Source: a virus | Taxonomy: Duplodnaviria > Caudoviricetes | Length of the DNA stretch: 64,000 bases | IMG/VR virus record: IMGVR_UViG_3300037634_004069 | Location: 14,763 to 78,762 of that record | Strand: one strand, 5' to 3' | The notes under the pieces: model-generated | Database searches by the model: none | What the model was told of the DNA's origin: nothing | The model's input: only the letters and a program-made list of their open reading frames with translations | Position numbers and translations under genes: made by a program | Part shown: positions 1 to 64,000 of the stretch, piece by piece | Layout: every line of letters begins with the position of its first letter | Position numbering within the stretch: the stretch's first letter is position 1

Positions 1-2
1 TT

Positions 3-3000
3 GCAAAAAGCGCTAAAGAAATATCAGACACTGTAGATCTCTCTGAAACATTTAACCTACCTGAAGATAGTATACCTTCAATAGATAGAGGGGAAGTAAA
101 AGAGCTTTTAAGTGGAACAGAGTTAGAGGGATTAGGTAGCCAAATAGCTCCTAACATAGCTGACTCTTTACAGGTGGCTAGACGATGGGCAGATGTTAAT
201 CCTGAAATAGCAGCTCAAATACCTGATGAAGTAATGTCAGAGCTTCTTTTAAGTGAAGAACTTATAGAGAATGGTGGAACAAAAACACTTGAAGAACTTG
301 CAGAGGAGTATTTGTCTGGGACAATTGCCCCTGCAGATAGTGTTCTTACACCCCCACCTCCTATAGGAGACTTTGAAATAGTACCTCCAGATACTACTGG
401 TTTTGGTCAAACAAATTTCTTTACAGAAGAAGAAAAAAATATAATTAGAGCAGGCCAAAGCACTCAAGAAGATGTTCCTTTACCAGAGCTTAGAATGGGG
501 GGACATTTACCTAAATATCAAAATGGTATTCCTAGCTATTATGATACTAGTGAGCAATTAAATAAAGAAATGCCTTGGAAAAAGTTAAATGCTTTTGATA
601 AGACAGATTTCTTTAGTCGAGATGAAAAAATTGATATGATGAATAATCCTAGTACTCCTAGGTATATATCAAGTGGGAATCCAGAAATAGAAAATAAACT
701 CTCTAACGTAGTAGCTCCAGGAGGAGTTGGTAGCCCTGGTGGAGCAGTTAACATGTATAGTTTAGACAAATACGAAAATCTTGGACTTGGAACACCTGAA
801 CGAAAAGCTGCTGTAGCAGAGTTAAACAAAAGAAGAGATGCGATGAATGCTAGAGCTTCACGCACATTTGAAAAAACTAAAAAATCTTTACCTAAAGAAC
901 AAAGAGCGTATCAAAATCTTATTCAAACAGATTTAGATATAGCTTTTCCACCTGGGTCTATACCTGAAACTCCACATTCTTCTACTTATAGACCTTCATA
1001 TAATCCATACGAAAGTTTACCTAAAAAGCAAACAGGAGGGTCTTTACCTAAATACCAAAATGGTACTAAAAAAACAAAAGAGCAAGAAAGAGGAGACTAT
1101 TATTTAGATCTTTTAGAAAGAACTGGTGGTGCAGGGGGATGGAAAAATCTTCATCAGAGGCCAGGATTTAAAATGACTTTGCCTGATTCTACTTGGTATG
1201 ATGTATTAAACAATAGATTTAATATTGCTAATGAACAAAAAATACAAGGTATAAATGATACTCTAGCTTATAATGCAAATGTAAGGAAACTTGAAACATT
1301 ATATTCAAATCCAGTTATCGTAGATGAGAAAGATCCTTTTGCAGGCTTTATAAGTTCTAGAATGGGTAATAGTACTCCGACAGTCCCCACTATAAAAGAA
1401 GCACACTCAATTGGAGCCGAGATTGATGCTGTTAAAGACAATATTTATGAAGGAAACGTACAAAACTCACACTCGGAAAACGTACCCCAATACTATATTC
1501 ATACAGATATGCCTTTTTATAGAAACCCAGGCTCTTCTGTTGAACATACTCCTACTTCTACATTTGATCTAGCTAAACAAGCTTGGAAAGGAGGAAAAAG
1601 TTGGGGTAATAATAAAGTTATATGGGGCAATCGTTATTCTCAAACTAAGGCCCCTATAATGAATCCTACATTATATGAGTTAGAAGTAGAAGCAAGTGAA
1701 CCAACCTCGTCTTCAAACACTTCAAACACTTCAAACACTTCAAATAAAAAAAATAAAGTAATTAGAAATGAAAAAACAGGAGAAACTTGGACGCAAGAAG
1801 AGTGGGATAAACTAAAAGGTAAAGGAGCTTTTAATAAAGCAGAAAAAAAAGCATCAAGTCTGAAATACGGAGGTGAATTACCTAAATACCAAGATGGTAC
1901 TGAAGGAACTGTAGTAGAAGCAAATCCTGAAAATCTTACTGCAGAAGGAGAGCAGATACTTGAACCTCTTTATTCTAAACCAGAGGTAGTTATAGAAGGT
2001 AAAAGACCAAATACTCTAAAAGGACAAGTTGGGAAGTTTTTACAAAATCCAAATCCTTTTGTTTCACCTGCAGTAGCAAGATATGCTGGAGACTACCAAA
2101 TTCACTCTCAAAACCCAGACCTAGTAAAAACATATGATAGAAGGGGATTCGATGCACTTCCACTAGCCACTATAAAAAGAAAACTAGGTAATTTTGATCC
2201 TAGTAAGATCTTATATAAAAATAGACAAGCAGCAGCAGTAGAAAGAGGTACTCGTAATAATATATATCGAGCTTCGAATGAAAAAAACAATCCTTTTACT
2301 CTTGATATATCTGGTCAAAACTTAGCTTATGCAAGGGCAGGAGAACAAGTAGAAGGAACAGCTATATTAGGTGGAGACTTTTTAGAAGATGAGCCTACAG
2401 CATTGCTTGCATCTGAGTATAGAAAACCAGGAGCACAAAGATTTGAAGGTCAAGGGAAAAAAATAGATATTAATCCAGAAGAACAAGAGTACTACGGAGT
2501 AGTAAATAATGAACTCAAAGTAGGTAAAATAAATGATTTCTCTGATAAAGATGTTATTGTACCTATTAGATGGGGAGGAGATTATGATCTATATGAGGAG
2601 GGGGAAGAGCCAGAATCTGTAACTACAAAACAATCTACACCTGGGGGTCATCGAAATTACGGGATACATTCCAACCCAAACCAAGGTAGTACTCGGAAAG
2701 TAACTACCCAACCAATGTTGACTAGCGACGGTAAGCCAGCATATACTAATTCTGCCAGTGGAAAAATGATACTTTATTCTCCTTCTTCAGGTCAAAAACG
2801 TTTTTTATTCGGATATGATAAAGATGGAATGCGTGAAGAATCTCAAAAATTTAAAAGAAAATATAAAGACGCTAGGTACATAACACTTGACACAGGAAGA
2901 TTTAATATGATAGCATCAAATAAAAAAGGTCTTACAGAAAAAGACTTTATAGACTATAGTTCAGGAGGTTTTGAAAATGAAATAGGGTCTGGTTATAATA

Positions 3001-3020
3001 TTATTTATAATCCTAAATAA
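3..3020 (+). CDS. 5'-truncated modular putative internal virion (cargo-like) protein with three GGxLPKYQxG motifs
   Basis: The frame of the 174..3020 ORF is open back to position 3 (AKSAKEISDTVDLSETF...), so the true start lies outside the window. Motifs at 492-527, 1032-1064 and 1863-1898. Lies directly upstream of the scaffold/MCP pair. Confidence 0.6.
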   Translation, partial: AKSAKEISDTVDLSETFNLPEDSIPSIDRGEVKELLSGTELEGLGSQIAPNIADSLQVARRWADVNPEIAAQIPDEVMSELLLSEELIENGGTKTLEELAEEYLSGTIAPADSVLTPPPPIGDFEIVPPDTTGFGQTNFFTEEEKNIIRAGQSTQEDVPLPELRMGGHLPKYQNGIPSYYDTSEQLNKEMPWKKLNAFDKTDFFSRDEKIDMMNNPSTPRYISSGNPEIENKLSNVVAPGGVGSPGGAVNMYSLDKYENLGLGTPERKAAVAELNKRRDAMNARASRTFEKTKKSLPKEQRAYQNLIQTDLDIAFPPGSIPETPHSSTYRPSYNPYESLPKKQTGGSLPKYQNGTKKTKEQERGDYYLDLLERTGGAGGWKNLHQRPGFKMTLPDSTWYDVLNNRFNIANEQKIQGINDTLAYNANVRKLETLYSNPVIVDEKDPFAGFISSRMGNSTPTVPTIKEAHSIGAEIDAVKDNIYEGNVQNSHSENVPQYYIHTDMPFYRNPGSSVEHTPTSTFDLAKQAWKGGKSWGNNKVIWGNRYSQTKAPIMNPTLYELEVEASEPTSSSNTSNTSNTSNKKNKVIRNEKTGETWTQEEWDKLKGKGAFNKAEKKASSLKYGGELPKYQDGTEGTVVEANPENLTAEGEQILEPLYSKPEVVIEGKRPNTLKGQVGKFLQNPNPFVSPAVARYAGDYQIHSQNPDLVKTYDRRGFDALPLATIKRKLGNFDPSKILYKNRQAAAVERGTRNNIYRASNEKNNPFTLDISGQNLAYARAGEQVEGTAILGGDFLEDEPTALLASEYRKPGAQRFEGQGKKIDINPEEQEYYGVVNNELKVGKINDFSDKDVIVPIRWGGDYDLYEEGEEPESVTTKQSTPGGHRNYGIHSNPNQGSTRKVTTQPMLTSDGKPAYTNSASGKMILYSPSSGQKRFLFGYDKDGMREESQKFKRKYKDARYITLDTGRFNMIASNKKGLTEKDFIDYSSGGFENEIGSGYNIIYNPK
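1711..1744 (+). repeat. Perfect 9-bp tandem repeat (cttcaaaca, about 3.8 copies) encoding an SNT-SNT-SNT linker
   Basis: Read directly from the sequence; in-frame low-complexity linker. Confidence 0.9.
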
Positions 3021-3089
3021 AATAAGTGACATAATATAAAAGCATCACGCGAAATCATATCAACATATTATATATTCAATTACACACTT

Positions 3090-3097
3090 TAAATTTG
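3090..3097 (+). promoter_or_regulatory. Bacteroidota-type -7 promoter box (TAAATTTG)
   Basis: Exact match to the TAnnTTTG consensus in the 82-bp intergenic gap, 5 nt upstream of the ATG at 3103. Confidence 0.45.
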
Positions 3098-3102
3098 TAT
3101 CC

Positions 3103-4182
3103 ATGGAAGGGAAAGAAACACCTGATAACGACGGTCTAGACATTGAGTTTGATATAGCATCTATTGAAGATACTGTAGAGGCTCCAGAAAAGACTGAAGA
3201 AACAGAAGAAACTACAGAAACAGTAGAGGCTAAAGAAGATCTAAAAGACATAGATAAACCTGAAACTTTAGAAGCTTCAGAGCCAGAGCCTGTAGTAGAA
3301 GAACCAGTTGCAGAAGAGACTAAGGAGGAAGATTCTTCTGTAGTGTCTGAAATAATTTCAAAACTGGGTTATGAAATAGACGGAGACTTTGAAGATTCTA
3401 CTGAAGGCATTGTAGAGCTTACTAAAAACGTAAGTGAAAAAATGGCTGAAGAAACTTTAGATACTATTTTCAATGCGCATCCATCTGTAAAAAGACATCT
3501 TGATTTTGTAATGAATGGTGGAGACGCCAATCAATTTATGGACGCTCAAAAAGAAACAGATTATGAATCTGTAGAAGTAAGAGAGGATGATAAAGCATCT
3601 CAAAAAAAGATTCTTACAGATTATTTTGTAGCACGAGGAGATGATAAAGCTTTTATTGGAGATATGATAGAAGCATATGAAGATAAAAATGCACTTTTTC
3701 AAAAAGCAAATCAAGCTAAAGAAGCTCTTGCCGGAGCACAGAAACAAAAGCAAGATAGAATGCTTGAAGAGCAACGTGCTTTTGCAGAAAAACAAAGAGA
3801 AGAATCTCAACAAATTTGGAATAGCGTAAAAGAAACTGTTAAGTCTTCTTCTAATCTTTCTGGATTACCTATTTCAGAAAGAGATAAATCTAAATTCATT
3901 TCTTATATATCAGATCCAGTTACCAAAGATGGTAGAACACAGAGAGATCTAGATACAGAGAAAATGAGTTTAGATCAAAAACTTGCTGCAGACTATTTCT
4001 TATATAAGAAGGACTTTGCAAAATTTATTAATACTAAAGGTAAAACTGAGGCGGCTAAATCATTAAAAAATCGTCTTAAATCCAATAGCACAGGGAAGGT
4101 GAAAGGAGGAAAGTCAAATCCAAATTATAAAGGGGGAGGAAACTCTCAGTTTGATGACTTGGATGTTGGCGGACTATTTTAA
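3103..4182 (+). CDS. Putative capsid scaffolding/assembly protein (conserved crAss-like gene preceding MCP)
   Basis: Very acidic N-terminus, helical/coiled-coil C-terminal half, position immediately upstream of MCP. Confidence 0.6.
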   Translation: MEGKETPDNDGLDIEFDIASIEDTVEAPEKTEETEETTETVEAKEDLKDIDKPETLEASEPEPVVEEPVAEETKEEDSSVVSEIISKLGYEIDGDFEDSTEGIVELTKNVSEKMAEETLDTIFNAHPSVKRHLDFVMNGGDANQFMDAQKETDYESVEVREDDKASQKKILTDYFVARGDDKAFIGDMIEAYEDKNALFQKANQAKEALAGAQKQKQDRMLEEQRAFAEKQREESQQIWNSVKETVKSSSNLSGLPISERDKSKFISYISDPVTKDGRTQRDLDTEKMSLDQKLAADYFLYKKDFAKFINTKGKTEAAKSLKNRLKSNSTGKVKGGKSNPNYKGGGNSQFDDLDVGGLF

Positions 4183-4209
4183 TAAGTAAAAACTATAAAT
4201 TAACAACAA

Positions 4210-5661
4210 ATGATTTCATCTAATATCGGAGGATCGAATATCTCAGTACAGAGGACGATCTACAATGATTCCCAAATGACAGACATGAACAGTCTGTCTA
4301 ATGCTATGTTGAACACACCAACAGAACTTTCACCTATTATTACTCACCTAGCTGGTAAGGACGACATGCGATTCCCTCTATCTTTTCTTTCTGAAGGAAT
4401 GGGTAACGCAAAGTCTATCGACAATCTAGAGTTCGAATATCGTATTCAGACTCGTAAATTGATGACTCGCCCTGTGCATACAACTAACGCTGGATCTAAC
4501 CTAGGTCAAGGAGGAGCTACTTTCGAGTTGGTATTCCCAGACAAATGGTTCGTATTCCCTTACGTTCTTGTAAACGGAGTAGGAGAGCAAGTTCGTATCA
4601 TGGAAGAGCCAGTTGAATCTATCAGTGGTGGTTCTTATGTATACAGAGTACAACTTGTAAACCCTGACAGTGCAGCAGTTCTTACTTCTGGATTTACAGC
4701 GGGAGACCTATGGGCTCAGTTGTTTGCACCTGTTGGAGTTGATTTCTCTCGTGGAAATGCTTCTAACTGGCAAGCACCAGGTAAAGTTCGTAACAAGCTT
4801 ACTACAATTCGTAAGTCTTACCACATGTCTGGTAACGCTAAAGATTATGTAGCTGAGTTTACTCTACCAAAGAAAGGTGGTTCTACTACTAAACTTTGGA
4901 TGGACTACGAAGAGTACCAACACATGCTTTCTTTTAAAGAAGAGTGTGAGATGTACTACTGGTACGGACAACGTACTTATGGTGCTGATGGTGTAGTAAA
5001 CATGAAAGACGAAAATGGTCAGCCAGTTGTTATCGGCCCAGGATTGCTTGAGCAGATTATCAACCAAGAGACTTATTCTAGTCTTACAGAGACTCACTTG
5101 AAAAACATCATTGGTGACCTTTTCTATGGTATGACTGATGCTAACAAAAAGCAAGTAAATCTTTATACTGGTACAGGAGGTATGCGTGAGTTCGATGAAG
5201 CTCTTAAAAATCACTTCGGTGGAAACACTTGGAAAGTAAGTGGAGAGACTCGATTCATCACTGGATCAGGACGTAACCTAGGACTTACAGGATACTTTAA
5301 ATCTTACGAGCATATTGATGGACATTCTGTGAATGTTATCAAATTGCCATTGTTCGATCATGGTCCTGTTGCTCGTGCACGTTCACTTCACCCAGTAACT
5401 GGATACTCTCTTGAATCTTACAGAATGGTATTTGTAGACCAGTCTTCTTACGACGGTGTATCAAACCTTCGAATGATCAACAAGAAAAATCGTGAATATT
5501 TGAGATGGTGTGTAGCCGGATCAGTAGTTCCACGAGGATTTGACGCTAATATGAGCAGAGCATCTGATGTAGATGGTGCTTCAGTTCACATGCTTAAAAC
5601 AGCAGGTATTTCACTTGGACGATTCGACACTAGCTTGGATCTTCAGTGTACTGCTAGCTAA
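4210..5661 (+). CDS. Major capsid protein, crAss-like
   Basis: 483 aa; resembles crAss-like MCPs (TD.NSL.NA..., FPLSFLSEG, YYWYG...GLLEQI, TG.GGM.EF, G.F..Y.H.DG); strong codon bias; A-rich start context; downstream hairpins. Confidence 0.88.
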   Translation: MISSNIGGSNISVQRTIYNDSQMTDMNSLSNAMLNTPTELSPIITHLAGKDDMRFPLSFLSEGMGNAKSIDNLEFEYRIQTRKLMTRPVHTTNAGSNLGQGGATFELVFPDKWFVFPYVLVNGVGEQVRIMEEPVESISGGSYVYRVQLVNPDSAAVLTSGFTAGDLWAQLFAPVGVDFSRGNASNWQAPGKVRNKLTTIRKSYHMSGNAKDYVAEFTLPKKGGSTTKLWMDYEEYQHMLSFKEECEMYYWYGQRTYGADGVVNMKDENGQPVVIGPGLLEQIINQETYSSLTETHLKNIIGDLFYGMTDANKKQVNLYTGTGGMREFDEALKNHFGGNTWKVSGETRFITGSGRNLGLTGYFKSYEHIDGHSVNVIKLPLFDHGPVARARSLHPVTGYSLESYRMVFVDQSSYDGVSNLRMINKKNREYLRWCVAGSVVPRGFDANMSRASDVDGASVHMLKTAGISLGRFDTSLDLQCTAS

Positions 5662-5677
5662 TAGCATATAAAACTCC

Positions 5678-5745
5678 GCAGGGTGGGCTTTCGGGCTCAC
5701 TCTGCCCCTTCCCGGGGGTAGTTATTCTTTTTAACCCAGGGAATT
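5678..5745 (+). terminator. Two tandem GC-rich hairpins after MCP (terminator or mRNA-stabilising element)
   Basis: gcagggtgggc-t-[ttcg]-g-gctcactctgc (5678-5705) is a 12-bp stem with G:U pairs and a UUCG loop. A weaker ttccc...gggaa stem (5709-5743) follows, then tttt. Confidence 0.6.
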
Positions 5746-5770
5746 TTAATTATAAATCTGGAAAGAACCT

Positions 5771-6670
5771 ATGACAACAAAAGCAAAGGCAAAATCTGCC
5801 ACAAAAAAATCGGAAGAAACGGTAACCGAAAAAAAATCACCGGTAAGGGAAGTAGAATACGGAACTCATAAAGTTTATCTCCGTAGACGTCCAATTTTAA
5901 ATCATCTACCTAAAGAAGTAAGAGCCGAAGCAGTATCAAAACTGTCTAGCGTTTTTGTAAATAGACAACCTTTAAAAGGTTTGTCAGGCGCAGATGAAAA
6001 AAAATATTTAGCAGGAGTTCTAGATGTAGACCCTGATGATAGAGATTGGTCTAAATATGTTCGACGATTCTGGGCAGAACTACGAATTGCAGTAGGATTT
6101 TCTGGTAAAGAATTGGAAATAGGAACAGATGAAGACGGATCCCCACTAAACCTTCTTGATTTTATACACTATAGTTTTGCAAAAAAACATTCTTTGGTAG
6201 CAGACTCCGAAGCAGAAATGCTAAAAGACCCTAGAAAAAGGTTCTTTATTATGGATCCTAGAAAAGAAGTTAAAACTAAAAACAACTCTGTTCAAACAGC
6301 TAAACGTGCAGACAGAGAGTTTATAAAAGCAACAGAAGATCTTGAACGTATGAGAAATCTTTTACAGGTTTTAGGTACGGTTAAAGTAGAGAATTTTGAT
6401 ACAGAGAGCATTGAAAACATGCTTTATGATATCAAACAATCTACCCCTAAGAAATTCTTAGAGGCTGCTTTAGATGAAAATCTAGATATAAGAGCAGAAA
6501 TAGCATCTTTTCTTTCTTCAAGTACTATTCAAAAAATGGGGACGACTTTAGTTCACATGAATGATACTATTGCAAATAGTGAGGAAGAAGCTATTATATT
6601 CTTTAAGAATCCAAAAAATTCAGGTCTCTTAAATATTTTAAGGTCCAAACACCGTGAAGCCATTCGATGA
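5771..6670 (+). CDS. Conserved crAss-like protein downstream of MCP, function unknown
   Basis: 299-aa ORF; synteny; ATGA overlap with the next gene. Confidence 0.6.
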   Translation: MTTKAKAKSATKKSEETVTEKKSPVREVEYGTHKVYLRRRPILNHLPKEVRAEAVSKLSSVFVNRQPLKGLSGADEKKYLAGVLDVDPDDRDWSKYVRRFWAELRIAVGFSGKELEIGTDEDGSPLNLLDFIHYSFAKKHSLVADSEAEMLKDPRKRFFIMDPRKEVKTKNNSVQTAKRADREFIKATEDLERMRNLLQVLGTVKVENFDTESIENMLYDIKQSTPKKFLEAALDENLDIRAEIASFLSSSTIQKMGTTLVHMNDTIANSEEEAIIFFKNPKNSGLLNILRSKHREAIR

Positions 6671-7815
6671 ACGTACTTGAAATGCACATAGCCTTAAAGC
6701 AAGGCGTAGATAAGATGCACTCTGAAAGAAGTGATCAACTTCGAACAGAGGAAATTGATATTGAGCTTAACAAGGCTATGATGCGTTTTATTAATCAGAG
6801 GTACGGGAGAAACAATATCTATAAAAAGGGATTCGAAGAAAGTCAAAAAAGAATTGATGAACTTCGGTCCCTTATTGTAGAATACTCTGATATAGTAAAC
6901 TTTAAAGAAGAGATTATAAATGGTAAAATCTGGGCAGATTCTTTTGAGTTTCCTTCAGATTACATGTACCTAGTAAATCAAAGGTCTACTGTTCATTTAA
7001 ATAATTGTAAACCTTTAGAGCCAAATTCAGTTACACAAGAAACTTTGCCAAGCATATACTATTTTGTATTTAGTCTTGAACAATTCTTTGTACAAAACAA
7101 TGAATTTCTTGATGAAATAAGACTTGTTAATCCGGTTACAAATCAAAGTGAATTGGTATGGGAACCTTCTCCAGAGCTTATTGCTTCAGGATACACCCCA
7201 AATTCTTACCCGCAAAATGTTAATGCTGTAGTAAATGACATGTTTGAACATGTGCAACTAGGATTTTCTATACATTGGCAGTCATACGGGCCTTTAACAT
7301 TTCCAAGTCAGTTTATAGTTGTTGTAGATCCAGAAGTACACCCTTGGTTTCAATGGGATGCTTCTTTAGGTGATATAACTCCTCTATATGCAAATGATTC
7401 TACTGGAACCATGATAAATGAGATAGCTCCTAGAGTAGATGATAGGAGTGGTCAAGTAAGAAGGATACCTACGGTAGATACTACAAAAACTCAAGTGTTT
7501 AATAAGTTCTCACAATTAGATGATGTATACCGTCTTTTAGATGATCCTTTTAACACTACTACAGAAAATTCTCCTCTTACAACTATTAGAGATAACTATA
7601 TAGATATCTACACAAGTGCTATATTTATAATAGATAGTGTAAAAATTACCTACATTAGAAAACCTTTACCTATATCATTACCTTTGGGATATAATTGCGA
7701 GCTACCAGAGCACACACATCAAGAAATAATTGCAATGGCAGTCTCCTCAATATTAGAACAACTTAGTGATCCCAGATATAAAACGCAAATGGGGGAGCTT
7801 ATGAATCGCGAATAA
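6667..7815 (+). CDS. Tail ring / head-tail connector protein, crAss-like
   Basis: N-terminal MH...DK...EID..LN.A..RFI.QRY.....GFEESQKRID.L and C-terminal Y.R.P...CELP.HTH.EI..MAV pattern; synteny. Confidence 0.65.
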   Translation: MNVLEMHIALKQGVDKMHSERSDQLRTEEIDIELNKAMMRFINQRYGRNNIYKKGFEESQKRIDELRSLIVEYSDIVNFKEEIINGKIWADSFEFPSDYMYLVNQRSTVHLNNCKPLEPNSVTQETLPSIYYFVFSLEQFFVQNNEFLDEIRLVNPVTNQSELVWEPSPELIASGYTPNSYPQNVNAVVNDMFEHVQLGFSIHWQSYGPLTFPSQFIVVVDPEVHPWFQWDASLGDITPLYANDSTGTMINEIAPRVDDRSGQVRRIPTVDTTKTQVFNKFSQLDDVYRLLDDPFNTTTENSPLTTIRDNYIDIYTSAIFIIDSVKITYIRKPLPISLPLGYNCELPEHTHQEIIAMAVSSILEQLSDPRYKTQMGELMNRE

Positions 7816-7834
7816 TAATTAAAAATTTAAAATC

Positions 7835-8812
7835 ATGCGACAACTATTAGTATCTAGCGCAGCCACTCCAACTGTTTCAAATGGATTGTACCCTTCGGGA
7901 TCTGTAGCTATTGAAAAAATGGATCTTAGTAATCCAGCTCAAAACTCGACTGCTCTAGCAGCGGGAGAATTTTACCCAGATGCACCAAAAATTCGTTTTG
8001 TACAAGGTACAGGAACAACATCTGGAACAAACAAAAATATTTCAACTCCATGGATTGATGGTAGAGATATCGTTGCTTGGAAAGGCGAAAGCTTTGTAGA
8101 TCAAGTAGCTCAATCTGTAGTTCACACTGTAACAACTGTTCCTACAGCAGCTGGAGAAATCTCTGTAAAACTTACAGACTTCGGTGTAGGACAAGCACAA
8201 TTTGAAAGAAAAGGAGCAACTATCAGTGTTTCAGCTAGTGAAGCTGTTGCTACTGTAGCTCTAAAGCTTGTAAAAGATCTTCTTTCTTGGGTGGGTGCTA
8301 GTGATCCTTCTACAGGTACATACTATGCTATTCCAGGAATGAAAAATATGGAGCTTCAGTATACTGGTGCTGCTATCACTTTCAGAGGTAAGACATTCTC
8401 TCTTACTAACAACACTGATATGGCAAGATTCAAAGTTTCTTCTGAAGGAATGGACGGATCTAATGGAACTACTTTCCCTGCAACTAGCCCACAGGATCCA
8501 GTTATTGGATACGGAAACGCAGAGCTTCTTGCACAGTACGAAGAAAGTCTTCAAGGAGACCGATCTTTTTACAACCGAGTTCGACAGCCAAACACTCCAA
8601 CTGCTTTTATCGACAGAGCTACTCCAACTGAGTATGATGTTTATAGCCTTGTTTATAGAAACGGAGCTGCTGGTCAAATTAATGGTGTAGATAATCTACG
8701 TAACATTACTATTGCATTTAGACAAGGACAAGCCGAAGGAGCTGTTTTTGAAGGTTTGATCAATGGCTGGATAGCTACTACTCCAGGAGCTTTTGGACCA
8801 GTTGCACTTTAA
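7835..8812 (+). CDS. Putative auxiliary capsid (decoration) protein
   Basis: Ala/Thr/Gly-rich beta-type composition, MCP-like codon bias, position matching the auxiliary capsid gene of crAss-like phages. Confidence 0.5.
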   Translation: MRQLLVSSAATPTVSNGLYPSGSVAIEKMDLSNPAQNSTALAAGEFYPDAPKIRFVQGTGTTSGTNKNISTPWIDGRDIVAWKGESFVDQVAQSVVHTVTTVPTAAGEISVKLTDFGVGQAQFERKGATISVSASEAVATVALKLVKDLLSWVGASDPSTGTYYAIPGMKNMELQYTGAAITFRGKTFSLTNNTDMARFKVSSEGMDGSNGTTFPATSPQDPVIGYGNAELLAQYEESLQGDRSFYNRVRQPNTPTAFIDRATPTEYDVYSLVYRNGAAGQINGVDNLRNITIAFRQGQAEGAVFEGLINGWIATTPGAFGPVAL

Positions 8813-8837
8813 TATTAATTGATAAAAATTAGAAACT

Positions 8838-9329
8838 ATGTCTAAAAATCCACGTTTTAATAAATTCGTAGCACAAGCTACATGGGATATAGGTAAATCT
8901 GGCACACTAACTGCTGGAGCCGCTTCCCACTCTGCATCTTCAGGATCTGTTTACATTCCTGATGGAGCACTTATCACTAAAGCATACTACCACGTAGAAA
9001 CTACTGTGGGAGATGATGGTGACGATTCTACAACTCTAGCTCTAGGTTATACTGGTGCTACAGGAGCATTCGTTGCTGCAATTGCTATCAGTGATGCTTC
9101 TAATGTATATGATGCAGGTACTCATGGTACTCTAGTAGGAATGGGCGCAGCACTTGGTGCTGATGCAGCTCATGACACTGCACTTGAAGTTATTGCTTTG
9201 AATGCAGCTACTATGATTGCACTTACAGATCGTAAAGAACTTCTTCTTACAAAAGCAAATGACCACGCTATCGATGCTGGTAAATTGCACTTGTTTGTAG
9301 AATATGTTCAGACTCCTGACTTGGCATAA
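8838..9329 (+). CDS. Small virion structural protein (decoration-like)
   Basis: IP.GA.I..AYY.V.T...TLALG pattern common in phage structural proteins; followed by a strong terminator. Confidence 0.45.
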   Translation: MSKNPRFNKFVAQATWDIGKSGTLTAGAASHSASSGSVYIPDGALITKAYYHVETTVGDDGDDSTTLALGYTGATGAFVAAIAISDASNVYDAGTHGTLVGMGAALGADAAHDTALEVIALNAATMIALTDRKELLLTKANDHAIDAGKLHLFVEYVQTPDLA

Positions 9330-9355
9330 GTCAGAGTAATTGATTAACTTTAGAG

Positions 9356-9388
9356 ACCGGAGGGGGAAGTGTCCTCCTCCGGTTTTTT
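9356..9388 (+). terminator. Rho-independent terminator
   Basis: accggaggggga-[agtg]-tcctcctccggt is a 12-bp stem with one G:U, followed by a T run. Confidence 0.9.
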
Positions 9389-9404
9389 ATTTAAAATAAA
9401 CGGT

Positions 9405-9905
9405 ATGAGTGCAAATGCAACTATTACAGGGGACTGTAAATACATAAGCCTTGTTCTTAGCGGGGCTCAAGGTGCGGCTTCAGTTTTAATATCAAACGGA
9501 GGAATTTCGCACAGTTTTAATGTTACTTTACCTGCAAACGAAGCTGCATATCATACTGTAGTAAGCCTAGAAGCTGTTTCATTATCTTCTGATGGTATTT
9601 TTGAAATAACAGTAACTGATAGCGCCGGCACAATTCATGAAGCAGGCACATTTGGAAAGTGCTCTCTTAACTGCTGTATAGCTAAGAAAGTAGATTCTCT
9701 TTTAGGCTGTGATTGTGATTGTAAGAAGTGTGATGCTAAACTTATAACTGCAGAAAGAGTCTTACTCTTAATTACGGGTATAGAAACAGATCTGGCTCAA
9801 TTAGGAGAAGATAGCTCTGTTAATGCAGGGTTATTTGAAAATGCAAAGAAAAAATACAATAAAGCTCTCGAACTTTGTTCTGATAGCTGTGGATGTAGCT
9901 GCTAA
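9405..9905 (+). CDS. Cys-rich putative tail hub/fibre-docking protein
   Basis: The track's GTG start at 9369 lies inside the terminator loop, so ATG 9405 is preferred. C-terminal CC..K...CDCDCKKC...Y.KALELC...CGCSC. Confidence 0.5.
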   Translation: MSANATITGDCKYISLVLSGAQGAASVLISNGGISHSFNVTLPANEAAYHTVVSLEAVSLSSDGIFEITVTDSAGTIHEAGTFGKCSLNCCIAKKVDSLLGCDCDCKKCDAKLITAERVLLLITGIETDLAQLGEDSSVNAGLFENAKKKYNKALELCSDSCGCSC

Positions 9906-12900
9906 TGGGAAAACCAAAATATATAGGAGGCCTTACTGGAAACAACGACGGCAATTTTTGGATCGGACTATCATACTCTTTAGAGGACGGATATGATAAA
10001 GTCACTAGAGTAGAAGATATATCCGAAGATAGTTATGGAGTAGGAACAGTAACTAATAAGTACTATAAAGATAGAATCTATATATTCTATAAAGACTTTG
10101 ATAACTCTATAGACTCTAGAAAACTTAAAATCTATTTTGAATCAGGAGATGTGGAACAGATATCTGTATTTGTTCCTACAAGTAATAAGAAAGTAGACAA
10201 TGCAGGAGATGAGTATTCTAGCTCTAAACTTTTTAATTCTTCAGAATTTTTAGATTATAGATTAGAAGTAACTTATGGTACAGGAAAAAGTATGGCTGGA
10301 AACTATGCTATGCTTCCTATTAGTGACCCTTACGGTAAATTTTCTTATGATAAAGCATGGTCACATAGTGAACCCGGATCTTTAGTAACTTTTAATGGAT
10401 CAATACTAAATACACTTGATCCAGATGTTACTCATATGGGTAAACCTTTTGTAGGGCCATTACCTCAATTTGTAATGTTTGCTGCTGTACTTGATGATTC
10501 TAAAGATTATTTAGAGGCAGGAGATGTTTGGGGTGAAGTATTTGATGCTAATAGCACTGTACCTACAATAACATCTTTTATTTGGACAAAGGATATACCT
10601 GAAAAACCAACCACTGTTAAAAAAACATTTGAGGTTTGTGCAGATCCTACATCTCCAAGTTATTATAAGACTACAAAACAAGATACATCAGGAGCTACTA
10701 TAGATGATAAATATCTAAAAGGTTTAATTCCGGCGTTATTTACTAGTGGAGCTTGTGCAACAGATACTTCAGGATTTGAAGTAGTAGTTGATGTTACGGA
10801 TCCTTATAGAGATGAAGACGGTACTATTACTGTTACTGTTTTAGGAACTAATACTACTCCAGTTCAAAGTGAGTGGGAGAAGCAAAGCCTATATTTACAA
10901 GATAAAGCACCTACTACTACGCTTCTTGGAACTCAATTTTTCACTTGGGAATTAAAAGTACCAGGAGGAATTCAAGCGCCTAGTACCACTATAACAAATG
11001 GTAAAGCAGCTGCACCCGTAACTTTTACAGGGATAAAAACAGCAAATGCCCCTTATACTGTAGAAGTAACTGAAACAGCTACAGGAGGAAAAATCACTAT
11101 ACCTGTAAATATACAGGAAACGTCTACAAATTCTAAAACTAAAACAGATAGGGGAGGAGATATATATTTTTGTCATAAACCAACTGCTATAAATTATATA
11201 GGATACCCCAACCCAACTGGTAATGACCAAGATCCCGGACAAATTTGCATCGAATGTTTAGATAAAGATGCGGATGGAGTGTATGAATACACTATAGGAG
11301 ATGTTCCATCTAGCCAACCAATACTAGTAAACGCAGGAAGTAATTTTGTAAATGAAACTTCTGAGGGGGCTGGTGACGGTTCTATTATATTTAATGCTAA
11401 TTATAATAGTGCTTTAGCTCCTAATTTAGGTCAATTTTTTACCAATGGGTTTGATGTAAACTTATATACTACTACAGGAGTATCTGGACCAAGTAACACC
11501 TTTATCTATGGTACTACAGGAGCAAGTTCCCCTAGTTATACATTTAATAATTTAGCAGATGGATGGTATGTAGTTGAAGCATCTCCTGCAGGATGGAATT
11601 GTCCTACAAAGTTTTATTTTCAAATTGGATATGGCGAATCTCCACAAGAATGTGTTACTTCAGCAAATTTTTCAATAGATCCATGCTCAGGACAAACAAG
11701 TATATCTGTAGAAACAGCTTATGATTCTTTACCAGAATCAGGACTTGGTATAAATTACGGAGTTTATACAGAGGTAATAAGCCCCACTGGAGAGTCTGTT
11801 CTTTTCCCAGTAAGTGATCCTATTGTAAATATAGGTGATACTTTTATTATACATATAAATTTTTGGAGTAATAATCCTCTAAATTGTAATAATTCTGAAG
11901 TAACACATATAGTTACAGAGGCAGATAGAAACTGCAGTATTTTAGAAGGATATCCTATTGGGTGCATGGATCCTACAGCAATTAACTTTGACCCAAGCGC
12001 AGTAATAAGCAGTGGGCAATGTGTATATGAAACTGTAGGATGTACTGATGTTTCAGCTTTAAACTATGACAGCAGTGCAAGTGTATCTTGTGAAAATTGC
12101 TGTTATTATTGTGAAGACCAACTTATAACAGGAGTTACAGTGGCATCTAACATACCTACTTTAACTTGGTTTGGAACAGCGCCGGCTGTATATGATGTAT
12201 CTTGGGAAAGCACTTCAACAGGAACTGTAATAGAAACTGAAAACACTTTAACAGGTCCTTATTTAGTAGATGGGGCTTATACAGTTACAATAACTGATGC
12301 TAATGGCTGTATTCAAACATATGCATTTGGAATAAATACCACTCTTATATATGGGTGTATGGATCCTAATGCAGAGAATTTTAATCCTGCAGTCAATGTT
12401 CCTTATGGTACTCTAGGAGAACCAGGAGATACTTTTTCTACAAATTGTACTTATAGATTAGAACCTTCTCCGTGTGTTCCTACCAGTTTAGGAACTATAC
12501 AAAGTAATTTAGATGTGTGCTTTAGTGATAAAAGTAATAAGTATCTCACACTGCTAAAGTCAGGGAGGTTAACTCCCTGCAATGAAGCAGTTATAAGAAG
12601 ACTTTCACTTATAAAATATTTACTCTCTCAAAGAGACTTAGAATGTGTTTATAATTGTTCAGATTCTTTATCCCCCGCACTTAGTGAAACTTCACGAGGA
12701 ACATCTTGTACTTCAAAATGGTCAGAAGGAGGTCCCTCTGGGGAATCTCTTATATGGTCAGCTACAGCAGGTTATCAATGGGGGGATGTAGTAAAACATC
12801 CAGTGAGTGATAATATTTACACAATGATTCTTGGTATATATGCTATAGGATCTGATCCGGAAACTATAATAGGAGATCCTTATTGGGAATATTGTAGGTC

Positions 12901-13090
12901 TGTTGACGCACCTTCAGATAATACAAATAGGTTAGATAAATACATGGCCTATATAAATGAAAATTGTAAAGACTGCAATCTTAAAGATGTAACGTCTACA
13001 GATTCAGAACCAGTTTCAACAAGTGATTCACCAACAACTATAGACGGTGAAATAATAGAAATAGAAGGTGGAGGAATAGATCTCCCATAA
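9905..13090 (+). CDS. Large mosaic tail/adhesin-like protein (GCxDxxAxN repeats, SprB-like repeat, CBM5/12-like motif, Cys-rich C-terminal domain)
   Basis: GCMDPTAINF (11960), GCTDVSALNY (12038), GCMDPNAENF (12353); GAYTVTITDANGC (12272-12310); W...Y.WGDVV.H...Y (from 12755). Confidence 0.6.
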   Translation: MGKPKYIGGLTGNNDGNFWIGLSYSLEDGYDKVTRVEDISEDSYGVGTVTNKYYKDRIYIFYKDFDNSIDSRKLKIYFESGDVEQISVFVPTSNKKVDNAGDEYSSSKLFNSSEFLDYRLEVTYGTGKSMAGNYAMLPISDPYGKFSYDKAWSHSEPGSLVTFNGSILNTLDPDVTHMGKPFVGPLPQFVMFAAVLDDSKDYLEAGDVWGEVFDANSTVPTITSFIWTKDIPEKPTTVKKTFEVCADPTSPSYYKTTKQDTSGATIDDKYLKGLIPALFTSGACATDTSGFEVVVDVTDPYRDEDGTITVTVLGTNTTPVQSEWEKQSLYLQDKAPTTTLLGTQFFTWELKVPGGIQAPSTTITNGKAAAPVTFTGIKTANAPYTVEVTETATGGKITIPVNIQETSTNSKTKTDRGGDIYFCHKPTAINYIGYPNPTGNDQDPGQICIECLDKDADGVYEYTIGDVPSSQPILVNAGSNFVNETSEGAGDGSIIFNANYNSALAPNLGQFFTNGFDVNLYTTTGVSGPSNTFIYGTTGASSPSYTFNNLADGWYVVEASPAGWNCPTKFYFQIGYGESPQECVTSANFSIDPCSGQTSISVETAYDSLPESGLGINYGVYTEVISPTGESVLFPVSDPIVNIGDTFIIHINFWSNNPLNCNNSEVTHIVTEADRNCSILEGYPIGCMDPTAINFDPSAVISSGQCVYETVGCTDVSALNYDSSASVSCENCCYYCEDQLITGVTVASNIPTLTWFGTAPAVYDVSWESTSTGTVIETENTLTGPYLVDGAYTVTITDANGCIQTYAFGINTTLIYGCMDPNAENFNPAVNVPYGTLGEPGDTFSTNCTYRLEPSPCVPTSLGTIQSNLDVCFSDKSNKYLTLLKSGRLTPCNEAVIRRLSLIKYLLSQRDLECVYNCSDSLSPALSETSRGTSCTSKWSEGGPSGESLIWSATAGYQWGDVVKHPVSDNIYTMILGIYAIGSDPETIIGDPYWEYCRSVDAPSDNTNRLDKYMAYINENCKDCNLKDVTSTDSEPVSTSDSPTTIDGEIIEIEGGGIDLP

Positions 13091-13107
13091 CTTTTAATAT
13101 TGAAAAA

Positions 13108-14478
13108 ATGTCAGACGTATCAAAATGGAATGTAATAAGTAAAACATCTTTAGATTCCTCACATTATGTACCAGTAACAGGGAAAAATAAATTCCAACTT
13201 TCCTCTTTATTGCCAAGTTTAGCTACTTCAGGAGCGGGTTCTGAAAGTTTATATGTAAGTGTTACAAACGGAAACCAACTAAACTTTAAAGGTATTAAGT
13301 CTGGAGATACAGGCCTACTTACTGTTGCTACTGCCTCAGATAATGTTGTTCTTACAATTCTTGAATCAGGAATAGATTTAAATTCTTGTGACAATACTAC
13401 AGCACAGTTTCTTAAAACTGTAGCTCTAGCATCTAATGTTACAGGACAACTATCTGTAGTAAACGGAGGAACTGGACTATCTACAATATCTAAAGGTCAA
13501 ATGCTTTATGCATCTGCAGATGGAACTCTCGCAGCAACTTCTGCTATGAGTACAAATGGACAAGTTCTTATAGGTAATGCTACTTCAGGTGTACCAACTT
13601 TAGCTACATTAACTGCAGGAGATAACATTGCTATTACTAATGGAGCTGGTTCTATTTCTATTGCAGCAAATCTGACAAGTGCAGGAGCTGCTTTAGATAT
13701 GAATACTTATAATATCAATTTAGACAGAGCTGCAGGACAATCTTGGGTAACCGGAGATGGGTCTGATGAAGGTATTTCAGTTGATGCGGATGGTAAAGTG
13801 ATCCTAAAAGACGGTACACATGCTGCAGATACTAGCGGAGCACAGCTGTCTTTACAAGGAGCTGCAGCAACAGCTATAGAAATAGGTAACGATGCTGTAC
13901 AAAAAGAGTACACCATCAAAGTTCAAGACGCCCCCTCTTCAGCACATTCCGTAGGATTAAATATAAAAGGAGGCAATGCTACTAGTGGAAACACTAATGG
14001 AGGACATTTAACAATAAAAGGAGGCTCATCTTCAGGCACTGGAACTGCAGGAATAGTATACCTCGAAGCAGGAGATCCTGGAGCTGGGGGCACAGAAGCA
14101 GGAATACAATTAAAAACCCATGCAGCTGGAGCTGCAGCAAGTACTGCATTTGCTGTTAGTTCTACAATGACTACAACATATAAGCCTTTACTGTATAGCG
14201 GTGTACAAGTACTTACAGGAGCAGGAGCAGTGGATCTTACAAGTCCTATTACACACATAGTTACAACAGGAGCTAACGCACTTACTCTTGCAGATGGTAT
14301 AGAAGGCCAAACAAAAATGATTATCATGAAGACCGACGGAGGAGACGGAACACTTACCCCGGCCAATTTCGCACAAGGGACAACTATTACGTTTGATGCT
14401 GTAGGAGAAAGTGTATATCTACTATTTACTAATGGTGGATGGCATAAGATGGGAGGACACGATGCTACAATTGCTTAA
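13108..14478 (+). CDS. Fibre protein (tail or head fibre)
   Basis: Gly/Ala/Thr-rich; contains GQLSVVNGGTG and GQVLIG..SG.P..ATLTAG.NI.ITNGAGSI.IA segments typical of trimeric phage fibres. Confidence 0.65.
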   Translation: MSDVSKWNVISKTSLDSSHYVPVTGKNKFQLSSLLPSLATSGAGSESLYVSVTNGNQLNFKGIKSGDTGLLTVATASDNVVLTILESGIDLNSCDNTTAQFLKTVALASNVTGQLSVVNGGTGLSTISKGQMLYASADGTLAATSAMSTNGQVLIGNATSGVPTLATLTAGDNIAITNGAGSISIAANLTSAGAALDMNTYNINLDRAAGQSWVTGDGSDEGISVDADGKVILKDGTHAADTSGAQLSLQGAAATAIEIGNDAVQKEYTIKVQDAPSSAHSVGLNIKGGNATSGNTNGGHLTIKGGSSSGTGTAGIVYLEAGDPGAGGTEAGIQLKTHAAGAAASTAFAVSSTMTTTYKPLLYSGVQVLTGAGAVDLTSPITHIVTTGANALTLADGIEGQTKMIIMKTDGGDGTLTPANFAQGTTITFDAVGESVYLLFTNGGWHKMGGHDATIA

Positions 14479-14488
14479 GAATTTAACC

Positions 14489-14510
14489 AGATAACGTACA
14501 TTTGTTATCT
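14489..14510 (+). promoter_or_regulatory. Inverted repeat containing a TAnnTTTG box (TACATTTG, 14497-14504)
   Basis: agataac-gtacattt-gttatct is a perfect 7-bp inverted repeat in a 71-bp intergenic gap. Confidence 0.4.
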
Positions 14511-14549
14511 TAATTATATATCTAAACCTAAATAAATTATTAAAATCAG

Positions 14550-14978
14550 ATGGAGACATTAACAAAAGTAACAGGGGAAGGGACTGATCAAAAAACAGTT
14601 CAAAATTATGTAGACCTACTATCAGGACATTACAGTGTAGTAGATCTTCCAGGACTAAAGTTTGCAAAAAAGATTGCAGACAATATTGATGCAATGGAAG
14701 AGCGCCTTGCTCCTCTTAATGAAATTCTACAACCTACTAAAGAGTTTGAAGAGTTTGCAGAGAGAGTTAGAGAGGAAGCTGGAACCGATGCAGAAAAAAT
14801 AAAACTCTTAGAAGAAGAAAACAAAGAGTTGGTAGATCATAGAAAATCACAGTTAGAGACTGCGGAAGAAATGTTAAAAGAAAATATGAGTATAACCCTT
14901 CGAACTATTTATGAAGGAGAGCTCCCTAATAACATTTCTGCCAAGCAGATTAAAGCTCTTAAATCAATCTTAAAATAA
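14550..14978 (+). CDS. Hypothetical coiled-coil protein, possibly a fibre assembly chaperone
   Basis: Charged helical 142-aa ORF directly after the fibre gene. Confidence 0.4.
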   Translation: METLTKVTGEGTDQKTVQNYVDLLSGHYSVVDLPGLKFAKKIADNIDAMEERLAPLNEILQPTKEFEEFAERVREEAGTDAEKIKLLEEENKELVDHRKSQLETAEEMLKENMSITLRTIYEGELPNNISAKQIKALKSILK

Positions 14979-14980
14979 TC

Positions 14981-15343
14981 ATGGCATCATCCGTAAAATT
15001 TAAACTAAGCGCAGTAAGTTCTTCTGTAGGAGCAGATAAAATGGACTTTACTGTAGAGAAACTTGTATCAGTTACAGAACCTTTGTCGAATATGGCAAAG
15101 GTTTCTGTAGCTACAGGTTCAGACTCTGTAATTCTTGCAAATACTAATGTACAATCTTATGTATATGTAAGAAATATAGATACAACAAATTATGTTACAG
15201 TGAAGAATACTGCAGATAACACTCTAGCTATAATTAGAGCTGGAGAGTTTGCATTGTTTCCTGTAGCAGCATCTGCTGGCATAGAACTAAGAGCTGATAC
15301 AGCTGCATGTATTGTTGAATATGGATACTGGGCAGTAGCATGA
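14981..15343 (+). CDS. Small beta-rich putative structural protein
   Basis: YVYVRNID.TNYV.V...GEFALFP pattern; ATGA overlap with the next gene. Confidence 0.45.
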   Translation: MASSVKFKLSAVSSSVGADKMDFTVEKLVSVTEPLSNMAKVSVATGSDSVILANTNVQSYVYVRNIDTTNYVTVKNTADNTLAIIRAGEFALFPVAASAGIELRADTAACIVEYGYWAVA

Positions 15344-16077
15344 TAATTACCCCGATAAATAGCACTGAAAGTGCAGTGCATTTAAGCGGGTATGTAACAG
15401 GTGCTACATCCGGCTATAAAGAAGTATGGCCTATATCAGGTACTACTGCTTCTATAGCTATGCCTGAAATCTTAAGACAAGTGTCAGTATCTAGTGGTGA
15501 TACTACAGACGTAGCTCCTAGTGGAGGTGCGCATTCAGTTTTATTAGAAGGGCTGGACAGAAGGTTTGAGCCTCAATCAGAGCTTATTGATTTAAATGGG
15601 AGAACAGGAGTTATAAGTGAAAAAGCTTATAGAGCAATAAACTCTATAAAAGTTGTTTCTTCTGGATCAGATGGTACTAATAAAGGTATTATATATGTAG
15701 GCTCAGGAGCTATTACTACTGGAGTACCAGCAACATCTTACTCTGTAATAGATTCAAATATTTCTGTATCAGAAACTTTATCTTTTACTGTTCCTAATGG
15801 GCACATGCTAGAAATAGAATCTATATCAGTAGTACCCAAAACTATTAATACCACATCTTTACATTGGGAATTACTTAAAGCAGATATAGTAAGTGAAATA
15901 GAAGTAGATCAAGTTGTTTATACCTCTATGTATAGAGGAACACAATTTGAAAGCACACAAAAACTTCATAGACCTATAACCATTGAAGCAAGAAAGACAC
16001 TAAAAATGAGAGTCTCTCAATTAAATGCTAATGGAGATGTATTAGTACATATAATAGGTAAATTAATTAAACAATAG
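15340..16077 (+). CDS. Putative structural protein
   Basis: S.DT....GA.SV...GLD..F....E...LNG.T.V...Y..IN...V...G...N.G.IY motif seen in phage structural proteins. Confidence 0.45.
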   Translation: MIITPINSTESAVHLSGYVTGATSGYKEVWPISGTTASIAMPEILRQVSVSSGDTTDVAPSGGAHSVLLEGLDRRFEPQSELIDLNGRTGVISEKAYRAINSIKVVSSGSDGTNKGIIYVGSGAITTGVPATSYSVIDSNISVSETLSFTVPNGHMLEIESISVVPKTINTTSLHWELLKADIVSEIEVDQVVYTSMYRGTQFESTQKLHRPITIEARKTLKMRVSQLNANGDVLVHIIGKLIKQ

Positions 16078-16084
16078 ATTTGAA

Positions 16085-16783
16085 ATGACACTAGATGAAA
16101 TAGCATATAACATCCTTAACATCTACAGAGGTGGTCGTTCAAATCATAATGAACATATATCTCTTAGACAGATAAAGTTCAATATCAAGCATTATCGTGC
16201 AATGCTATTACGTAGAGATTTTGCACGTAATTCTTTTGTCTCTAGGCACCATGAGCAAGATCTTAAATGTATAGAATTAGAAATAGTAGATGCATCGAGG
16301 TGTTGTGGGCTCCCTTTAGATTGTGTAGTATCTAGAACTAATGTAGATATACCTAGAACTATCCGTATGAATCATATGGAGGGGATAACAAATGTAGCGG
16401 ATCCAAGTGGTATACATACTATACCTATGATAGATACAATTGCAGTCCAAACTCTACCATATGATAGGTTTACAAAAAATACTCGTAAAGCGTACATGAT
16501 AGAAGATAGACTATATATATACAATCCAGATGGAATGGATACAGTAAATATTAGAGGAATATTTGAAGACCCGGAAGAGCTAGCTAAATTCGATTGTGAC
16601 GGAGGAGATTGCTACGATAGCGATATGGATTACCCATTATCTGCAGATCTTGTATCAGCTATAACTGATGGTCTTATCAAAGGTACATTCCAAATGATAG
16701 CTATGACTACATCAGATACTGAAAATGACACAATGCAAAGTGGTGCAGTACCAAGACAACAAGGAAATGCCAAAGCAAAGTAA
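16085..16783 (+). CDS. Tail ring protein, crAss-like
   Basis: MTLDEIAY.I...S.RQI.F.I..YRA.L, YIYN, GIFEDP and YP..ADLV..I pattern; synteny. Confidence 0.65.
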   Translation: MTLDEIAYNILNIYRGGRSNHNEHISLRQIKFNIKHYRAMLLRRDFARNSFVSRHHEQDLKCIELEIVDASRCCGLPLDCVVSRTNVDIPRTIRMNHMEGITNVADPSGIHTIPMIDTIAVQTLPYDRFTKNTRKAYMIEDRLYIYNPDGMDTVNIRGIFEDPEELAKFDCDGGDCYDSDMDYPLSADLVSAITDGLIKGTFQMIAMTTSDTENDTMQSGAVPRQQGNAKAK

Positions 16784-17252
16784 AGATCTTTACAGTACAT
16801 ATCTAACTATGAGTGATTCTCCAGTACTTTTTAAAAAGTATAAGGAGATTCTTCAAGAGTTTAATATTATGATAATGGAAGCCCTTATAGCTGGGGCAGA
16901 ATTTAACATGGGTTATAACTTATCTAATCTTTCAATTATAAGAGCGAATGTAAATCCAAACACAGCTAGAATAGATTGGAACACGTCTATGAAATTTAAA
17001 GAAGAGCTTTTAAAAAAAGGAACTGTTCTTTTTGATAAAGAAACCGGGAAAGGAGAGAAATGGTTTATTTATCATACATCTAAACAGTATTTTAAATTTT
17101 ACTGGTCTAAGATGTTCTGCAGAGTAAAAAATTCAAGCGTCTATAGATTTGATGCTACTCGTGGCAAAAAAGGAAATAAACAGAAATTAAAAGATCTGAT
17201 CAATAATGACGATCTTGCATATCTAAGATTTAAACGCCATGGCAATCTATAA
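16767..17252 (+). CDS. IHF/HU-like DNA-binding protein of the crAss-like tail module
   Basis: Basic protein between ring genes; helix-helix-beta pattern (Y..IL..FN..I...LI.G..F.M...L..L.I). ATG 16767 is preferred over 16725 because it reduces the overlap. Confidence 0.5.
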   Translation: MPKQSKDLYSTYLTMSDSPVLFKKYKEILQEFNIMIMEALIAGAEFNMGYNLSNLSIIRANVNPNTARIDWNTSMKFKEELLKKGTVLFDKETGKGEKWFIYHTSKQYFKFYWSKMFCRVKNSSVYRFDATRGKKGNKQKLKDLINNDDLAYLRFKRHGNL

Positions 17253-18207
17253 GCACGTATCCGGAAAAGAGATTATAAGAAAGGTATTTAGAGACATACG
17301 TCCTGCAAATGCTAACTTCATCCATGATGCTGTAGAATGGATGGGAGAGGCTCTTGAGCATATAGGTGCTAGCACCCAGCTTTGTCGCAAGCAGTGTGTA
17401 ATAGAAATAAAGAACCATAAAGCCTGTTTACCAGGAGATCTTTATTACATAAATCAAGTAGCGGTAAATACTTGCACACAACCCTCTATAAAAAATGAAA
17501 CATCAGAGATATCTTCTCAGATAGCAGAATTAAATAGCAATCTATCTACTTACTATGAAAATGTAAATAATACAGTTTCAAAAAATGAAAGTGGTCAATA
17601 TATATCTTCTTTGACTACTACGGATTTAAATCAATTCGATACTTACCATAAAACAACTTTAAATCAATTAAATGTTTTAAACTCAAGAATGAGTGTTTTA
17701 GAAAACATTTATTTTAATAGTAATGGTAATTGCTTACAGCCTCTACAGTACGGTACTTCTACTTTTCACTCAAGTATACACTGTGACGGCTGCGTAAATG
17801 CGCAATCAAATTATAAGGATACATATATAATTAATTGCGGTAATATTCAAACATCTTTTGCACAAGGGCAAATATGTTTGAGTTACATGGCATTCCCAGT
17901 AGATGAGGAGTGTTACCCAATGGTACCAGATGACATAAGCTACAGAGAAGCTATGTTTTGGTACATTCTTAAAAAGCTCCTTCTTCAGGGGGAAACATTC
18001 AAGAACACTAAAATAGAATATCAGTTTGCAGAAATGATGTGGCAAAAGTATTGTACACAAGCGCGTAATGCTGCAAATTATCCTGATATAGATAGATATC
18101 AATCGTTCATGGATCAGTGGGTGAGGCTTTTACCTAATATAAACAGAGACCTTAATTTCTTTGAAGATCTTAATAGTAGGGAAATGCTTCAGTCCGAAAA
18201 CTTCTAA
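17239..18207 (+). CDS. Tail ring/stabilisation protein, crAss-like
   Basis: YK.VS...II.KV.RD...EW.GEAL..IG, I.TSF..G...L.Y.A.P.DE..YP.VPD and W..YC.QA...A patterns. Confidence 0.7.
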   Translation: MAIYKHVSGKEIIRKVFRDIRPANANFIHDAVEWMGEALEHIGASTQLCRKQCVIEIKNHKACLPGDLYYINQVAVNTCTQPSIKNETSEISSQIAELNSNLSTYYENVNNTVSKNESGQYISSLTTTDLNQFDTYHKTTLNQLNVLNSRMSVLENIYFNSNGNCLQPLQYGTSTFHSSIHCDGCVNAQSNYKDTYIINCGNIQTSFAQGQICLSYMAFPVDEECYPMVPDDISYREAMFWYILKKLLLQGETFKNTKIEYQFAEMMWQKYCTQARNAANYPDIDRYQSFMDQWVRLLPNINRDLNFFEDLNSREMLQSENF

Positions 18208-18209
18208 AT

Positions 18210-21200
18210 ATGGCTGAAGAAGGAAACAGAGTATTAAGATTTATAAGGGGGCTATTTAAAGATACGGCTCACGTAGATCAGCCCCCAGGCTCGTTAAGAT
18301 TCGCACGTAATGCGAGTATAAACAATACTACTGGAGCTGTGTCTAACGAGCCCGGTAATATAAAAATAGAATCACTGCCTGTAGGGGCTGTTGTAATAGG
18401 AACTATTCCTCTTACAAGCAATGATATAGCTCTGTTTTTAAAAGTGGGGGATGATTCTATAATAGGTATTTATAGAAATAGCGCATACCAAACTATACTT
18501 AATCTGCAACCGGTTTTAAATGGTAATGATACAGATTTAAACTTTCAAACTTCGCACCCTATACAAGGAACATTTAAAGAACAGGGGGATGGAGATCTTA
18601 TGGTATATTGGACAGATGATCTTAACCCCCCTAGAGTTCTTAATATAACTAGACAAAGAGTTGTTTCTCCTAATACCATATACGGAATAAATGCTATGAA
18701 TTCCCCCGATGTAGCTTTTATAAACAAATTAAATTTATTCCCCCATTCTGGACCAGTTCCTCATGTAGAGTTAATAAATGTATTTAGCGGTGGGGGATGT
18801 CTTACAGGTGTATATTATATAACTCTTGCTTATACGGATACAGATATAGTTACAACAAACTATTTAACTGTAGCTAATCCGGTTTCAATTGTAGATGATC
18901 CAGAAGGAATAGCCCCTATAGAAAGTTATGATGGAGCTGAACCAGGAATATTAACTGGTAAATCTCTTACTTGGGAAGTATCAAACATAAATACTGATAT
19001 GAAATATTTATCAGTTCAGATACTTCAAAAAATAGAAGGGGTTATAACTGCTGTTAGACTTCATGATATAGAGATAGATAACAGAGATAGATTTCTTGTA
19101 ACATATAGTGGAGAAGAGTCTCAAGCCACATCTTCTGTAGATGCTGTTACTATAGATATGCCAGAGTATTTAACTGCTAAAACAATGGAGCAGTTAGATA
19201 GTGTTCTTTATTTAGGAAACCTTACTTCTGATACAGACATAGGATATCAAAAATATGCTAATTATATAAAATCTGAAGCAGTAGTATTAAAAGGTGAAGA
19301 TGTTTTTGATCCTTTTGATCCTATGGTCATTACACAAAGTTTTTTTGATTTAAAAAAATCTGACACTATTCACTCCCAGGATTCTGATGCTATACAACAC
19401 GGATATAGATATCCAAAAAATATTTATAAATATAAAGGATATACTAGAGAAGAAGTATATGCATTTTACATAGCATTCATTCTTAAATCAGGAAGGATGT
19501 CTTATGCCTATCATATCCCTGGAAGACAACCTTTAACAGATGTAAATCCTGATGATGTTAACGAACTTATGGGGGATTGGAATCCTGCATTAGTAAATGA
19601 AGGATTATCTCTTTATGATAATGGAAATGGACATATAGGTGATTGGCAATTAATAAGTTTAACAGGGGGTCAGCAACCTCAAGGGTATGCATTCCATTTC
19701 TATGATTTTTCTCATTTGCATTCTCGCCATATGAACTACTGGCATAATCTGCATGAGTTTTATCCTAATAATGATAATTTTCTTTCTGTAGATGCTGAAA
19801 CAGGGTCTACTTATGAAGACTTAAGATCACAAAATGTAAGGCACCATAGATTCCCATCTAATAGAAATTCAGAGTTTACCACTGTAAAAAGTACAGATGC
19901 TCAAGTATTTGAAAGTGCAGAAAACGATAAAAAAGCCACTGTACATTGGTTTTGGTATGGTGAGTTTGATAATAATGATGAAGTGCTAAGAGGACGTTAT
20001 CCTACAGAAAATCCTAATGAAGCACAATGGTGGCAAAATAATAATTATGGCACCCCTATGGGAGGAACAGGATCAGGTCATGATACTGATCGTGATAGTT
20101 CTCCTCAAGATGATCCTGGTTACTGGTACAGAGGTTTCTTTTTTAATAACGGACCTGCTAATGGTCCATTTCCTAATTCTACTCATTATGGTGGAAATCC
20201 ACACTCTCCTGTAGGTTTAGGAGGCACTCCTAATGATGTTACTTCTGAAGCTCCAAACGGTCAAAGTAATACTCAAAATTCTTGTTGGCCACCATCAGCC
20301 GCGTATTTTTTTAATTGGCCCACTAATACAAATCCAAACCAACCCTTAAATGATGTGTGGGAAACAGAAATAACTGAATGGTCAGATTTAACATTTGTAT
20401 ATGATACAAATCCTCCAGAGGGAATGAGATTAAGATTACAATACGACTGGGTTCCGAATCTTTTTGAACCGAATAGTAGACCTCACTGTTGGGGTAAGTC
20501 TTGGGGTACTGTGGCCGGACATAGTGGAGAAGACGTTCTTTTAACTGATGTATCAGGAGATTTAGGTAACGGCACAAGGCCGGGATGGGCAGCTTGGGTA
20601 GAACCAGATACACCTATACCAGATGAAAATGAAAATATTCCTTTAACACACCATGTTCAACCTTTAGGAATTAAATTTTGTGATATAAAAATACCTAAGT
20701 CCATTGCAGATAAAGTGCAGGGATTTAGAATTTATTATGCAGATAGAACTCACGAGCAAAGAACTGTACTAGGTCAAGCCCCTGTACACCCTATGGAATA
20801 TAGGCACCAAATGGATCCATCTAAATGTGATACTGGAGGATTGGGCCAAGGAAAATTCAATTATTGGTTACAAAACGGACAACCTGCTCCTGTAAACATA
20901 AGGGCTCCTTGGGCCCACGAAGTTTATTCTTTTCATGATTTTTATTTATTAAATAGACACCCCTCATTAGCAGCTGCTACACATATAAAACTTCAATATA
21001 TTTTGTGTATGGCAAATTTTAAAGGATCTGTAAGATATAATAAAGATGGTAAATACACCGACACTAGTACCCAGAATCAAGAACCTTTTTATACTTGTAG
21101 AAAACCAGAGGTTATAACTTCTTTTCATATATCAGGAGATCAGTTTAGAATACAAGGAATAGATCAAAGATTAAATTACATTCTCGACGATAAGTCAAAA

Positions 21201-23531
21201 GCTTATGTTTTAGGAGATACTATTTATGAAGGAACACATCAAGGATTTAAATACGATATATACAATCAAGGGGGACAAACTCATATTGCTATAAAGCCAA
21301 AAAGATGGTTACCTCAGTTAGTCTCTAATCCAAGCAGCTCTTGGAGAGATCAAAGAAGTGAAGGTGCAAACACTGAATTTGTATCTTATACTACAAATTC
21401 TTGGGAAATGGATGATCAGGGAAATCAAATTCCTGGAAATCCTGAAGCTTATGACGGACTTCAATTATACTTAACAAACCTTAAAGCATTTAAATCTGAT
21501 GTATATAATGCTGTAGACTCACAAAATCTTGTATGGACAGGATATGAAGTAGTAGGAGATGACTTAAATAGATTTATTCTAGATGAGAATGATTCTCCTG
21601 TATATAGTGGATCAGATCTATTTTGTACTGATGATGTATATGGGGGCGATACTTATATAACTAGGTATGGTTATAGAATGACTGCCAGAGAAGAAGTTAG
21701 TTCAACTCCAGATGCAAATCAATCTAAAGATATAAAGTCTGTTATAGCTTGTATTACTGAAAGCACAGAAAATATAAACTACAGGCATATAAATAATGAT
21801 GATGAACCTTATTTTCCAGGTGCTGCTTTAAAATCTGTACTAGATGCAGATGCAAGAATAGATCTTCATTATAACCCAGATCTTACTACAGGAAAAATAA
21901 GATACAATGAAGACTACTCATCTATAAATAATATCAAAGTTGTACTACCTTTCCCTTTTGTACTTGAGCAACCAGAAAATCATCCTGTAAGAATTATACG
22001 TTCTTCTAAAACAACATCCTCTTACTTATCAGACAACTATAGAATATACTCATTTGGTGAATTAAGAGAGCTTAATAATAGATATGGGGAACTTTGGAAG
22101 ATAACCGCTGTAGGTAATCTTTTATTATTCCACATGGAAGACGCTTTGTATCAAACAAAGGGTAAGCAAAAAATGAAAGTTTCTGAAGGCAATGAAGCTT
22201 TTATTGGTCAGGGAGATATTTTTACTCAAGAACCGGATTTAGTGCAACACACAGACTCTGGATATTTAGGTACAAGATCTCAATTTGCAAATATTGTTAC
22301 ACCTCAAGGATACTTTTTTATTGATAATATTGATAGGAAGATGTTTCTTTTAGGTAAAGGAGCAGAAGAACTTTCAGGTGAAAAATATGGTATGTCAAAT
22401 TGGTTGCAAGACAATATGCCATATGCTTTAGAAGATTATGGGTTTCACGGTAAGACAGACAGTTTTATTACAGGTATGGGATTTCATGCAGTGTACGATG
22501 AAAGATTCTCAAGGATTATAATAACAAAAAGAGATCTTGTACCAACAGCTGCTTTTATAGGAGAATGGAGTGGGTCTTATACATCACTTGTTGCTGCTAC
22601 GCAAAACGGTGCTTCAGGCATAGTTTACGTTAATGGAACATATTATAAGTGGACAACAACAAGCGAAAACTTATCTTCTTGGCAACCTATAGATCTTGAT
22701 AACACACAAATAACAGGATCAAGAGACGATTTATTTGAAAGAAAGTCTTGGACTATCTCTTTTGTTTTTTCTAGTATGGTTCAAAACAAACTAGGTTCTT
22801 GGGAGAGTTTTCACGACTATGTTCCTTATATGTATTCTTATTCTGGAATAGATGTGTTTTCTTTTACTGAAAGCACAGATCCAGATATTCAAAGAGGTAT
22901 ATGGAGGCACAACGACTACAATAATATGGGTAATTTTTATGGAACCATTTACCCATTCGAAATAGAAGTAATATCCAATATGGTTCCGAATATCGATAAG
23001 GTATTCAACAGTTTTAGTTTTCTTGTAGATACAAAAGAGTATAACTCTCAGTATAAACTTTATAACAATGACTTAAACTCTGGATTTACTTCTTATATTA
23101 CATATAATTCAGATATGCTTTCCGGCGAGCATCCGTTAGAGTATCTGATAAATACCAGAAGAATAGGTACAGACTGGAAAGTAAACCAGTTTAGGGATAT
23201 GTCTAAAGAAATTACTGATGCAAGTAACTACTATACAGGCATAACAACACCATTCACTGGTACAAACTACATAACACAAGGACAAAACCTTTTTGGTGGT
23301 TCTAACGCAGGAACTGTAACTGCAATAACAGACCGCATGTTCTCCACTGCAACAACAGAAGCCTACCATGAACCAATGAATGTTAACTATATAGACTCTA
23401 ATAAAGAGTGGTATAAACAAAGCAAATTCATAGACAAATACATGGGTATAAGACTCTCATGTAGTAATGAAGCAAACAATTTGGTAAATTTGTATACAGT
23501 GCTTGCAGACTTTAGACCTTATAAACGATGA
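18210..23531 (+). CDS. Muzzle / tail stabilisation protein (P22 gp10-like role), crAss-like
   Basis: 1773 aa; YWTDDLNPPR.LNI, GY..EEVYAFYI, VRHHRFP, LGI.F, GGDTYI and WTIS...W.SFHDY.P motifs; position before the cargo genes. Confidence 0.75.
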   Translation: MAEEGNRVLRFIRGLFKDTAHVDQPPGSLRFARNASINNTTGAVSNEPGNIKIESLPVGAVVIGTIPLTSNDIALFLKVGDDSIIGIYRNSAYQTILNLQPVLNGNDTDLNFQTSHPIQGTFKEQGDGDLMVYWTDDLNPPRVLNITRQRVVSPNTIYGINAMNSPDVAFINKLNLFPHSGPVPHVELINVFSGGGCLTGVYYITLAYTDTDIVTTNYLTVANPVSIVDDPEGIAPIESYDGAEPGILTGKSLTWEVSNINTDMKYLSVQILQKIEGVITAVRLHDIEIDNRDRFLVTYSGEESQATSSVDAVTIDMPEYLTAKTMEQLDSVLYLGNLTSDTDIGYQKYANYIKSEAVVLKGEDVFDPFDPMVITQSFFDLKKSDTIHSQDSDAIQHGYRYPKNIYKYKGYTREEVYAFYIAFILKSGRMSYAYHIPGRQPLTDVNPDDVNELMGDWNPALVNEGLSLYDNGNGHIGDWQLISLTGGQQPQGYAFHFYDFSHLHSRHMNYWHNLHEFYPNNDNFLSVDAETGSTYEDLRSQNVRHHRFPSNRNSEFTTVKSTDAQVFESAENDKKATVHWFWYGEFDNNDEVLRGRYPTENPNEAQWWQNNNYGTPMGGTGSGHDTDRDSSPQDDPGYWYRGFFFNNGPANGPFPNSTHYGGNPHSPVGLGGTPNDVTSEAPNGQSNTQNSCWPPSAAYFFNWPTNTNPNQPLNDVWETEITEWSDLTFVYDTNPPEGMRLRLQYDWVPNLFEPNSRPHCWGKSWGTVAGHSGEDVLLTDVSGDLGNGTRPGWAAWVEPDTPIPDENENIPLTHHVQPLGIKFCDIKIPKSIADKVQGFRIYYADRTHEQRTVLGQAPVHPMEYRHQMDPSKCDTGGLGQGKFNYWLQNGQPAPVNIRAPWAHEVYSFHDFYLLNRHPSLAAATHIKLQYILCMANFKGSVRYNKDGKYTDTSTQNQEPFYTCRKPEVITSFHISGDQFRIQGIDQRLNYILDDKSKAYVLGDTIYEGTHQGFKYDIYNQGGQTHIAIKPKRWLPQLVSNPSSSWRDQRSEGANTEFVSYTTNSWEMDDQGNQIPGNPEAYDGLQLYLTNLKAFKSDVYNAVDSQNLVWTGYEVVGDDLNRFILDENDSPVYSGSDLFCTDDVYGGDTYITRYGYRMTAREEVSSTPDANQSKDIKSVIACITESTENINYRHINNDDEPYFPGAALKSVLDADARIDLHYNPDLTTGKIRYNEDYSSINNIKVVLPFPFVLEQPENHPVRIIRSSKTTSSYLSDNYRIYSFGELRELNNRYGELWKITAVGNLLLFHMEDALYQTKGKQKMKVSEGNEAFIGQGDIFTQEPDLVQHTDSGYLGTRSQFANIVTPQGYFFIDNIDRKMFLLGKGAEELSGEKYGMSNWLQDNMPYALEDYGFHGKTDSFITGMGFHAVYDERFSRIIITKRDLVPTAAFIGEWSGSYTSLVAATQNGASGIVYVNGTYYKWTTTSENLSSWQPIDLDNTQITGSRDDLFERKSWTISFVFSSMVQNKLGSWESFHDYVPYMYSYSGIDVFSFTESTDPDIQRGIWRHNDYNNMGNFYGTIYPFEIEVISNMVPNIDKVFNSFSFLVDTKEYNSQYKLYNNDLNSGFTSYITYNSDMLSGEHPLEYLINTRRIGTDWKVNQFRDMSKEITDASNYYTGITTPFTGTNYITQGQNLFGGSNAGTVTAITDRMFSTATTEAYHEPMNVNYIDSNKEWYKQSKFIDKYMGIRLSCSNEANNLVNLYTVLADFRPYKR

Positions 23532-26500
23532 AAAAAAAGAAACGACTCTTACAAATGTATCGTAATGGTACTGATCCTAGAACAACCACTGCACCTGCAT
23601 CTACTTCAGCAACTAATATTCCACCTATAAACGTAGAAAATATTATAGCTCAAGATGCAGTTATGAAGCAAAGAGCAGCAAATAATGCAGACGTACAAAG
23701 GTTAATACAATCTGGAGTAATTAAACCTCAAGTACAACAAAACCCTGGAACAATAGATTATCGTGCGTCTGATAGAAGGTCTGCTAACTATGTTGGTAAT
23801 CCTAACTTAGGGTTTTTAGGTAATAGAGTAGGGGAGTCTCCAGCATTTAGACGTAGTAGAGAGGATGCTTTTAATACAGAGACTGCAGCAGAATTAATAT
23901 TTGCAGGTGCAGCAGGTATAGCTACAGGTATAAGAACCGCTAAAGCTGCAAAAACTGCTGCTGCATATAAACAAGAGTTAAGCCAATTTGTAGATCCTAA
24001 AATTCTAGATGCTTTAGAAAATGAAGGTAAAAACTTAAAAGACTTAGGAGTAAGCGACTTTACTAAAAAGCATGATCAAATGGTAGCTGATGTTTATGGT
24101 GAACACGGTCCATCTATAATTAGTGATGCTCAAAAACATTTTTTAGAGACAGGTCAAAAACAACCTATAGCTAGCGCTTATAGTATGCCAGATGCCAGTT
24201 TACAAGAAGTATTAGATGCTAGAGACATGGCTCAATGGAAAGCAGCAGGCAAAGAAGGATTAACAGATGAAATGGCAAGCACATATGCTGAAAGGCAACT
24301 AGGAAAACAATTTTCAGAAGAAAGGCTTGCTAGAGAAGTAGCAAAGAATGAAGCTAATTTAGCAGATTATCAAAGACGAGTAGCTGCATTAGATCCTAAA
24401 GGACCCGTTCAAGTTAGTGAAGGTGTATTTAGACCTTTTAAAGTTGATAAAATTCCTAGGTCAGAAAGAATAGACCCTTGGAATCCAGACTTGGGAGAAT
24501 TATCTGGGAGTCCTGCACATCAAATTCAAGTAGAGCAAGCAATTAATAGGAACCGATTAATTAGAAAAGCTGAAGATAAAATAGCAGGTAGCGGCGAAGC
24601 TATGGGGTTAGACATCCCATTAAATAGTTCTATTGATGCAGGAGAAGAAGCTTTAAGAGGTTATACAGATCCTAAAGCAGATCTATTACATGATATATTT
24701 GGTGATGGTACAAAAAAAAGACCATCTTTTGATTTTAGAAGTAAAGATTATATATATGATCCTGCAAAAACATTCCCAGTAAGTTTAAATAAATACGGGG
24801 GAACTCGAGAAGATGGTCTACCTAAATATAAGTATGGATCTGAACCAGATCCTTATACAACCTGGGCACCAGATTTGGGAGAAGATGCAGGCCAAGGCAT
24901 TAAAGCAGGTGATACGGGAAATAACAAATGGATGAAAAATGCTGGAAATGCAGCTTTAGCTGTAGGAACATCTATAATTTCAAGTTTTACAGACAGTAAA
25001 GCTGAAATGGAAGCTTTTCAGAAAGCAAAAAGAGGGAATTTTAATTACAACCTTTTTAATGCAAAAAGACAAGCAGATATGTTAGATGATTCAAGGTATC
25101 GTAGTGATTATACATATGGTACTCCTACATATAAAATGGGAGGTGAATTACCAAAGTATCAAATAGGAGGGCAAGATTATTCTGGACAATGGAATACGAC
25201 TGTTCAAGAAGAAAACCCTTACACTTATACTCCAGAAGTTAATAATATTAGCAGTCCTCAACTTCAATCTGAACAAATAGCAGAAGGTGTTGATCAGACT
25301 GTAGAAGTCGGGTTAGCTCAGGCTATTCCTGCACTAGGTGCGGCTTTTATGGCAAGAGACGTAATTCAACAAGATATCCTAGGCCAAAAATCTGGTAGAT
25401 TAAAAGATGGTGAAGAAGTAAAGTATTATGCTACAAAAGAGGATGCAGCTAAGGGTTCTATAACAACAGCGCATCATACCCAAGCGATTGATCATGCAAA
25501 AAAAGGAGACTGGGGTAGAGCAACATTAACTCTGTTTGGGGGCCCTATTGGAATAATCGCTGATGCAGTAGACAACGTGAATAAATCAGAAAAGTATAAT
25601 CAAGAACAAAAACAACTCGCAAGAGAAAGAGCAACTTCACAAGGTGGAACATCAGATAAAAACTTTATGGGGCATAATCAACAATCTCTTAGAAGTGTTG
25701 AAGGCGAAATTGCAACTCCAAGAGGGTTTCAAGAAAAGGCTGCATACGATATGAGTATGGCAAAATATGGAGGAACTATGAAAGACTTATACAGAAAAGG
25801 TGGGTATTTACCTAGATATAGATATGGAGGAATGATGGCAACAGGAGGCGTTTCTCGAAACAAAGCCAATGCAGAACTTGAAAAAGATGAAATCATTATG
25901 CGAGACGGTGGACCAGATGAACTTGTTGTAGGAGCTACACATGAAAAAGGTGGTGTACCAGAAGTCTTAAATGAAGGAGATTATGTATGGTCTGATCATC
26001 TTACTTATAAAGGAAGATCAATGGCTCAACTATATGCAACAGCTGTAAAAAACGGTGCTACTCCACAAGAGATAGATCAACTTAAAATGCTTCAAGAAAA
26101 ACTAGCAGGACGTGCTGGAAGTGCTCAACAGGCAAAAGATATGATGGCACCTCCTCCTGTACTTGTGGGAAAATACGGAGGGTCTCTTCCTAAATATAAA
26201 AGAGGAACAGGAGAGTTATCTGGGTTTAAACGTTGGACAAATTCAGGTGGACATTTACCATATATACAAGCAGCAGCAGGTATAGCAGGAGCTATCACTG
26301 CGGCTACGACAAAAAGAGATGATGTTGAAATTAGAAAACCTGTAGTAGTAGAAGCAGATACAATTAGCAATGATCGTTTTAATCCTAGAGCATACTTAGA
26401 AGAAAACCAAAGAAACTATATAAAAAGGTTTGAAGCTGCTCAACAAAAAGGTTATGGTACAGGACTTGAAGCTTCTGCACAACTAGCATATAATGATAAA

Positions 26501-26929
26501 GTAGCTGCAGATAATAAAGTACAAGCAGAGGCAAATAAAATTAATTTGGCTGCATCTATTAATGAGAATACTGAAAACGCTAAAAATGAACTTGAGGCAA
26601 ATAAAACAAATGCAGCTGCTTGGGAAAGGTATAACGTAAGACTTGAAGAAGAGGATAGAGCACAAGATGAATTTAAAAGACAGCGTACACAAGCTATAAT
26701 AGACCCTCTAGTTACAGAAACAAGAAATATAGTTCAGACAGATCTAGGTATGCGAGAAATAGGAGCTATTGGAGAGGGTGCCGGAACTAATGAAAGAGGC
26801 GCTGGATTTAGTGAAGTTTTGGCTAGACAGCAAATAAAAGCTGCAAATCCTACTATCTCAGATGAGGATTTAAAGAAAGCGGTAAATAAAGCTGAAGCAG
26901 ATTATAATGAAAAGCACGGACTTGGATAA
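23528..26929 (+). CDS. Cargo/ejection protein with repeated GGxLP(K/R)Y motifs and Gly/Ala hydrophobic segments
   Basis: Motifs at 24791, 25133, 25763-25831 and 26171; NAELE..E...VGATHEKGGV segment; several GA-rich hydrophobic stretches. Confidence 0.65.
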   Translation: MKKKKRLLQMYRNGTDPRTTTAPASTSATNIPPINVENIIAQDAVMKQRAANNADVQRLIQSGVIKPQVQQNPGTIDYRASDRRSANYVGNPNLGFLGNRVGESPAFRRSREDAFNTETAAELIFAGAAGIATGIRTAKAAKTAAAYKQELSQFVDPKILDALENEGKNLKDLGVSDFTKKHDQMVADVYGEHGPSIISDAQKHFLETGQKQPIASAYSMPDASLQEVLDARDMAQWKAAGKEGLTDEMASTYAERQLGKQFSEERLAREVAKNEANLADYQRRVAALDPKGPVQVSEGVFRPFKVDKIPRSERIDPWNPDLGELSGSPAHQIQVEQAINRNRLIRKAEDKIAGSGEAMGLDIPLNSSIDAGEEALRGYTDPKADLLHDIFGDGTKKRPSFDFRSKDYIYDPAKTFPVSLNKYGGTREDGLPKYKYGSEPDPYTTWAPDLGEDAGQGIKAGDTGNNKWMKNAGNAALAVGTSIISSFTDSKAEMEAFQKAKRGNFNYNLFNAKRQADMLDDSRYRSDYTYGTPTYKMGGELPKYQIGGQDYSGQWNTTVQEENPYTYTPEVNNISSPQLQSEQIAEGVDQTVEVGLAQAIPALGAAFMARDVIQQDILGQKSGRLKDGEEVKYYATKEDAAKGSITTAHHTQAIDHAKKGDWGRATLTLFGGPIGIIADAVDNVNKSEKYNQEQKQLARERATSQGGTSDKNFMGHNQQSLRSVEGEIATPRGFQEKAAYDMSMAKYGGTMKDLYRKGGYLPRYRYGGMMATGGVSRNKANAELEKDEIIMRDGGPDELVVGATHEKGGVPEVLNEGDYVWSDHLTYKGRSMAQLYATAVKNGATPQEIDQLKMLQEKLAGRAGSAQQAKDMMAPPPVLVGKYGGSLPKYKRGTGELSGFKRWTNSGGHLPYIQAAAGIAGAITAATTKRDDVEIRKPVVVEADTISNDRFNPRAYLEENQRNYIKRFEAAQQKGYGTGLEASAQLAYNDKVAADNKVQAEANKINLAASINENTENAKNELEANKTNAAAWERYNVRLEEEDRAQDEFKRQRTQAIIDPLVTETRNIVQTDLGMREIGAIGEGAGTNERGAGFSEVLARQQIKAANPTISDEDLKKAVNKAEADYNEKHGLG

Positions 26930-26938
26930 ATAGAACTT

Positions 26939-29023
26939 ATGGCAGAGCAATACGATTTTTTTAAACCTTATGAGGGTATGGATTTTGATCTTACCCCTTT
27001 AAAGAATGCGGCCACTCTTAGAAGAGATAGGTACGATGCTAATCAGCAGAAATACTATGATCAAAAAAATCTTTTAGATAGTATAAGAGTAGGCCCAGGA
27101 GATGAGTATTTAAAATATAATGCTCAACAAGACATAGAGGATATGTTCCAAGGGAATCTTAGTTTTGAATCATTAGATGATACTATATTTCAAATGAGTA
27201 ACAGAATAGCAGGAGATACTAATCTTGCGGGTGCTCTAGAAAATGCTGCTATTTATAAAAAAATGAAGGCTGATAAAGCTACTTCTCGTGCAAATCAAAA
27301 ACCAGTAATAGATTATAATGAAAAGATTGCTAGAGATCCTATTACAAATGAAATAATTACAAAAACACTTCCTGATGGTCGTATAGTACCTGAAACAGAA
27401 CACCTTTTTGATACATGGTCCTATGAGCATCAAGGAACTATAGTACCTAATGTGGTACCTATAATGGATTACGGTGCAAAGATGCAAGCTCTTATGGCTA
27501 ATATTGAATCTAATCCTGTATTACTACAAAAAGTAAGGCAATTACCAGGATTAAGCGGTGCAACTTTAGCTGATATTAAAATGTATTTAATGGAAGGAGA
27601 TGCTGTATCAGATGAAAAAGTTGCATTAGTTGCAGGGGCAATTAAAGATGTATACTTAAACACTCCAGAGGGTATGCAGCATATGGATCTTCTTACAGAG
27701 CGTACTCTTTTTCCAGGAACTAATGAGTTATATACAACTGATATGGCTGAAGCTGAGATTGAAAGATTACTTGCACAATCAGCAGCACCTCAGATAGGAG
27801 AAAAGCTTAATTATATTTCTAACACAAAAAGAGTTATTGACGCTAAAAAAGATCCACCACCTCCACCTTCAGCTCCACCTTTAGAAAGAGATTGGGGATT
27901 TGTACCATCTGATATACAATTAGCTGTAGGAGATAAGTTTGAGTTCTTAGATGACATGTTTGATACAAAAGGAGCATCAACTAATATATATAAAATTGAA
28001 CACCCAACCGCTGGAAAAGTTGGAGCATGGACAGAAACAAAAAATATTACAGATGCTGATAAAATAAGAATAGATAAACTTCTTAAAGATGCAGGAGGCA
28101 TTGGTAATCTATCTAAAGGTGAAATAAGTAGAAATAAAAGTCTTATAACTAGTTGGATGCTGACACAGCCTACAAGGACAGCACCTGCTTTTGCAGGTAT
28201 GACCGATAGAGAGTATGCAGAAGCTTACTGGCAAGCTTTACGAAGTTCTCCTGGAGACCTTACATATGCATTTAATACTGCTCAAGAAGAATTGATGCTT
28301 AATAAAGTAGGAAAAGAGGTTTTTGCAGGCCCTGTAACTTACAAGGGTAAAAGATATGATTTAGGAAAACCTAACGAAGTAGATGCATTGGCTCATGCTA
28401 TAGATGAGGAGAGGACGACGCCGTTTCATGGAGAAGGTGATATAAAGACAGAAATAATGGCTATGCTTACCTCTGGAAAATACAATGATGGGACAAACGA
28501 TTTTATACCTAACTATACTTTTAATAAAGCTGGTAAAGACGCAGGAGCATTTAGAATAGATTTACCAATACCAAAAGAAGGAAATCACACTTTATACGCT
28601 GCGCCTTATGTGCAGCAAACTAAAGGGTTTGCTGTTGTACAAAGTATTTACAAACAACTTCTAAGTAAAGATCTTCAAGCAAGTGGAGGTACAGAATTAA
28701 CTGGTCCAGATGCAGCTGAGTTTTTAAATATTTTAGTAGGAATAGATCCTGCAAAGGCTCCTAAGAGTTATTGGGTTAGAAATAAAATGATGCGAGCATG
28801 TGATGCATGTGAGTATCAAATTGTACCAGCTCTTACAGACGAGGATGGAAAAGTAATTTCAATTTCTGATGGTGCAGGAAACACTAGAAGACTTGAAGGA
28901 ATGTTTTGGGTAGATTTCTTATCTAAATCAGCAACTTATAATATGGTAAATGCTAATAGAGGTACTATTTTAGGGGTATTGTTTGATGAACAAAAGCCAG
29001 TAAGAAGTACAATATTTAATTAA
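26939..29023 (+). CDS. Putative cargo/ejection protein
   Basis: 694-aa helical ORF between the cargo and RNAP genes; polyproline linker DPPPPPSAPP. Confidence 0.5.
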   Translation: MAEQYDFFKPYEGMDFDLTPLKNAATLRRDRYDANQQKYYDQKNLLDSIRVGPGDEYLKYNAQQDIEDMFQGNLSFESLDDTIFQMSNRIAGDTNLAGALENAAIYKKMKADKATSRANQKPVIDYNEKIARDPITNEIITKTLPDGRIVPETEHLFDTWSYEHQGTIVPNVVPIMDYGAKMQALMANIESNPVLLQKVRQLPGLSGATLADIKMYLMEGDAVSDEKVALVAGAIKDVYLNTPEGMQHMDLLTERTLFPGTNELYTTDMAEAEIERLLAQSAAPQIGEKLNYISNTKRVIDAKKDPPPPPSAPPLERDWGFVPSDIQLAVGDKFEFLDDMFDTKGASTNIYKIEHPTAGKVGAWTETKNITDADKIRIDKLLKDAGGIGNLSKGEISRNKSLITSWMLTQPTRTAPAFAGMTDREYAEAYWQALRSSPGDLTYAFNTAQEELMLNKVGKEVFAGPVTYKGKRYDLGKPNEVDALAHAIDEERTTPFHGEGDIKTEIMAMLTSGKYNDGTNDFIPNYTFNKAGKDAGAFRIDLPIPKEGNHTLYAAPYVQQTKGFAVVQSIYKQLLSKDLQASGGTELTGPDAAEFLNILVGIDPAKAPKSYWVRNKMMRACDACEYQIVPALTDEDGKVISISDGAGNTRRLEGMFWVDFLSKSATYNMVNANRGTILGVLFDEQKPVRSTIFN

Positions 29024-29043
29024 AATCTTTAATTGCAAATAGT

Positions 29044-32000
29044 ATGTCAGATAGCAATTCCGATAATATCTTGAATAATTTATATGCAGATGAGACATTT
29101 AATGACTCTGCATTACCTTATACAGACCCTGAAGAAGAGAATGGAACAGACCCTGTAATATCTAATTTATATTCAGAAGATGAGCTTGTTTTAGAACAAA
29201 ATCCTTTAGATATTTTAAATATACAGTCTCAAGCAGATGCAACTTCTCCTGTAGAAACCCCAATAATAAATGTACCTGAAGAATTTGGATCGTCTCAATA
29301 TGATAAAAATGCTAGCCGAGCGTATCAACTTAATAACCTTGAAGAGTTAAGGGGTAGAAATCAAACCGGATGGGATAAGTTCGGAAACTTTGTACCAAGA
29401 TTTATCGGGGGTGTAGGTACAAATGTAGTAGGAGGTCTAGGCGGTGTAGGTTATGGGATATTAAAAACTATGTACAAAGCAGCTGAAGCTCCTTTTACAG
29501 ATAAAGACGATTCTGCAGCAGAAATAGTAAGAAACATTTGGGATAATGAACTCTTTGATGGATTAGATTATATTAATGAGGAATTATCTGAAAACCTTCC
29601 TTTCTATTACACACAACAAGAAAAAGAAGCAAGCCTGTTTGGTCAAATGGCCTATGGTAATTTCTGGGCAGATAAGTTTGCAAATGGGCTTACTTTTATT
29701 ACAGGTGCGGTTTTAACTGAGCTTGCAGCAGTAGGTCTTGGTGGTCTTATAGGTAGTGTTGTACCAGGAGCAGGTACTGTAGCAGTAGGAGGCGCCGCAG
29801 CAGCAGGTAATGCAATGCGTTTAACACGTCAAGCAACTAAGATATTTAAAAATATAGGGAGGGCAACTGTACCTAGAAAAGTAATAGAGGCAGGAAAAAA
29901 AGTTGCTCAAAGTAGAAAGACTCTTGATGCTTTAAAAATAGGGAGACAGATGATGACTGGTGCGGGGTACGAGGCATCTATTGAAGCTAAACACGGATAC
30001 GATGTAGCTTTAAATACTCTATTAACAGAAAACTTTGGAGATAGAATAGCTTTAGGGGAGCAAGAGGCTGGAAGAGCTTTAACTATAGAGGAAAAAGGAA
30101 ATCTTTTAACTCCTCAAGAAAGAGCAGAGATATTTGAAACTGCCGCTTCTATATCAAACTTCCAATTTGCAGGTAACTTGCTTCTTGTAGGAGTGGGTAA
30201 TATGATAACCTTACCGGGGCTTTACGGAGCTGGAGTAATGAGTCGTATGAATAAATCTGCAGCAAAAAGTAGCTTATATACAAAAGCTAAGGATGCCCTT
30301 GGATTTTCTGGAGTACCTAAAAGAGATGTACTTCATAAAGCTTTAGGTAAAGCAGGACTTGGAGATAAAGGTATTACAATTACTAGAGGACTTGGATCTT
30401 GGCTAAAAAGATCTCTTTATGAAGGTTTTGTAGAAGAAGGTGGTCAGGGAGTAATGGCTCGAGCATCAGAAGACTACGCTCTTAGAAGTCGTATGGGAGA
30501 TAATGGTACTTTACAACTTATAGGGGAGTGGCATGATGCTTTTGCTAGAGGTTTTGATGAGTCTTATGGTTCTAAAGAGGGTCAAACAGAAATTCTTATA
30601 GGTGCTTTAGCAGCTGCACTTGGTATGCCTGGTCAAGGAGGTAAAGCAGGATGGTACAAAGGTATAGCGTGGACAGGAGATCTTGCATCTCAATCTACTA
30701 AGATGGAAGGTATTCAAGAGTTTGAAGCTGTAAATAAAAAGTTTGCAGATGAATACGCAAGAATAAAAAAGGCAAATCCTTCTCTTGGAGCTAAAATGGA
30801 GCAAACTGCATGGATGATGATGCAGGTAGCTAAAACTAAAGAAGGTCTTGATACAGCAATTGAAAACGGAGATGTAAAAAAAGCTAAAGATTTTGAGTAC
30901 GACAAGTTCTGGGAGTCTGTAATGCTAGCTATAGATAGTAATGATTTTGAATCTTTAGAAACTAAGATCGAGACGGACTTATCAGAGATATCTGATGAAG
31001 CTTTGAAAGAGATGTATAGCTATGAAGATGATATGACAAAAGAAGCTCTTGCTGAAAGGAGAGCATACTTAGCTACCACTATTAAACAAAAGCTTAAAAC
31101 AATAAAAGAAAGCCAAGAGCTTGTAGATTCAGGGTTAAGATTAAATGATATGGATAAGGTTATAGGGCTTGGTAAACCAGGTTCTATGGCGGCTGTTCGT
31201 AGAGAGCTTATACACTATGCTTCTAAGATGGACGAGAATGTTCGTAGAGAAGAGGCTATGATATCAAAACTTGCAGAAATTACTGGAGGTAAAGTGGTAT
31301 CTATAAGTAATGAAATAAGCAGTATTGAATACCAAAACACTGACGGTACTAAAAGAGTACTTCAGATAGGTGCTATGAATGTAGGTAGCACTGTATTTGA
31401 ACACATAGTTGAGTCTAGAAGAAGAATTGAAGACTTAGAGGCCAAAGGAGGAAGTCGTACACAAGTAGAAAACGAGCAACTAAAAGACCTTAAAAACTAC
31501 ATAACAGAGCTTGAAAAAATAGAAGACCAGTCTAAACCGGTATACAATCTTTTACAGGAAGCAGGCAGCGTAACTAATGATGAGCAAGTAGCTGCTTGGG
31601 AAAAAGAATTTCCAGAACAATCTGCTAAACACAAAAAAGAAGTTCATAAAATGATGAAAGATATCCGTGCACTTAGGGCGGATAGAATTGACTTCGCTCA
31701 AAAGTATCAAATGCTTATAGACCCTTCTTTAAGAGAAAAGTACAATAAGCAGATGGAAGCTTCTGCAAATGATCTTAAAAAGAAGATAAAGCAAGAAACA
31801 GAGAAGTTTGAGAAAGAACAAACTAAATCTGAAAAGAGAGTAAAGAAATTTAAAAAGGTAATTGACTATTATAAGCATGAGCTTCTAGAGAGAATGCAAG
31901 AGCTAAATGATGAGCTTACTACAAAACAAGAAAGCCTTCAAGAAGCTATTGAGATTTTAACAGGTATGAAATCTTATGTAGAAAAGCTTAAGAAAAAACC

Positions 32001-35000
32001 TCACCAAAAAAAGTTTAAATACAACAACAAGTTCATTACAAGAGATCAGCTAATTAAAGAAATAGCAACAGCAAAAGAGCTTGTAGATACGGCAGAGAAA
32101 GAGTACACCACATTTGTAAAGGTGACTTATCCTGAACAGCACAGGACAATACATGAGAATATTCAGATTCTAGACATGTTCATGAAAAATGAGCTTGATC
32201 CAGATATGATGCCTCATGAGTTTGAAGAAATCCATGAAGTTCTTTTGAGAAGAGCAGAAAAAGAAGGGTTTACAGCAACGGACTTTGGTGTGCAGTCAGT
32301 AGCTGCAAATCTTATTAAAGACCATGAAAAGTCTATAGAGGATCTTGAAGCTTATAAGAAAGACCTTAAAGCTCATATAGGCGCTCTTAAAAGGGTAATA
32401 AATATTGCAGAGAGTATTGTAGAGGCCAATCCTGGTGTAGAAGTATTTGATGTAGAGGGTAAATGGAAAGATAAATCCTCTCAAGTAAATAAAGTACCTG
32501 TTGAAGCTATTCAAATGGCAATAGACAAACAGGTTGCAGAACTCAAAGAAGTAAATAAAGATATAAAAGAGCTCAAAAAGAATATAAAAGATGTCCAAAA
32601 AACCTACTCTGGATTAAGGCAGATACAGGTGTTTAGGGATCTTTTACGTAGGGTTCCTCTTGCTAAAGAATGGAAGAAAAGAGAAGAGATAGATTATGAC
32701 TCTTTAGAAAATGATTTTACTTCTATGGAGAAAGAGGATGACTTATATAAGCCAGATATTTCTATGCCTGGCTTACATAAAACATCAGGAGCTCATATAG
32801 GATTTAAAATAGACCAAACTGTCTATGAAAAAAGTTTAGAGATCTATCAAAGATTAACAGAGTTACAAGAAAAGAAAAAGAAAAAAGGTAAAGAGCTTAA
32901 TAAAAAGCAACTTAATGAGCTTAAGACCGCTACTAGCCAACTCAATTGGTTTCAGTATATACAAAAAGACAATAAGAATATACTAGGAAGAACTACAGAT
33001 AAAAAAGACAATAATATAAGTTCGAAATATTTTCTAGCATTTATATCTGAAGACACAGTTGTACCTGAAGATGTTGCCAAAGACTTAGAGGGTACATGGT
33101 ATCACCAGAATAATAAGGATGCTAAGTACAAGGATATAAAAGTAGCTCTTGTAAGAAAAGTTATAAATAAAACAACTGGTAGAACATCAATACAGTTTGT
33201 AAGAGACGGGGAGACAAAAGGAGTAGTCTTTACTTCTATTGAAGATCCAACTGTAAAAAATAAAAGAGGGGAGAGCAAGTTCACAAACAAGAAAGATAAC
33301 CTTTCTAAAAGTGAAATAGAGGACATACAAAGAGATTATAATGATAACATAAGGAAAAAAGTAAATAGTACAAATTCACTTATGATAGCTCCAATAACTG
33401 GTAAATCTCCTGGTACTATACTCCTTGATAGAGGTGAAGTAAACTATGCCTCTGACACTATAATGAGTACTAATCTTGAAAATGTAAAAATAGCAATAGG
33501 AAAAGTAATTAAGAATGAAGACCCAGAAGCAGAAGGAGAGTATAAATATGATACTATTAAGTTTGTTAAGAATGCAAACTCTGTTATGGTACGTCCTGGT
33601 CAAATAGTTGCTTATGACCACGTTAGGCACATGCCTATATTTATGAGGAGATCAGAGCTAGGAGAAGAAAGGGCTATTCAAGTACAAAGACTTTTTAGGG
33701 TATTACTAAAAGAATTTGCTGCAGCTAAAGAAAGTGGTAAGTCTAATATAGAGGCTTTAAAACAAGCAGAAAGATTCTCTCTTGAATACGGTGGAGAGAG
33801 TATAACGCTAAGGGCTCAGATTAGATCTATGGTGCATATTTTAAATGCCGAAGATTCTAAATTTCGATTAGCTTACAGGCTAAAAGATAATGACCTTGTA
33901 ATTTACTTCAAAGAAATGGATGAGTATGCCACTCTTGAAGATATAGAGGACAATACTGAAAAAGGAGAAGAGCTTTTAGAGTTTCTTAAAACTAAAAGAC
34001 ATAATGTTCGAGGAACCCTTTTAGAAAATAGTGTTAAAAGAGTAGAGTTTAGTGGGAAAAACAAGAGAACTAACAAACCATATAGTGCTAAAGGAGAGAA
34101 GTATGTAAATAACGCCAAATCAAAATACATAAACGTAGTACTTAATAAGGATTTAACGGTTTCTCAATCTAAATCTACAGAGCATGCTAATTACAATCAC
34201 TTCTTACTTAGTAAAAACACATCCGGAGAGGCTCCTTTATACACAGAAGCTAGACCTTTAAAAGAAGTTTCTTTTACAAACCCTAGAGCAGGGGGAGGGT
34301 ATCTTGTGTATGGCAAAACTCTTATGTCCACTGCAAAATTTGATATAGAAGATCAAGCTGCTCCTGGCGGAAAAGCTGTTTTTTCAAATATAGAGGGTGA
34401 AGATGAGTTTGATCCTGATGATTTTAGCGACGATGTAGGAGGAGATCCTACTGCAGGAAGTTCTTCTGAGTTAGAAGCTTTAGAAAACGCATTAGGGCTT
34501 GACCCAGAGGTTGAAGATGATGTTGTTCCAACAGGGGATCCAGAAGTAGATCCAACAGGAGACCCAGAGGATTTGCCTCCAGGGCTAGCAGACGCACCTT
34601 ATATAAAACAGGATGACTTAGAAAGTATTAAAGCTAAGAAAGCAGCTAAGAAAAAAGCTAAGAAAGAAGCTGAAGAAGCAGCTAAAAAAGAAGCAGAAAT
34701 TGATCCTAGTTCGGAGGTAGAAGGACTTTTTGAAGGTCTTTCTGGTACAGGTACTCTAGAGACAACTCATAAGGGGTTGGGATACACTGACACATTTAAA
34801 GCAGAAGATATTTGGGCAGAAGATCAAGATGGAATTTATAAAGTAACTGTTGGGGGAGGAGATTCTTTGGGGTATTATAACCCATCAGATGGAAGCTTTA
34901 AAACTAGTTCTAGCTTTGATTTTGATTCTGACACCCTTGTATCATGGATGGATAAAACAATAGATGAAGCTGAAGAAGATGAAGCACCTTTTATGCTTGA

Positions 35001-38000
35001 ATCTCAAACTAAAGCATTAGAAGAACTTCTTTCAAGTTACTCTAAAGACACTCAGACAGAAATACAAAGAGCTCTTAAAATGACCTCTTTAGAAATAGCA
35101 ACTTCTGAGGCAGTGCTTGATTCATTAGATGGTAGAGCAGTGGCTCAATTAGTGTCTTTTGGTAAAGTTGTATTAAGTGAACTAGCACCTTCTGGAGCTA
35201 TATTCCACGAAGCTTTTCATAATGTATCTCTATATGTGTTGTCCCCTAAAGATTCTAAAACACTCTATAAGAAGATACGAGAAATACCTGGAGAGACTGT
35301 AACTTATAAAGGGAAGACAAAGAAAATGTCTGACCTTACAAACAAGGAGGCAGAAGAATGGGCGGCTGAAGAGTTCCGTAAGTATATTCTTATGGGTAAA
35401 GACTACAAGTTTGGAGAAGGAACAGTTACAGATACACGTAATATAATTCAGAAATTCTTCGATGCTATTAAGTCTGTACTTAGAAGACTGTTTAGATTAA
35501 ATGAAAACTTTGAATTTGATTCCTCTATAACATCTATAGAAGGTCTGTTTGAATCTATAGACAAAGGTAAGTTTGCTAAAGCAAAAAGACATCAAGGAAG
35601 ATCAGACGCCGGGGTATATAACATGCTTCAAAGCATAGAAGGTTGGAATGATGTTTATACTAATGATATGATATCTAGTATATCAGTAGAGTTAGGTGGA
35701 CTTATAGATAAGCCTTTTAGATATGGTGGAAAAACTTATAAAGTAGAGCTTGGTGAATTGTATACAGGAGATATTTTTAATACTCCAGTAGGCAAAAAGA
35801 GTTTAAATGCTTTGTACTTAAAAGGCATTTCAAACTTGCGGGAAAAGCTAATAACGTTAGAAAACGAGCTTGACAGATTTAGTGAAAGAAAGCCTGCAGT
35901 AACTGAAACTTTAGATAGAATCGGTAGATCTTCTAATGAGAAAAAAGAAACTGTAAAACAAGCTATACGTGCTCATTATGGGTACTTAACTGATATTGGA
36001 TTAGTAAAAGAAGAGGGTGTAGAAGTAGATGAAGAGACTCTTACCTCAAAAGACTGGGTGGATGAGTTAGATGCTTTAACTATATCTCCATCTAAAAGCG
36101 CTTCAGGATTGATCAAACTGATTTTTAGCATGTTTGAAGATCCTAATACTGTTAATAGTACAGGTCTTACAGGGGCATATAATATGTCTACCACTTTAAA
36201 GTCTGCACAGAACCTTCTTGCAGGCAGTACAAGTTTTGCAAATCAAATTAAAAAGCTTAAGCAGAATAAAGAGAAGTTTCCTTGGGCAGCGGATCTTGTA
36301 AAAAGACTAGATATAGATCCTGAAGGTAAAACTTACTCTCAGATAGCACCTAGAATTGCTTTTGCTGTGCACATGGCACAAGTAAAGTTAGATGTGTCTA
36401 TTTCTTCAGTAGAACCTAATGGTCGTATATATACAATGGATCCCGCAAAAGAAGGGGCTCTAAAAAAGATTTCTTATAACTGGACTTCTAGACTTAAAAA
36501 CTTTGGGGCTCAGACAAATAAAAAGTCTAACCATGTAACTTTAGACAAAGACGGTAAAATTCTAATAAATAAAAAAGCAAAATTCAATTTTGTATCTCCA
36601 AAAGGAACACTCATAGAAACTACTATGACAGGGCTTTTTAACAGAGCAAAAAAATCTAATGATGTAGCTACTATAATAGCTCTATACAAACCTTTAGGGA
36701 TAGAGTTTACAGATCCAAAAGCAGTAGAAGAAATATTTACTTTTAATGAAGATGTAGAGAGAGCAGCTTTAGAAAAACGTTTTCCAAATGCGTTTGAAGA
36801 CGAGATTGTTGAGATGCTAGACGAAAAAGAAGAAGAGATAACTCAAGCTTTCTTAGGATTTAAAAAAGACCAAGAATGGATTATTGATGATATCATATCT
36901 AGAAAAGAATCTTTTGCTACAATATTTTCAAGAGATAAGTCTGGAGCTGTTACTAGAGCAAGAGCACTTGCAGATATAGAGTTAACGACAGGAAATAATG
37001 ATGTAGAGTTCCAGTACTTGAATAGTGAGGGTAATATGGAATACTCTATTATAAGAAATCATTACATATCTGCTCTTACAAACTTTGAATACATTGATCT
37101 TGTAGAATACTTTAATCCTGTTTCAAATCCTTTTGCTGCTAATTCTTTAGCGGTCGAAGCTTGGAGAGGAGGAAGTAAGATAGATATTATAAATATGGGT
37201 GGGCTAAGAGCCGACTTATTGGGTGAAATGGGTCAAAAAATATCTAGATTGGCCTCAAACGATGTGGTTACAATGCATTTAAATGCAATCTTAGATGGTA
37301 TATCTATCCTTCCAAGAGCAGCAGACCAAGTAACAGAGTTTGGAATCCGGTTACCTATAGAAATGCCTACCAGAATAAGACAGGGAATGGGTATTTTCTT
37401 AAACTACCTCAAAGATGAAATTGCTGCAACTGCAATTGGAATTGAGGCAGGTAAGAACATTTCAAAGTACAAAGACAACATTAAGAAGTTAAGATTCTTT
37501 GACAGTATCCTTACAGATTCTAGAGGAATAGTTCAAGATTTATTAAGTACTCCAAGACTATTAAAACAGATTCGTAAAGAGATTATGTTTTCAAGTAAAA
37601 AATCTACTTCAGAAATACCTGGAGAAAGCGATTACTTAGAGGCATTTATGATTGAGAATGCAGATGCTTTTGTAAAAGATATAACTGCAAGACTGAATGT
37701 TGATATCGCAAAATTAGATTCATTTTTAGTTGAAAGGGGCCTTTTACAAGAAACAAATGAATCTGGTACTCGAGTACCGTATGCTTTAAGTAGTGAGTTG
37801 TTTCAAGAAGATGCTAATGAGGATCCAGACTTCTCTGATAAAAACATTAATGCTGTTTTAGAAGAGATTGTAGTAAAGCAGTTTATAGGTAAGACTGAGA
37901 CATTTAAAATGTTCTTAGGTGATCCTGCTTTTTATTCTGATATGTTTAAAAGAATTAAAGGTGCTGTAGGTACAAAAACTCTTATGGATCTTAGCCCGGA

Positions 38001-41000
38001 GATTTTAAAGTGGATAGATGATACTCCAGGCCTTCATAGAGCAGATGGAAAGATTGATCTGATAGCTATAAAAGAACCTATGGCTAGAATGTCTGAGGAA
38101 ATTATAGAGATGTACAGTGGTCAAGTAACTCCAGATGTACTTGAACAGTGGAAGAAACCTATAGAAAAAGCTGACGGAGCTTTGTATGTGGACCTTCCTA
38201 CGTACAGACTATTAAAAATAACTTCTGATCAGTGGGATAATAATAGAGAGAGCCAATTCTCTAAATCTATGGGGAATATATCTTCTTCATACGAGGAAGT
38301 AGAAGGAGCTACATTCCCACCAGATAAGTTTCAGTATATGGGTCCTTTTTTAACAGACCTTGGTCCGGCAATGGGATTCCTTAAAATGGCTATTATTCCT
38401 ATATCTAGAGATATGGAGAGCTTTAATGGGGTTGAGTATCCTAACATAAAAAAGGCTCTTGACTATATGGAAGAGAATGGAGTTGGTGGGTTTGTTATAC
38501 CAACAGGAATGAAGATAGGAGGAGCTATAGAAACATCTCAAGTATCTTATGGTATTGAAAATGGGGCTTACGAAGAAATGGAATTTGAAGATCCTGTAAA
38601 AGGATCAAGAATGACTTTTGATCTTAGGTTTATGGGGTCTCAATTAGAAATATCACCATCATTTAAGAATAAAGCTACACGACCTACACAGCAAGCAGTT
38701 CATATATCTTCTGACTTATATGAAGATGGGGTTGCTGTTAGCGAGGAAGCTCTAGAAAAAGACTCCGAGTATCAAAGTCTTATGTCTGCAGCTACTAAGA
38801 ATGCTTTTACAGATATGTTAGAAGAACTATCTATAGAAAAAACTACTGATAAAAACGGTGTAGAAGGATATGGTTTATCTGAAGAATCTTATGAGCTTAT
38901 ACTTGATAAACTAGAAAACCAGGGAATAGAAAAAGATCTTGGTAAATCTATCATGTCTGGAGTATCTTATCTAAAAGAAAAAGGAGGAGCATTTAAATTC
39001 GATTTCTTTGTAGATAGACATAGAATGGAATCTATGTTCCTTAGTGGTATAGGTTCACAAATCATCAAGCCTAAAGTAGCTGGGGAGATGCTTGTAAACA
39101 CACCTGATTTATTTTATGAAGTAAGAAAAATAGGTGATACAATTGCTAGTAACGAGTTGCAGTTTTACGAAAACTCTGATGGTAGATGGGCAATGCAAGT
39201 AAGAATGCCTCACCGGTTTAAAGAGTTATTAGGTAAAAATGTAAAAATTGTAAATGGAACAATATTAGGTGAAGGTATAACTGTACAAAGTTCAGAAGAA
39301 CTTTTAAAAATGATTGGTATACGTATTCCTACAGACGGTATACACTCTGTAGAAGTAATAGAGATAGTAGAGTTCTTACCACAATCTGCAGGACCAAGGA
39401 TTAATGTACCGGCAGGTCTTGTAACTAAAGCAGGTTCTGATTTTGATATTGATAAATTAACTGCACTATTTAAAAATTACAGGGCTTATACAGATGAGAA
39501 AACAGGTGGTGTAATTCTAAGACCAGATAAGTTTTACAATACAGAGGAAGAGTGGTTTGAAGCTAACCAGCGAAGGGTGGCAAACAAACTCAAAGACTTT
39601 GAAGCAATATTTAAAAGAGGATTTGAAAGAAAACTTAAAGATGAGAAAGAGCTTAATGACTTTCTTGCTAAGTTTAAAGATGACCCTCTTCTTGCAAAAG
39701 AGTTTACAGACTTCTTAGAAAGAGATCTAGATATGGACATGGAGAGCTTGTCTTTAGAAAGAAATCTTACAAAAGAAGAAGCTCAGGAAATGTGGGATGG
39801 TATACTTGAGTCTGCAGAAGAGTTCTTTAATATAACATATACTGTTGACCCTACAACTGATGTTACTGAGCAAGAATTTTACGAAAATTTACCTAGAATA
39901 ACTCAAGATTCTAACTCTTATTATAGAGGAACAATTATATCCCCAACTATTGATGCAGAGGGTAATTTAATTATAAAAGGTAGAAAAGATCGTTTGTACG
40001 AAAAAGCAAATTTACCTTCTTACGGAGTCTCTATGGGAGATCGTATGAACACTAGCAAAGAGTATGGAGAAGGTCAATTTAAAAGACGCCTTCAAGAACT
40101 TCGAGATGAATATAATGAGCAAGCTGCAGATGAGTTAGAATATGGAAGTGGCTATTATTTAATACAGGTAGATAAAAGTAAAATAGATAATGAAATCATT
40201 GAAGAGGCGGGAGAAGTAAAAGTTCTAGGAGATTTAAAAATTCCTAAAGGAGCATACAAAATAGAGCTTATTAATCCTGAAGAAAACAAAAGGATTCAGG
40301 ATGTTGAACCTATTGAAAGTGCTGAGGGAATGGAAGAGTTTGGATATGGATTCTTATATGATCTTTTTAACCTTACTCAACCTACAACTGAGGTTACTGA
40401 AGGTGTCTCTGAAGTATTTGAGTCTAATCCTGAACTAGCTAATGTAGGAACAGAACAACAATATTCTGAGTACTTAGATAGTATAGGTGTTACAGAAATA
40501 GCGCACCATCATTCTGAATCAAGTATAGAAGAGTTTAAGACATTTCCTGAAGGGTATTTTCCCAATGAACTAAAGAAAAAAGGAACTCACTATAAGGAGG
40601 CTGATGATGTAGTATTTTTTGTTAAAGAAAAACTTACTGAAGAGTTTATGTCTAAACGACCCAAAGTTGGTACGTGGGGGCTAAAAGCTTCTAATATATT
40701 ACAGTTTAATGGAGGACAGAAGGTAGGAGATGGAGCACATCCTGGAATAGACGAAGGAGTTAAAAAAGGCATAGATGAAGGATATGATGCTGTTGATTTT
40801 GGTAGAATAAGAGACAACAAAACTTGGAGCGAAGTAATTGCTATATTTAATCCTAGAAATGCAGTTAAACTAGGTAGTAAACAAGATATACAAGGATTTA
40901 AAGATTTTGTATCTAAAAAAGGAACAACTAAGGTTGCAGCACTAAATATATCTCCTAAATTATTTACAGATTGGAAAGCCGAAAATCCAACTCTTACTAA

Positions 41001-43134
41001 GTACGATCTTAATACTAAACAAGCCATTCATAATAAAACCTTAGACGTAGTAGAGGATCTACTAAGTATGAAAGGAAGAGAGAAAGAGTTTCTTCGTCCT
41101 GTAAATACAAACAGTTATGAGGGTTTAGCGGAAGAGATTCAAGGGTTGTATGAGGATAAAGGCAATGAAGAGCTTCCGGATTTACAGATTGTAAAAGATT
41201 ATCATGAGGAAACTACACTCCCGCATATTTTTAAAGTTACAGATGCAGTTTTTTCAGGAGCAAAGGATGTAGGGATAGTGGCTCTTGCATCTACACACCA
41301 AGTAAAAGGACAAAAAGCTAACTTAAGATTAGATCTTAGTAAGTCAATGAAACTTGCAAATGGAAAGTTTTTAAACTCTTTAGGGATATATTTTAATTAT
41401 GATGAGTTTAAAAAAGAAAAAGATTCCGAAGGAGAGTTTATAGGGGATTCTACAATTTCTTTAGCTAGAATGTCAGACGTTTTAAATAATAGAAGAGTTA
41501 CAGATAGTATATCTCAGTTTGTAAACTTAGCAGTTGATACAGTAAACACTCCTGTTATACACATTCTAAACCTTGGGCCAGAACTAGCTCCAGCTGCACT
41601 TGTATTATTAAGAGCAGGTGTTCCTTTGGAAAGTATAGTTTATTTTATGAATCAGCCTATTGTAAGAGATTACATAGAAAACAGACAAATAGCATCAAGT
41701 AGAGTTTACCAGGCACTTGGGAAAGAAGAATATCCAGCTCAAACAATTACTAAACTAAGAAAAGCGTACAAAACTGATAGTGATATTTCGTCCCCAGAAA
41801 ACAAACCTTACTTATCTGATAAAGAACTTAAGCAGATGATTGGGGGTATAGAAGCCCCTACTAAAGAGGGTGACTTAAGTATAGAAGACCAAAATGCATA
41901 TCAATTGCATATACTAGATGATTTGTTAATGTACTTAGAGCTTGGAGATAGAATGACAACCGTTATAGCCGCACAATCTTATGATACAAAGCTTCCTAAG
42001 ACCCGTGCTGCAATGGCTTTAACTAACAGGGCTTACGAAAAAGTAATGGCTGAGGGTATCTTCCCTAACGCAGAAAAAATAACAGAGGGAGAAAATAGTT
42101 TCCTTAAAGAAATGCGTAACTACACTTTAGTAGCATCTGAAGTATTTGGAGATTTGTTTGTAAACAACAATCAAATAAAAAGCTTCAACGACGCTTATGC
42201 AATGAAAGTTGAAGAACTTACACATACAGAAAATAGACAGCCTTTAGATATTAAAGTAAAGTCTTTAGAAAGATTGGAGCAGTTTTTTACATCTCTTATA
42301 CTTCAGAGAGTTCCAAACGAAGATGGCATAGCTATAAATGATAGGTCTCAAACTTTATTGTTTGGAGAAAAAAGTGCAGCTGTAACTGTTTCAAAGATTA
42401 TAAACTCCCCTAAACACCCACTACGAAACAACGTATTCTTAAACTCTCTTTTACCTGTAGTACAGGAAGAAAGAAAGTCTGTGAAGGGAAAAATGGTGGA
42501 AAATGATTTTATACAACCTGAGTTTAAAGCTGTCAATATTTATGATATGGCTGCAATGTATGATTCATACCAAGAGATTGTAGCATACGATGCTAAAAAG
42601 AACACCACTTTAGCAAAAGATCTTTTCGATGTAGCTATTTTGCAAGCAGGTACTATGAATACTCCGTATTCTTTCTTAGATAAACTGCCTGGAGATCAAT
42701 TTGCAGAGATATCTTCTAAATTGTATAATAGATACCTTAAGACTCCTAATGCTTTAAAGTTCTCTTCTGAACTACTGTTAAGTTTATTCCATGCAAACAT
42801 GTTGAAATTTCCAAACATGGTAGAGTTTACTAAGCCTCAATCTCCTAAGAACATGAGGTTAATGTATGCTAAAAGATACTTAGATCTGCAACAAGACAGA
42901 GAGTTTGGTATGGGTAGAAAACAAAGAGATATAGCACTCTATCAAAATCTTATCTTTACACGAGATTTAATTACAGGAAAAATTAATTCTGGTGAAAGCA
43001 CTGGTGTAGTAAGAATTGAAACTACAGGATACGACTCAATGTCTTATTTGAATACTAAGTCTGACTTTATAACGTACAACAAAAAAGTTGAATCTTCAGA
43101 AACAGATCCAATTGATCCTACAGAATGCCCTTAA
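29044..43134 (+). CDS. Giant virion RNA polymerase polyprotein (ejection-type N-terminus, zincin protease, two-barrel RNAP with inserted ART-like domains)
   Basis: 4696 aa; RIP....S...GSDFDIDK with DFDID at 39439-39453 (DxDxD motif of crAss-like RNAPs); HEAFH at 35206-35220 plus EEWAAEEF; N-terminal hydrophobic hairpins. Confidence 0.88.
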   Translation: MSDSNSDNILNNLYADETFNDSALPYTDPEEENGTDPVISNLYSEDELVLEQNPLDILNIQSQADATSPVETPIINVPEEFGSSQYDKNASRAYQLNNLEELRGRNQTGWDKFGNFVPRFIGGVGTNVVGGLGGVGYGILKTMYKAAEAPFTDKDDSAAEIVRNIWDNELFDGLDYINEELSENLPFYYTQQEKEASLFGQMAYGNFWADKFANGLTFITGAVLTELAAVGLGGLIGSVVPGAGTVAVGGAAAAGNAMRLTRQATKIFKNIGRATVPRKVIEAGKKVAQSRKTLDALKIGRQMMTGAGYEASIEAKHGYDVALNTLLTENFGDRIALGEQEAGRALTIEEKGNLLTPQERAEIFETAASISNFQFAGNLLLVGVGNMITLPGLYGAGVMSRMNKSAAKSSLYTKAKDALGFSGVPKRDVLHKALGKAGLGDKGITITRGLGSWLKRSLYEGFVEEGGQGVMARASEDYALRSRMGDNGTLQLIGEWHDAFARGFDESYGSKEGQTEILIGALAAALGMPGQGGKAGWYKGIAWTGDLASQSTKMEGIQEFEAVNKKFADEYARIKKANPSLGAKMEQTAWMMMQVAKTKEGLDTAIENGDVKKAKDFEYDKFWESVMLAIDSNDFESLETKIETDLSEISDEALKEMYSYEDDMTKEALAERRAYLATTIKQKLKTIKESQELVDSGLRLNDMDKVIGLGKPGSMAAVRRELIHYASKMDENVRREEAMISKLAEITGGKVVSISNEISSIEYQNTDGTKRVLQIGAMNVGSTVFEHIVESRRRIEDLEAKGGSRTQVENEQLKDLKNYITELEKIEDQSKPVYNLLQEAGSVTNDEQVAAWEKEFPEQSAKHKKEVHKMMKDIRALRADRIDFAQKYQMLIDPSLREKYNKQMEASANDLKKKIKQETEKFEKEQTKSEKRVKKFKKVIDYYKHELLERMQELNDELTTKQESLQEAIEILTGMKSYVEKLKKKPHQKKFKYNNKFITRDQLIKEIATAKELVDTAEKEYTTFVKVTYPEQHRTIHENIQILDMFMKNELDPDMMPHEFEEIHEVLLRRAEKEGFTATDFGVQSVAANLIKDHEKSIEDLEAYKKDLKAHIGALKRVINIAESIVEANPGVEVFDVEGKWKDKSSQVNKVPVEAIQMAIDKQVAELKEVNKDIKELKKNIKDVQKTYSGLRQIQVFRDLLRRVPLAKEWKKREEIDYDSLENDFTSMEKEDDLYKPDISMPGLHKTSGAHIGFKIDQTVYEKSLEIYQRLTELQEKKKKKGKELNKKQLNELKTATSQLNWFQYIQKDNKNILGRTTDKKDNNISSKYFLAFISEDTVVPEDVAKDLEGTWYHQNNKDAKYKDIKVALVRKVINKTTGRTSIQFVRDGETKGVVFTSIEDPTVKNKRGESKFTNKKDNLSKSEIEDIQRDYNDNIRKKVNSTNSLMIAPITGKSPGTILLDRGEVNYASDTIMSTNLENVKIAIGKVIKNEDPEAEGEYKYDTIKFVKNANSVMVRPGQIVAYDHVRHMPIFMRRSELGEERAIQVQRLFRVLLKEFAAAKESGKSNIEALKQAERFSLEYGGESITLRAQIRSMVHILNAEDSKFRLAYRLKDNDLVIYFKEMDEYATLEDIEDNTEKGEELLEFLKTKRHNVRGTLLENSVKRVEFSGKNKRTNKPYSAKGEKYVNNAKSKYINVVLNKDLTVSQSKSTEHANYNHFLLSKNTSGEAPLYTEARPLKEVSFTNPRAGGGYLVYGKTLMSTAKFDIEDQAAPGGKAVFSNIEGEDEFDPDDFSDDVGGDPTAGSSSELEALENALGLDPEVEDDVVPTGDPEVDPTGDPEDLPPGLADAPYIKQDDLESIKAKKAAKKKAKKEAEEAAKKEAEIDPSSEVEGLFEGLSGTGTLETTHKGLGYTDTFKAEDIWAEDQDGIYKVTVGGGDSLGYYNPSDGSFKTSSSFDFDSDTLVSWMDKTIDEAEEDEAPFMLESQTKALEELLSSYSKDTQTEIQRALKMTSLEIATSEAVLDSLDGRAVAQLVSFGKVVLSELAPSGAIFHEAFHNVSLYVLSPKDSKTLYKKIREIPGETVTYKGKTKKMSDLTNKEAEEWAAEEFRKYILMGKDYKFGEGTVTDTRNIIQKFFDAIKSVLRRLFRLNENFEFDSSITSIEGLFESIDKGKFAKAKRHQGRSDAGVYNMLQSIEGWNDVYTNDMISSISVELGGLIDKPFRYGGKTYKVELGELYTGDIFNTPVGKKSLNALYLKGISNLREKLITLENELDRFSERKPAVTETLDRIGRSSNEKKETVKQAIRAHYGYLTDIGLVKEEGVEVDEETLTSKDWVDELDALTISPSKSASGLIKLIFSMFEDPNTVNSTGLTGAYNMSTTLKSAQNLLAGSTSFANQIKKLKQNKEKFPWAADLVKRLDIDPEGKTYSQIAPRIAFAVHMAQVKLDVSISSVEPNGRIYTMDPAKEGALKKISYNWTSRLKNFGAQTNKKSNHVTLDKDGKILINKKAKFNFVSPKGTLIETTMTGLFNRAKKSNDVATIIALYKPLGIEFTDPKAVEEIFTFNEDVERAALEKRFPNAFEDEIVEMLDEKEEEITQAFLGFKKDQEWIIDDIISRKESFATIFSRDKSGAVTRARALADIELTTGNNDVEFQYLNSEGNMEYSIIRNHYISALTNFEYIDLVEYFNPVSNPFAANSLAVEAWRGGSKIDIINMGGLRADLLGEMGQKISRLASNDVVTMHLNAILDGISILPRAADQVTEFGIRLPIEMPTRIRQGMGIFLNYLKDEIAATAIGIEAGKNISKYKDNIKKLRFFDSILTDSRGIVQDLLSTPRLLKQIRKEIMFSSKKSTSEIPGESDYLEAFMIENADAFVKDITARLNVDIAKLDSFLVERGLLQETNESGTRVPYALSSELFQEDANEDPDFSDKNINAVLEEIVVKQFIGKTETFKMFLGDPAFYSDMFKRIKGAVGTKTLMDLSPEILKWIDDTPGLHRADGKIDLIAIKEPMARMSEEIIEMYSGQVTPDVLEQWKKPIEKADGALYVDLPTYRLLKITSDQWDNNRESQFSKSMGNISSSYEEVEGATFPPDKFQYMGPFLTDLGPAMGFLKMAIIPISRDMESFNGVEYPNIKKALDYMEENGVGGFVIPTGMKIGGAIETSQVSYGIENGAYEEMEFEDPVKGSRMTFDLRFMGSQLEISPSFKNKATRPTQQAVHISSDLYEDGVAVSEEALEKDSEYQSLMSAATKNAFTDMLEELSIEKTTDKNGVEGYGLSEESYELILDKLENQGIEKDLGKSIMSGVSYLKEKGGAFKFDFFVDRHRMESMFLSGIGSQIIKPKVAGEMLVNTPDLFYEVRKIGDTIASNELQFYENSDGRWAMQVRMPHRFKELLGKNVKIVNGTILGEGITVQSSEELLKMIGIRIPTDGIHSVEVIEIVEFLPQSAGPRINVPAGLVTKAGSDFDIDKLTALFKNYRAYTDEKTGGVILRPDKFYNTEEEWFEANQRRVANKLKDFEAIFKRGFERKLKDEKELNDFLAKFKDDPLLAKEFTDFLERDLDMDMESLSLERNLTKEEAQEMWDGILESAEEFFNITYTVDPTTDVTEQEFYENLPRITQDSNSYYRGTIISPTIDAEGNLIIKGRKDRLYEKANLPSYGVSMGDRMNTSKEYGEGQFKRRLQELRDEYNEQAADELEYGSGYYLIQVDKSKIDNEIIEEAGEVKVLGDLKIPKGAYKIELINPEENKRIQDVEPIESAEGMEEFGYGFLYDLFNLTQPTTEVTEGVSEVFESNPELANVGTEQQYSEYLDSIGVTEIAHHHSESSIEEFKTFPEGYFPNELKKKGTHYKEADDVVFFVKEKLTEEFMSKRPKVGTWGLKASNILQFNGGQKVGDGAHPGIDEGVKKGIDEGYDAVDFGRIRDNKTWSEVIAIFNPRNAVKLGSKQDIQGFKDFVSKKGTTKVAALNISPKLFTDWKAENPTLTKYDLNTKQAIHNKTLDVVEDLLSMKGREKEFLRPVNTNSYEGLAEEIQGLYEDKGNEELPDLQIVKDYHEETTLPHIFKVTDAVFSGAKDVGIVALASTHQVKGQKANLRLDLSKSMKLANGKFLNSLGIYFNYDEFKKEKDSEGEFIGDSTISLARMSDVLNNRRVTDSISQFVNLAVDTVNTPVIHILNLGPELAPAALVLLRAGVPLESIVYFMNQPIVRDYIENRQIASSRVYQALGKEEYPAQTITKLRKAYKTDSDISSPENKPYLSDKELKQMIGGIEAPTKEGDLSIEDQNAYQLHILDDLLMYLELGDRMTTVIAAQSYDTKLPKTRAAMALTNRAYEKVMAEGIFPNAEKITEGENSFLKEMRNYTLVASEVFGDLFVNNNQIKSFNDAYAMKVEELTHTENRQPLDIKVKSLERLEQFFTSLILQRVPNEDGIAINDRSQTLLFGEKSAAVTVSKIINSPKHPLRNNVFLNSLLPVVQEERKSVKGKMVENDFIQPEFKAVNIYDMAAMYDSYQEIVAYDAKKNTTLAKDLFDVAILQAGTMNTPYSFLDKLPGDQFAEISSKLYNRYLKTPNALKFSSELLLSLFHANMLKFPNMVEFTKPQSPKNMRLMYAKRYLDLQQDREFGMGRKQRDIALYQNLIFTRDLITGKINSGESTGVVRIETTGYDSMSYLNTKSDFITYNKKVESSETDPIDPTECP

Positions 43135-43144
43135 AAAATAACAC

Positions 43145-46100
43145 ATGGCTTGCAGTGTAAAACAAAATATAATAGACCATATTGAACTTGAAAAACTAGG
43201 GAGGTCTGAGGCAGAAGGTATAACAAGAACTGCTCCTATTGCAACTGTTATGCAAGAAAGCAGGAAGCTTTCATCTTTAATACTTTCTAAGTATGATGTA
43301 CCAGGATTACCTTTTAGAGCTGTTGGGAAAAATATTGCTTTAAACGATCCTTTATTTGACGCTATAGACAATAAAAACGAAGAAAGAGGGGAAGTTGTTG
43401 TTACTCCAGCGTATGTGCAAGAAGCAGAAGCAGAAGTGCTTTCATCTATGCGATCTGCAATGAAAAAATTAGGAGTAACAGAAAGAGCTGTAAGCAGGCT
43501 AAGAGATAGAGAGGGAAATGTTATTGCTGGAGTAGCAGCTGCAGATATAATAAGTAAATCAATTACGTATGTAGAGGGGAATGAAAGTGAAATACCAGAG
43601 GAGGTTATTCACATGTTCGTAGTTGCAATGAACGAACTAAAAGATCCTATATATACATCTATGTACGAGAGAATAGCTCAAGAACCTGAGTATTTAGAAG
43701 TACAAGAAGAGTATGGGGGGCTTGCCGATTGGACCGAGCAAGATATAAAAGATGAGGCAATTACCAAAGTTATTCTAAATAGAATGAAATTGGATGCCAA
43801 AGAAAAAGCAAAAGATAGAAATGCCAGGTGGTGGCAGAGACTGCTTAGAAAGCTTAGAGAGGTATTTAATTTTGAATCTGATCCTGTAAAAAAGGCAGTC
43901 AAAAAAGTATTAAGCGAAGATATTTCTAAGTATGCAGAGGCACTGTCTAGGTCAAAAAGAGAAACAATATTCCGGTCATTAGGAGATGCTACGACGCAAG
44001 ATATACAAAGAGAAAATATTGTTAAGACTCATAATAGCATGGAAAACGTAAAAGACCTTACGTTTGATATGGTGAAGGGAAAAATAGATGAAGGAACATT
44101 TGAGATTCTTTCAGATATAGATGGAGTTATAGCAAGGTATAAAATAGATGGAAAACTTGTAGCTAAAAGAGCAACAGACCAATCATCTATATCTTTTTTT
44201 AAGAGTGTTGGTAATATAGACGAGTATAAAAGTATTTCTAACAGAGAAAGATCCGCACTCCTCAGAGATACTGGTACAAATATGCACAGTATACAACATG
44301 AGATTGCTTTAAATATGGCTCAAGACACGGATCTTGAATACCACAAGTACATAAACGTTGTAGAACTTAAAGACAGTGTTAAACCAAGAAGTTATGCTAA
44401 ACTAAAAGAAGACTCTGGTTTAGATAAACAAATGTTTTTGGATTTAAAAGGTGTAGTAAAAGGTATATTAGATAAGCAGGTAGCACGTCAAAAAGTTATT
44501 AATAAAAAGACTGAAAAAGATAAAAAAACAGACATGTACACAGAGGTCCGACTCTTTAATAAAAAGATGGATACTGGTGGTACTGTAGACCTTATGTTTA
44601 TTAACTCTGAAGGTACAGCCTCTATATATGACTGGAAATTTATGAGTCCAAAGTTTGAGGATGTAACTAAAAAAGGAGAGGATTTTTATATGTTACTTGA
44701 TCCATTTAGAGGGGCTAAAGGAGAAGGATACCAACATCAAATGGGATTCTATGTAACAACTTTAAGAGAGCAGTATGGTATTACTAAAATCCAAGAGTCT
44801 CGTCTTATACCAGTTCACTTGAGATTTAAATATGTAAATAAAAAAATCACAAACACCATCAACTACCTTGCAGTGGGATCCTCTCATGATAGGTTTTTAG
44901 CTGAAATGCCAATGGCTAAAGAGAAAGCAGGGGATAGAGATATAGATTCTAAATTAAAAATACTGTATGATAAGTTCGATGCTATAAAAAACAGACCTAA
45001 GTCTCCAAGTATCAAAAGACAGGTTGCGCTTATTACTACAGCTATAAGAGAGCTTTTAAATGAGTCTGACATGCAGCATACTTTTGAAGAACTCTTAGAG
45101 GTTATGAAGTATGCAGAGGCTGGAATGAAAATAGACGACTCTACAGAGACTGGGTACTTAGAGTTCGATGAGCTTTGGGAAATCTATGATCTTTTAGGGA
45201 CATTTAAAAACTTGCAAACGATTGTTGCTAAAAAGATAAAACTTTCAAAAGACTCTGAAAAAGAAAAAGCAGCATTACGAAATAAATTAGAAAAAGCTGC
45301 AGAGGCAGTATCTAATATTACTTTTCAAATACAAGAAAAACTTATTGAAAGATTAGATATAGACTCCCCATATAAACTGGGAGAGCAAATGAAAAGATAT
45401 GGGAAAATAGTTTCTAAACCCACAGAAGCTATGGATCAAATGTTAGCTATGAATATGGTTGACAATGCTTTATTTAAAGAAGGATATTTTAGAATAACTG
45501 AAGGGAGGAGCAGAAAAGATGCTTTATATAGAGAGCATTATAAAAAATGGAAAGCTTTAGACGACGGACTAAAATCTTGGGCAGGGTCAATGCCTATGAG
45601 AGATGTATATAATCTATTTATAAGAGAGACTCCTTTTGGACTAAAGCTGATTACAATGTTTGACCCAGAGTTTAAAAAGACTTTGGATAAAAAAATATCT
45701 ACTGCACAATCTACTCAAGATGATAAGGTAAAAAAAGAAGTATTAAAGTGGATGAAAGAGCACTTTCAAATTAAAAAAGGTGCTAAAGAAGAATTTAAAG
45801 CAAATAGAGCTGAATTTTTAGAACGAAAAAGAAAAGAATTTGGCTCAAAAGAAGATCAGAGATATAAGAATGTTGAAGCTTGGTTTGATAGTAAGAACAA
45901 TGTATTTAGTAAAGTAGATGAAGCTACTGCATGGACTTCAGATAGCTACCATATGTATCTAGAATTAAAGCCAGGAAAAGAAGACGCAGCGTTTAGTTCA
46001 GAATACAAGTACCTTTTAAGGTCAGGAAATGAACCATTATTAGAATACTACAATGCCTGGAAAGAGCAAATGAAAACCTTTAAAAAACTCTTAAAGGGTA

Positions 46101-48031
46101 GAAGAGCTGTTCTGTCTGCAGATACTATTCCATCTATAACTAAAAGTATGATGGAGCAATTAATGACTGGAGAAAATGCATTTAAAGCATTTGGAAAAAG
46201 TTTTTTAAGAGGTATGAGTATTGATGTAGAAAATGAAGAGCAAGTAGGAAAAGCTACAATACAAAAAGTTCCCCTTAGATTTTTAAACCCTCCAAGAGGA
46301 AAAGATGGAGAGGTTGACCATATGTTAATTTCAAGAGATCTTACCAGAGCTATGGTAATGTTTGGAGATTCTGCATATGAACATATAGAAGACACAAGAT
46401 CTGAAGCTGAGATTTTATTTATAAGAGATCTTTTAACTCAATCTGAAGAAGTTAAAATGTCTGGAGGAAAGATTGTAAAAGAGCTTGGAGAGTTTAAGTT
46501 TGAAGAGAGTGGAGTGTCTGAAAAAACTCTTAGCTTATTTGATACTTATGTTAATATGCTACTGTATAAGAACTTTGGTCAAAACATAGGTAAAGAAATA
46601 AATTTTGCTGGTAGAACTATATCTAGTACAAAATTGCTTAGAGGAGTTAAGAGTGGATTTAGCGCTATGATAATGACAATGCCTGTAAAAGCAGCATTAG
46701 CTACTCTTGGAGGCGCCTCTGTATTTAGAATATCAAAATCAATTGATAATCCTAATTATTCTTATGATACTTTATCAAAAGGGTTTAAGCTTTGGACAAA
46801 AGACAAATCTAGATATATGGCTATTGCAGGGCACTTTGATGTACATGCTGAAGGAGATGCGATAATGCATTCAAGAGAGTTGTCTGCAGATCCTTTAACC
46901 AGGTCTGCACAAACTGCTTATTTGTATTATCCACTTATACCTGTAGATAAGTTTGGAGATAGAAGACTTTTAATGGGGATGTTATTTAACCATGCTGTAG
47001 ATGAAAATGGTTTAATACAAAGATTAGAAGATATGCCAGAAGGTACTTTGCCTTTAGCAGAGACAATGAAAGTAGAAGATGGTGTAGTAACAGAAGATTT
47101 GCCACAATCAATAAGAAAGCAAATTAAAATGCGATTTCTTGGAGAGATACGTGGTATAAGAGGAGATATGTCTGAAACAGGAATAGCTGCTTATCAATCT
47201 AATATTTATGTATCTCTTGTAATGCAGTTTAAAGATTGGATGCCACCTATGGTTCAAGATAGGTTTGGAGATGTAAGATTTGATTATTATACAGGAAATT
47301 ATGAAGCAGGTAGATATAAATTAGCTGCTAAAAGTGCATTGTTTTTACCGAATGCTACGGCGGAAGATATGGAGGAGGAAGTTGCCTGGAAAACTTTAAT
47401 GGCAAACAGCGCTACTACTATGAGTAGGCTTTTAGGAAATCTGGTGGGAATACAAAGCTTCGTAACATCGAAGAAAACCAGAGATAAGAAAGACGCTGAA
47501 GGAAAATGGAGTGAAGCTCAAGAAGCTCAGTATCAGCGTAGAAGAAAGAAGTATTTGCAAGGTTTAGATTTTATAAAAGAAAACTCTACTGATCCTGCGC
47601 TTGCAAACATGACAGAAGAAAAGTACTTAGAGCTTATGCAGCGTTCTATAAAAAGTACAGTGGCAGAAATAAGAGCCACACTTATATTAGGGTTATTGTC
47701 TTTGTTTATGGGGGCCCAAGTAGGAGATGATGATGAAGAGTTGTACAAAGCAAACTATGGTACAAGAAAAGCTCAAGAGTTATTAGCAAGAACTATTTTG
47801 GAAACAGCAATGTTTATCAATCCTATGGAGCTTGCTAAACTTAACAAATCAGTTGTTCCTTTGTTTGGTTTACTTGAACAAACCGGTAAGTTTTTTGGAA
47901 ATTCTGCTGATGAAGCAATGGATTTGTTTCGTGGAGATATGTTTGAAAAAGGAGATAGAACACAAATGTTCCACTATACTTTTCAATTTGTTCCTGGAAA
48001 CAGAACTATTAGGTGGGCATTAGACCTTTAA
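43145..48031 (+). CDS. Large cargo protein with degenerate zincin-like motif, PD-(D/E)xK nuclease domain and C-terminal hydrophobic segments
   Basis: PEEVIH...EAI; GT.MH...TE..L...GGTVDL...IYDWKF...YQHQMGFY (44273-44830). Confidence 0.7.
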   Translation: MACSVKQNIIDHIELEKLGRSEAEGITRTAPIATVMQESRKLSSLILSKYDVPGLPFRAVGKNIALNDPLFDAIDNKNEERGEVVVTPAYVQEAEAEVLSSMRSAMKKLGVTERAVSRLRDREGNVIAGVAAADIISKSITYVEGNESEIPEEVIHMFVVAMNELKDPIYTSMYERIAQEPEYLEVQEEYGGLADWTEQDIKDEAITKVILNRMKLDAKEKAKDRNARWWQRLLRKLREVFNFESDPVKKAVKKVLSEDISKYAEALSRSKRETIFRSLGDATTQDIQRENIVKTHNSMENVKDLTFDMVKGKIDEGTFEILSDIDGVIARYKIDGKLVAKRATDQSSISFFKSVGNIDEYKSISNRERSALLRDTGTNMHSIQHEIALNMAQDTDLEYHKYINVVELKDSVKPRSYAKLKEDSGLDKQMFLDLKGVVKGILDKQVARQKVINKKTEKDKKTDMYTEVRLFNKKMDTGGTVDLMFINSEGTASIYDWKFMSPKFEDVTKKGEDFYMLLDPFRGAKGEGYQHQMGFYVTTLREQYGITKIQESRLIPVHLRFKYVNKKITNTINYLAVGSSHDRFLAEMPMAKEKAGDRDIDSKLKILYDKFDAIKNRPKSPSIKRQVALITTAIRELLNESDMQHTFEELLEVMKYAEAGMKIDDSTETGYLEFDELWEIYDLLGTFKNLQTIVAKKIKLSKDSEKEKAALRNKLEKAAEAVSNITFQIQEKLIERLDIDSPYKLGEQMKRYGKIVSKPTEAMDQMLAMNMVDNALFKEGYFRITEGRSRKDALYREHYKKWKALDDGLKSWAGSMPMRDVYNLFIRETPFGLKLITMFDPEFKKTLDKKISTAQSTQDDKVKKEVLKWMKEHFQIKKGAKEEFKANRAEFLERKRKEFGSKEDQRYKNVEAWFDSKNNVFSKVDEATAWTSDSYHMYLELKPGKEDAAFSSEYKYLLRSGNEPLLEYYNAWKEQMKTFKKLLKGRRAVLSADTIPSITKSMMEQLMTGENAFKAFGKSFLRGMSIDVENEEQVGKATIQKVPLRFLNPPRGKDGEVDHMLISRDLTRAMVMFGDSAYEHIEDTRSEAEILFIRDLLTQSEEVKMSGGKIVKELGEFKFEESGVSEKTLSLFDTYVNMLLYKNFGQNIGKEINFAGRTISSTKLLRGVKSGFSAMIMTMPVKAALATLGGASVFRISKSIDNPNYSYDTLSKGFKLWTKDKSRYMAIAGHFDVHAEGDAIMHSRELSADPLTRSAQTAYLYYPLIPVDKFGDRRLLMGMLFNHAVDENGLIQRLEDMPEGTLPLAETMKVEDGVVTEDLPQSIRKQIKMRFLGEIRGIRGDMSETGIAAYQSNIYVSLVMQFKDWMPPMVQDRFGDVRFDYYTGNYEAGRYKLAAKSALFLPNATAEDMEEEVAWKTLMANSATTMSRLLGNLVGIQSFVTSKKTRDKKDAEGKWSEAQEAQYQRRRKKYLQGLDFIKENSTDPALANMTEEKYLELMQRSIKSTVAEIRATLILGLLSLFMGAQVGDDDEELYKANYGTRKAQELLARTILETAMFINPMELAKLNKSVVPLFGLLEQTGKFFGNSADEAMDLFRGDMFEKGDRTQMFHYTFQFVPGNRTIRWALDL

Positions 48032-48237
48032 AAGTCTTCAAAGTCTCCTGTTTGAGCTTCAAGTATCTTAACCATGATTTTCATGTGAACTTCTTCTAAA
48101 AGATCAAGTTCTTCAAATAAATCACTTACGTCTTGCTCATCTTGAGTTATCTGAAGGACCTCAATGCCCCCCTCTTCATTAAGCTCATACTCAACAGTGA
48201 CTTGAGCTCTTCTCATATCTATAATCTCTAAAGCCAT
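48028..48237 (-). CDS. Small highly acidic hypothetical protein
   Basis: 69 aa with 20 D/E versus 4 K/R; A-rich start context (aaaaaaaacaaATG); stop overlaps the convergent + strand stop in TTAA. Confidence 0.65.
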   Translation of the reverse strand: MALEIIDMRRAQVTVEYELNEEGGIEVLQITQDEQDVSDLFEELDLLEEVHMKIMVKILEAQTGDFEDF

Positions 48238-48256
48238 TTGTTTTTTTTAAGATATA

Positions 48257-48264
48257 TAAAGATA
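48257..48264 (-). promoter_or_regulatory. Promoter-like TATCTTTA box upstream of the 69-aa gene
   Basis: One mismatch from TAnnTTTG; the same 8-mer precedes rIIB. Confidence 0.4.
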
Positions 48265-48270
48265 TGATTT

Positions 48271-48320
48271 TGAAAAGTAAGTTTGGTACCTGAAAATAAA
48301 AATTCTCAGGTACCACTTAC
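48271..48320 (-). terminator. Rho-independent terminator (- strand)
   Basis: Perfect tggtacctga/tcaggtacca 10-bp stem extended by gtaag/cttac; followed by TTTT on the - strand. Confidence 0.7.
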
Positions 48321-48330
48321 TCATGTCGTT

Positions 48331-49086
48331 TTAAATGTCATAAATTGTAGGGTCGTATATTTCTTGTGTCATATTAGGTATACTATAAAGCTCTGCAGAT
48401 TTTTCAATAGTTACATCTGGCCCTAAAGCCGTCTCTAACTGCTTTCTGCGAGAAGCAGCTTTATACAGTATTTTACCAAGAGTAGAGTCTTTAGTAAATC
48501 CATGGAATCTAAGTATTTTCAACTTATACTTGCTGTCAAACTTAGAATACCTGCCTGCTAAAAACAAATTGAACTCTTTTTTATACTTTTCAGGGACATT
48601 AAAAATGTACAAAGTAGTTTTATTACTTATGTCAATACACTCAATAAAATTATCCAAACCCTTTAAATAGTGTTCGAAATCTACAAACTCTTTCTTACCA
48701 GAAAATCTGTATAAAAGAGCTATTACATTTTTATGTTCCTCAGTACCTACAAAACAATTTAATAAAAGGTTGTCATAAAAATAGTTTTTACGATTACCAG
48801 ATAACATTGGAAGAATAAACAAAGAAGCCTTTGTTCTTCTTGCCATTGTCATCTCATATGAAGTATTGTTTTCAGGTCCTGCAGAGGTTATCATGTTTAT
48901 TTTATAAGGGAATTTAGATCTCCCTATAGTAAGAGTTTTACCTAAAGTTATTTTAGGAACTTCAGGAAGTTCTACTGCAGTAATGTTTCCATCACCATCA
49001 AACTCCACTTCAACACCAATATAACCAACAGCTTTAACTGTAAGAGAATCTTTTATTTGTATTCCTTTTCTACTTCTTCCGGACAT
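48331..49086 (-). CDS. Hypothetical protein of the replication module
   Basis: 251-aa ORF (TKASLFILPML...LLN...Y); tightly packed; start uncertain. Confidence 0.55.
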   Translation of the reverse strand: MSGRSRKGIQIKDSLTVKAVGYIGVEVEFDGDGNITAVELPEVPKITLGKTLTIGRSKFPYKINMITSAGPENNTSYEMTMARRTKASLFILPMLSGNRKNYFYDNLLLNCFVGTEEHKNVIALLYRFSGKKEFVDFEHYLKGLDNFIECIDISNKTTLYIFNVPEKYKKEFNLFLAGRYSKFDSKYKLKILRFHGFTKDSTLGKILYKAASRRKQLETALGPDVTIEKSAELYSIPNMTQEIYDPTIYDI

Positions 49087-49919
49087 TTACCTAGTTTTTT
49101 AAGAATATTAAAATACTTTAATGGGGGTAAAGAAATACCCAATCTATCTAAATCATAAGAAGATCTAAGAACATATACAAGGTCCAAAGTCTCTTTAAAT
49201 TTATCTGTAGCTTCTTTAGAAGACGCAATATCGCTCTCTTCCATCTGCTGAAGATACATTTTTAAGATTTTTAAAGAAAAGTCTTCCTCTACAATACCGT
49301 CTAAAGCTTTCTCTGCACGTTTTACACCTATACCAGGAATACCAGGAATACCATCAACACTATCACCCGCAGCACACTGAATCCATAGAAACTTTGCTGC
49401 ATCTTCATCTGTTGTAGATACAAACTCGTTTCTTTGATAATTGTAATGAGTACCGGGTATCTGTCTAAGAACATCCTTATCTGGACTGCAAATAACAGAC
49501 TCTATAAAAGGATTATTACCTAGGCCATTAGCATATATTGCAACTGCATCATCTGCTTCGATCCTAGGAATATCATAAAACCCCCACTCTCGTTGAGCAT
49601 ATACACGTAGAGCATAGAATAAGAAAGGGGTCTCCCTACCTTTTCTATTGCCTTTATACTCCCTTGTCTTACCAAACTCTTTTCTAAAAACAGTTTTAGA
49701 GTTTGTAGTAAAAGGTGTGAAGTACTTGCATTTCAATTCTGACAATACATTTATAATGAAGTTGTCAAGCTTTAGCTTCATTTCATCAAACGTAGTATCT
49801 TCTTTCATGCAGTAATAAAGCATACTATCAGCATCTATAAGTGCAATTTTACTTTGATCGTTATTGAATGGAGTAAGGTCTAAATCGTCTACTAAATCAT
49901 TTTTTATAATTTCTAACAT
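49053..49919 (-). CDS. 5'-3' exonuclease / flap endonuclease (PolI N-terminal or T7 gp6-like)
   Basis: LIDADS, EADDAVA, SPDKD.LRQIPG and GDSVDGIPGIPGIG.K.A (H3TH) motifs. Confidence 0.9.
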   Translation of the reverse strand: MLEIIKNDLVDDLDLTPFNNDQSKIALIDADSMLYYCMKEDTTFDEMKLKLDNFIINVLSELKCKYFTPFTTNSKTVFRKEFGKTREYKGNRKGRETPFLFYALRVYAQREWGFYDIPRIEADDAVAIYANGLGNNPFIESVICSPDKDVLRQIPGTHYNYQRNEFVSTTDEDAAKFLWIQCAAGDSVDGIPGIPGIGVKRAEKALDGIVEEDFSLKILKMYLQQMEESDIASSKEATDKFKETLDLVYVLRSSYDLDRLGISLPPLKYFNILKKLGKCPEEVEKEYK

Positions 49920-49932
49920 TAGTTTTTGTAAT

Positions 49933-49966
49933 AAAAAGAGCCGAGCACAATTAAGTACCCGGCTCT
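49933..49966 (-). terminator. Rho-independent terminator after rIIB
   Basis: On the - strand agagccgggtac-[ttaatt]-gtgctcggctct forms a 12-bp stem with G:U pairs (these are mismatches on the + strand), followed by a T run. Confidence 0.85.
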
Positions 49967-49983
49967 AAGTGAATTAAAATTAA

Positions 49984-51165
49984 TTACACTAAAGACTGTA
50001 GTCTCTTTAGATCAGCTGTTTGCTTTTCTACTGCTTCAATATGGACTGCGACAGCTTCTTCAAGCATCTCTTTCCATTGTTCATCAGTAGCTTTTGCATA
50101 CGTAGAGCTGTGGTATATGGAGCCATTAACACCAACCAAAGAACTGTGTACAAAGTACTCCTTGCAACGAATAGCACCATCCACATCATCTGGGACAGCA
50201 CCTACATGCATAGGATCGATGAAGACATTGTGTATCTCACCCGCATACCATGCTATGTATTTTAATCCGCCTACATGAAGACCAGGTACACAGGAACGAT
50301 TATCATCAATGTCCACCATATCCCAGCTACTTAACGCATGTCTGCAACCCACTTTAATAAAATGCCCATCAGAATCATAGCCAGTAGGACCATCACAACT
50401 AAAAGCATCTCCACCTGTTCCCATTATAGATGGTTCAAAAAGTCTATCTTCTACGTGTTCTGGCTTACCATCAGAGTCAATCTCACCTGTATCAGGATTG
50501 AAGGTTCTTGCATAACGAGGAACTTCACGTACCTCACCGTCTTCATCTGCCTCATACTTGTGTTCAATCTCCCTAGACACTTTGTAACCATTAAGTAGAC
50601 CCTCTTTAGTGATCTTCATTTGATACATAGTAGCTCTTTCTTCAGCTGCTTCCTCTGTAAGACCGTGATCCTCCATAAATTCCTCCTTAAGTTTAGGGTG
50701 TACATACTTCATATTCACGAAGTTGAAGAACTTCTCACCAAAAGCAGCGCCTTTACCTTCCTTATTAAGGTTAGGGTTACGTAAGAATCTTACCCACATA
50801 CGTACAAGAGGCATAAAATCTACACCTACATCTTGAGAATGTACAATTCTATCTACCAATGCTTGTGGCATAGCAATATCAGATGTCTGACCATTGTAGT
50901 GTAGAAAGAACTGTTTAGACATAGGATCCACTTTAAGATATTCACACTCTGTCTCTATAACAGACCCTATAAACTCCTTAGCACTAAGAACTAAAGCTTC
51001 ACCTTCTCCAATGATGCTAGTATACTCCTCCACCGTCTCAGCATCTTCTGCTGCAACAGCAAGAGATTCTAACGTGTCATATACAGCTTTATCGAAAGGA
51101 ATTGAAAACGGAGTCTCACCGCATGATCCAACTATTTGGTCATCTATAACATTTATTGTTATCAT
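49984..51165 (-). CDS. rIIB: rIIB-like protein
   Basis: C-terminal SC.PGLHVG...Y...V..DP..V..VP.D...AIRC..Y.V matches the T4 rIIB-type signature; follows the rIIA-like gene. Confidence 0.72.
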   Translation of the reverse strand: MITINVIDDQIVGSCGETPFSIPFDKAVYDTLESLAVAAEDAETVEEYTSIIGEGEALVLSAKEFIGSVIETECEYLKVDPMSKQFFLHYNGQTSDIAMPQALVDRIVHSQDVGVDFMPLVRMWVRFLRNPNLNKEGKGAAFGEKFFNFVNMKYVHPKLKEEFMEDHGLTEEAAEERATMYQMKITKEGLLNGYKVSREIEHKYEADEDGEVREVPRYARTFNPDTGEIDSDGKPEHVEDRLFEPSIMGTGGDAFSCDGPTGYDSDGHFIKVGCRHALSSWDMVDIDDNRSCVPGLHVGGLKYIAWYAGEIHNVFIDPMHVGAVPDDVDGAIRCKEYFVHSSLVGVNGSIYHSSTYAKATDEQWKEMLEEAVAVHIEAVEKQTADLKRLQSLV

Positions 51166-51184
51166 TTGTAACAGTTTTATAAAT

Positions 51185-51192
51185 TAAAGATA
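51185..51192 (-). promoter_or_regulatory. Promoter-like tttacgTATCTTTA box between rIIA and rIIB
   Basis: Near-consensus Bacteroidota -7 box in a 39-bp spacer. Confidence 0.45.
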
Positions 51193-51204
51193 CGTAAATT
51201 ACTT

Positions 51205-53931
51205 TTATTGTAATGAGGATAGGAAAGATTTGTTATCCCACTCCCATTGATCACGATTGTACAGTTTAATGTACTTTGCAATCTCTTCTGCAGAGTCATC
51301 TTGCATAAACGTAGTTGTAGGTAAATCCTTAAATAAAGGATCAAGCGTTTTAGCATAAGAATTAAGCTCTTCATGCAGACTTAGAATCTCAAGATCAGCT
51401 ACATTAGCTCCTACGATATCAGTAAAAACAAAGGTTTCAAAGCTCTTCTGAGCTATCTTCTTGTCTCTATCCTCATCTTCGGAGTCAATGTTTGCACAAA
51501 ACACCTGAAACTCATACAACTCATCCATTCTATCCCAAATAGGGTGGTCTAAAGCAGTTTTAATTGCCCATAAGAAGTTATCGTACTCACATAGATACTC
51601 TCGTAACTTTCTAGCCTTACTTGATATCTTATTATCAATCTTATCAAAAGATCTTAGATAAGCATCGAAGAAAGGAAAAGTAGTACCTATTTTACGAATA
51701 GTATAAGCACGTCTAACCATAGGATGAGTCTCAATTGTATTATAAGTTGTCCTAAAGAAGAAAAAGTTCTCTATGTGAGATAGAGAGGAATTAGCTTTCT
51801 CTATTCTTTTTATCGCAGTACTACTTAATTTAATCAATTGAGGATAATTAGTATCATCTACATAGTCTCCTCCATCCCTAAGAGCATAACTATAACGTAT
51901 AGAAGGGCTAAGTGTAAACAAAGCTCTAGGGTTCTGACCCCAATGGTTATAATTGTTAATCACAGGAGCAGAAGGATACAATATACCTGCAGCAAGAACA
52001 AGAGATTCCTCATCTTCTTTACCACCATAATACACTTCCCCATCTGTAGTTATAAGATCTATGCCTTTTGGCTCAACCTTATCCCATGTCCATGTCTTAC
52101 GAGAAGTACTTCTATGCGCATCAGGATCATACCTTAGAGTAAAACCTACCTCTTTGTTCTCAAGAAGGCGTTGCTCTGCAGGAGTCAATGCATCCTCTGT
52201 AACCTCAATCTCTTTAGCTTTGTTAAGGAAATCTTCAGAGACTTCTAACTCACTATAGGACTGCACCCTAGAATCATTTGATATAAACTCTACTAATGCC
52301 TCATACTTAAGCTTTTGCTCACCTATAAGATCAGATAAACTATCCGCAAGTTCTTTTACAGACTCATCTTTAGATTCTGGGTCAGTCCACTCCTTTATGA
52401 TGATAGAAGTAAAACTTCCTTTATTAAGTCCTTTGCATATATACATATCCTTTACAGGGCTATACACAGTGTCCTTAATATAGATAGTGTCAAAGTTAAA
52501 AGTATTCCAATTTGTAATTGGGTCTCTTTTCACCTTACCTCTATAGTCTATAGTAACCTTATCTATCTTAATCCTATCTGTAAAGAAATTACTTATAGGT
52601 AGATACTTTATCTTAGAGTCACCAGAGAACACAGGAGATAAGTCATCACTATTAATGATGTTAGACATCCTATGAATAATATCATCAGAGTTATTCCTAT
52701 GAAAGATTTTAGCACACTGCTCAAGCCATTCAAAGATATCAGTTGAGTTCTGAAGCTTATCCTCTACAAGTTGAGATGCCTCTTCTGTAGCTTTCTCTAT
52801 AACAGACAAGATATAAGCCTTAGTAGCGTCATTCCAGATAACTTTCTCACGAGACGGAGTAACACTTACACCATCTTGCATGACAATCTCTTTGCCTGAC
52901 TCATCACGATACGTCTGACGCATAGGACATTTAAACCCTACAGACCCATACATATCCTGTAACTCCAACTCACGGAAGTCTACATAACCATAGTTAATAC
53001 CTGATTCATCTGCAGGATCCTTCACAATAACTATGTGAGGTCTGTTGAATACAGTACCATTACTGATTATAAGAGACTCAGAGTTGTATACTACTTCAGC
53101 CTTAGTAGACTTATTCCTATACTCATACTCCTTGTCACCCTCTATTTCTTTGATAGTAAAATTTACACCATCAATATAGATTAGTTGCTGGTCAACAGCA
53201 TCCCGGAAAGAATATCTATTGTGCTTTTTAACACCAAAACTTACAATAGTATTATTCTTCTCGTCTGTCTTCTCATAGTATACTTTAGTACCATCACTGA
53301 ATGTTATAAAATCATTCATAGTACCATCTTTAGAGAACTTAGAGATGACAAACTCAGTACGATATGGATAACAAACACATTTAAATCTTCTACCTTTATG
53401 TACAGTTTCCACTGTGTACATAGCAACACCTGTAGAGAATGCAACCTTTGCACCCAGACCGAAAGCACCAAAGCCCTCTGAGGTATTACGCTTAGTAGAA
53501 TAGCCAAGACTTAGGATGCCTTCGAGTCTTTTATCTCCAAGGCCTACACCATAATCTTGTACTTTAAATGTATCACAGAATCCTGCACCTTCTTCTTGTA
53601 TGTAGGTAAGCTCAACTGTGTTGTTCTCTGCATCAAGATACTTTAGGTCATAATACGAAGCATCAAAATTGCTATCTTCATACTGTTCCCCATGTCTCTC
53701 GATATAATAATCCTCAGCTTTGGCTTTGCCTGTGAGGACCTCAATTGCTACCTCTTTCTCCCTCTGAGAATCCCACGCATTTGTGGTTAACTCTCGTACA
53801 GAAGACTTAATAGGAGTAGAATATTGAGTCTGTTGCAAGATATCATACACAAGCTTTTCAGCTCCTGCATCAATCTTCTTTTCGACACCTTTAGTTCCGG
53901 TGTCTTGACGTTCAATAGTTTTTATACTCAT
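51205..53931 (-). CDS. rIIA: rIIA-like protein with N-terminal GHKL (HSP90-type) ATPase
   Basis: YS.PI.S.VREL.TNAWDS, DYGVGL and YSTKR...GAFGLG.K motifs; paired with rIIB. Confidence 0.8.
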   Translation of the reverse strand: MSIKTIERQDTGTKGVEKKIDAGAEKLVYDILQQTQYSTPIKSSVRELTTNAWDSQREKEVAIEVLTGKAKAEDYYIERHGEQYEDSNFDASYYDLKYLDAENNTVELTYIQEEGAGFCDTFKVQDYGVGLGDKRLEGILSLGYSTKRNTSEGFGAFGLGAKVAFSTGVAMYTVETVHKGRRFKCVCYPYRTEFVISKFSKDGTMNDFITFSDGTKVYYEKTDEKNNTIVSFGVKKHNRYSFRDAVDQQLIYIDGVNFTIKEIEGDKEYEYRNKSTKAEVVYNSESLIISNGTVFNRPHIVIVKDPADESGINYGYVDFRELELQDMYGSVGFKCPMRQTYRDESGKEIVMQDGVSVTPSREKVIWNDATKAYILSVIEKATEEASQLVEDKLQNSTDIFEWLEQCAKIFHRNNSDDIIHRMSNIINSDDLSPVFSGDSKIKYLPISNFFTDRIKIDKVTIDYRGKVKRDPITNWNTFNFDTIYIKDTVYSPVKDMYICKGLNKGSFTSIIIKEWTDPESKDESVKELADSLSDLIGEQKLKYEALVEFISNDSRVQSYSELEVSEDFLNKAKEIEVTEDALTPAEQRLLENKEVGFTLRYDPDAHRSTSRKTWTWDKVEPKGIDLITTDGEVYYGGKEDEESLVLAAGILYPSAPVINNYNHWGQNPRALFTLSPSIRYSYALRDGGDYVDDTNYPQLIKLSSTAIKRIEKANSSLSHIENFFFFRTTYNTIETHPMVRRAYTIRKIGTTFPFFDAYLRSFDKIDNKISSKARKLREYLCEYDNFLWAIKTALDHPIWDRMDELYEFQVFCANIDSEDEDRDKKIAQKSFETFVFTDIVGANVADLEILSLHEELNSYAKTLDPLFKDLPTTTFMQDDSAEEIAKYIKLYNRDQWEWDNKSFLSSLQ

Positions 53932-54303
53932 TTAAAACAATCTTTCTTTAACATGATTAATAATTTTATTTGTTTCCTTACTGATAAAATCTTTAGGGTA
54001 AGGCATAAGGCGTTCATAAGCACGAGCTTTTATATACCTCAATCGTATAGTAACATCCTCTCTAGGTAAATCATACTGACCTTCCTGCACAGGTATCCAA
54101 TCCACTTCATAAGGTAGATTTTCCACTATATCTTGATTATATGGATAGCCTGGACGAGATTCTTTCCAACTCCATACTTTACAATGCCCCCTACGTACTC
54201 TTTGAATTATACCCGGCTGTATGCCGTTGAAGTATGATAGGCCTATAAGGTCCCCTTTTTCTAAAGATCTTAACCAGTTTAAGTGCTGGTCACTGTGTAT
54301 CAT
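53932..54303 (-). CDS. Hypothetical protein
   Basis: 123-aa ORF abutting both neighbours. Confidence 0.55.
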   Translation of the reverse strand: MIHSDQHLNWLRSLEKGDLIGLSYFNGIQPGIIQRVRRGHCKVWSWKESRPGYPYNQDIVENLPYEVDWIPVQEGQYDLPREDVTIRLRYIKARAYERLMPYPKDFISKETNKIINHVKERLF

Positions 54304-54743
54304 AACTTTAAAATTTGTTCTATGCAGATATCTACCTGTGATTTATTAGTAGGGAGGAACAAAAGCGTAGGTTTGCCTGTAGAGTGTATGTATCTCTTAA
54401 ATAGCTTCCATCTTAATGGAAAGGACTCATTAGGTCTACCTTTTGTTTCTATTACCCACCGCATATCTGGACATGTAAAGTCAGGTGTGTAGGTTATTCC
54501 TCTGATTGTATTCTTAACAGGTGCAAACTTTTTATACCTGAACTCCCAAGATTCTGAGATTGGAGGAAATCCGTCTATAAGACTGAACTTATCCTCTTCA
54601 TACTTAAATTTTATCTTGGCTTTTTGAAGTTCCTTATAGGCATAGACTTCAAGTTTACTTTTAAACTTAATGCCGTCTACAACTGAGGGTTTACTTTTAA
54701 TCAGTTTTACTCCTTTTCTCCTACCTTTTCTTTTAAATCCCAT
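54300..54743 (-). CDS. PD-(D/E)xK endonuclease (T7 endonuclease I / resolvase-like)
   Basis: FKSKLE, YTPDF and IETKG motifs. Confidence 0.8.
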   Translation of the reverse strand: MGFKRKGRRKGVKLIKSKPSVVDGIKFKSKLEVYAYKELQKAKIKFKYEEDKFSLIDGFPPISESWEFRYKKFAPVKNTIRGITYTPDFTCPDMRWVIETKGRPNESFPLRWKLFKRYIHSTGKPTLLFLPTNKSQVDICIEQILKL

Positions 54744-55723
54744 GAGATATCTTTAATTATGGACATTGCTTTTACAGGTCCGTGTGCCTCTATTACATCT
54801 GAAATATCCTTGCATTGAAGTTCTGCAGGAATAACAATATTTTTTAACTGATACTTGTCACATATCTTATGTGCCATCATTTGACCAGGATTATCCGGGT
54901 TATGAATATCGTTATCATACAATACATCAACTCTATCATACCTCTTTTTAAGTATAGTCATAAACTGTTCTGGTGGTAGCATTGCCTCTGATTGAAAAGC
55001 AACTGCTGGTACACCAAGAGAATTTATAACCATAACATCTTTTAAAGATGATGCTATTATGCATCTATCTCCAAAAGGAAGAAGGTGTGATTTACCTTGA
55101 ATATCTTTAGATTTTACATTACCAAACCACTTTCTTTCTTGATTCAAAGGTGAATAAATCTTGAATCTAGGAGAGTGTTCTGTGTATGCATATGTGCACT
55201 TAGGAGCTGTATACCTATTGCCGTTTATCCAATAATGAGAGATAGGTTTAACTGCAAACTCTTTAATTTCTTCTATACTTAGAAAGTACTGTCCCCAATA
55301 CTCTCTGTCATATCTAGTCCAATCTATAGTACGTATCTGAATATCACACCCTATTTTATGTACCTGTCTATGGACAGTGGGGGCTATTGTACGAGCTAAA
55401 GACATACCTGAAGAAAGTCCAAGTCTAAAGTCAGTGTCAATTAAAGCAAGAGTATTTCTGAATGTAAGGTTATACTTATACATTACATAACCTATAGAAT
55501 CAAAACTGTGTTCTCTATAACCAAAATCTGTATATCTTATACCTGATTTAAGGTTTGATATTAAAACTGATGGTATAGGATCCTCTCTTAACTCTGAACT
55601 AAACTTTTTACCTAATTTCTCAAATGGAACGCAATAGTGTTTAAAAATATCAATGTCACTTACTCTACTCCGTATATCTTCGACGGATAAGTTTGCATTA
55701 CTATCTCTTGATTCTATTGCCAT
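54707..55723 (-). CDS. dnaG: DNA primase (DnaG-like TOPRIM), crAss-like
   Basis: F.S.LRED..PS N-terminus, II.SSLKDVM, YDND and KDISD motifs; no CHC2 zinc finger visible. Confidence 0.8.
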   Translation of the reverse strand: MAIESRDSNANLSVEDIRSRVSDIDIFKHYCVPFEKLGKKFSSELREDPIPSVLISNLKSGIRYTDFGYREHSFDSIGYVMYKYNLTFRNTLALIDTDFRLGLSSGMSLARTIAPTVHRQVHKIGCDIQIRTIDWTRYDREYWGQYFLSIEEIKEFAVKPISHYWINGNRYTAPKCTYAYTEHSPRFKIYSPLNQERKWFGNVKSKDIQGKSHLLPFGDRCIIASSLKDVMVINSLGVPAVAFQSEAMLPPEQFMTILKKRYDRVDVLYDNDIHNPDNPGQMMAHKICDKYQLKNIVIPAELQCKDISDVIEAHGPVKAMSIIKDISWDLKEKVGEKE

Positions 55724-55734
55724 ATTGCATAATT

Positions 55735-55769
55735 AAAAAGGGAGAGTAGATCACTCTACCCTCCCCTTT
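55735..55769 (-). terminator. Rho-independent terminator after ssb
   Basis: On the - strand ggggagggtaga-[gtga]-tctactctccct gives a stem with a GNRA loop followed by a T run. Confidence 0.85.
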
Positions 55770-55783
55770 GTAACTAATTATTA

Positions 55784-56566
55784 TTAAAACGCATTATCAT
55801 CGTCCTCCCAGTCATCATCAGTAGTATCATCTGCTGTAACTACTGCATCCGGAGTTACTACACCTGGAGCATATTTTTGCCACTCAAGAGTATAATCACC
55901 TTTAATAGCACCATAATCATCATTAAGTGCTTTTACAAATAGATCATTTCTCTTAGGATTTACACGACCAAAGTGACGAGTATAAACTGCTTGGTATTTA
56001 CCATCACGAACATATACAAGAACTCTTACTTGATTGTCTTTTAGGACAGTCAAAAGCTCTTCTAGTTCTTTAGTATCACCAGCTGCTATTTTATTTACTG
56101 TTTCAAGCTTGATCTCACCGCCTTGAGCAACATTTGCCCATACACGAACAAGTTCAGTTACAGTGTCCATACCACGTGGAATAGTATAGCAAGTATCTGG
56201 TTCTTTGAACCAATCTGCAAGAGCTGAAGTATCAACACTACCATCATCATTTGCAGGAGCCCAAGTCTCTTGACCCACTCTATTATACCACTTAAACTTA
56301 CCTGTTTTAGATTCCCAAGGGCCTTGCTTTACAAGTATTTCACAAGGAACAGTTACATCCTCATTTTTAAGCCAGAACACAATCTTAGTAAAGTCATCTT
56401 CACCAAAGCTAACCTCATAGTTAGGCTCTGTTTGAAGCATTACACCAAGTTCATGTAGCTTTTCCAACGTTGGATTTACTGCTACTACATTAAATTCACT
56501 GATACCAGTAAATTGTTTGAGGGCTGATCCTACAGCGACCTCTGAAGCATTAGATTCTATTGCCAT
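55784..56566 (-). CDS. ssb: Putative single-stranded DNA-binding protein
   Basis: Beta-rich core, acidic C-terminal tail ending in an aromatic residue (DDDWEDDDNAF), high-expression codon bias, position next to primase. Confidence 0.6.
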   Translation of the reverse strand: MAIESNASEVAVGSALKQFTGISEFNVVAVNPTLEKLHELGVMLQTEPNYEVSFGEDDFTKIVFWLKNEDVTVPCEILVKQGPWESKTGKFKWYNRVGQETWAPANDDGSVDTSALADWFKEPDTCYTIPRGMDTVTELVRVWANVAQGGEIKLETVNKIAAGDTKELEELLTVLKDNQVRVLVYVRDGKYQAVYTRHFGRVNPKRNDLFVKALNDDYGAIKGDYTLEWQKYAPGVVTPDAVVTADDTTDDDWEDDDNAF

Positions 56567-56591
56567 TTGTTATAGTTATTAAAATTAAAGA

Positions 56592-57005
56592 TTAGTCAAT
56601 ATCGAAGTCTACACCGTTTTCAGAAAAAGTATCATTATTCTGAGTGGATGGATTAAACTGATGTCCACCTTCTGTTCCAGGAATACCGTACTTAGGCTCA
56701 GGTGTAGTAGGTGCAGTAGTTGTACCTTTAAATGTAAATGGTAGAACCTTCTTTCTTGCAGGCTTTTTACCTCTAAGATTAGGGTCTTTAAACATCTCAT
56801 CTACCATCCATTTTTCAAATGGTTGAGGGGTTCCATTCTCATCTTTGTAAGCATACTTCTGACGAATTTTCTCCTTACTTCTTCCTTGTGCAAGATCAGT
56901 AAGGATCATTTCTACAGTTATTTGATCTACTACAGTACAGTTAATAAGATCTTTTCTTGTTGCAGTGTTTTCAGAGTCCTGCGCCTCTCTCATTTCAATA
57001 CCCAT
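56592..57005 (-). CDS. Hypothetical protein
   Basis: 137-aa ORF with A-rich start context. Confidence 0.55.
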   Translation of the reverse strand: MGIEMREAQDSENTATRKDLINCTVVDQITVEMILTDLAQGRSKEKIRQKYAYKDENGTPQPFEKWMVDEMFKDPNLRGKKPARKKVLPFTFKGTTTAPTTPEPKYGIPGTEGGHQFNPSTQNNDTFSENGVDFDID

Positions 57006-57039
57006 TTTAGTTTTAAGGTGTTTGAGGGTTAATAAATAA

Positions 57040-57348
57040 TTAGTTATCTTTTACAAATTGGCCATTGACCATCTTTCCTGTACGTTTACTTATAATATCA
57101 TAAGCACCATTCAGGCATTCTTCCAGTGTTACTTGCTGCATTTCTGCTAAGATGATTAGTGTGACTAGGATATCGCCTATAGCGTCCTCAATTTCTGCTT
57201 CATCGTTATCTACAATAGCATTAAGTAATTCAGTTAACTCTTCTTGTGTCTTAAGAGCTTGTTTAAGAGGCGTACCTTTTTCAAATATACCTTTCTCTTC
57301 AGCCCATTGTTGTACACATACTTCTAATTCGTCTAAATCTTTATTCAT
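57040..57348 (-). CDS. mazG: MazG-like nucleotide pyrophosphohydrolase
   Basis: K..EE..EL..AI...EI.DAIGDILVTLI motif. Confidence 0.85.
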   Translation of the reverse strand: MNKDLDELEVCVQQWAEEKGIFEKGTPLKQALKTQEELTELLNAIVDNDEAEIEDAIGDILVTLIILAEMQQVTLEECLNGAYDIISKRTGKMVNGQFVKDN

Positions 57349-57707
57349 AGAGTTATAATTTTATACATGCATATTAAAAAGAGTATAATACCCCCTACAA
57401 GAAATAGTTTTCGTAGCCTAGACATTCTTTTGTCCATGCGATCTTTTATCCATAAATGATCATGAATACGTTCCCAATACTCGTATCCTTCTATAGTATC
57501 TTTCCAATCAAATGCCCATCTAAGGGCTTGTGATCTAGAGTATGGTCTATGTGTAAGAATAATACTATCTGCATTTGCAAGAACTCTATTAAAGTCTTCT
57601 TTTTCAAGTTCTTTTTCAAGGAGACTCCTTACAGTGTGCTCTACAACTAAATTTCTTAAGAAATTAGCTATTTTATCACCGAATTTATCTATAAAATTTT
57701 TTTTCAT
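57345..57707 (-). CDS. Hypothetical protein with C-terminal membrane anchor
   Basis: C-terminal LFLVGGIILFLICMY preceded by basic residues. Confidence 0.55.
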   Translation of the reverse strand: MKKNFIDKFGDKIANFLRNLVVEHTVRSLLEKELEKEDFNRVLANADSIILTHRPYSRSQALRWAFDWKDTIEGYEYWERIHDHLWIKDRMDKRMSRLRKLFLVGGIILFLICMYKIITL

Positions 57708-57708
57708 T

Positions 57709-58467
57709 TTAGTCTATATAAATTTTACTCCAATCAAATGGCATTACAGTATTTTTAAGATGATCACATCTAGAACTTGCCTCAATACCATCTTTAGATT
57801 TAAAAGAAATCATAAGCTCGTCATCTTGCCAGTACACATAACCAATAGCATCGGCTTTCTGTGATAAGATAGTCTTAAGTTTACCTGTAAGATCAAGATC
57901 TTTAGTTGCAACCTCTTTACCTTTCTTATCAGAACTACCGTCTTTAACGTGTGCAATAAAAATTACATGGTCTGCTAACTCCATAAACATATTTACCCAC
58001 TTTTTAAATGAGTTACGCAAGTATAGATAACCAGCTCCTTTTGGTAAAGTAAGTACACTATCCCACTGAGATCTTGGAAGTACAGCTTGCTGACCTGTCT
58101 TAGGATCAGTTTTAGTATCATGCCTATTGAAGTTCTTACCCATAGGTGTCTTCATATACATAGCTGTAGCATCCCATTCACACCAGCTTTCTAGCTCTGT
58201 AACAGTATCTACTGCGATATACTTGTATTTATGATTAGCTACACGGATTTCATTCATCCATCTATACAGCTCTTTAAGATTGTCCGCCTGAACTTTAAGT
58301 GCATCTATCTTATTTGTGCCCTGCTCAAGATCAATGATCAAACAATCATTAAGTTTTGAAAGCATAGTAGTCTTACCGACTTTAGGTTTAGAATAGATTA
58401 TAAGGTTCTCAGGACTTGAGGTTTTTTTAGAAACCGGAGTCTCTGGTAATACAAATTGTTTTTCCAT
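57709..58467 (-). CDS. AAA ATPase (Sak4/AAA_24-like recombination protein)
   Basis: Walker A-like YSKPKVGKTT, IIDLE.G, AVDTVT and FIAH motifs. Confidence 0.8.
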   Translation of the reverse strand: MEKQFVLPETPVSKKTSSPENLIIYSKPKVGKTTMLSKLNDCLIIDLEQGTNKIDALKVQADNLKELYRWMNEIRVANHKYKYIAVDTVTELESWCEWDATAMYMKTPMGKNFNRHDTKTDPKTGQQAVLPRSQWDSVLTLPKGAGYLYLRNSFKKWVNMFMELADHVIFIAHVKDGSSDKKGKEVATKDLDLTGKLKTILSQKADAIGYVYWQDDELMISFKSKDGIEASSRCDHLKNTVMPFDWSKIYID

Positions 58468-58470
58468 TTT

Positions 58471-59442
58471 TTATTTTTTCTTTCTTTCTGTAATTGTAAA
58501 TCTTGCACCATCAAAATCATAAGGTATCATACCTAACATACCGTCTCTATTTTTCTCAATGTGTACAGCCATAAGGCTTTTAGGGTCTTCTCCACAATAC
58601 GAAGCTGTAATACCATATAAATCAAAAGGTCGTTGTATCATAGCTACAACATGTGCATCTTGACCTATACTGTCACCGCCAAACAGATCTGTAAGAAGAG
58701 GTTGATATTGATTTTTAGCTCTATCATCCTTCTCTATATTTCTGTTTAATTGTGATAATAATATATTAACCACTTTAGGTTCGTTACCACCTATACTAGA
58801 CTGCATTCTCATACAAGCTTTAGAAAGGTTATTAAGTCTTTCTAATTCTATTGCAGCTTTGTCATCCGGAACTAACCTTGAATGGTCAATAAGATTAATA
58901 ACAAGCGTATCGGGAGAACTGGTAGCGAATTTTTGACAAGATTGTTCTATGAACTTGACTGGCCTCGGATGATTCTGAAAATACACAGGGTATTTCACAA
59001 ACTGATGCACACTCTGCATGAACAATTTAAAAGAACTTTCATCTAGCGTTCTATCGACAGAGTAGAGGTCGCTCATTTGTTTACCTGTATCCTTTGACGC
59101 ACTCCTGAGTATCTGTTGATACCCCGGCATTTCAAAAGACCAATAAAAAACAACGACTTTCCTCTTATCAATATGAGCCATATCAAGAACATCAAATATC
59201 AATTGGTTGCTGAACGCAGATTTACCGCTTCCCGGGCGTCCTGCAACTACATACAATTTACCTGGTTGTAATCCTCCGAGTAAATTTCTATTAAGCCTAG
59301 GCCACTTAGTTAAAAGTATATCCCTTTCCCCTTTACGTGACTTATCTACAACTGCAATAGATTGCCTAACAGCTTTTTTAATTGGCTGAAATTGTAGCTC
59401 TTTTAATATATCAATCGAGTTGTTTGGTGTTTCTTGTTCCAT
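58471..59442 (-). CDS. dnaB: DnaB-like replicative helicase (SF4)
   Basis: AGRPGSGKS, SFEM, IDH, LSQLNR, D.IGQDA and KNRDG motifs; ATG 59442 preferred over the track's 59463. Confidence 0.9.
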   Translation of the reverse strand: MEQETPNNSIDILKELQFQPIKKAVRQSIAVVDKSRKGERDILLTKWPRLNRNLLGGLQPGKLYVVAGRPGSGKSAFSNQLIFDVLDMAHIDKRKVVVFYWSFEMPGYQQILRSASKDTGKQMSDLYSVDRTLDESSFKLFMQSVHQFVKYPVYFQNHPRPVKFIEQSCQKFATSSPDTLVINLIDHSRLVPDDKAAIELERLNNLSKACMRMQSSIGGNEPKVVNILLSQLNRNIEKDDRAKNQYQPLLTDLFGGDSIGQDAHVVAMIQRPFDLYGITASYCGEDPKSLMAVHIEKNRDGMLGMIPYDFDGARFTITERKKK

Positions 59443-59962
59443 CTTGTTCTTCCATATTATCAAATCCTTCCCATTTCTCCCAAGTACGCGAGTTTACCCA
59501 TACTTCTAGCATTTGCATATATTGCAAACTGTCCCTTTGGTGAGATAATTGGACGTCTAATAGATTTATTATTTTATTATGTAAATCAGGTTTATTTTCA
59601 ACTAGCTTACGATACTTTTCTTTTACCTTTTTATTTGCTTTAGCATCTGGATTTGCTGCATGTAGTATTCTGTACTTGCCTTTGTGTCCTACTTTTATAG
59701 GATATTTAGACAACAATTCACAGAACATACGATCAAAATCCCCTTCAATAAGGTTTATAAACTTTTTTCGTATAGCTATGTTTTTAGACACAAGCTCTTT
59801 ACCAGTTATTTTAATGTAACCGTCTTCTTCGAGCTTTTTTAGATTCATTTTTAGAGATTTAAATGGTATAGATATATTGTAATACTTAGCATACAGGTAT
59901 ACATACTCATTAGGTTGTAAACTGTGTAATGCTAAAAAATCCATATTAATCTCAATAACCAT
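59411..59962 (-). CDS. Putative replication initiator / helicase-loader-like protein
   Basis: N-terminal wHTH-like LKKLEEDGYI; C-terminal F..L...YP.KVG...W.N...WE pattern; directly upstream of dnaB. Confidence 0.45.
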   Translation of the reverse strand: MVIEINMDFLALHSLQPNEYVYLYAKYYNISIPFKSLKMNLKKLEEDGYIKITGKELVSKNIAIRKKFINLIEGDFDRMFCELLSKYPIKVGHKGKYRILHAANPDAKANKKVKEKYRKLVENKPDLHNKIINLLDVQLSHQRDSLQYMQMLEVWVNSRTWEKWEGFDNMEEQDGTRNTKQLD

Positions 59963-60152
59963 TTTTAATTAGCTTTTTTTCATATAAATAAATATTAGGT
60001 TTAAATTCTTCTTCAAATCTGTACTCATCCCAGATTATATTATTACTCATATTCCTTGCAATATTTACGAGTGTTTTTAACTGAGTAGAGTTTGTGCTCC
60101 TGTAAAATTCTAAAGGTTTAGAGATATTACAAGAACTGTTCGTTCGCTTCAT
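59952..60152 (-). CDS. Hypothetical protein
   Basis: 66-aa ORF filling the gap between the helicase and the initiator-like gene. Confidence 0.4.
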   Translation of the reverse strand: MKRTNSSCNISKPLEFYRSTNSTQLKTLVNIARNMSNNIIWDEYRFEEEFKPNIYLYEKKLIKNGY

Positions 60153-61428
60153 CTAAGTTATCTTGAGGTAATACTACATCTTTTCCTATAGGCTCTAAAA
60201 CTTCTTCATCTTTAACAAAATAGTCTTTACCCAATATCCAAGAAACATTCTGGGTTGGTGTATTACGCAAAGCATTCTCAAGCCATTTCTGCTCTTGAGA
60301 GTTTACTACATACATAATAACAACCTTACCTGTCTTCTTAGGATTCTTAGGATCAATTCTTACAAGCCTACCCACCCTTTGAATCATAGTGAGAGCTTTA
60401 CTTGTAAGACCACATATAATACCTATAGTAGCATCAGGAATATCAAGTCCCTGATTAAGAGCTTTAGTACTGCATAATATATTAGACTTACCACTTTTAA
60501 AGCTTTCTAAAGCCTCGTTATTTTGCTTTTTAGTCTTCCTAGAATGATAAACAACTGCTCCAGGAATAAAATCGGACAACATATCAGTAAAATTATTATC
60601 ACCACCAAACACCAAACTCCTACCTGGATTAGAGCCTGTAAAAGCCTCTGCAGCTGGAATTTTGTTTTCGGCATGATCTACTATCTTCTTACGTTGTCTT
60701 ATAGCTCTATAAAAACCTAAAGCAGCCTCTATATCATGTTGTTGATAAGCTCTTTTGTTAGCAAGAACAGCCTTAGCTTGGTCAAAAGCATTGAACCCGC
60801 CTAACATTCCTTTCCAATACCCAAAATTAGCATTTACAGTCTTGTATTTCTTCTTTTCTTCATCAGAAAGTTCTACCCCTATACATGTAATATGATAAGG
60901 GGCAACAAAACCTTGCTTTACACACTCATCCAAAGTTATTTCATAAACCACTTTAGCAAGTTTTATTAATCTACTGTGGTAAACAGTATCTTCAGGTAAT
61001 GTAGCAGTACAGAATGCCAAAGGCACACCTACACTCTTAGCTTCAGTATAAAATTTCATACACTTATCTGTAAGACCAAGGTGAACTTCATCGCACACAA
61101 CCATTTCATAGTCAGATGCTTTTAGCTTACCTATAGATGCATAGCATTCAAACTGTAACATCTCTTCACATATAATAGCAGATGTCTTTTTACCTACCAG
61201 CTTATCAAACTCATCTCGGAACCTATCTTTCAAGTGATCAAAAGGAACAAGTACAAGAGCTTTTAAACCTCTATCTCCGTCTAGCTTATTAAGAATAGCA
61301 CTAACCATTACTCTAGTTTTACCAAAGCCGGTCCCTGCTATAACAGAACCATTGTAACCATTTTCTATAAGGGCTTGTACAGCTTTATCTTGAGCTATAT
61401 CCCTATCTGTCATTATTACTTTTTCCAT
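60127..61428 (-). CDS. Superfamily 2 (DExH) helicase
   Basis: AGTGFGKT, VVCDEVH, TAT, LNQGLDIP and QRVGRLVR motifs. Confidence 0.9.
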   Translation of the reverse strand: MEKVIMTDRDIAQDKAVQALIENGYNGSVIAGTGFGKTRVMVSAILNKLDGDRGLKALVLVPFDHLKDRFRDEFDKLVGKKTSAIICEEMLQFECYASIGKLKASDYEMVVCDEVHLGLTDKCMKFYTEAKSVGVPLAFCTATLPEDTVYHSRLIKLAKVVYEITLDECVKQGFVAPYHITCIGVELSDEEKKKYKTVNANFGYWKGMLGGFNAFDQAKAVLANKRAYQQHDIEAALGFYRAIRQRKKIVDHAENKIPAAEAFTGSNPGRSLVFGGDNNFTDMLSDFIPGAVVYHSRKTKKQNNEALESFKSGKSNILCSTKALNQGLDIPDATIGIICGLTSKALTMIQRVGRLVRIDPKNPKKTGKVVIMYVVNSQEQKWLENALRNTPTQNVSWILGKDYFVKDEEVLEPIGKDVVLPQDNLDEANEQFL

Positions 61429-63347
61429 TTGTCTGAAATTTCTGTATCCGCCTTAAGCAGACCGTTAGTTATAATAAGATTTGCAGCTTTCTCCATGAGA
61501 GCTGTCATTTGATCTTTCCAAGTGTCAGAGTAGTCTTCCCTGCAAATAGTATCAATCTGATCATGTACAGTCATTACTAATTTGACTGGTAAATCATTCT
61601 CTAATATTTCTTTGCGGATAAGATGCAATGCATACTTAGTCATATCTGCAGAAGTACCTTGTATAGGTGTGTTTTTACCCGCACGACCTATAGTAGATGC
61701 TAAAGCACTGTTAGATGGGTTATACTGCATGTTAGGATACCAACCAGGAAAGAATCTCTTCCTACCAAAAGGTTTGAATGTCCGTGCATACCCACGCTTT
61801 AAACTACTTTGTTCTAATGTTGTTAAGAATGCCTCTATACTAGGGAACTCTGTAAAATACTTTTGGATAAGCTTTTTAGCATCACCAAGAGATATCTCAA
61901 GAGTACCTGCAAGTTTATTAGGTCCCATACCATAGGCTAAACCAAAATTGATTCCCTTAACATTAGTCCTAAGTTTCTTATGTTCTGGACAGTTACACTT
62001 CTGTTTTTCAATATCTACAGCTACAGTTACACCCTCATCTGTTATGTCTTGCGCAGGCATAAAATAATCACAACCTTCTGCAGCTGCATCATCCCACTTA
62101 CTACCATATACAAGAGCAGCACACACAGAGTGTAAGTCTTGACTTTTCTCAAGTGCCTCAAGCCATACAGGATCCTGAGAACCATAAGCTATGACATTCA
62201 ACTCCTGAGAGCTATAGTCACTAGATACAAATACCCATCCTTCAGGTGCTATGAAACAGTTCCTGAACTTATTATCAGCAGGTATCTGCTGCATATTAGG
62301 TTTACTACTTGAAACACGACCTGTGTTAAGTATCTGCCTAAAAGAGGTATGTATTTTGCCGTCTGTCAGTCTCATATCAAGAAATTCTTTCCCATAAGAA
62401 GAGACTATTTTGCCCTTCTCCTTATAGGAAATGTACTTAGATATAATGGGGTGTTTAGATCTATGAATATACAAATTTTTACCGTTAACATCCTCAAGAT
62501 CAGGTATTACCTTTTGCATAACTTTCAACACTTGCGTCGGAGAAGTCCAAAGAACATCAAGCTTTCTTTCCATCTCAAATAGGTCAGCTTGTATATATGT
62601 AGGAACTACATCTTTAAATATAGAATCAGATAAAACAATGTCATCTAATTCTAACTCGCTCTCTACAAGAGCCTTTGATGTATCCTCACTTATGTTTAAC
62701 CATGCTTCACAATCAATGTCTAAGCCATTGTACTCAATATCAGCAAATGCAAGGCATGCATGATTCTCAAGCTTTAGAGTACTCATTAAAGACTTCTTAG
62801 ATAGGTCTTCTTTCTGCTGTTCTACGATTTTTAGTAGATTACAAACATCCTGAGCACCGTATACTATTTGCTTATCTGTAAAAGGTTGACCAGTCATACC
62901 TATAAATAGGTTTCTAGTGCTTTTATCTAGCACAATGCCTAACCGGCGTTCACAAACAGCTGCAAGACTATTAGAAAGATCTGTCTTACCACAGTTAAGA
63001 ACTTGCTCTGCAAGCATTGTATCCCATGTTTTACCTACGGTTATACCTTCGTTCTTAAGAAATTTATAATCAAACTTAGTATTGTGAAATACTATAGTTT
63101 TATTAGAGTTTTCTATAATAGGCTTTAAAGGTGACACATCTATAACTCGAGTATCTATTACAAACTGAAGATCATTATCTCCAATTTGAAGCATAATCAT
63201 CTTCTTACCTGTAAAATCTAATCCTGTAGTCTCTGTATCACATCCAAGGATGTCTTTACTTGCGCAGTACTCTGCACATTCTTGTATAGTAGCCGTAGAT
63301 AGATCTGAAAAGTTTCTATCAGGGCCAATGAATCTTACTGTTTCCAT
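61416..63347 (-). CDS. polA: Family A DNA polymerase with 3'-5' exonuclease
   Basis: ExoI DTETTG, ExoII HNTKFD, motif A SDYSSQEL, motif B R...KGINFGLAYG, motif C VHDQ. Confidence 0.93.
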   Translation of the reverse strand: METVRFIGPDRNFSDLSTATIQECAEYCASKDILGCDTETTGLDFTGKKMIMLQIGDNDLQFVIDTRVIDVSPLKPIIENSNKTIVFHNTKFDYKFLKNEGITVGKTWDTMLAEQVLNCGKTDLSNSLAAVCERRLGIVLDKSTRNLFIGMTGQPFTDKQIVYGAQDVCNLLKIVEQQKEDLSKKSLMSTLKLENHACLAFADIEYNGLDIDCEAWLNISEDTSKALVESELELDDIVLSDSIFKDVVPTYIQADLFEMERKLDVLWTSPTQVLKVMQKVIPDLEDVNGKNLYIHRSKHPIISKYISYKEKGKIVSSYGKEFLDMRLTDGKIHTSFRQILNTGRVSSSKPNMQQIPADNKFRNCFIAPEGWVFVSSDYSSQELNVIAYGSQDPVWLEALEKSQDLHSVCAALVYGSKWDDAAAEGCDYFMPAQDITDEGVTVAVDIEKQKCNCPEHKKLRTNVKGINFGLAYGMGPNKLAGTLEISLGDAKKLIQKYFTEFPSIEAFLTTLEQSSLKRGYARTFKPFGRKRFFPGWYPNMQYNPSNSALASTIGRAGKNTPIQGTSADMTKYALHLIRKEILENDLPVKLVMTVHDQIDTICREDYSDTWKDQMTALMEKAANLIITNGLLKADTEISDKWKK

Positions 63348-63567
63348 TTCCCGGGATTTTAGGTATCTCTACCAATTCATATTCACAACCATTATCGGTG
63401 TTATCATTAAACACTTTTACTAAACCTTCAATAAAAGTTCTATCATCGCTTTCAAGAATTTCATCTCCTAACACAATCATTACTCTTGAATATTTACTAT
63501 CTGTAGGTAAATGTTTTACAATAGCATAGCTATATTCCCTCTGTTTAATTTTTGATAGTTCGTCCAT
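63319..63567 (-). CDS. Hypothetical protein
   Basis: ATG 63567 overlaps the upstream TGA (TGATG) and is preferred to the track's TTG start. Confidence 0.5.
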   Translation of the reverse strand: MDELSKIKQREYSYAIVKHLPTDSKYSRVMIVLGDEILESDDRTFIEGLVKVFNDNTDNGCEYELVEIPKIPGNGNSKIHWP

Positions 63568-63701
63568 CAATTCCAATATTTAATTATTGTTACTATTAAT
63601 ATTGTACTCATTACATTCATCATAAAGAAAAATGGAAACCCATATTTCTTTAGTATAAGAGTATTTCTAAGTGCTATTCTACGTTTTTGGAACATTTTCA
63701 T
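63567..63701 (-). CDS. Small 44-aa membrane protein not in the ORF track
   Basis: Manual translation MKMFQKRRIALRNTLILKKYGFPFFFMMNVMSTILIVTIIKYWN*; starts 3 nt after the upstream stop and its TGA overlaps the next ATG. Confidence 0.6.
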   Translation of the reverse strand: MKMFQKRRIALRNTLILKKYGFPFFFMMNVMSTILIVTIIKYWN

Positions 63702-63704
63702 TAT

Positions 63705-63995
63705 CTATATATTATTAAGGTTATAAGCAACATCGGTTATCCATTGTTCGTATTCTTCATAAGTCTCATCATGATTAGGTTTGGGGAATACAATATGCAA
63801 TAGTTCGTGTATAATATCTTCTTCCTTTAGTTCTCTGTCGTGATATATAACAGCTTTTTTATTGTCGAAGTTTCTTTCTATACCTACAAAATATTTATGC
63901 CCATTGTATTCAATAGAAACATTTTTAAGATCGAGTAGTTTTGTTGTTATATCCCACTCTTTAATTCTTAATATATGTTGCCATTTTTTAATCAT
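63705..63995 (-). CDS. Small HExxH zinc metallopeptidase-like protein
   Basis: IIHELLHIV motif preceded by a beta-strand (AVIY). Confidence 0.55.
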   Translation of the reverse strand: MIKKWQHILRIKEWDITTKLLDLKNVSIEYNGHKYFVGIERNFDNKKAVIYHDRELKEEDIIHELLHIVFPKPNHDETYEEYEQWITDVAYNLNNI

Positions 63996-64000
63996 ACATC

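Follow-up and report, generated by a model that had tools for sequence, protein, structure and literature searches.

Does the giant open reading frame P0001 carry an ADP-ribosyltransferase (ART) built into its RNA polymerase module, and, if so, what might such an enzyme do there? The window analyzed here (64,000 nt) comes from an IMG/VR virus record of 78.8 kb with an estimated completeness of 91%; a preliminary description of it had proposed an R-S-E-type ART-like segment, lying as an internal insertion about 140 aa past the catalytic DFDID loop of an RNA polymerase. P0001 (29044–43134, plus strand) translates as a single open frame of 4696 aa and is the last of the large plus-strand genes that follow a gene for a Crassvirus muzzle protein of 1773 aa (18210–23531, plus strand; PF25731, E = 4e-50, plus its C-terminal domain). 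Identified by this profile match, the muzzle gene confirms that the cargo and polymerase genes lie downstream of virion genes arranged as in Crassvirales. The block that follows the virion genes lies on the opposite strand and includes a gene (49053–49919, minus strand) encoding a FEN-like 5′-3′ exonuclease, which scored below the Pfam gathering threshold, and one (51205–53931, minus strand) whose product has a GHKL ATPase domain (HATPase_c_3) and could be a topoisomerase or a MutL-like protein of the replication module.

The catalytic double-psi beta-barrel segment of P0001 (39295–39501, plus strand) contains the DFDID motif at aa 3466 (nt 39439–39453). When this sub-region was used as a phmmer query against the PDB, it retrieved the virion RNA polymerase gp66 of phi14:2 (6VR4_A, chain residues 1327–1395, E = 6e-7); the whole of P0001, used as the query, did not retrieve gp66. 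A tblastn search matched 99 crAss-like phage records at identities of up to about 31%, mostly in regions annotated as "putative RNA polymerase". On the strength of these records and the 6VR4 match, P0001 is identified, by homology, as a divergent crAss-like virion polymerase within a larger polyvalent virion protein, with a two-barrel module that is very divergent. P0001 and gp66 share the homologous DFDID barrel segment, and the P0001 gene lies in a crAss-like virion block after the muzzle gene; however, gp66 is a protein of 2180 aa for which no ART has been reported, whereas P0001 is more than twice as long and has an N-terminal extension, a zincin motif, and an insertion with two ARTs. Within the N-terminal part, phrog_32390 (function unknown) matches aa 102–527 (window 29347–30624, E = 2e-27) and is followed by a long, coiled-coil, Lys/Glu-rich stretch and then by HEAFH (aa 2055–2059; 35206–35220, plus strand), a candidate HExxH motif of a zincin-like metallopeptidase in a region left unmatched by Pfam on P0001. 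Metallopeptidases are usual partners within polyvalent proteins (PMC5512222).

A BLASTP search with aa 3400–4100 against 25 homologous giant proteins revealed two conserved blocks (aa ~3400–3600 and ~3965–4100) that adjoin each other in the homologues, and a MAFFT alignment that took in P0002, P0008, P0010, P0013, P0007, and P0016 showed a clean gap opposite aa ~3600–3975 in P0002 and five more homologues. Together, the segment map and the alignment delimit an insertion of ~375 aa (39841–40968, plus strand), which starts ~135 aa past DFDID and ends just before the next conserved block; by these comparisons, it is a two-cassette insertion that lies where the virion RNA polymerase module has a variable linker. 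The closest homologue, P0002, is 68–86% identical in the flanks and lacks the insertion; in this protein and five other homologues, "...EEFFN" is joined directly to "...SPKLF..W..ENP". The segment is thus absent from polymerase homologues, rather than aligned to their RNA polymerase core, and the reading as an internal insertion holds, although the polymerase sequence resumes at about nt 40951–40969 (SPKLF), slightly before the position of about 40990 given in the preliminary description. The proposed distance of the segment from the catalytic loop agrees with the ~135 aa measured to the start of the insertion and the ~160 aa measured to the YYRG motif (aa 3626 vs. 3466). Among the homologues compared, P0001 alone has an insertion at this site, and the site was therefore rejected as a general insertion hot spot. 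At the corresponding junction (aa ~3595–3605), P0002 reads "…EEFFNLG-KDFV-TPKLF" (compared with window 40900–40968), and its "KDFV" equals the last residues of the tail of cassette B (GFKDFV); this may represent a deletion scar, with P0002 having lost the cassettes, or a coincidence.

The conserved polymerase block that resumes 3′ of the insertion (40969–41343, plus strand) is kept in all aligned homologues and includes KQAIHNK (aa 3992, nt 41017) and LRPVN (aa 4017). In gp66, DFDID is at residue 1361 and the bridge helix at 1529–1559, i.e., 168–198 aa past DFDID (PDB 6VR4); judging from that spacing, the post-insertion block (KQAIHNKTLDVVEDLL) may include a bridge-helix equivalent. A phmmer search of the PDB with this block gave zero matches.

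The first part of the insertion, domain A (aa 3618–3743, ~125 aa; 39895–40272, plus strand), was delimited as an R-S-E-type ART-fold module by AlphaFold2, VIA-align, and invariant residues. Its motifs are YYRG (aa 3626, nt 39919), GVSM (aa 3661, nt 40024), EYGEG (aa 3673), YYLIQVD (aa 3704), EEAGEVKV (aa 3720, nt 40201), and LGDLKIP (aa 3728), all on the plus strand; YYRG, GVSM, EYG, YYLIQVD, and EEAGEVKV are all found where the preliminary description had placed them, in the one 4696-aa frame. The candidate catalytic Arg is R3628 (nt 39925–39927), the candidate Ser is S3663 (nt 40030–40032), and the Glu at the candidate catalytic position is E3724 (nt 40213–40215). A HMMER scan of 1.84 billion representatives found domain A in 55 clusters, 43 of them at E ≤ 1e-10, and all 55 matches cover domain A query residues ~14–139. 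Among 50 full-length copies, which are 28–50% identical to the query, R3628, G3629, G3640, L3642, G3661, S3663, and E3724 are 100% conserved, and the family signature reads [YF]-Y-R-G-Q … G-[VI]-S-[ML]-[TS] … G-Y-Y-L-I-Q … E-A-G-E-V-K. Because a conserved module recurs in 55 clusters and the R/G/S/E residues are invariant in the 50 copies, the motif set exceeds what chance would be expected to give.

An AlphaFold2 model of domain A (21-sequence alignment; pLDDT 83.3, pTM 0.76) places R3628 on strand 1, S3663 on strand 2, which is followed by a long helix, and E3724 at the opening of strand 5. The predicted fold is the split beta-sheet, NAD-binding fold of ARTs: in two independent structural match lists from VIA-align, essentially all 50 neighbours listed belong to the ART superfamily. 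The longest structural alignments, which cover 98–114 residues at 14–17% identity, are with the pertussis, cholera, and heat-labile (LT) toxins, and the alignment ranges, which are not residue-level, put R3628 at R9 of pertussis toxin, R7 of cholera toxin and LT, and R77 of scabin. Foldseek matches were weak, with pertussis toxin S1 and Tpt1/KptA on top against the PDB (E ~0.2) and an ART-enriched set against BFVD (E ~0.02); in the ESM Atlas, unnamed clusters at 0.91–0.92 and a Tox-ART-HYD1 cluster at 0.90 provide a lead. In profile searches, Pfam at E ≤ 10 matched no ART profile (Enterotoxin_a, Pertussis_S1, ADPrib_exo_Tox, or ART) in 21 domain A members, Pfam and PHROGs matched no ART family on the whole of P0001 or on the insertion (besides phrog_32390, there was one spurious weak match), and the profile of the family alignment against PDB sequences returned nothing. 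Domain A is, as modelled, a genuine ART-fold domain with an invariant Arg/Ser/Glu set, and it belongs to a small family missed by current Pfam and PHROG models; if this reading is right, that family is a compact R-S-E-type ART family.

The proposed R-S-E reading is supported, with caveats: the Arg, Ser, and Glu are invariant and fall on strands 1, 2, and 5, but the classical [Q/E]-x-E motif of R-S-E ARTs is not matched exactly. Domain A has E-A-G-E instead, with Ala at position −2 to E3724 in 34 of the 50 copies and a second conserved Glu, E3721 (45/50), at −3. The window copy deviates from its family at two further positions: the third position of S-x-S/T is T or S in 48/50 copies and is occupied here by G3665 (nt 40036–40038), and T3630 (nt 39931–39933) is found where 46/50 copies have Q. 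Both substitutions may point to an altered or reduced activity of the window copy.

Directly behind domain A, within the same insertion, we identified a second ART, of the H-Y-D type, which goes beyond the single domain described before. This domain B (aa 3777–3964; 40372–40935, plus strand), assigned by BLASTP, AlphaFold2, and residue mapping, ends in LGSKQDIQGFKDF. In BLASTP, aa ~3770–3966 matched the short proteins P0089, P0090, P0092, and P0093, which match PF18760, at E values of 1e-13 to 1e-20; PF18760 scores were 42.9 bits for P0090 and 48.5 bits for P0092 (cut-off 31.2), and Pfam gave no direct match on the window copy of domain B. An AlphaFold2 model of domain B (pLDDT 84.5) has NatT, MbcT, RES, ParT, PARPs, and diphtheria toxin among its VIA neighbours. 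The pattern described for ART-PolyVal comprises a His on strand 1, a Tyr on strand 2, and an Asp on strand 5 (PMC5512222). The candidate catalytic residues of domain B are H3822, on predicted strand 1, Y3838, in GYF, for which the strand-2 placement comes from the alignment and DSSP shows no strand, and D3915, which belongs to [YF]-D-[GAS] where a strand begins. By homology, domain B is a divergent relative of ART-PolyVal (PF18760).

Both domains also occur apart from this site. Domain A was found in at least seven other giant proteins bearing DFDxD, at positions from aa ~290 to ~3300, either upstream of the DFDxD motif, in some cases by a long distance, or far downstream of it; among the DFDxD-bearing giant proteins compared, P0001 alone has it right after the catalytic loop. 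Downstream sequence of 120 aa or more was available for 39 domain A copies; 13, including the window copy, have a B-type or Pfam-positive ART-PolyVal domain within the next 150 aa, and in the other 26 this stretch yielded no B/PolyVal-type ART. As domain B is also found without domain A, the A-B tandem is recurrent and not obligatory. A reading of domain A as a mere N-terminal extension of domain B was rejected, given the 26 copies with no such ART detected downstream.

A direct repeat of 20 nt marks the heads of both cassettes: copy 1 (39850–39869, plus strand) encodes PTTDVTE at the head of cassette A, and copy 2 (40381–40400, plus strand) encodes PTTEVTE at the head of cassette B. The copies are identical at 19 of 20 positions, and the window contains two matches, as compared to 0.05 expected by chance. 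At the protein level, the leader ("…VTEGVSEVFESNPELA..GT.EQY..YL") and also the tail ("LGSKQDIxGFKxF") hardly differ between proteins whose ART cores share only 30–38% identity. Because the linkers are near-identical while the ART cores have diverged, we infer domain shuffling; this pattern suggests recombination of the cassettes at conserved linkers, and, from its distribution, domain A is a mobile cassette among giant virion proteins. The leader of cassette A also resembles a shortened cassette B leader without "GVSEVFESNPELANVGTE", which fits recombination at conserved linkers. Precomputed Pfam matches in homologues include PF06414 and PF13671 (P0004), PF25176 and PF00334 (P0005), PF11638 (P0006), PF12694 (P0006 and P0014), and PF08719 (P0025), which we take to include Zeta toxin, AAA_33, nucleoside-diphosphate kinase, and NADAR domains. 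The giant polymerase proteins appear, from these matches, to be variable effector carriers, and NADAR, if this assignment is right, would hint at ADP-ribose chemistry elsewhere among the homologous giant proteins.

What would two ARTs do in such a protein? [quoted passage not shown] Candidate targets would include the transcription or translation machinery and defence proteins, and the ARTs could act either tethered to the polymerase or freed by the in-cis zincin protease. As an overall explanation, a pair of packaged and injected ARTs that ADP-ribosylate host macromolecules is likely, and the pair probably serves to reprogram the host or to disarm it as infection begins, with catalysis, target, and delivery inferred from gp66 and from the polyvalent-protein literature.

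An active domain A could instead use NAD without transferring ADP-ribose to protein Arg; its substrate might be nucleic acid (as for scabin/pierisin, DarT, and KptA) or a small molecule (as for Arr), or it might simply hydrolyze NAD+. A structural match to the C-terminal NAD lobe of Tpt1/KptA covers about two-thirds of the domain, but domain A is a single ~125-aa lobe with one invariant Arg only and no invariant His; the RNA-binding lobe that Tpt1 has at its N-terminus is missing, as is its R-H-R-R tetrad. The longest alignments are with pertussis, cholera, and LT toxins, all of which modify proteins, although the fold alone cannot assign the substrate. We regard this alternative as rather unlikely.

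Domain A could also be devoid of catalysis and serve the H-Y-D ART behind it as an ART-like adaptor or regulator, by analogy with the binary toxins VIP2, iota, and C2-I, which have an inactive N-terminal ART-like domain. Consistent with such a role, a B/PolyVal-type ART trails domain A within 150 aa in a third of the copies (13/39), including that of the window, the window copy deviates at two conserved positions, and the second Glu is not at −2. However, full invariance of R, S, and E over 50 diverged copies is unexpected for a pseudo-enzyme, and the 26 copies with no such ART detected in the next 150 aa, as well as the occurrence of domain B alone, also speak against it; a dead adaptor is improbable.

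 The ART pair could, moreover, act in cis, with auto-ADP-ribosylation of the polymerase or of a cleft-blocking element switching a self-inhibited packaged form on or off; gp66 was crystallised in a self-inhibited state, and the insertion is located in the catalytic module, close to the putative bridge helix. Since none of the other homologues compared has the insertion, not even the one that is 68–86% identical, it cannot serve as a general activation mechanism, and the same cassettes are found far from the polymerase module in other proteins, which makes action in cis very unlikely. Because the ARTs are built into the catalytic module beside the putative bridge helix, they could also act on what the polymerase handles and not on free host proteins, for example on template DNA, nascent RNA ends, or NAD-initiated transcripts that become coupled to host proteins, a coupling similar to the RNAylation reportedly carried out by T4 ModB. 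If true, this would represent transcription-coupled NAD chemistry, which to our knowledge is not known for any RNA polymerase, and we give this possibility little credence. It is extremely unlikely that the R/S/E residues line up by chance within a linker or polymerase domain without an ART fold, as the missing profile matches to ART families and the Foldseek E value of ~0.2 are outweighed by the uniform ART make-up of two independent structural lists, the invariant triad, and the mobility of a module that polymerase homologues lack.

The preferred reading, injected ARTs that modify host macromolecules, has precedents in several known systems. Among the modifying domains of the polyvalent proteins described by Iyer et al. 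(2017), ARTs are the most frequent, and one of them is fused to the N4-like virion RNA polymerase of Roseovarius Plymouth podovirus 1 (PMC5512222). As with the ART-PolyVal and Tox-ART-HYD2 domains described there, P0001 combines an ART, a candidate zincin-like peptidase, and a virion RNA polymerase in one giant polypeptide with predicted injection (PMC5512222), and domain B is a sequence relative of ART-PolyVal; domain A, in contrast, has R-S-E and not H-Y-D residues and is not detected by PF18760. Moreover, the polymerase here is of the two-barrel crAss type while that of N4 is T7-like, and the ARTs are inside the polymerase module instead of beside the polymerase. T4 Alt, an R-S-E ART of the Alt/VIP2 clade, is packaged in the head, injected, and ADP-ribosylates the alpha subunit of host RNA polymerase (PMC5512222). 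Domain A would share with Alt the R-S-E type, the delivery with the DNA, and the proposed early-takeover logic, but Alt is a separate protein, whereas domain A lies inside the polymerase protein. Membership of domain A in the Alt/VIP2 clade is unsupported; VIP2, iota, and C3 representatives were not among the 50 structural neighbours listed. Cholera toxin, heat-labile enterotoxin, pertussis toxin S1, and scabin are likewise R-S-E ARTs, with R3628 falling on their catalytic Arg, but domain A is far smaller (~125 aa) and has E-A-G-E in place of [Q/E]-x-E; in addition, the Enterotoxin_a and Pertussis_S1 profiles do not match it, and its context, unlike that of the cholera, LT, and pertussis toxins, is a phage virion protein.

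Delivery of an ART with a virion polymerase (N4-like phages) and the use of injected ARTs as a phage strategy (T4 Alt) were already known. New here are an R-S-E-type family that had escaped detection, the fact that it is paired in tandem with an H-Y-D ART, and the placement inside a two-barrel polymerase module; our literature search turned up no earlier account of an ART within a polymerase protein of crAss-like phages. If this reading is right, ART cassettes are shuffled among giant virion proteins via conserved linkers, and the stretch between the Mg loop and the next conserved block of a two-barrel RNA polymerase can apparently accommodate an insertion of 375 aa that comprises two enzymes; if the domains are active, they are candidate early host-takeover or anti-defence effectors of Crassvirales.

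The domain A family was found almost exclusively in giant virion proteins of uncultured crAss-like phages. In tblastn searches, domain A was not found in 50,697 GenBank phage records, nor was domain B found in GenBank phages. A scan of IMG/VR with a single domain A sequence yielded nothing, and an alignment-based scan of 2.9 million IMG/VR contigs identified eight domain A loci, mostly on contigs of 20–115 kb. Representatives of 185,579 prokaryote species contained one domain A locus, on MOYB01000010.1 (27,194 bp), which belongs to a "Candidatus Caenarcanum bioreactoricola" MAG. This contig and the IMG/VR viral contig UViG_2554235000_000001 are equal in size and in the position of the domain A match; because of this agreement, MOYB01000010.1 probably derives from a phage and was assigned to the MAG during binning.
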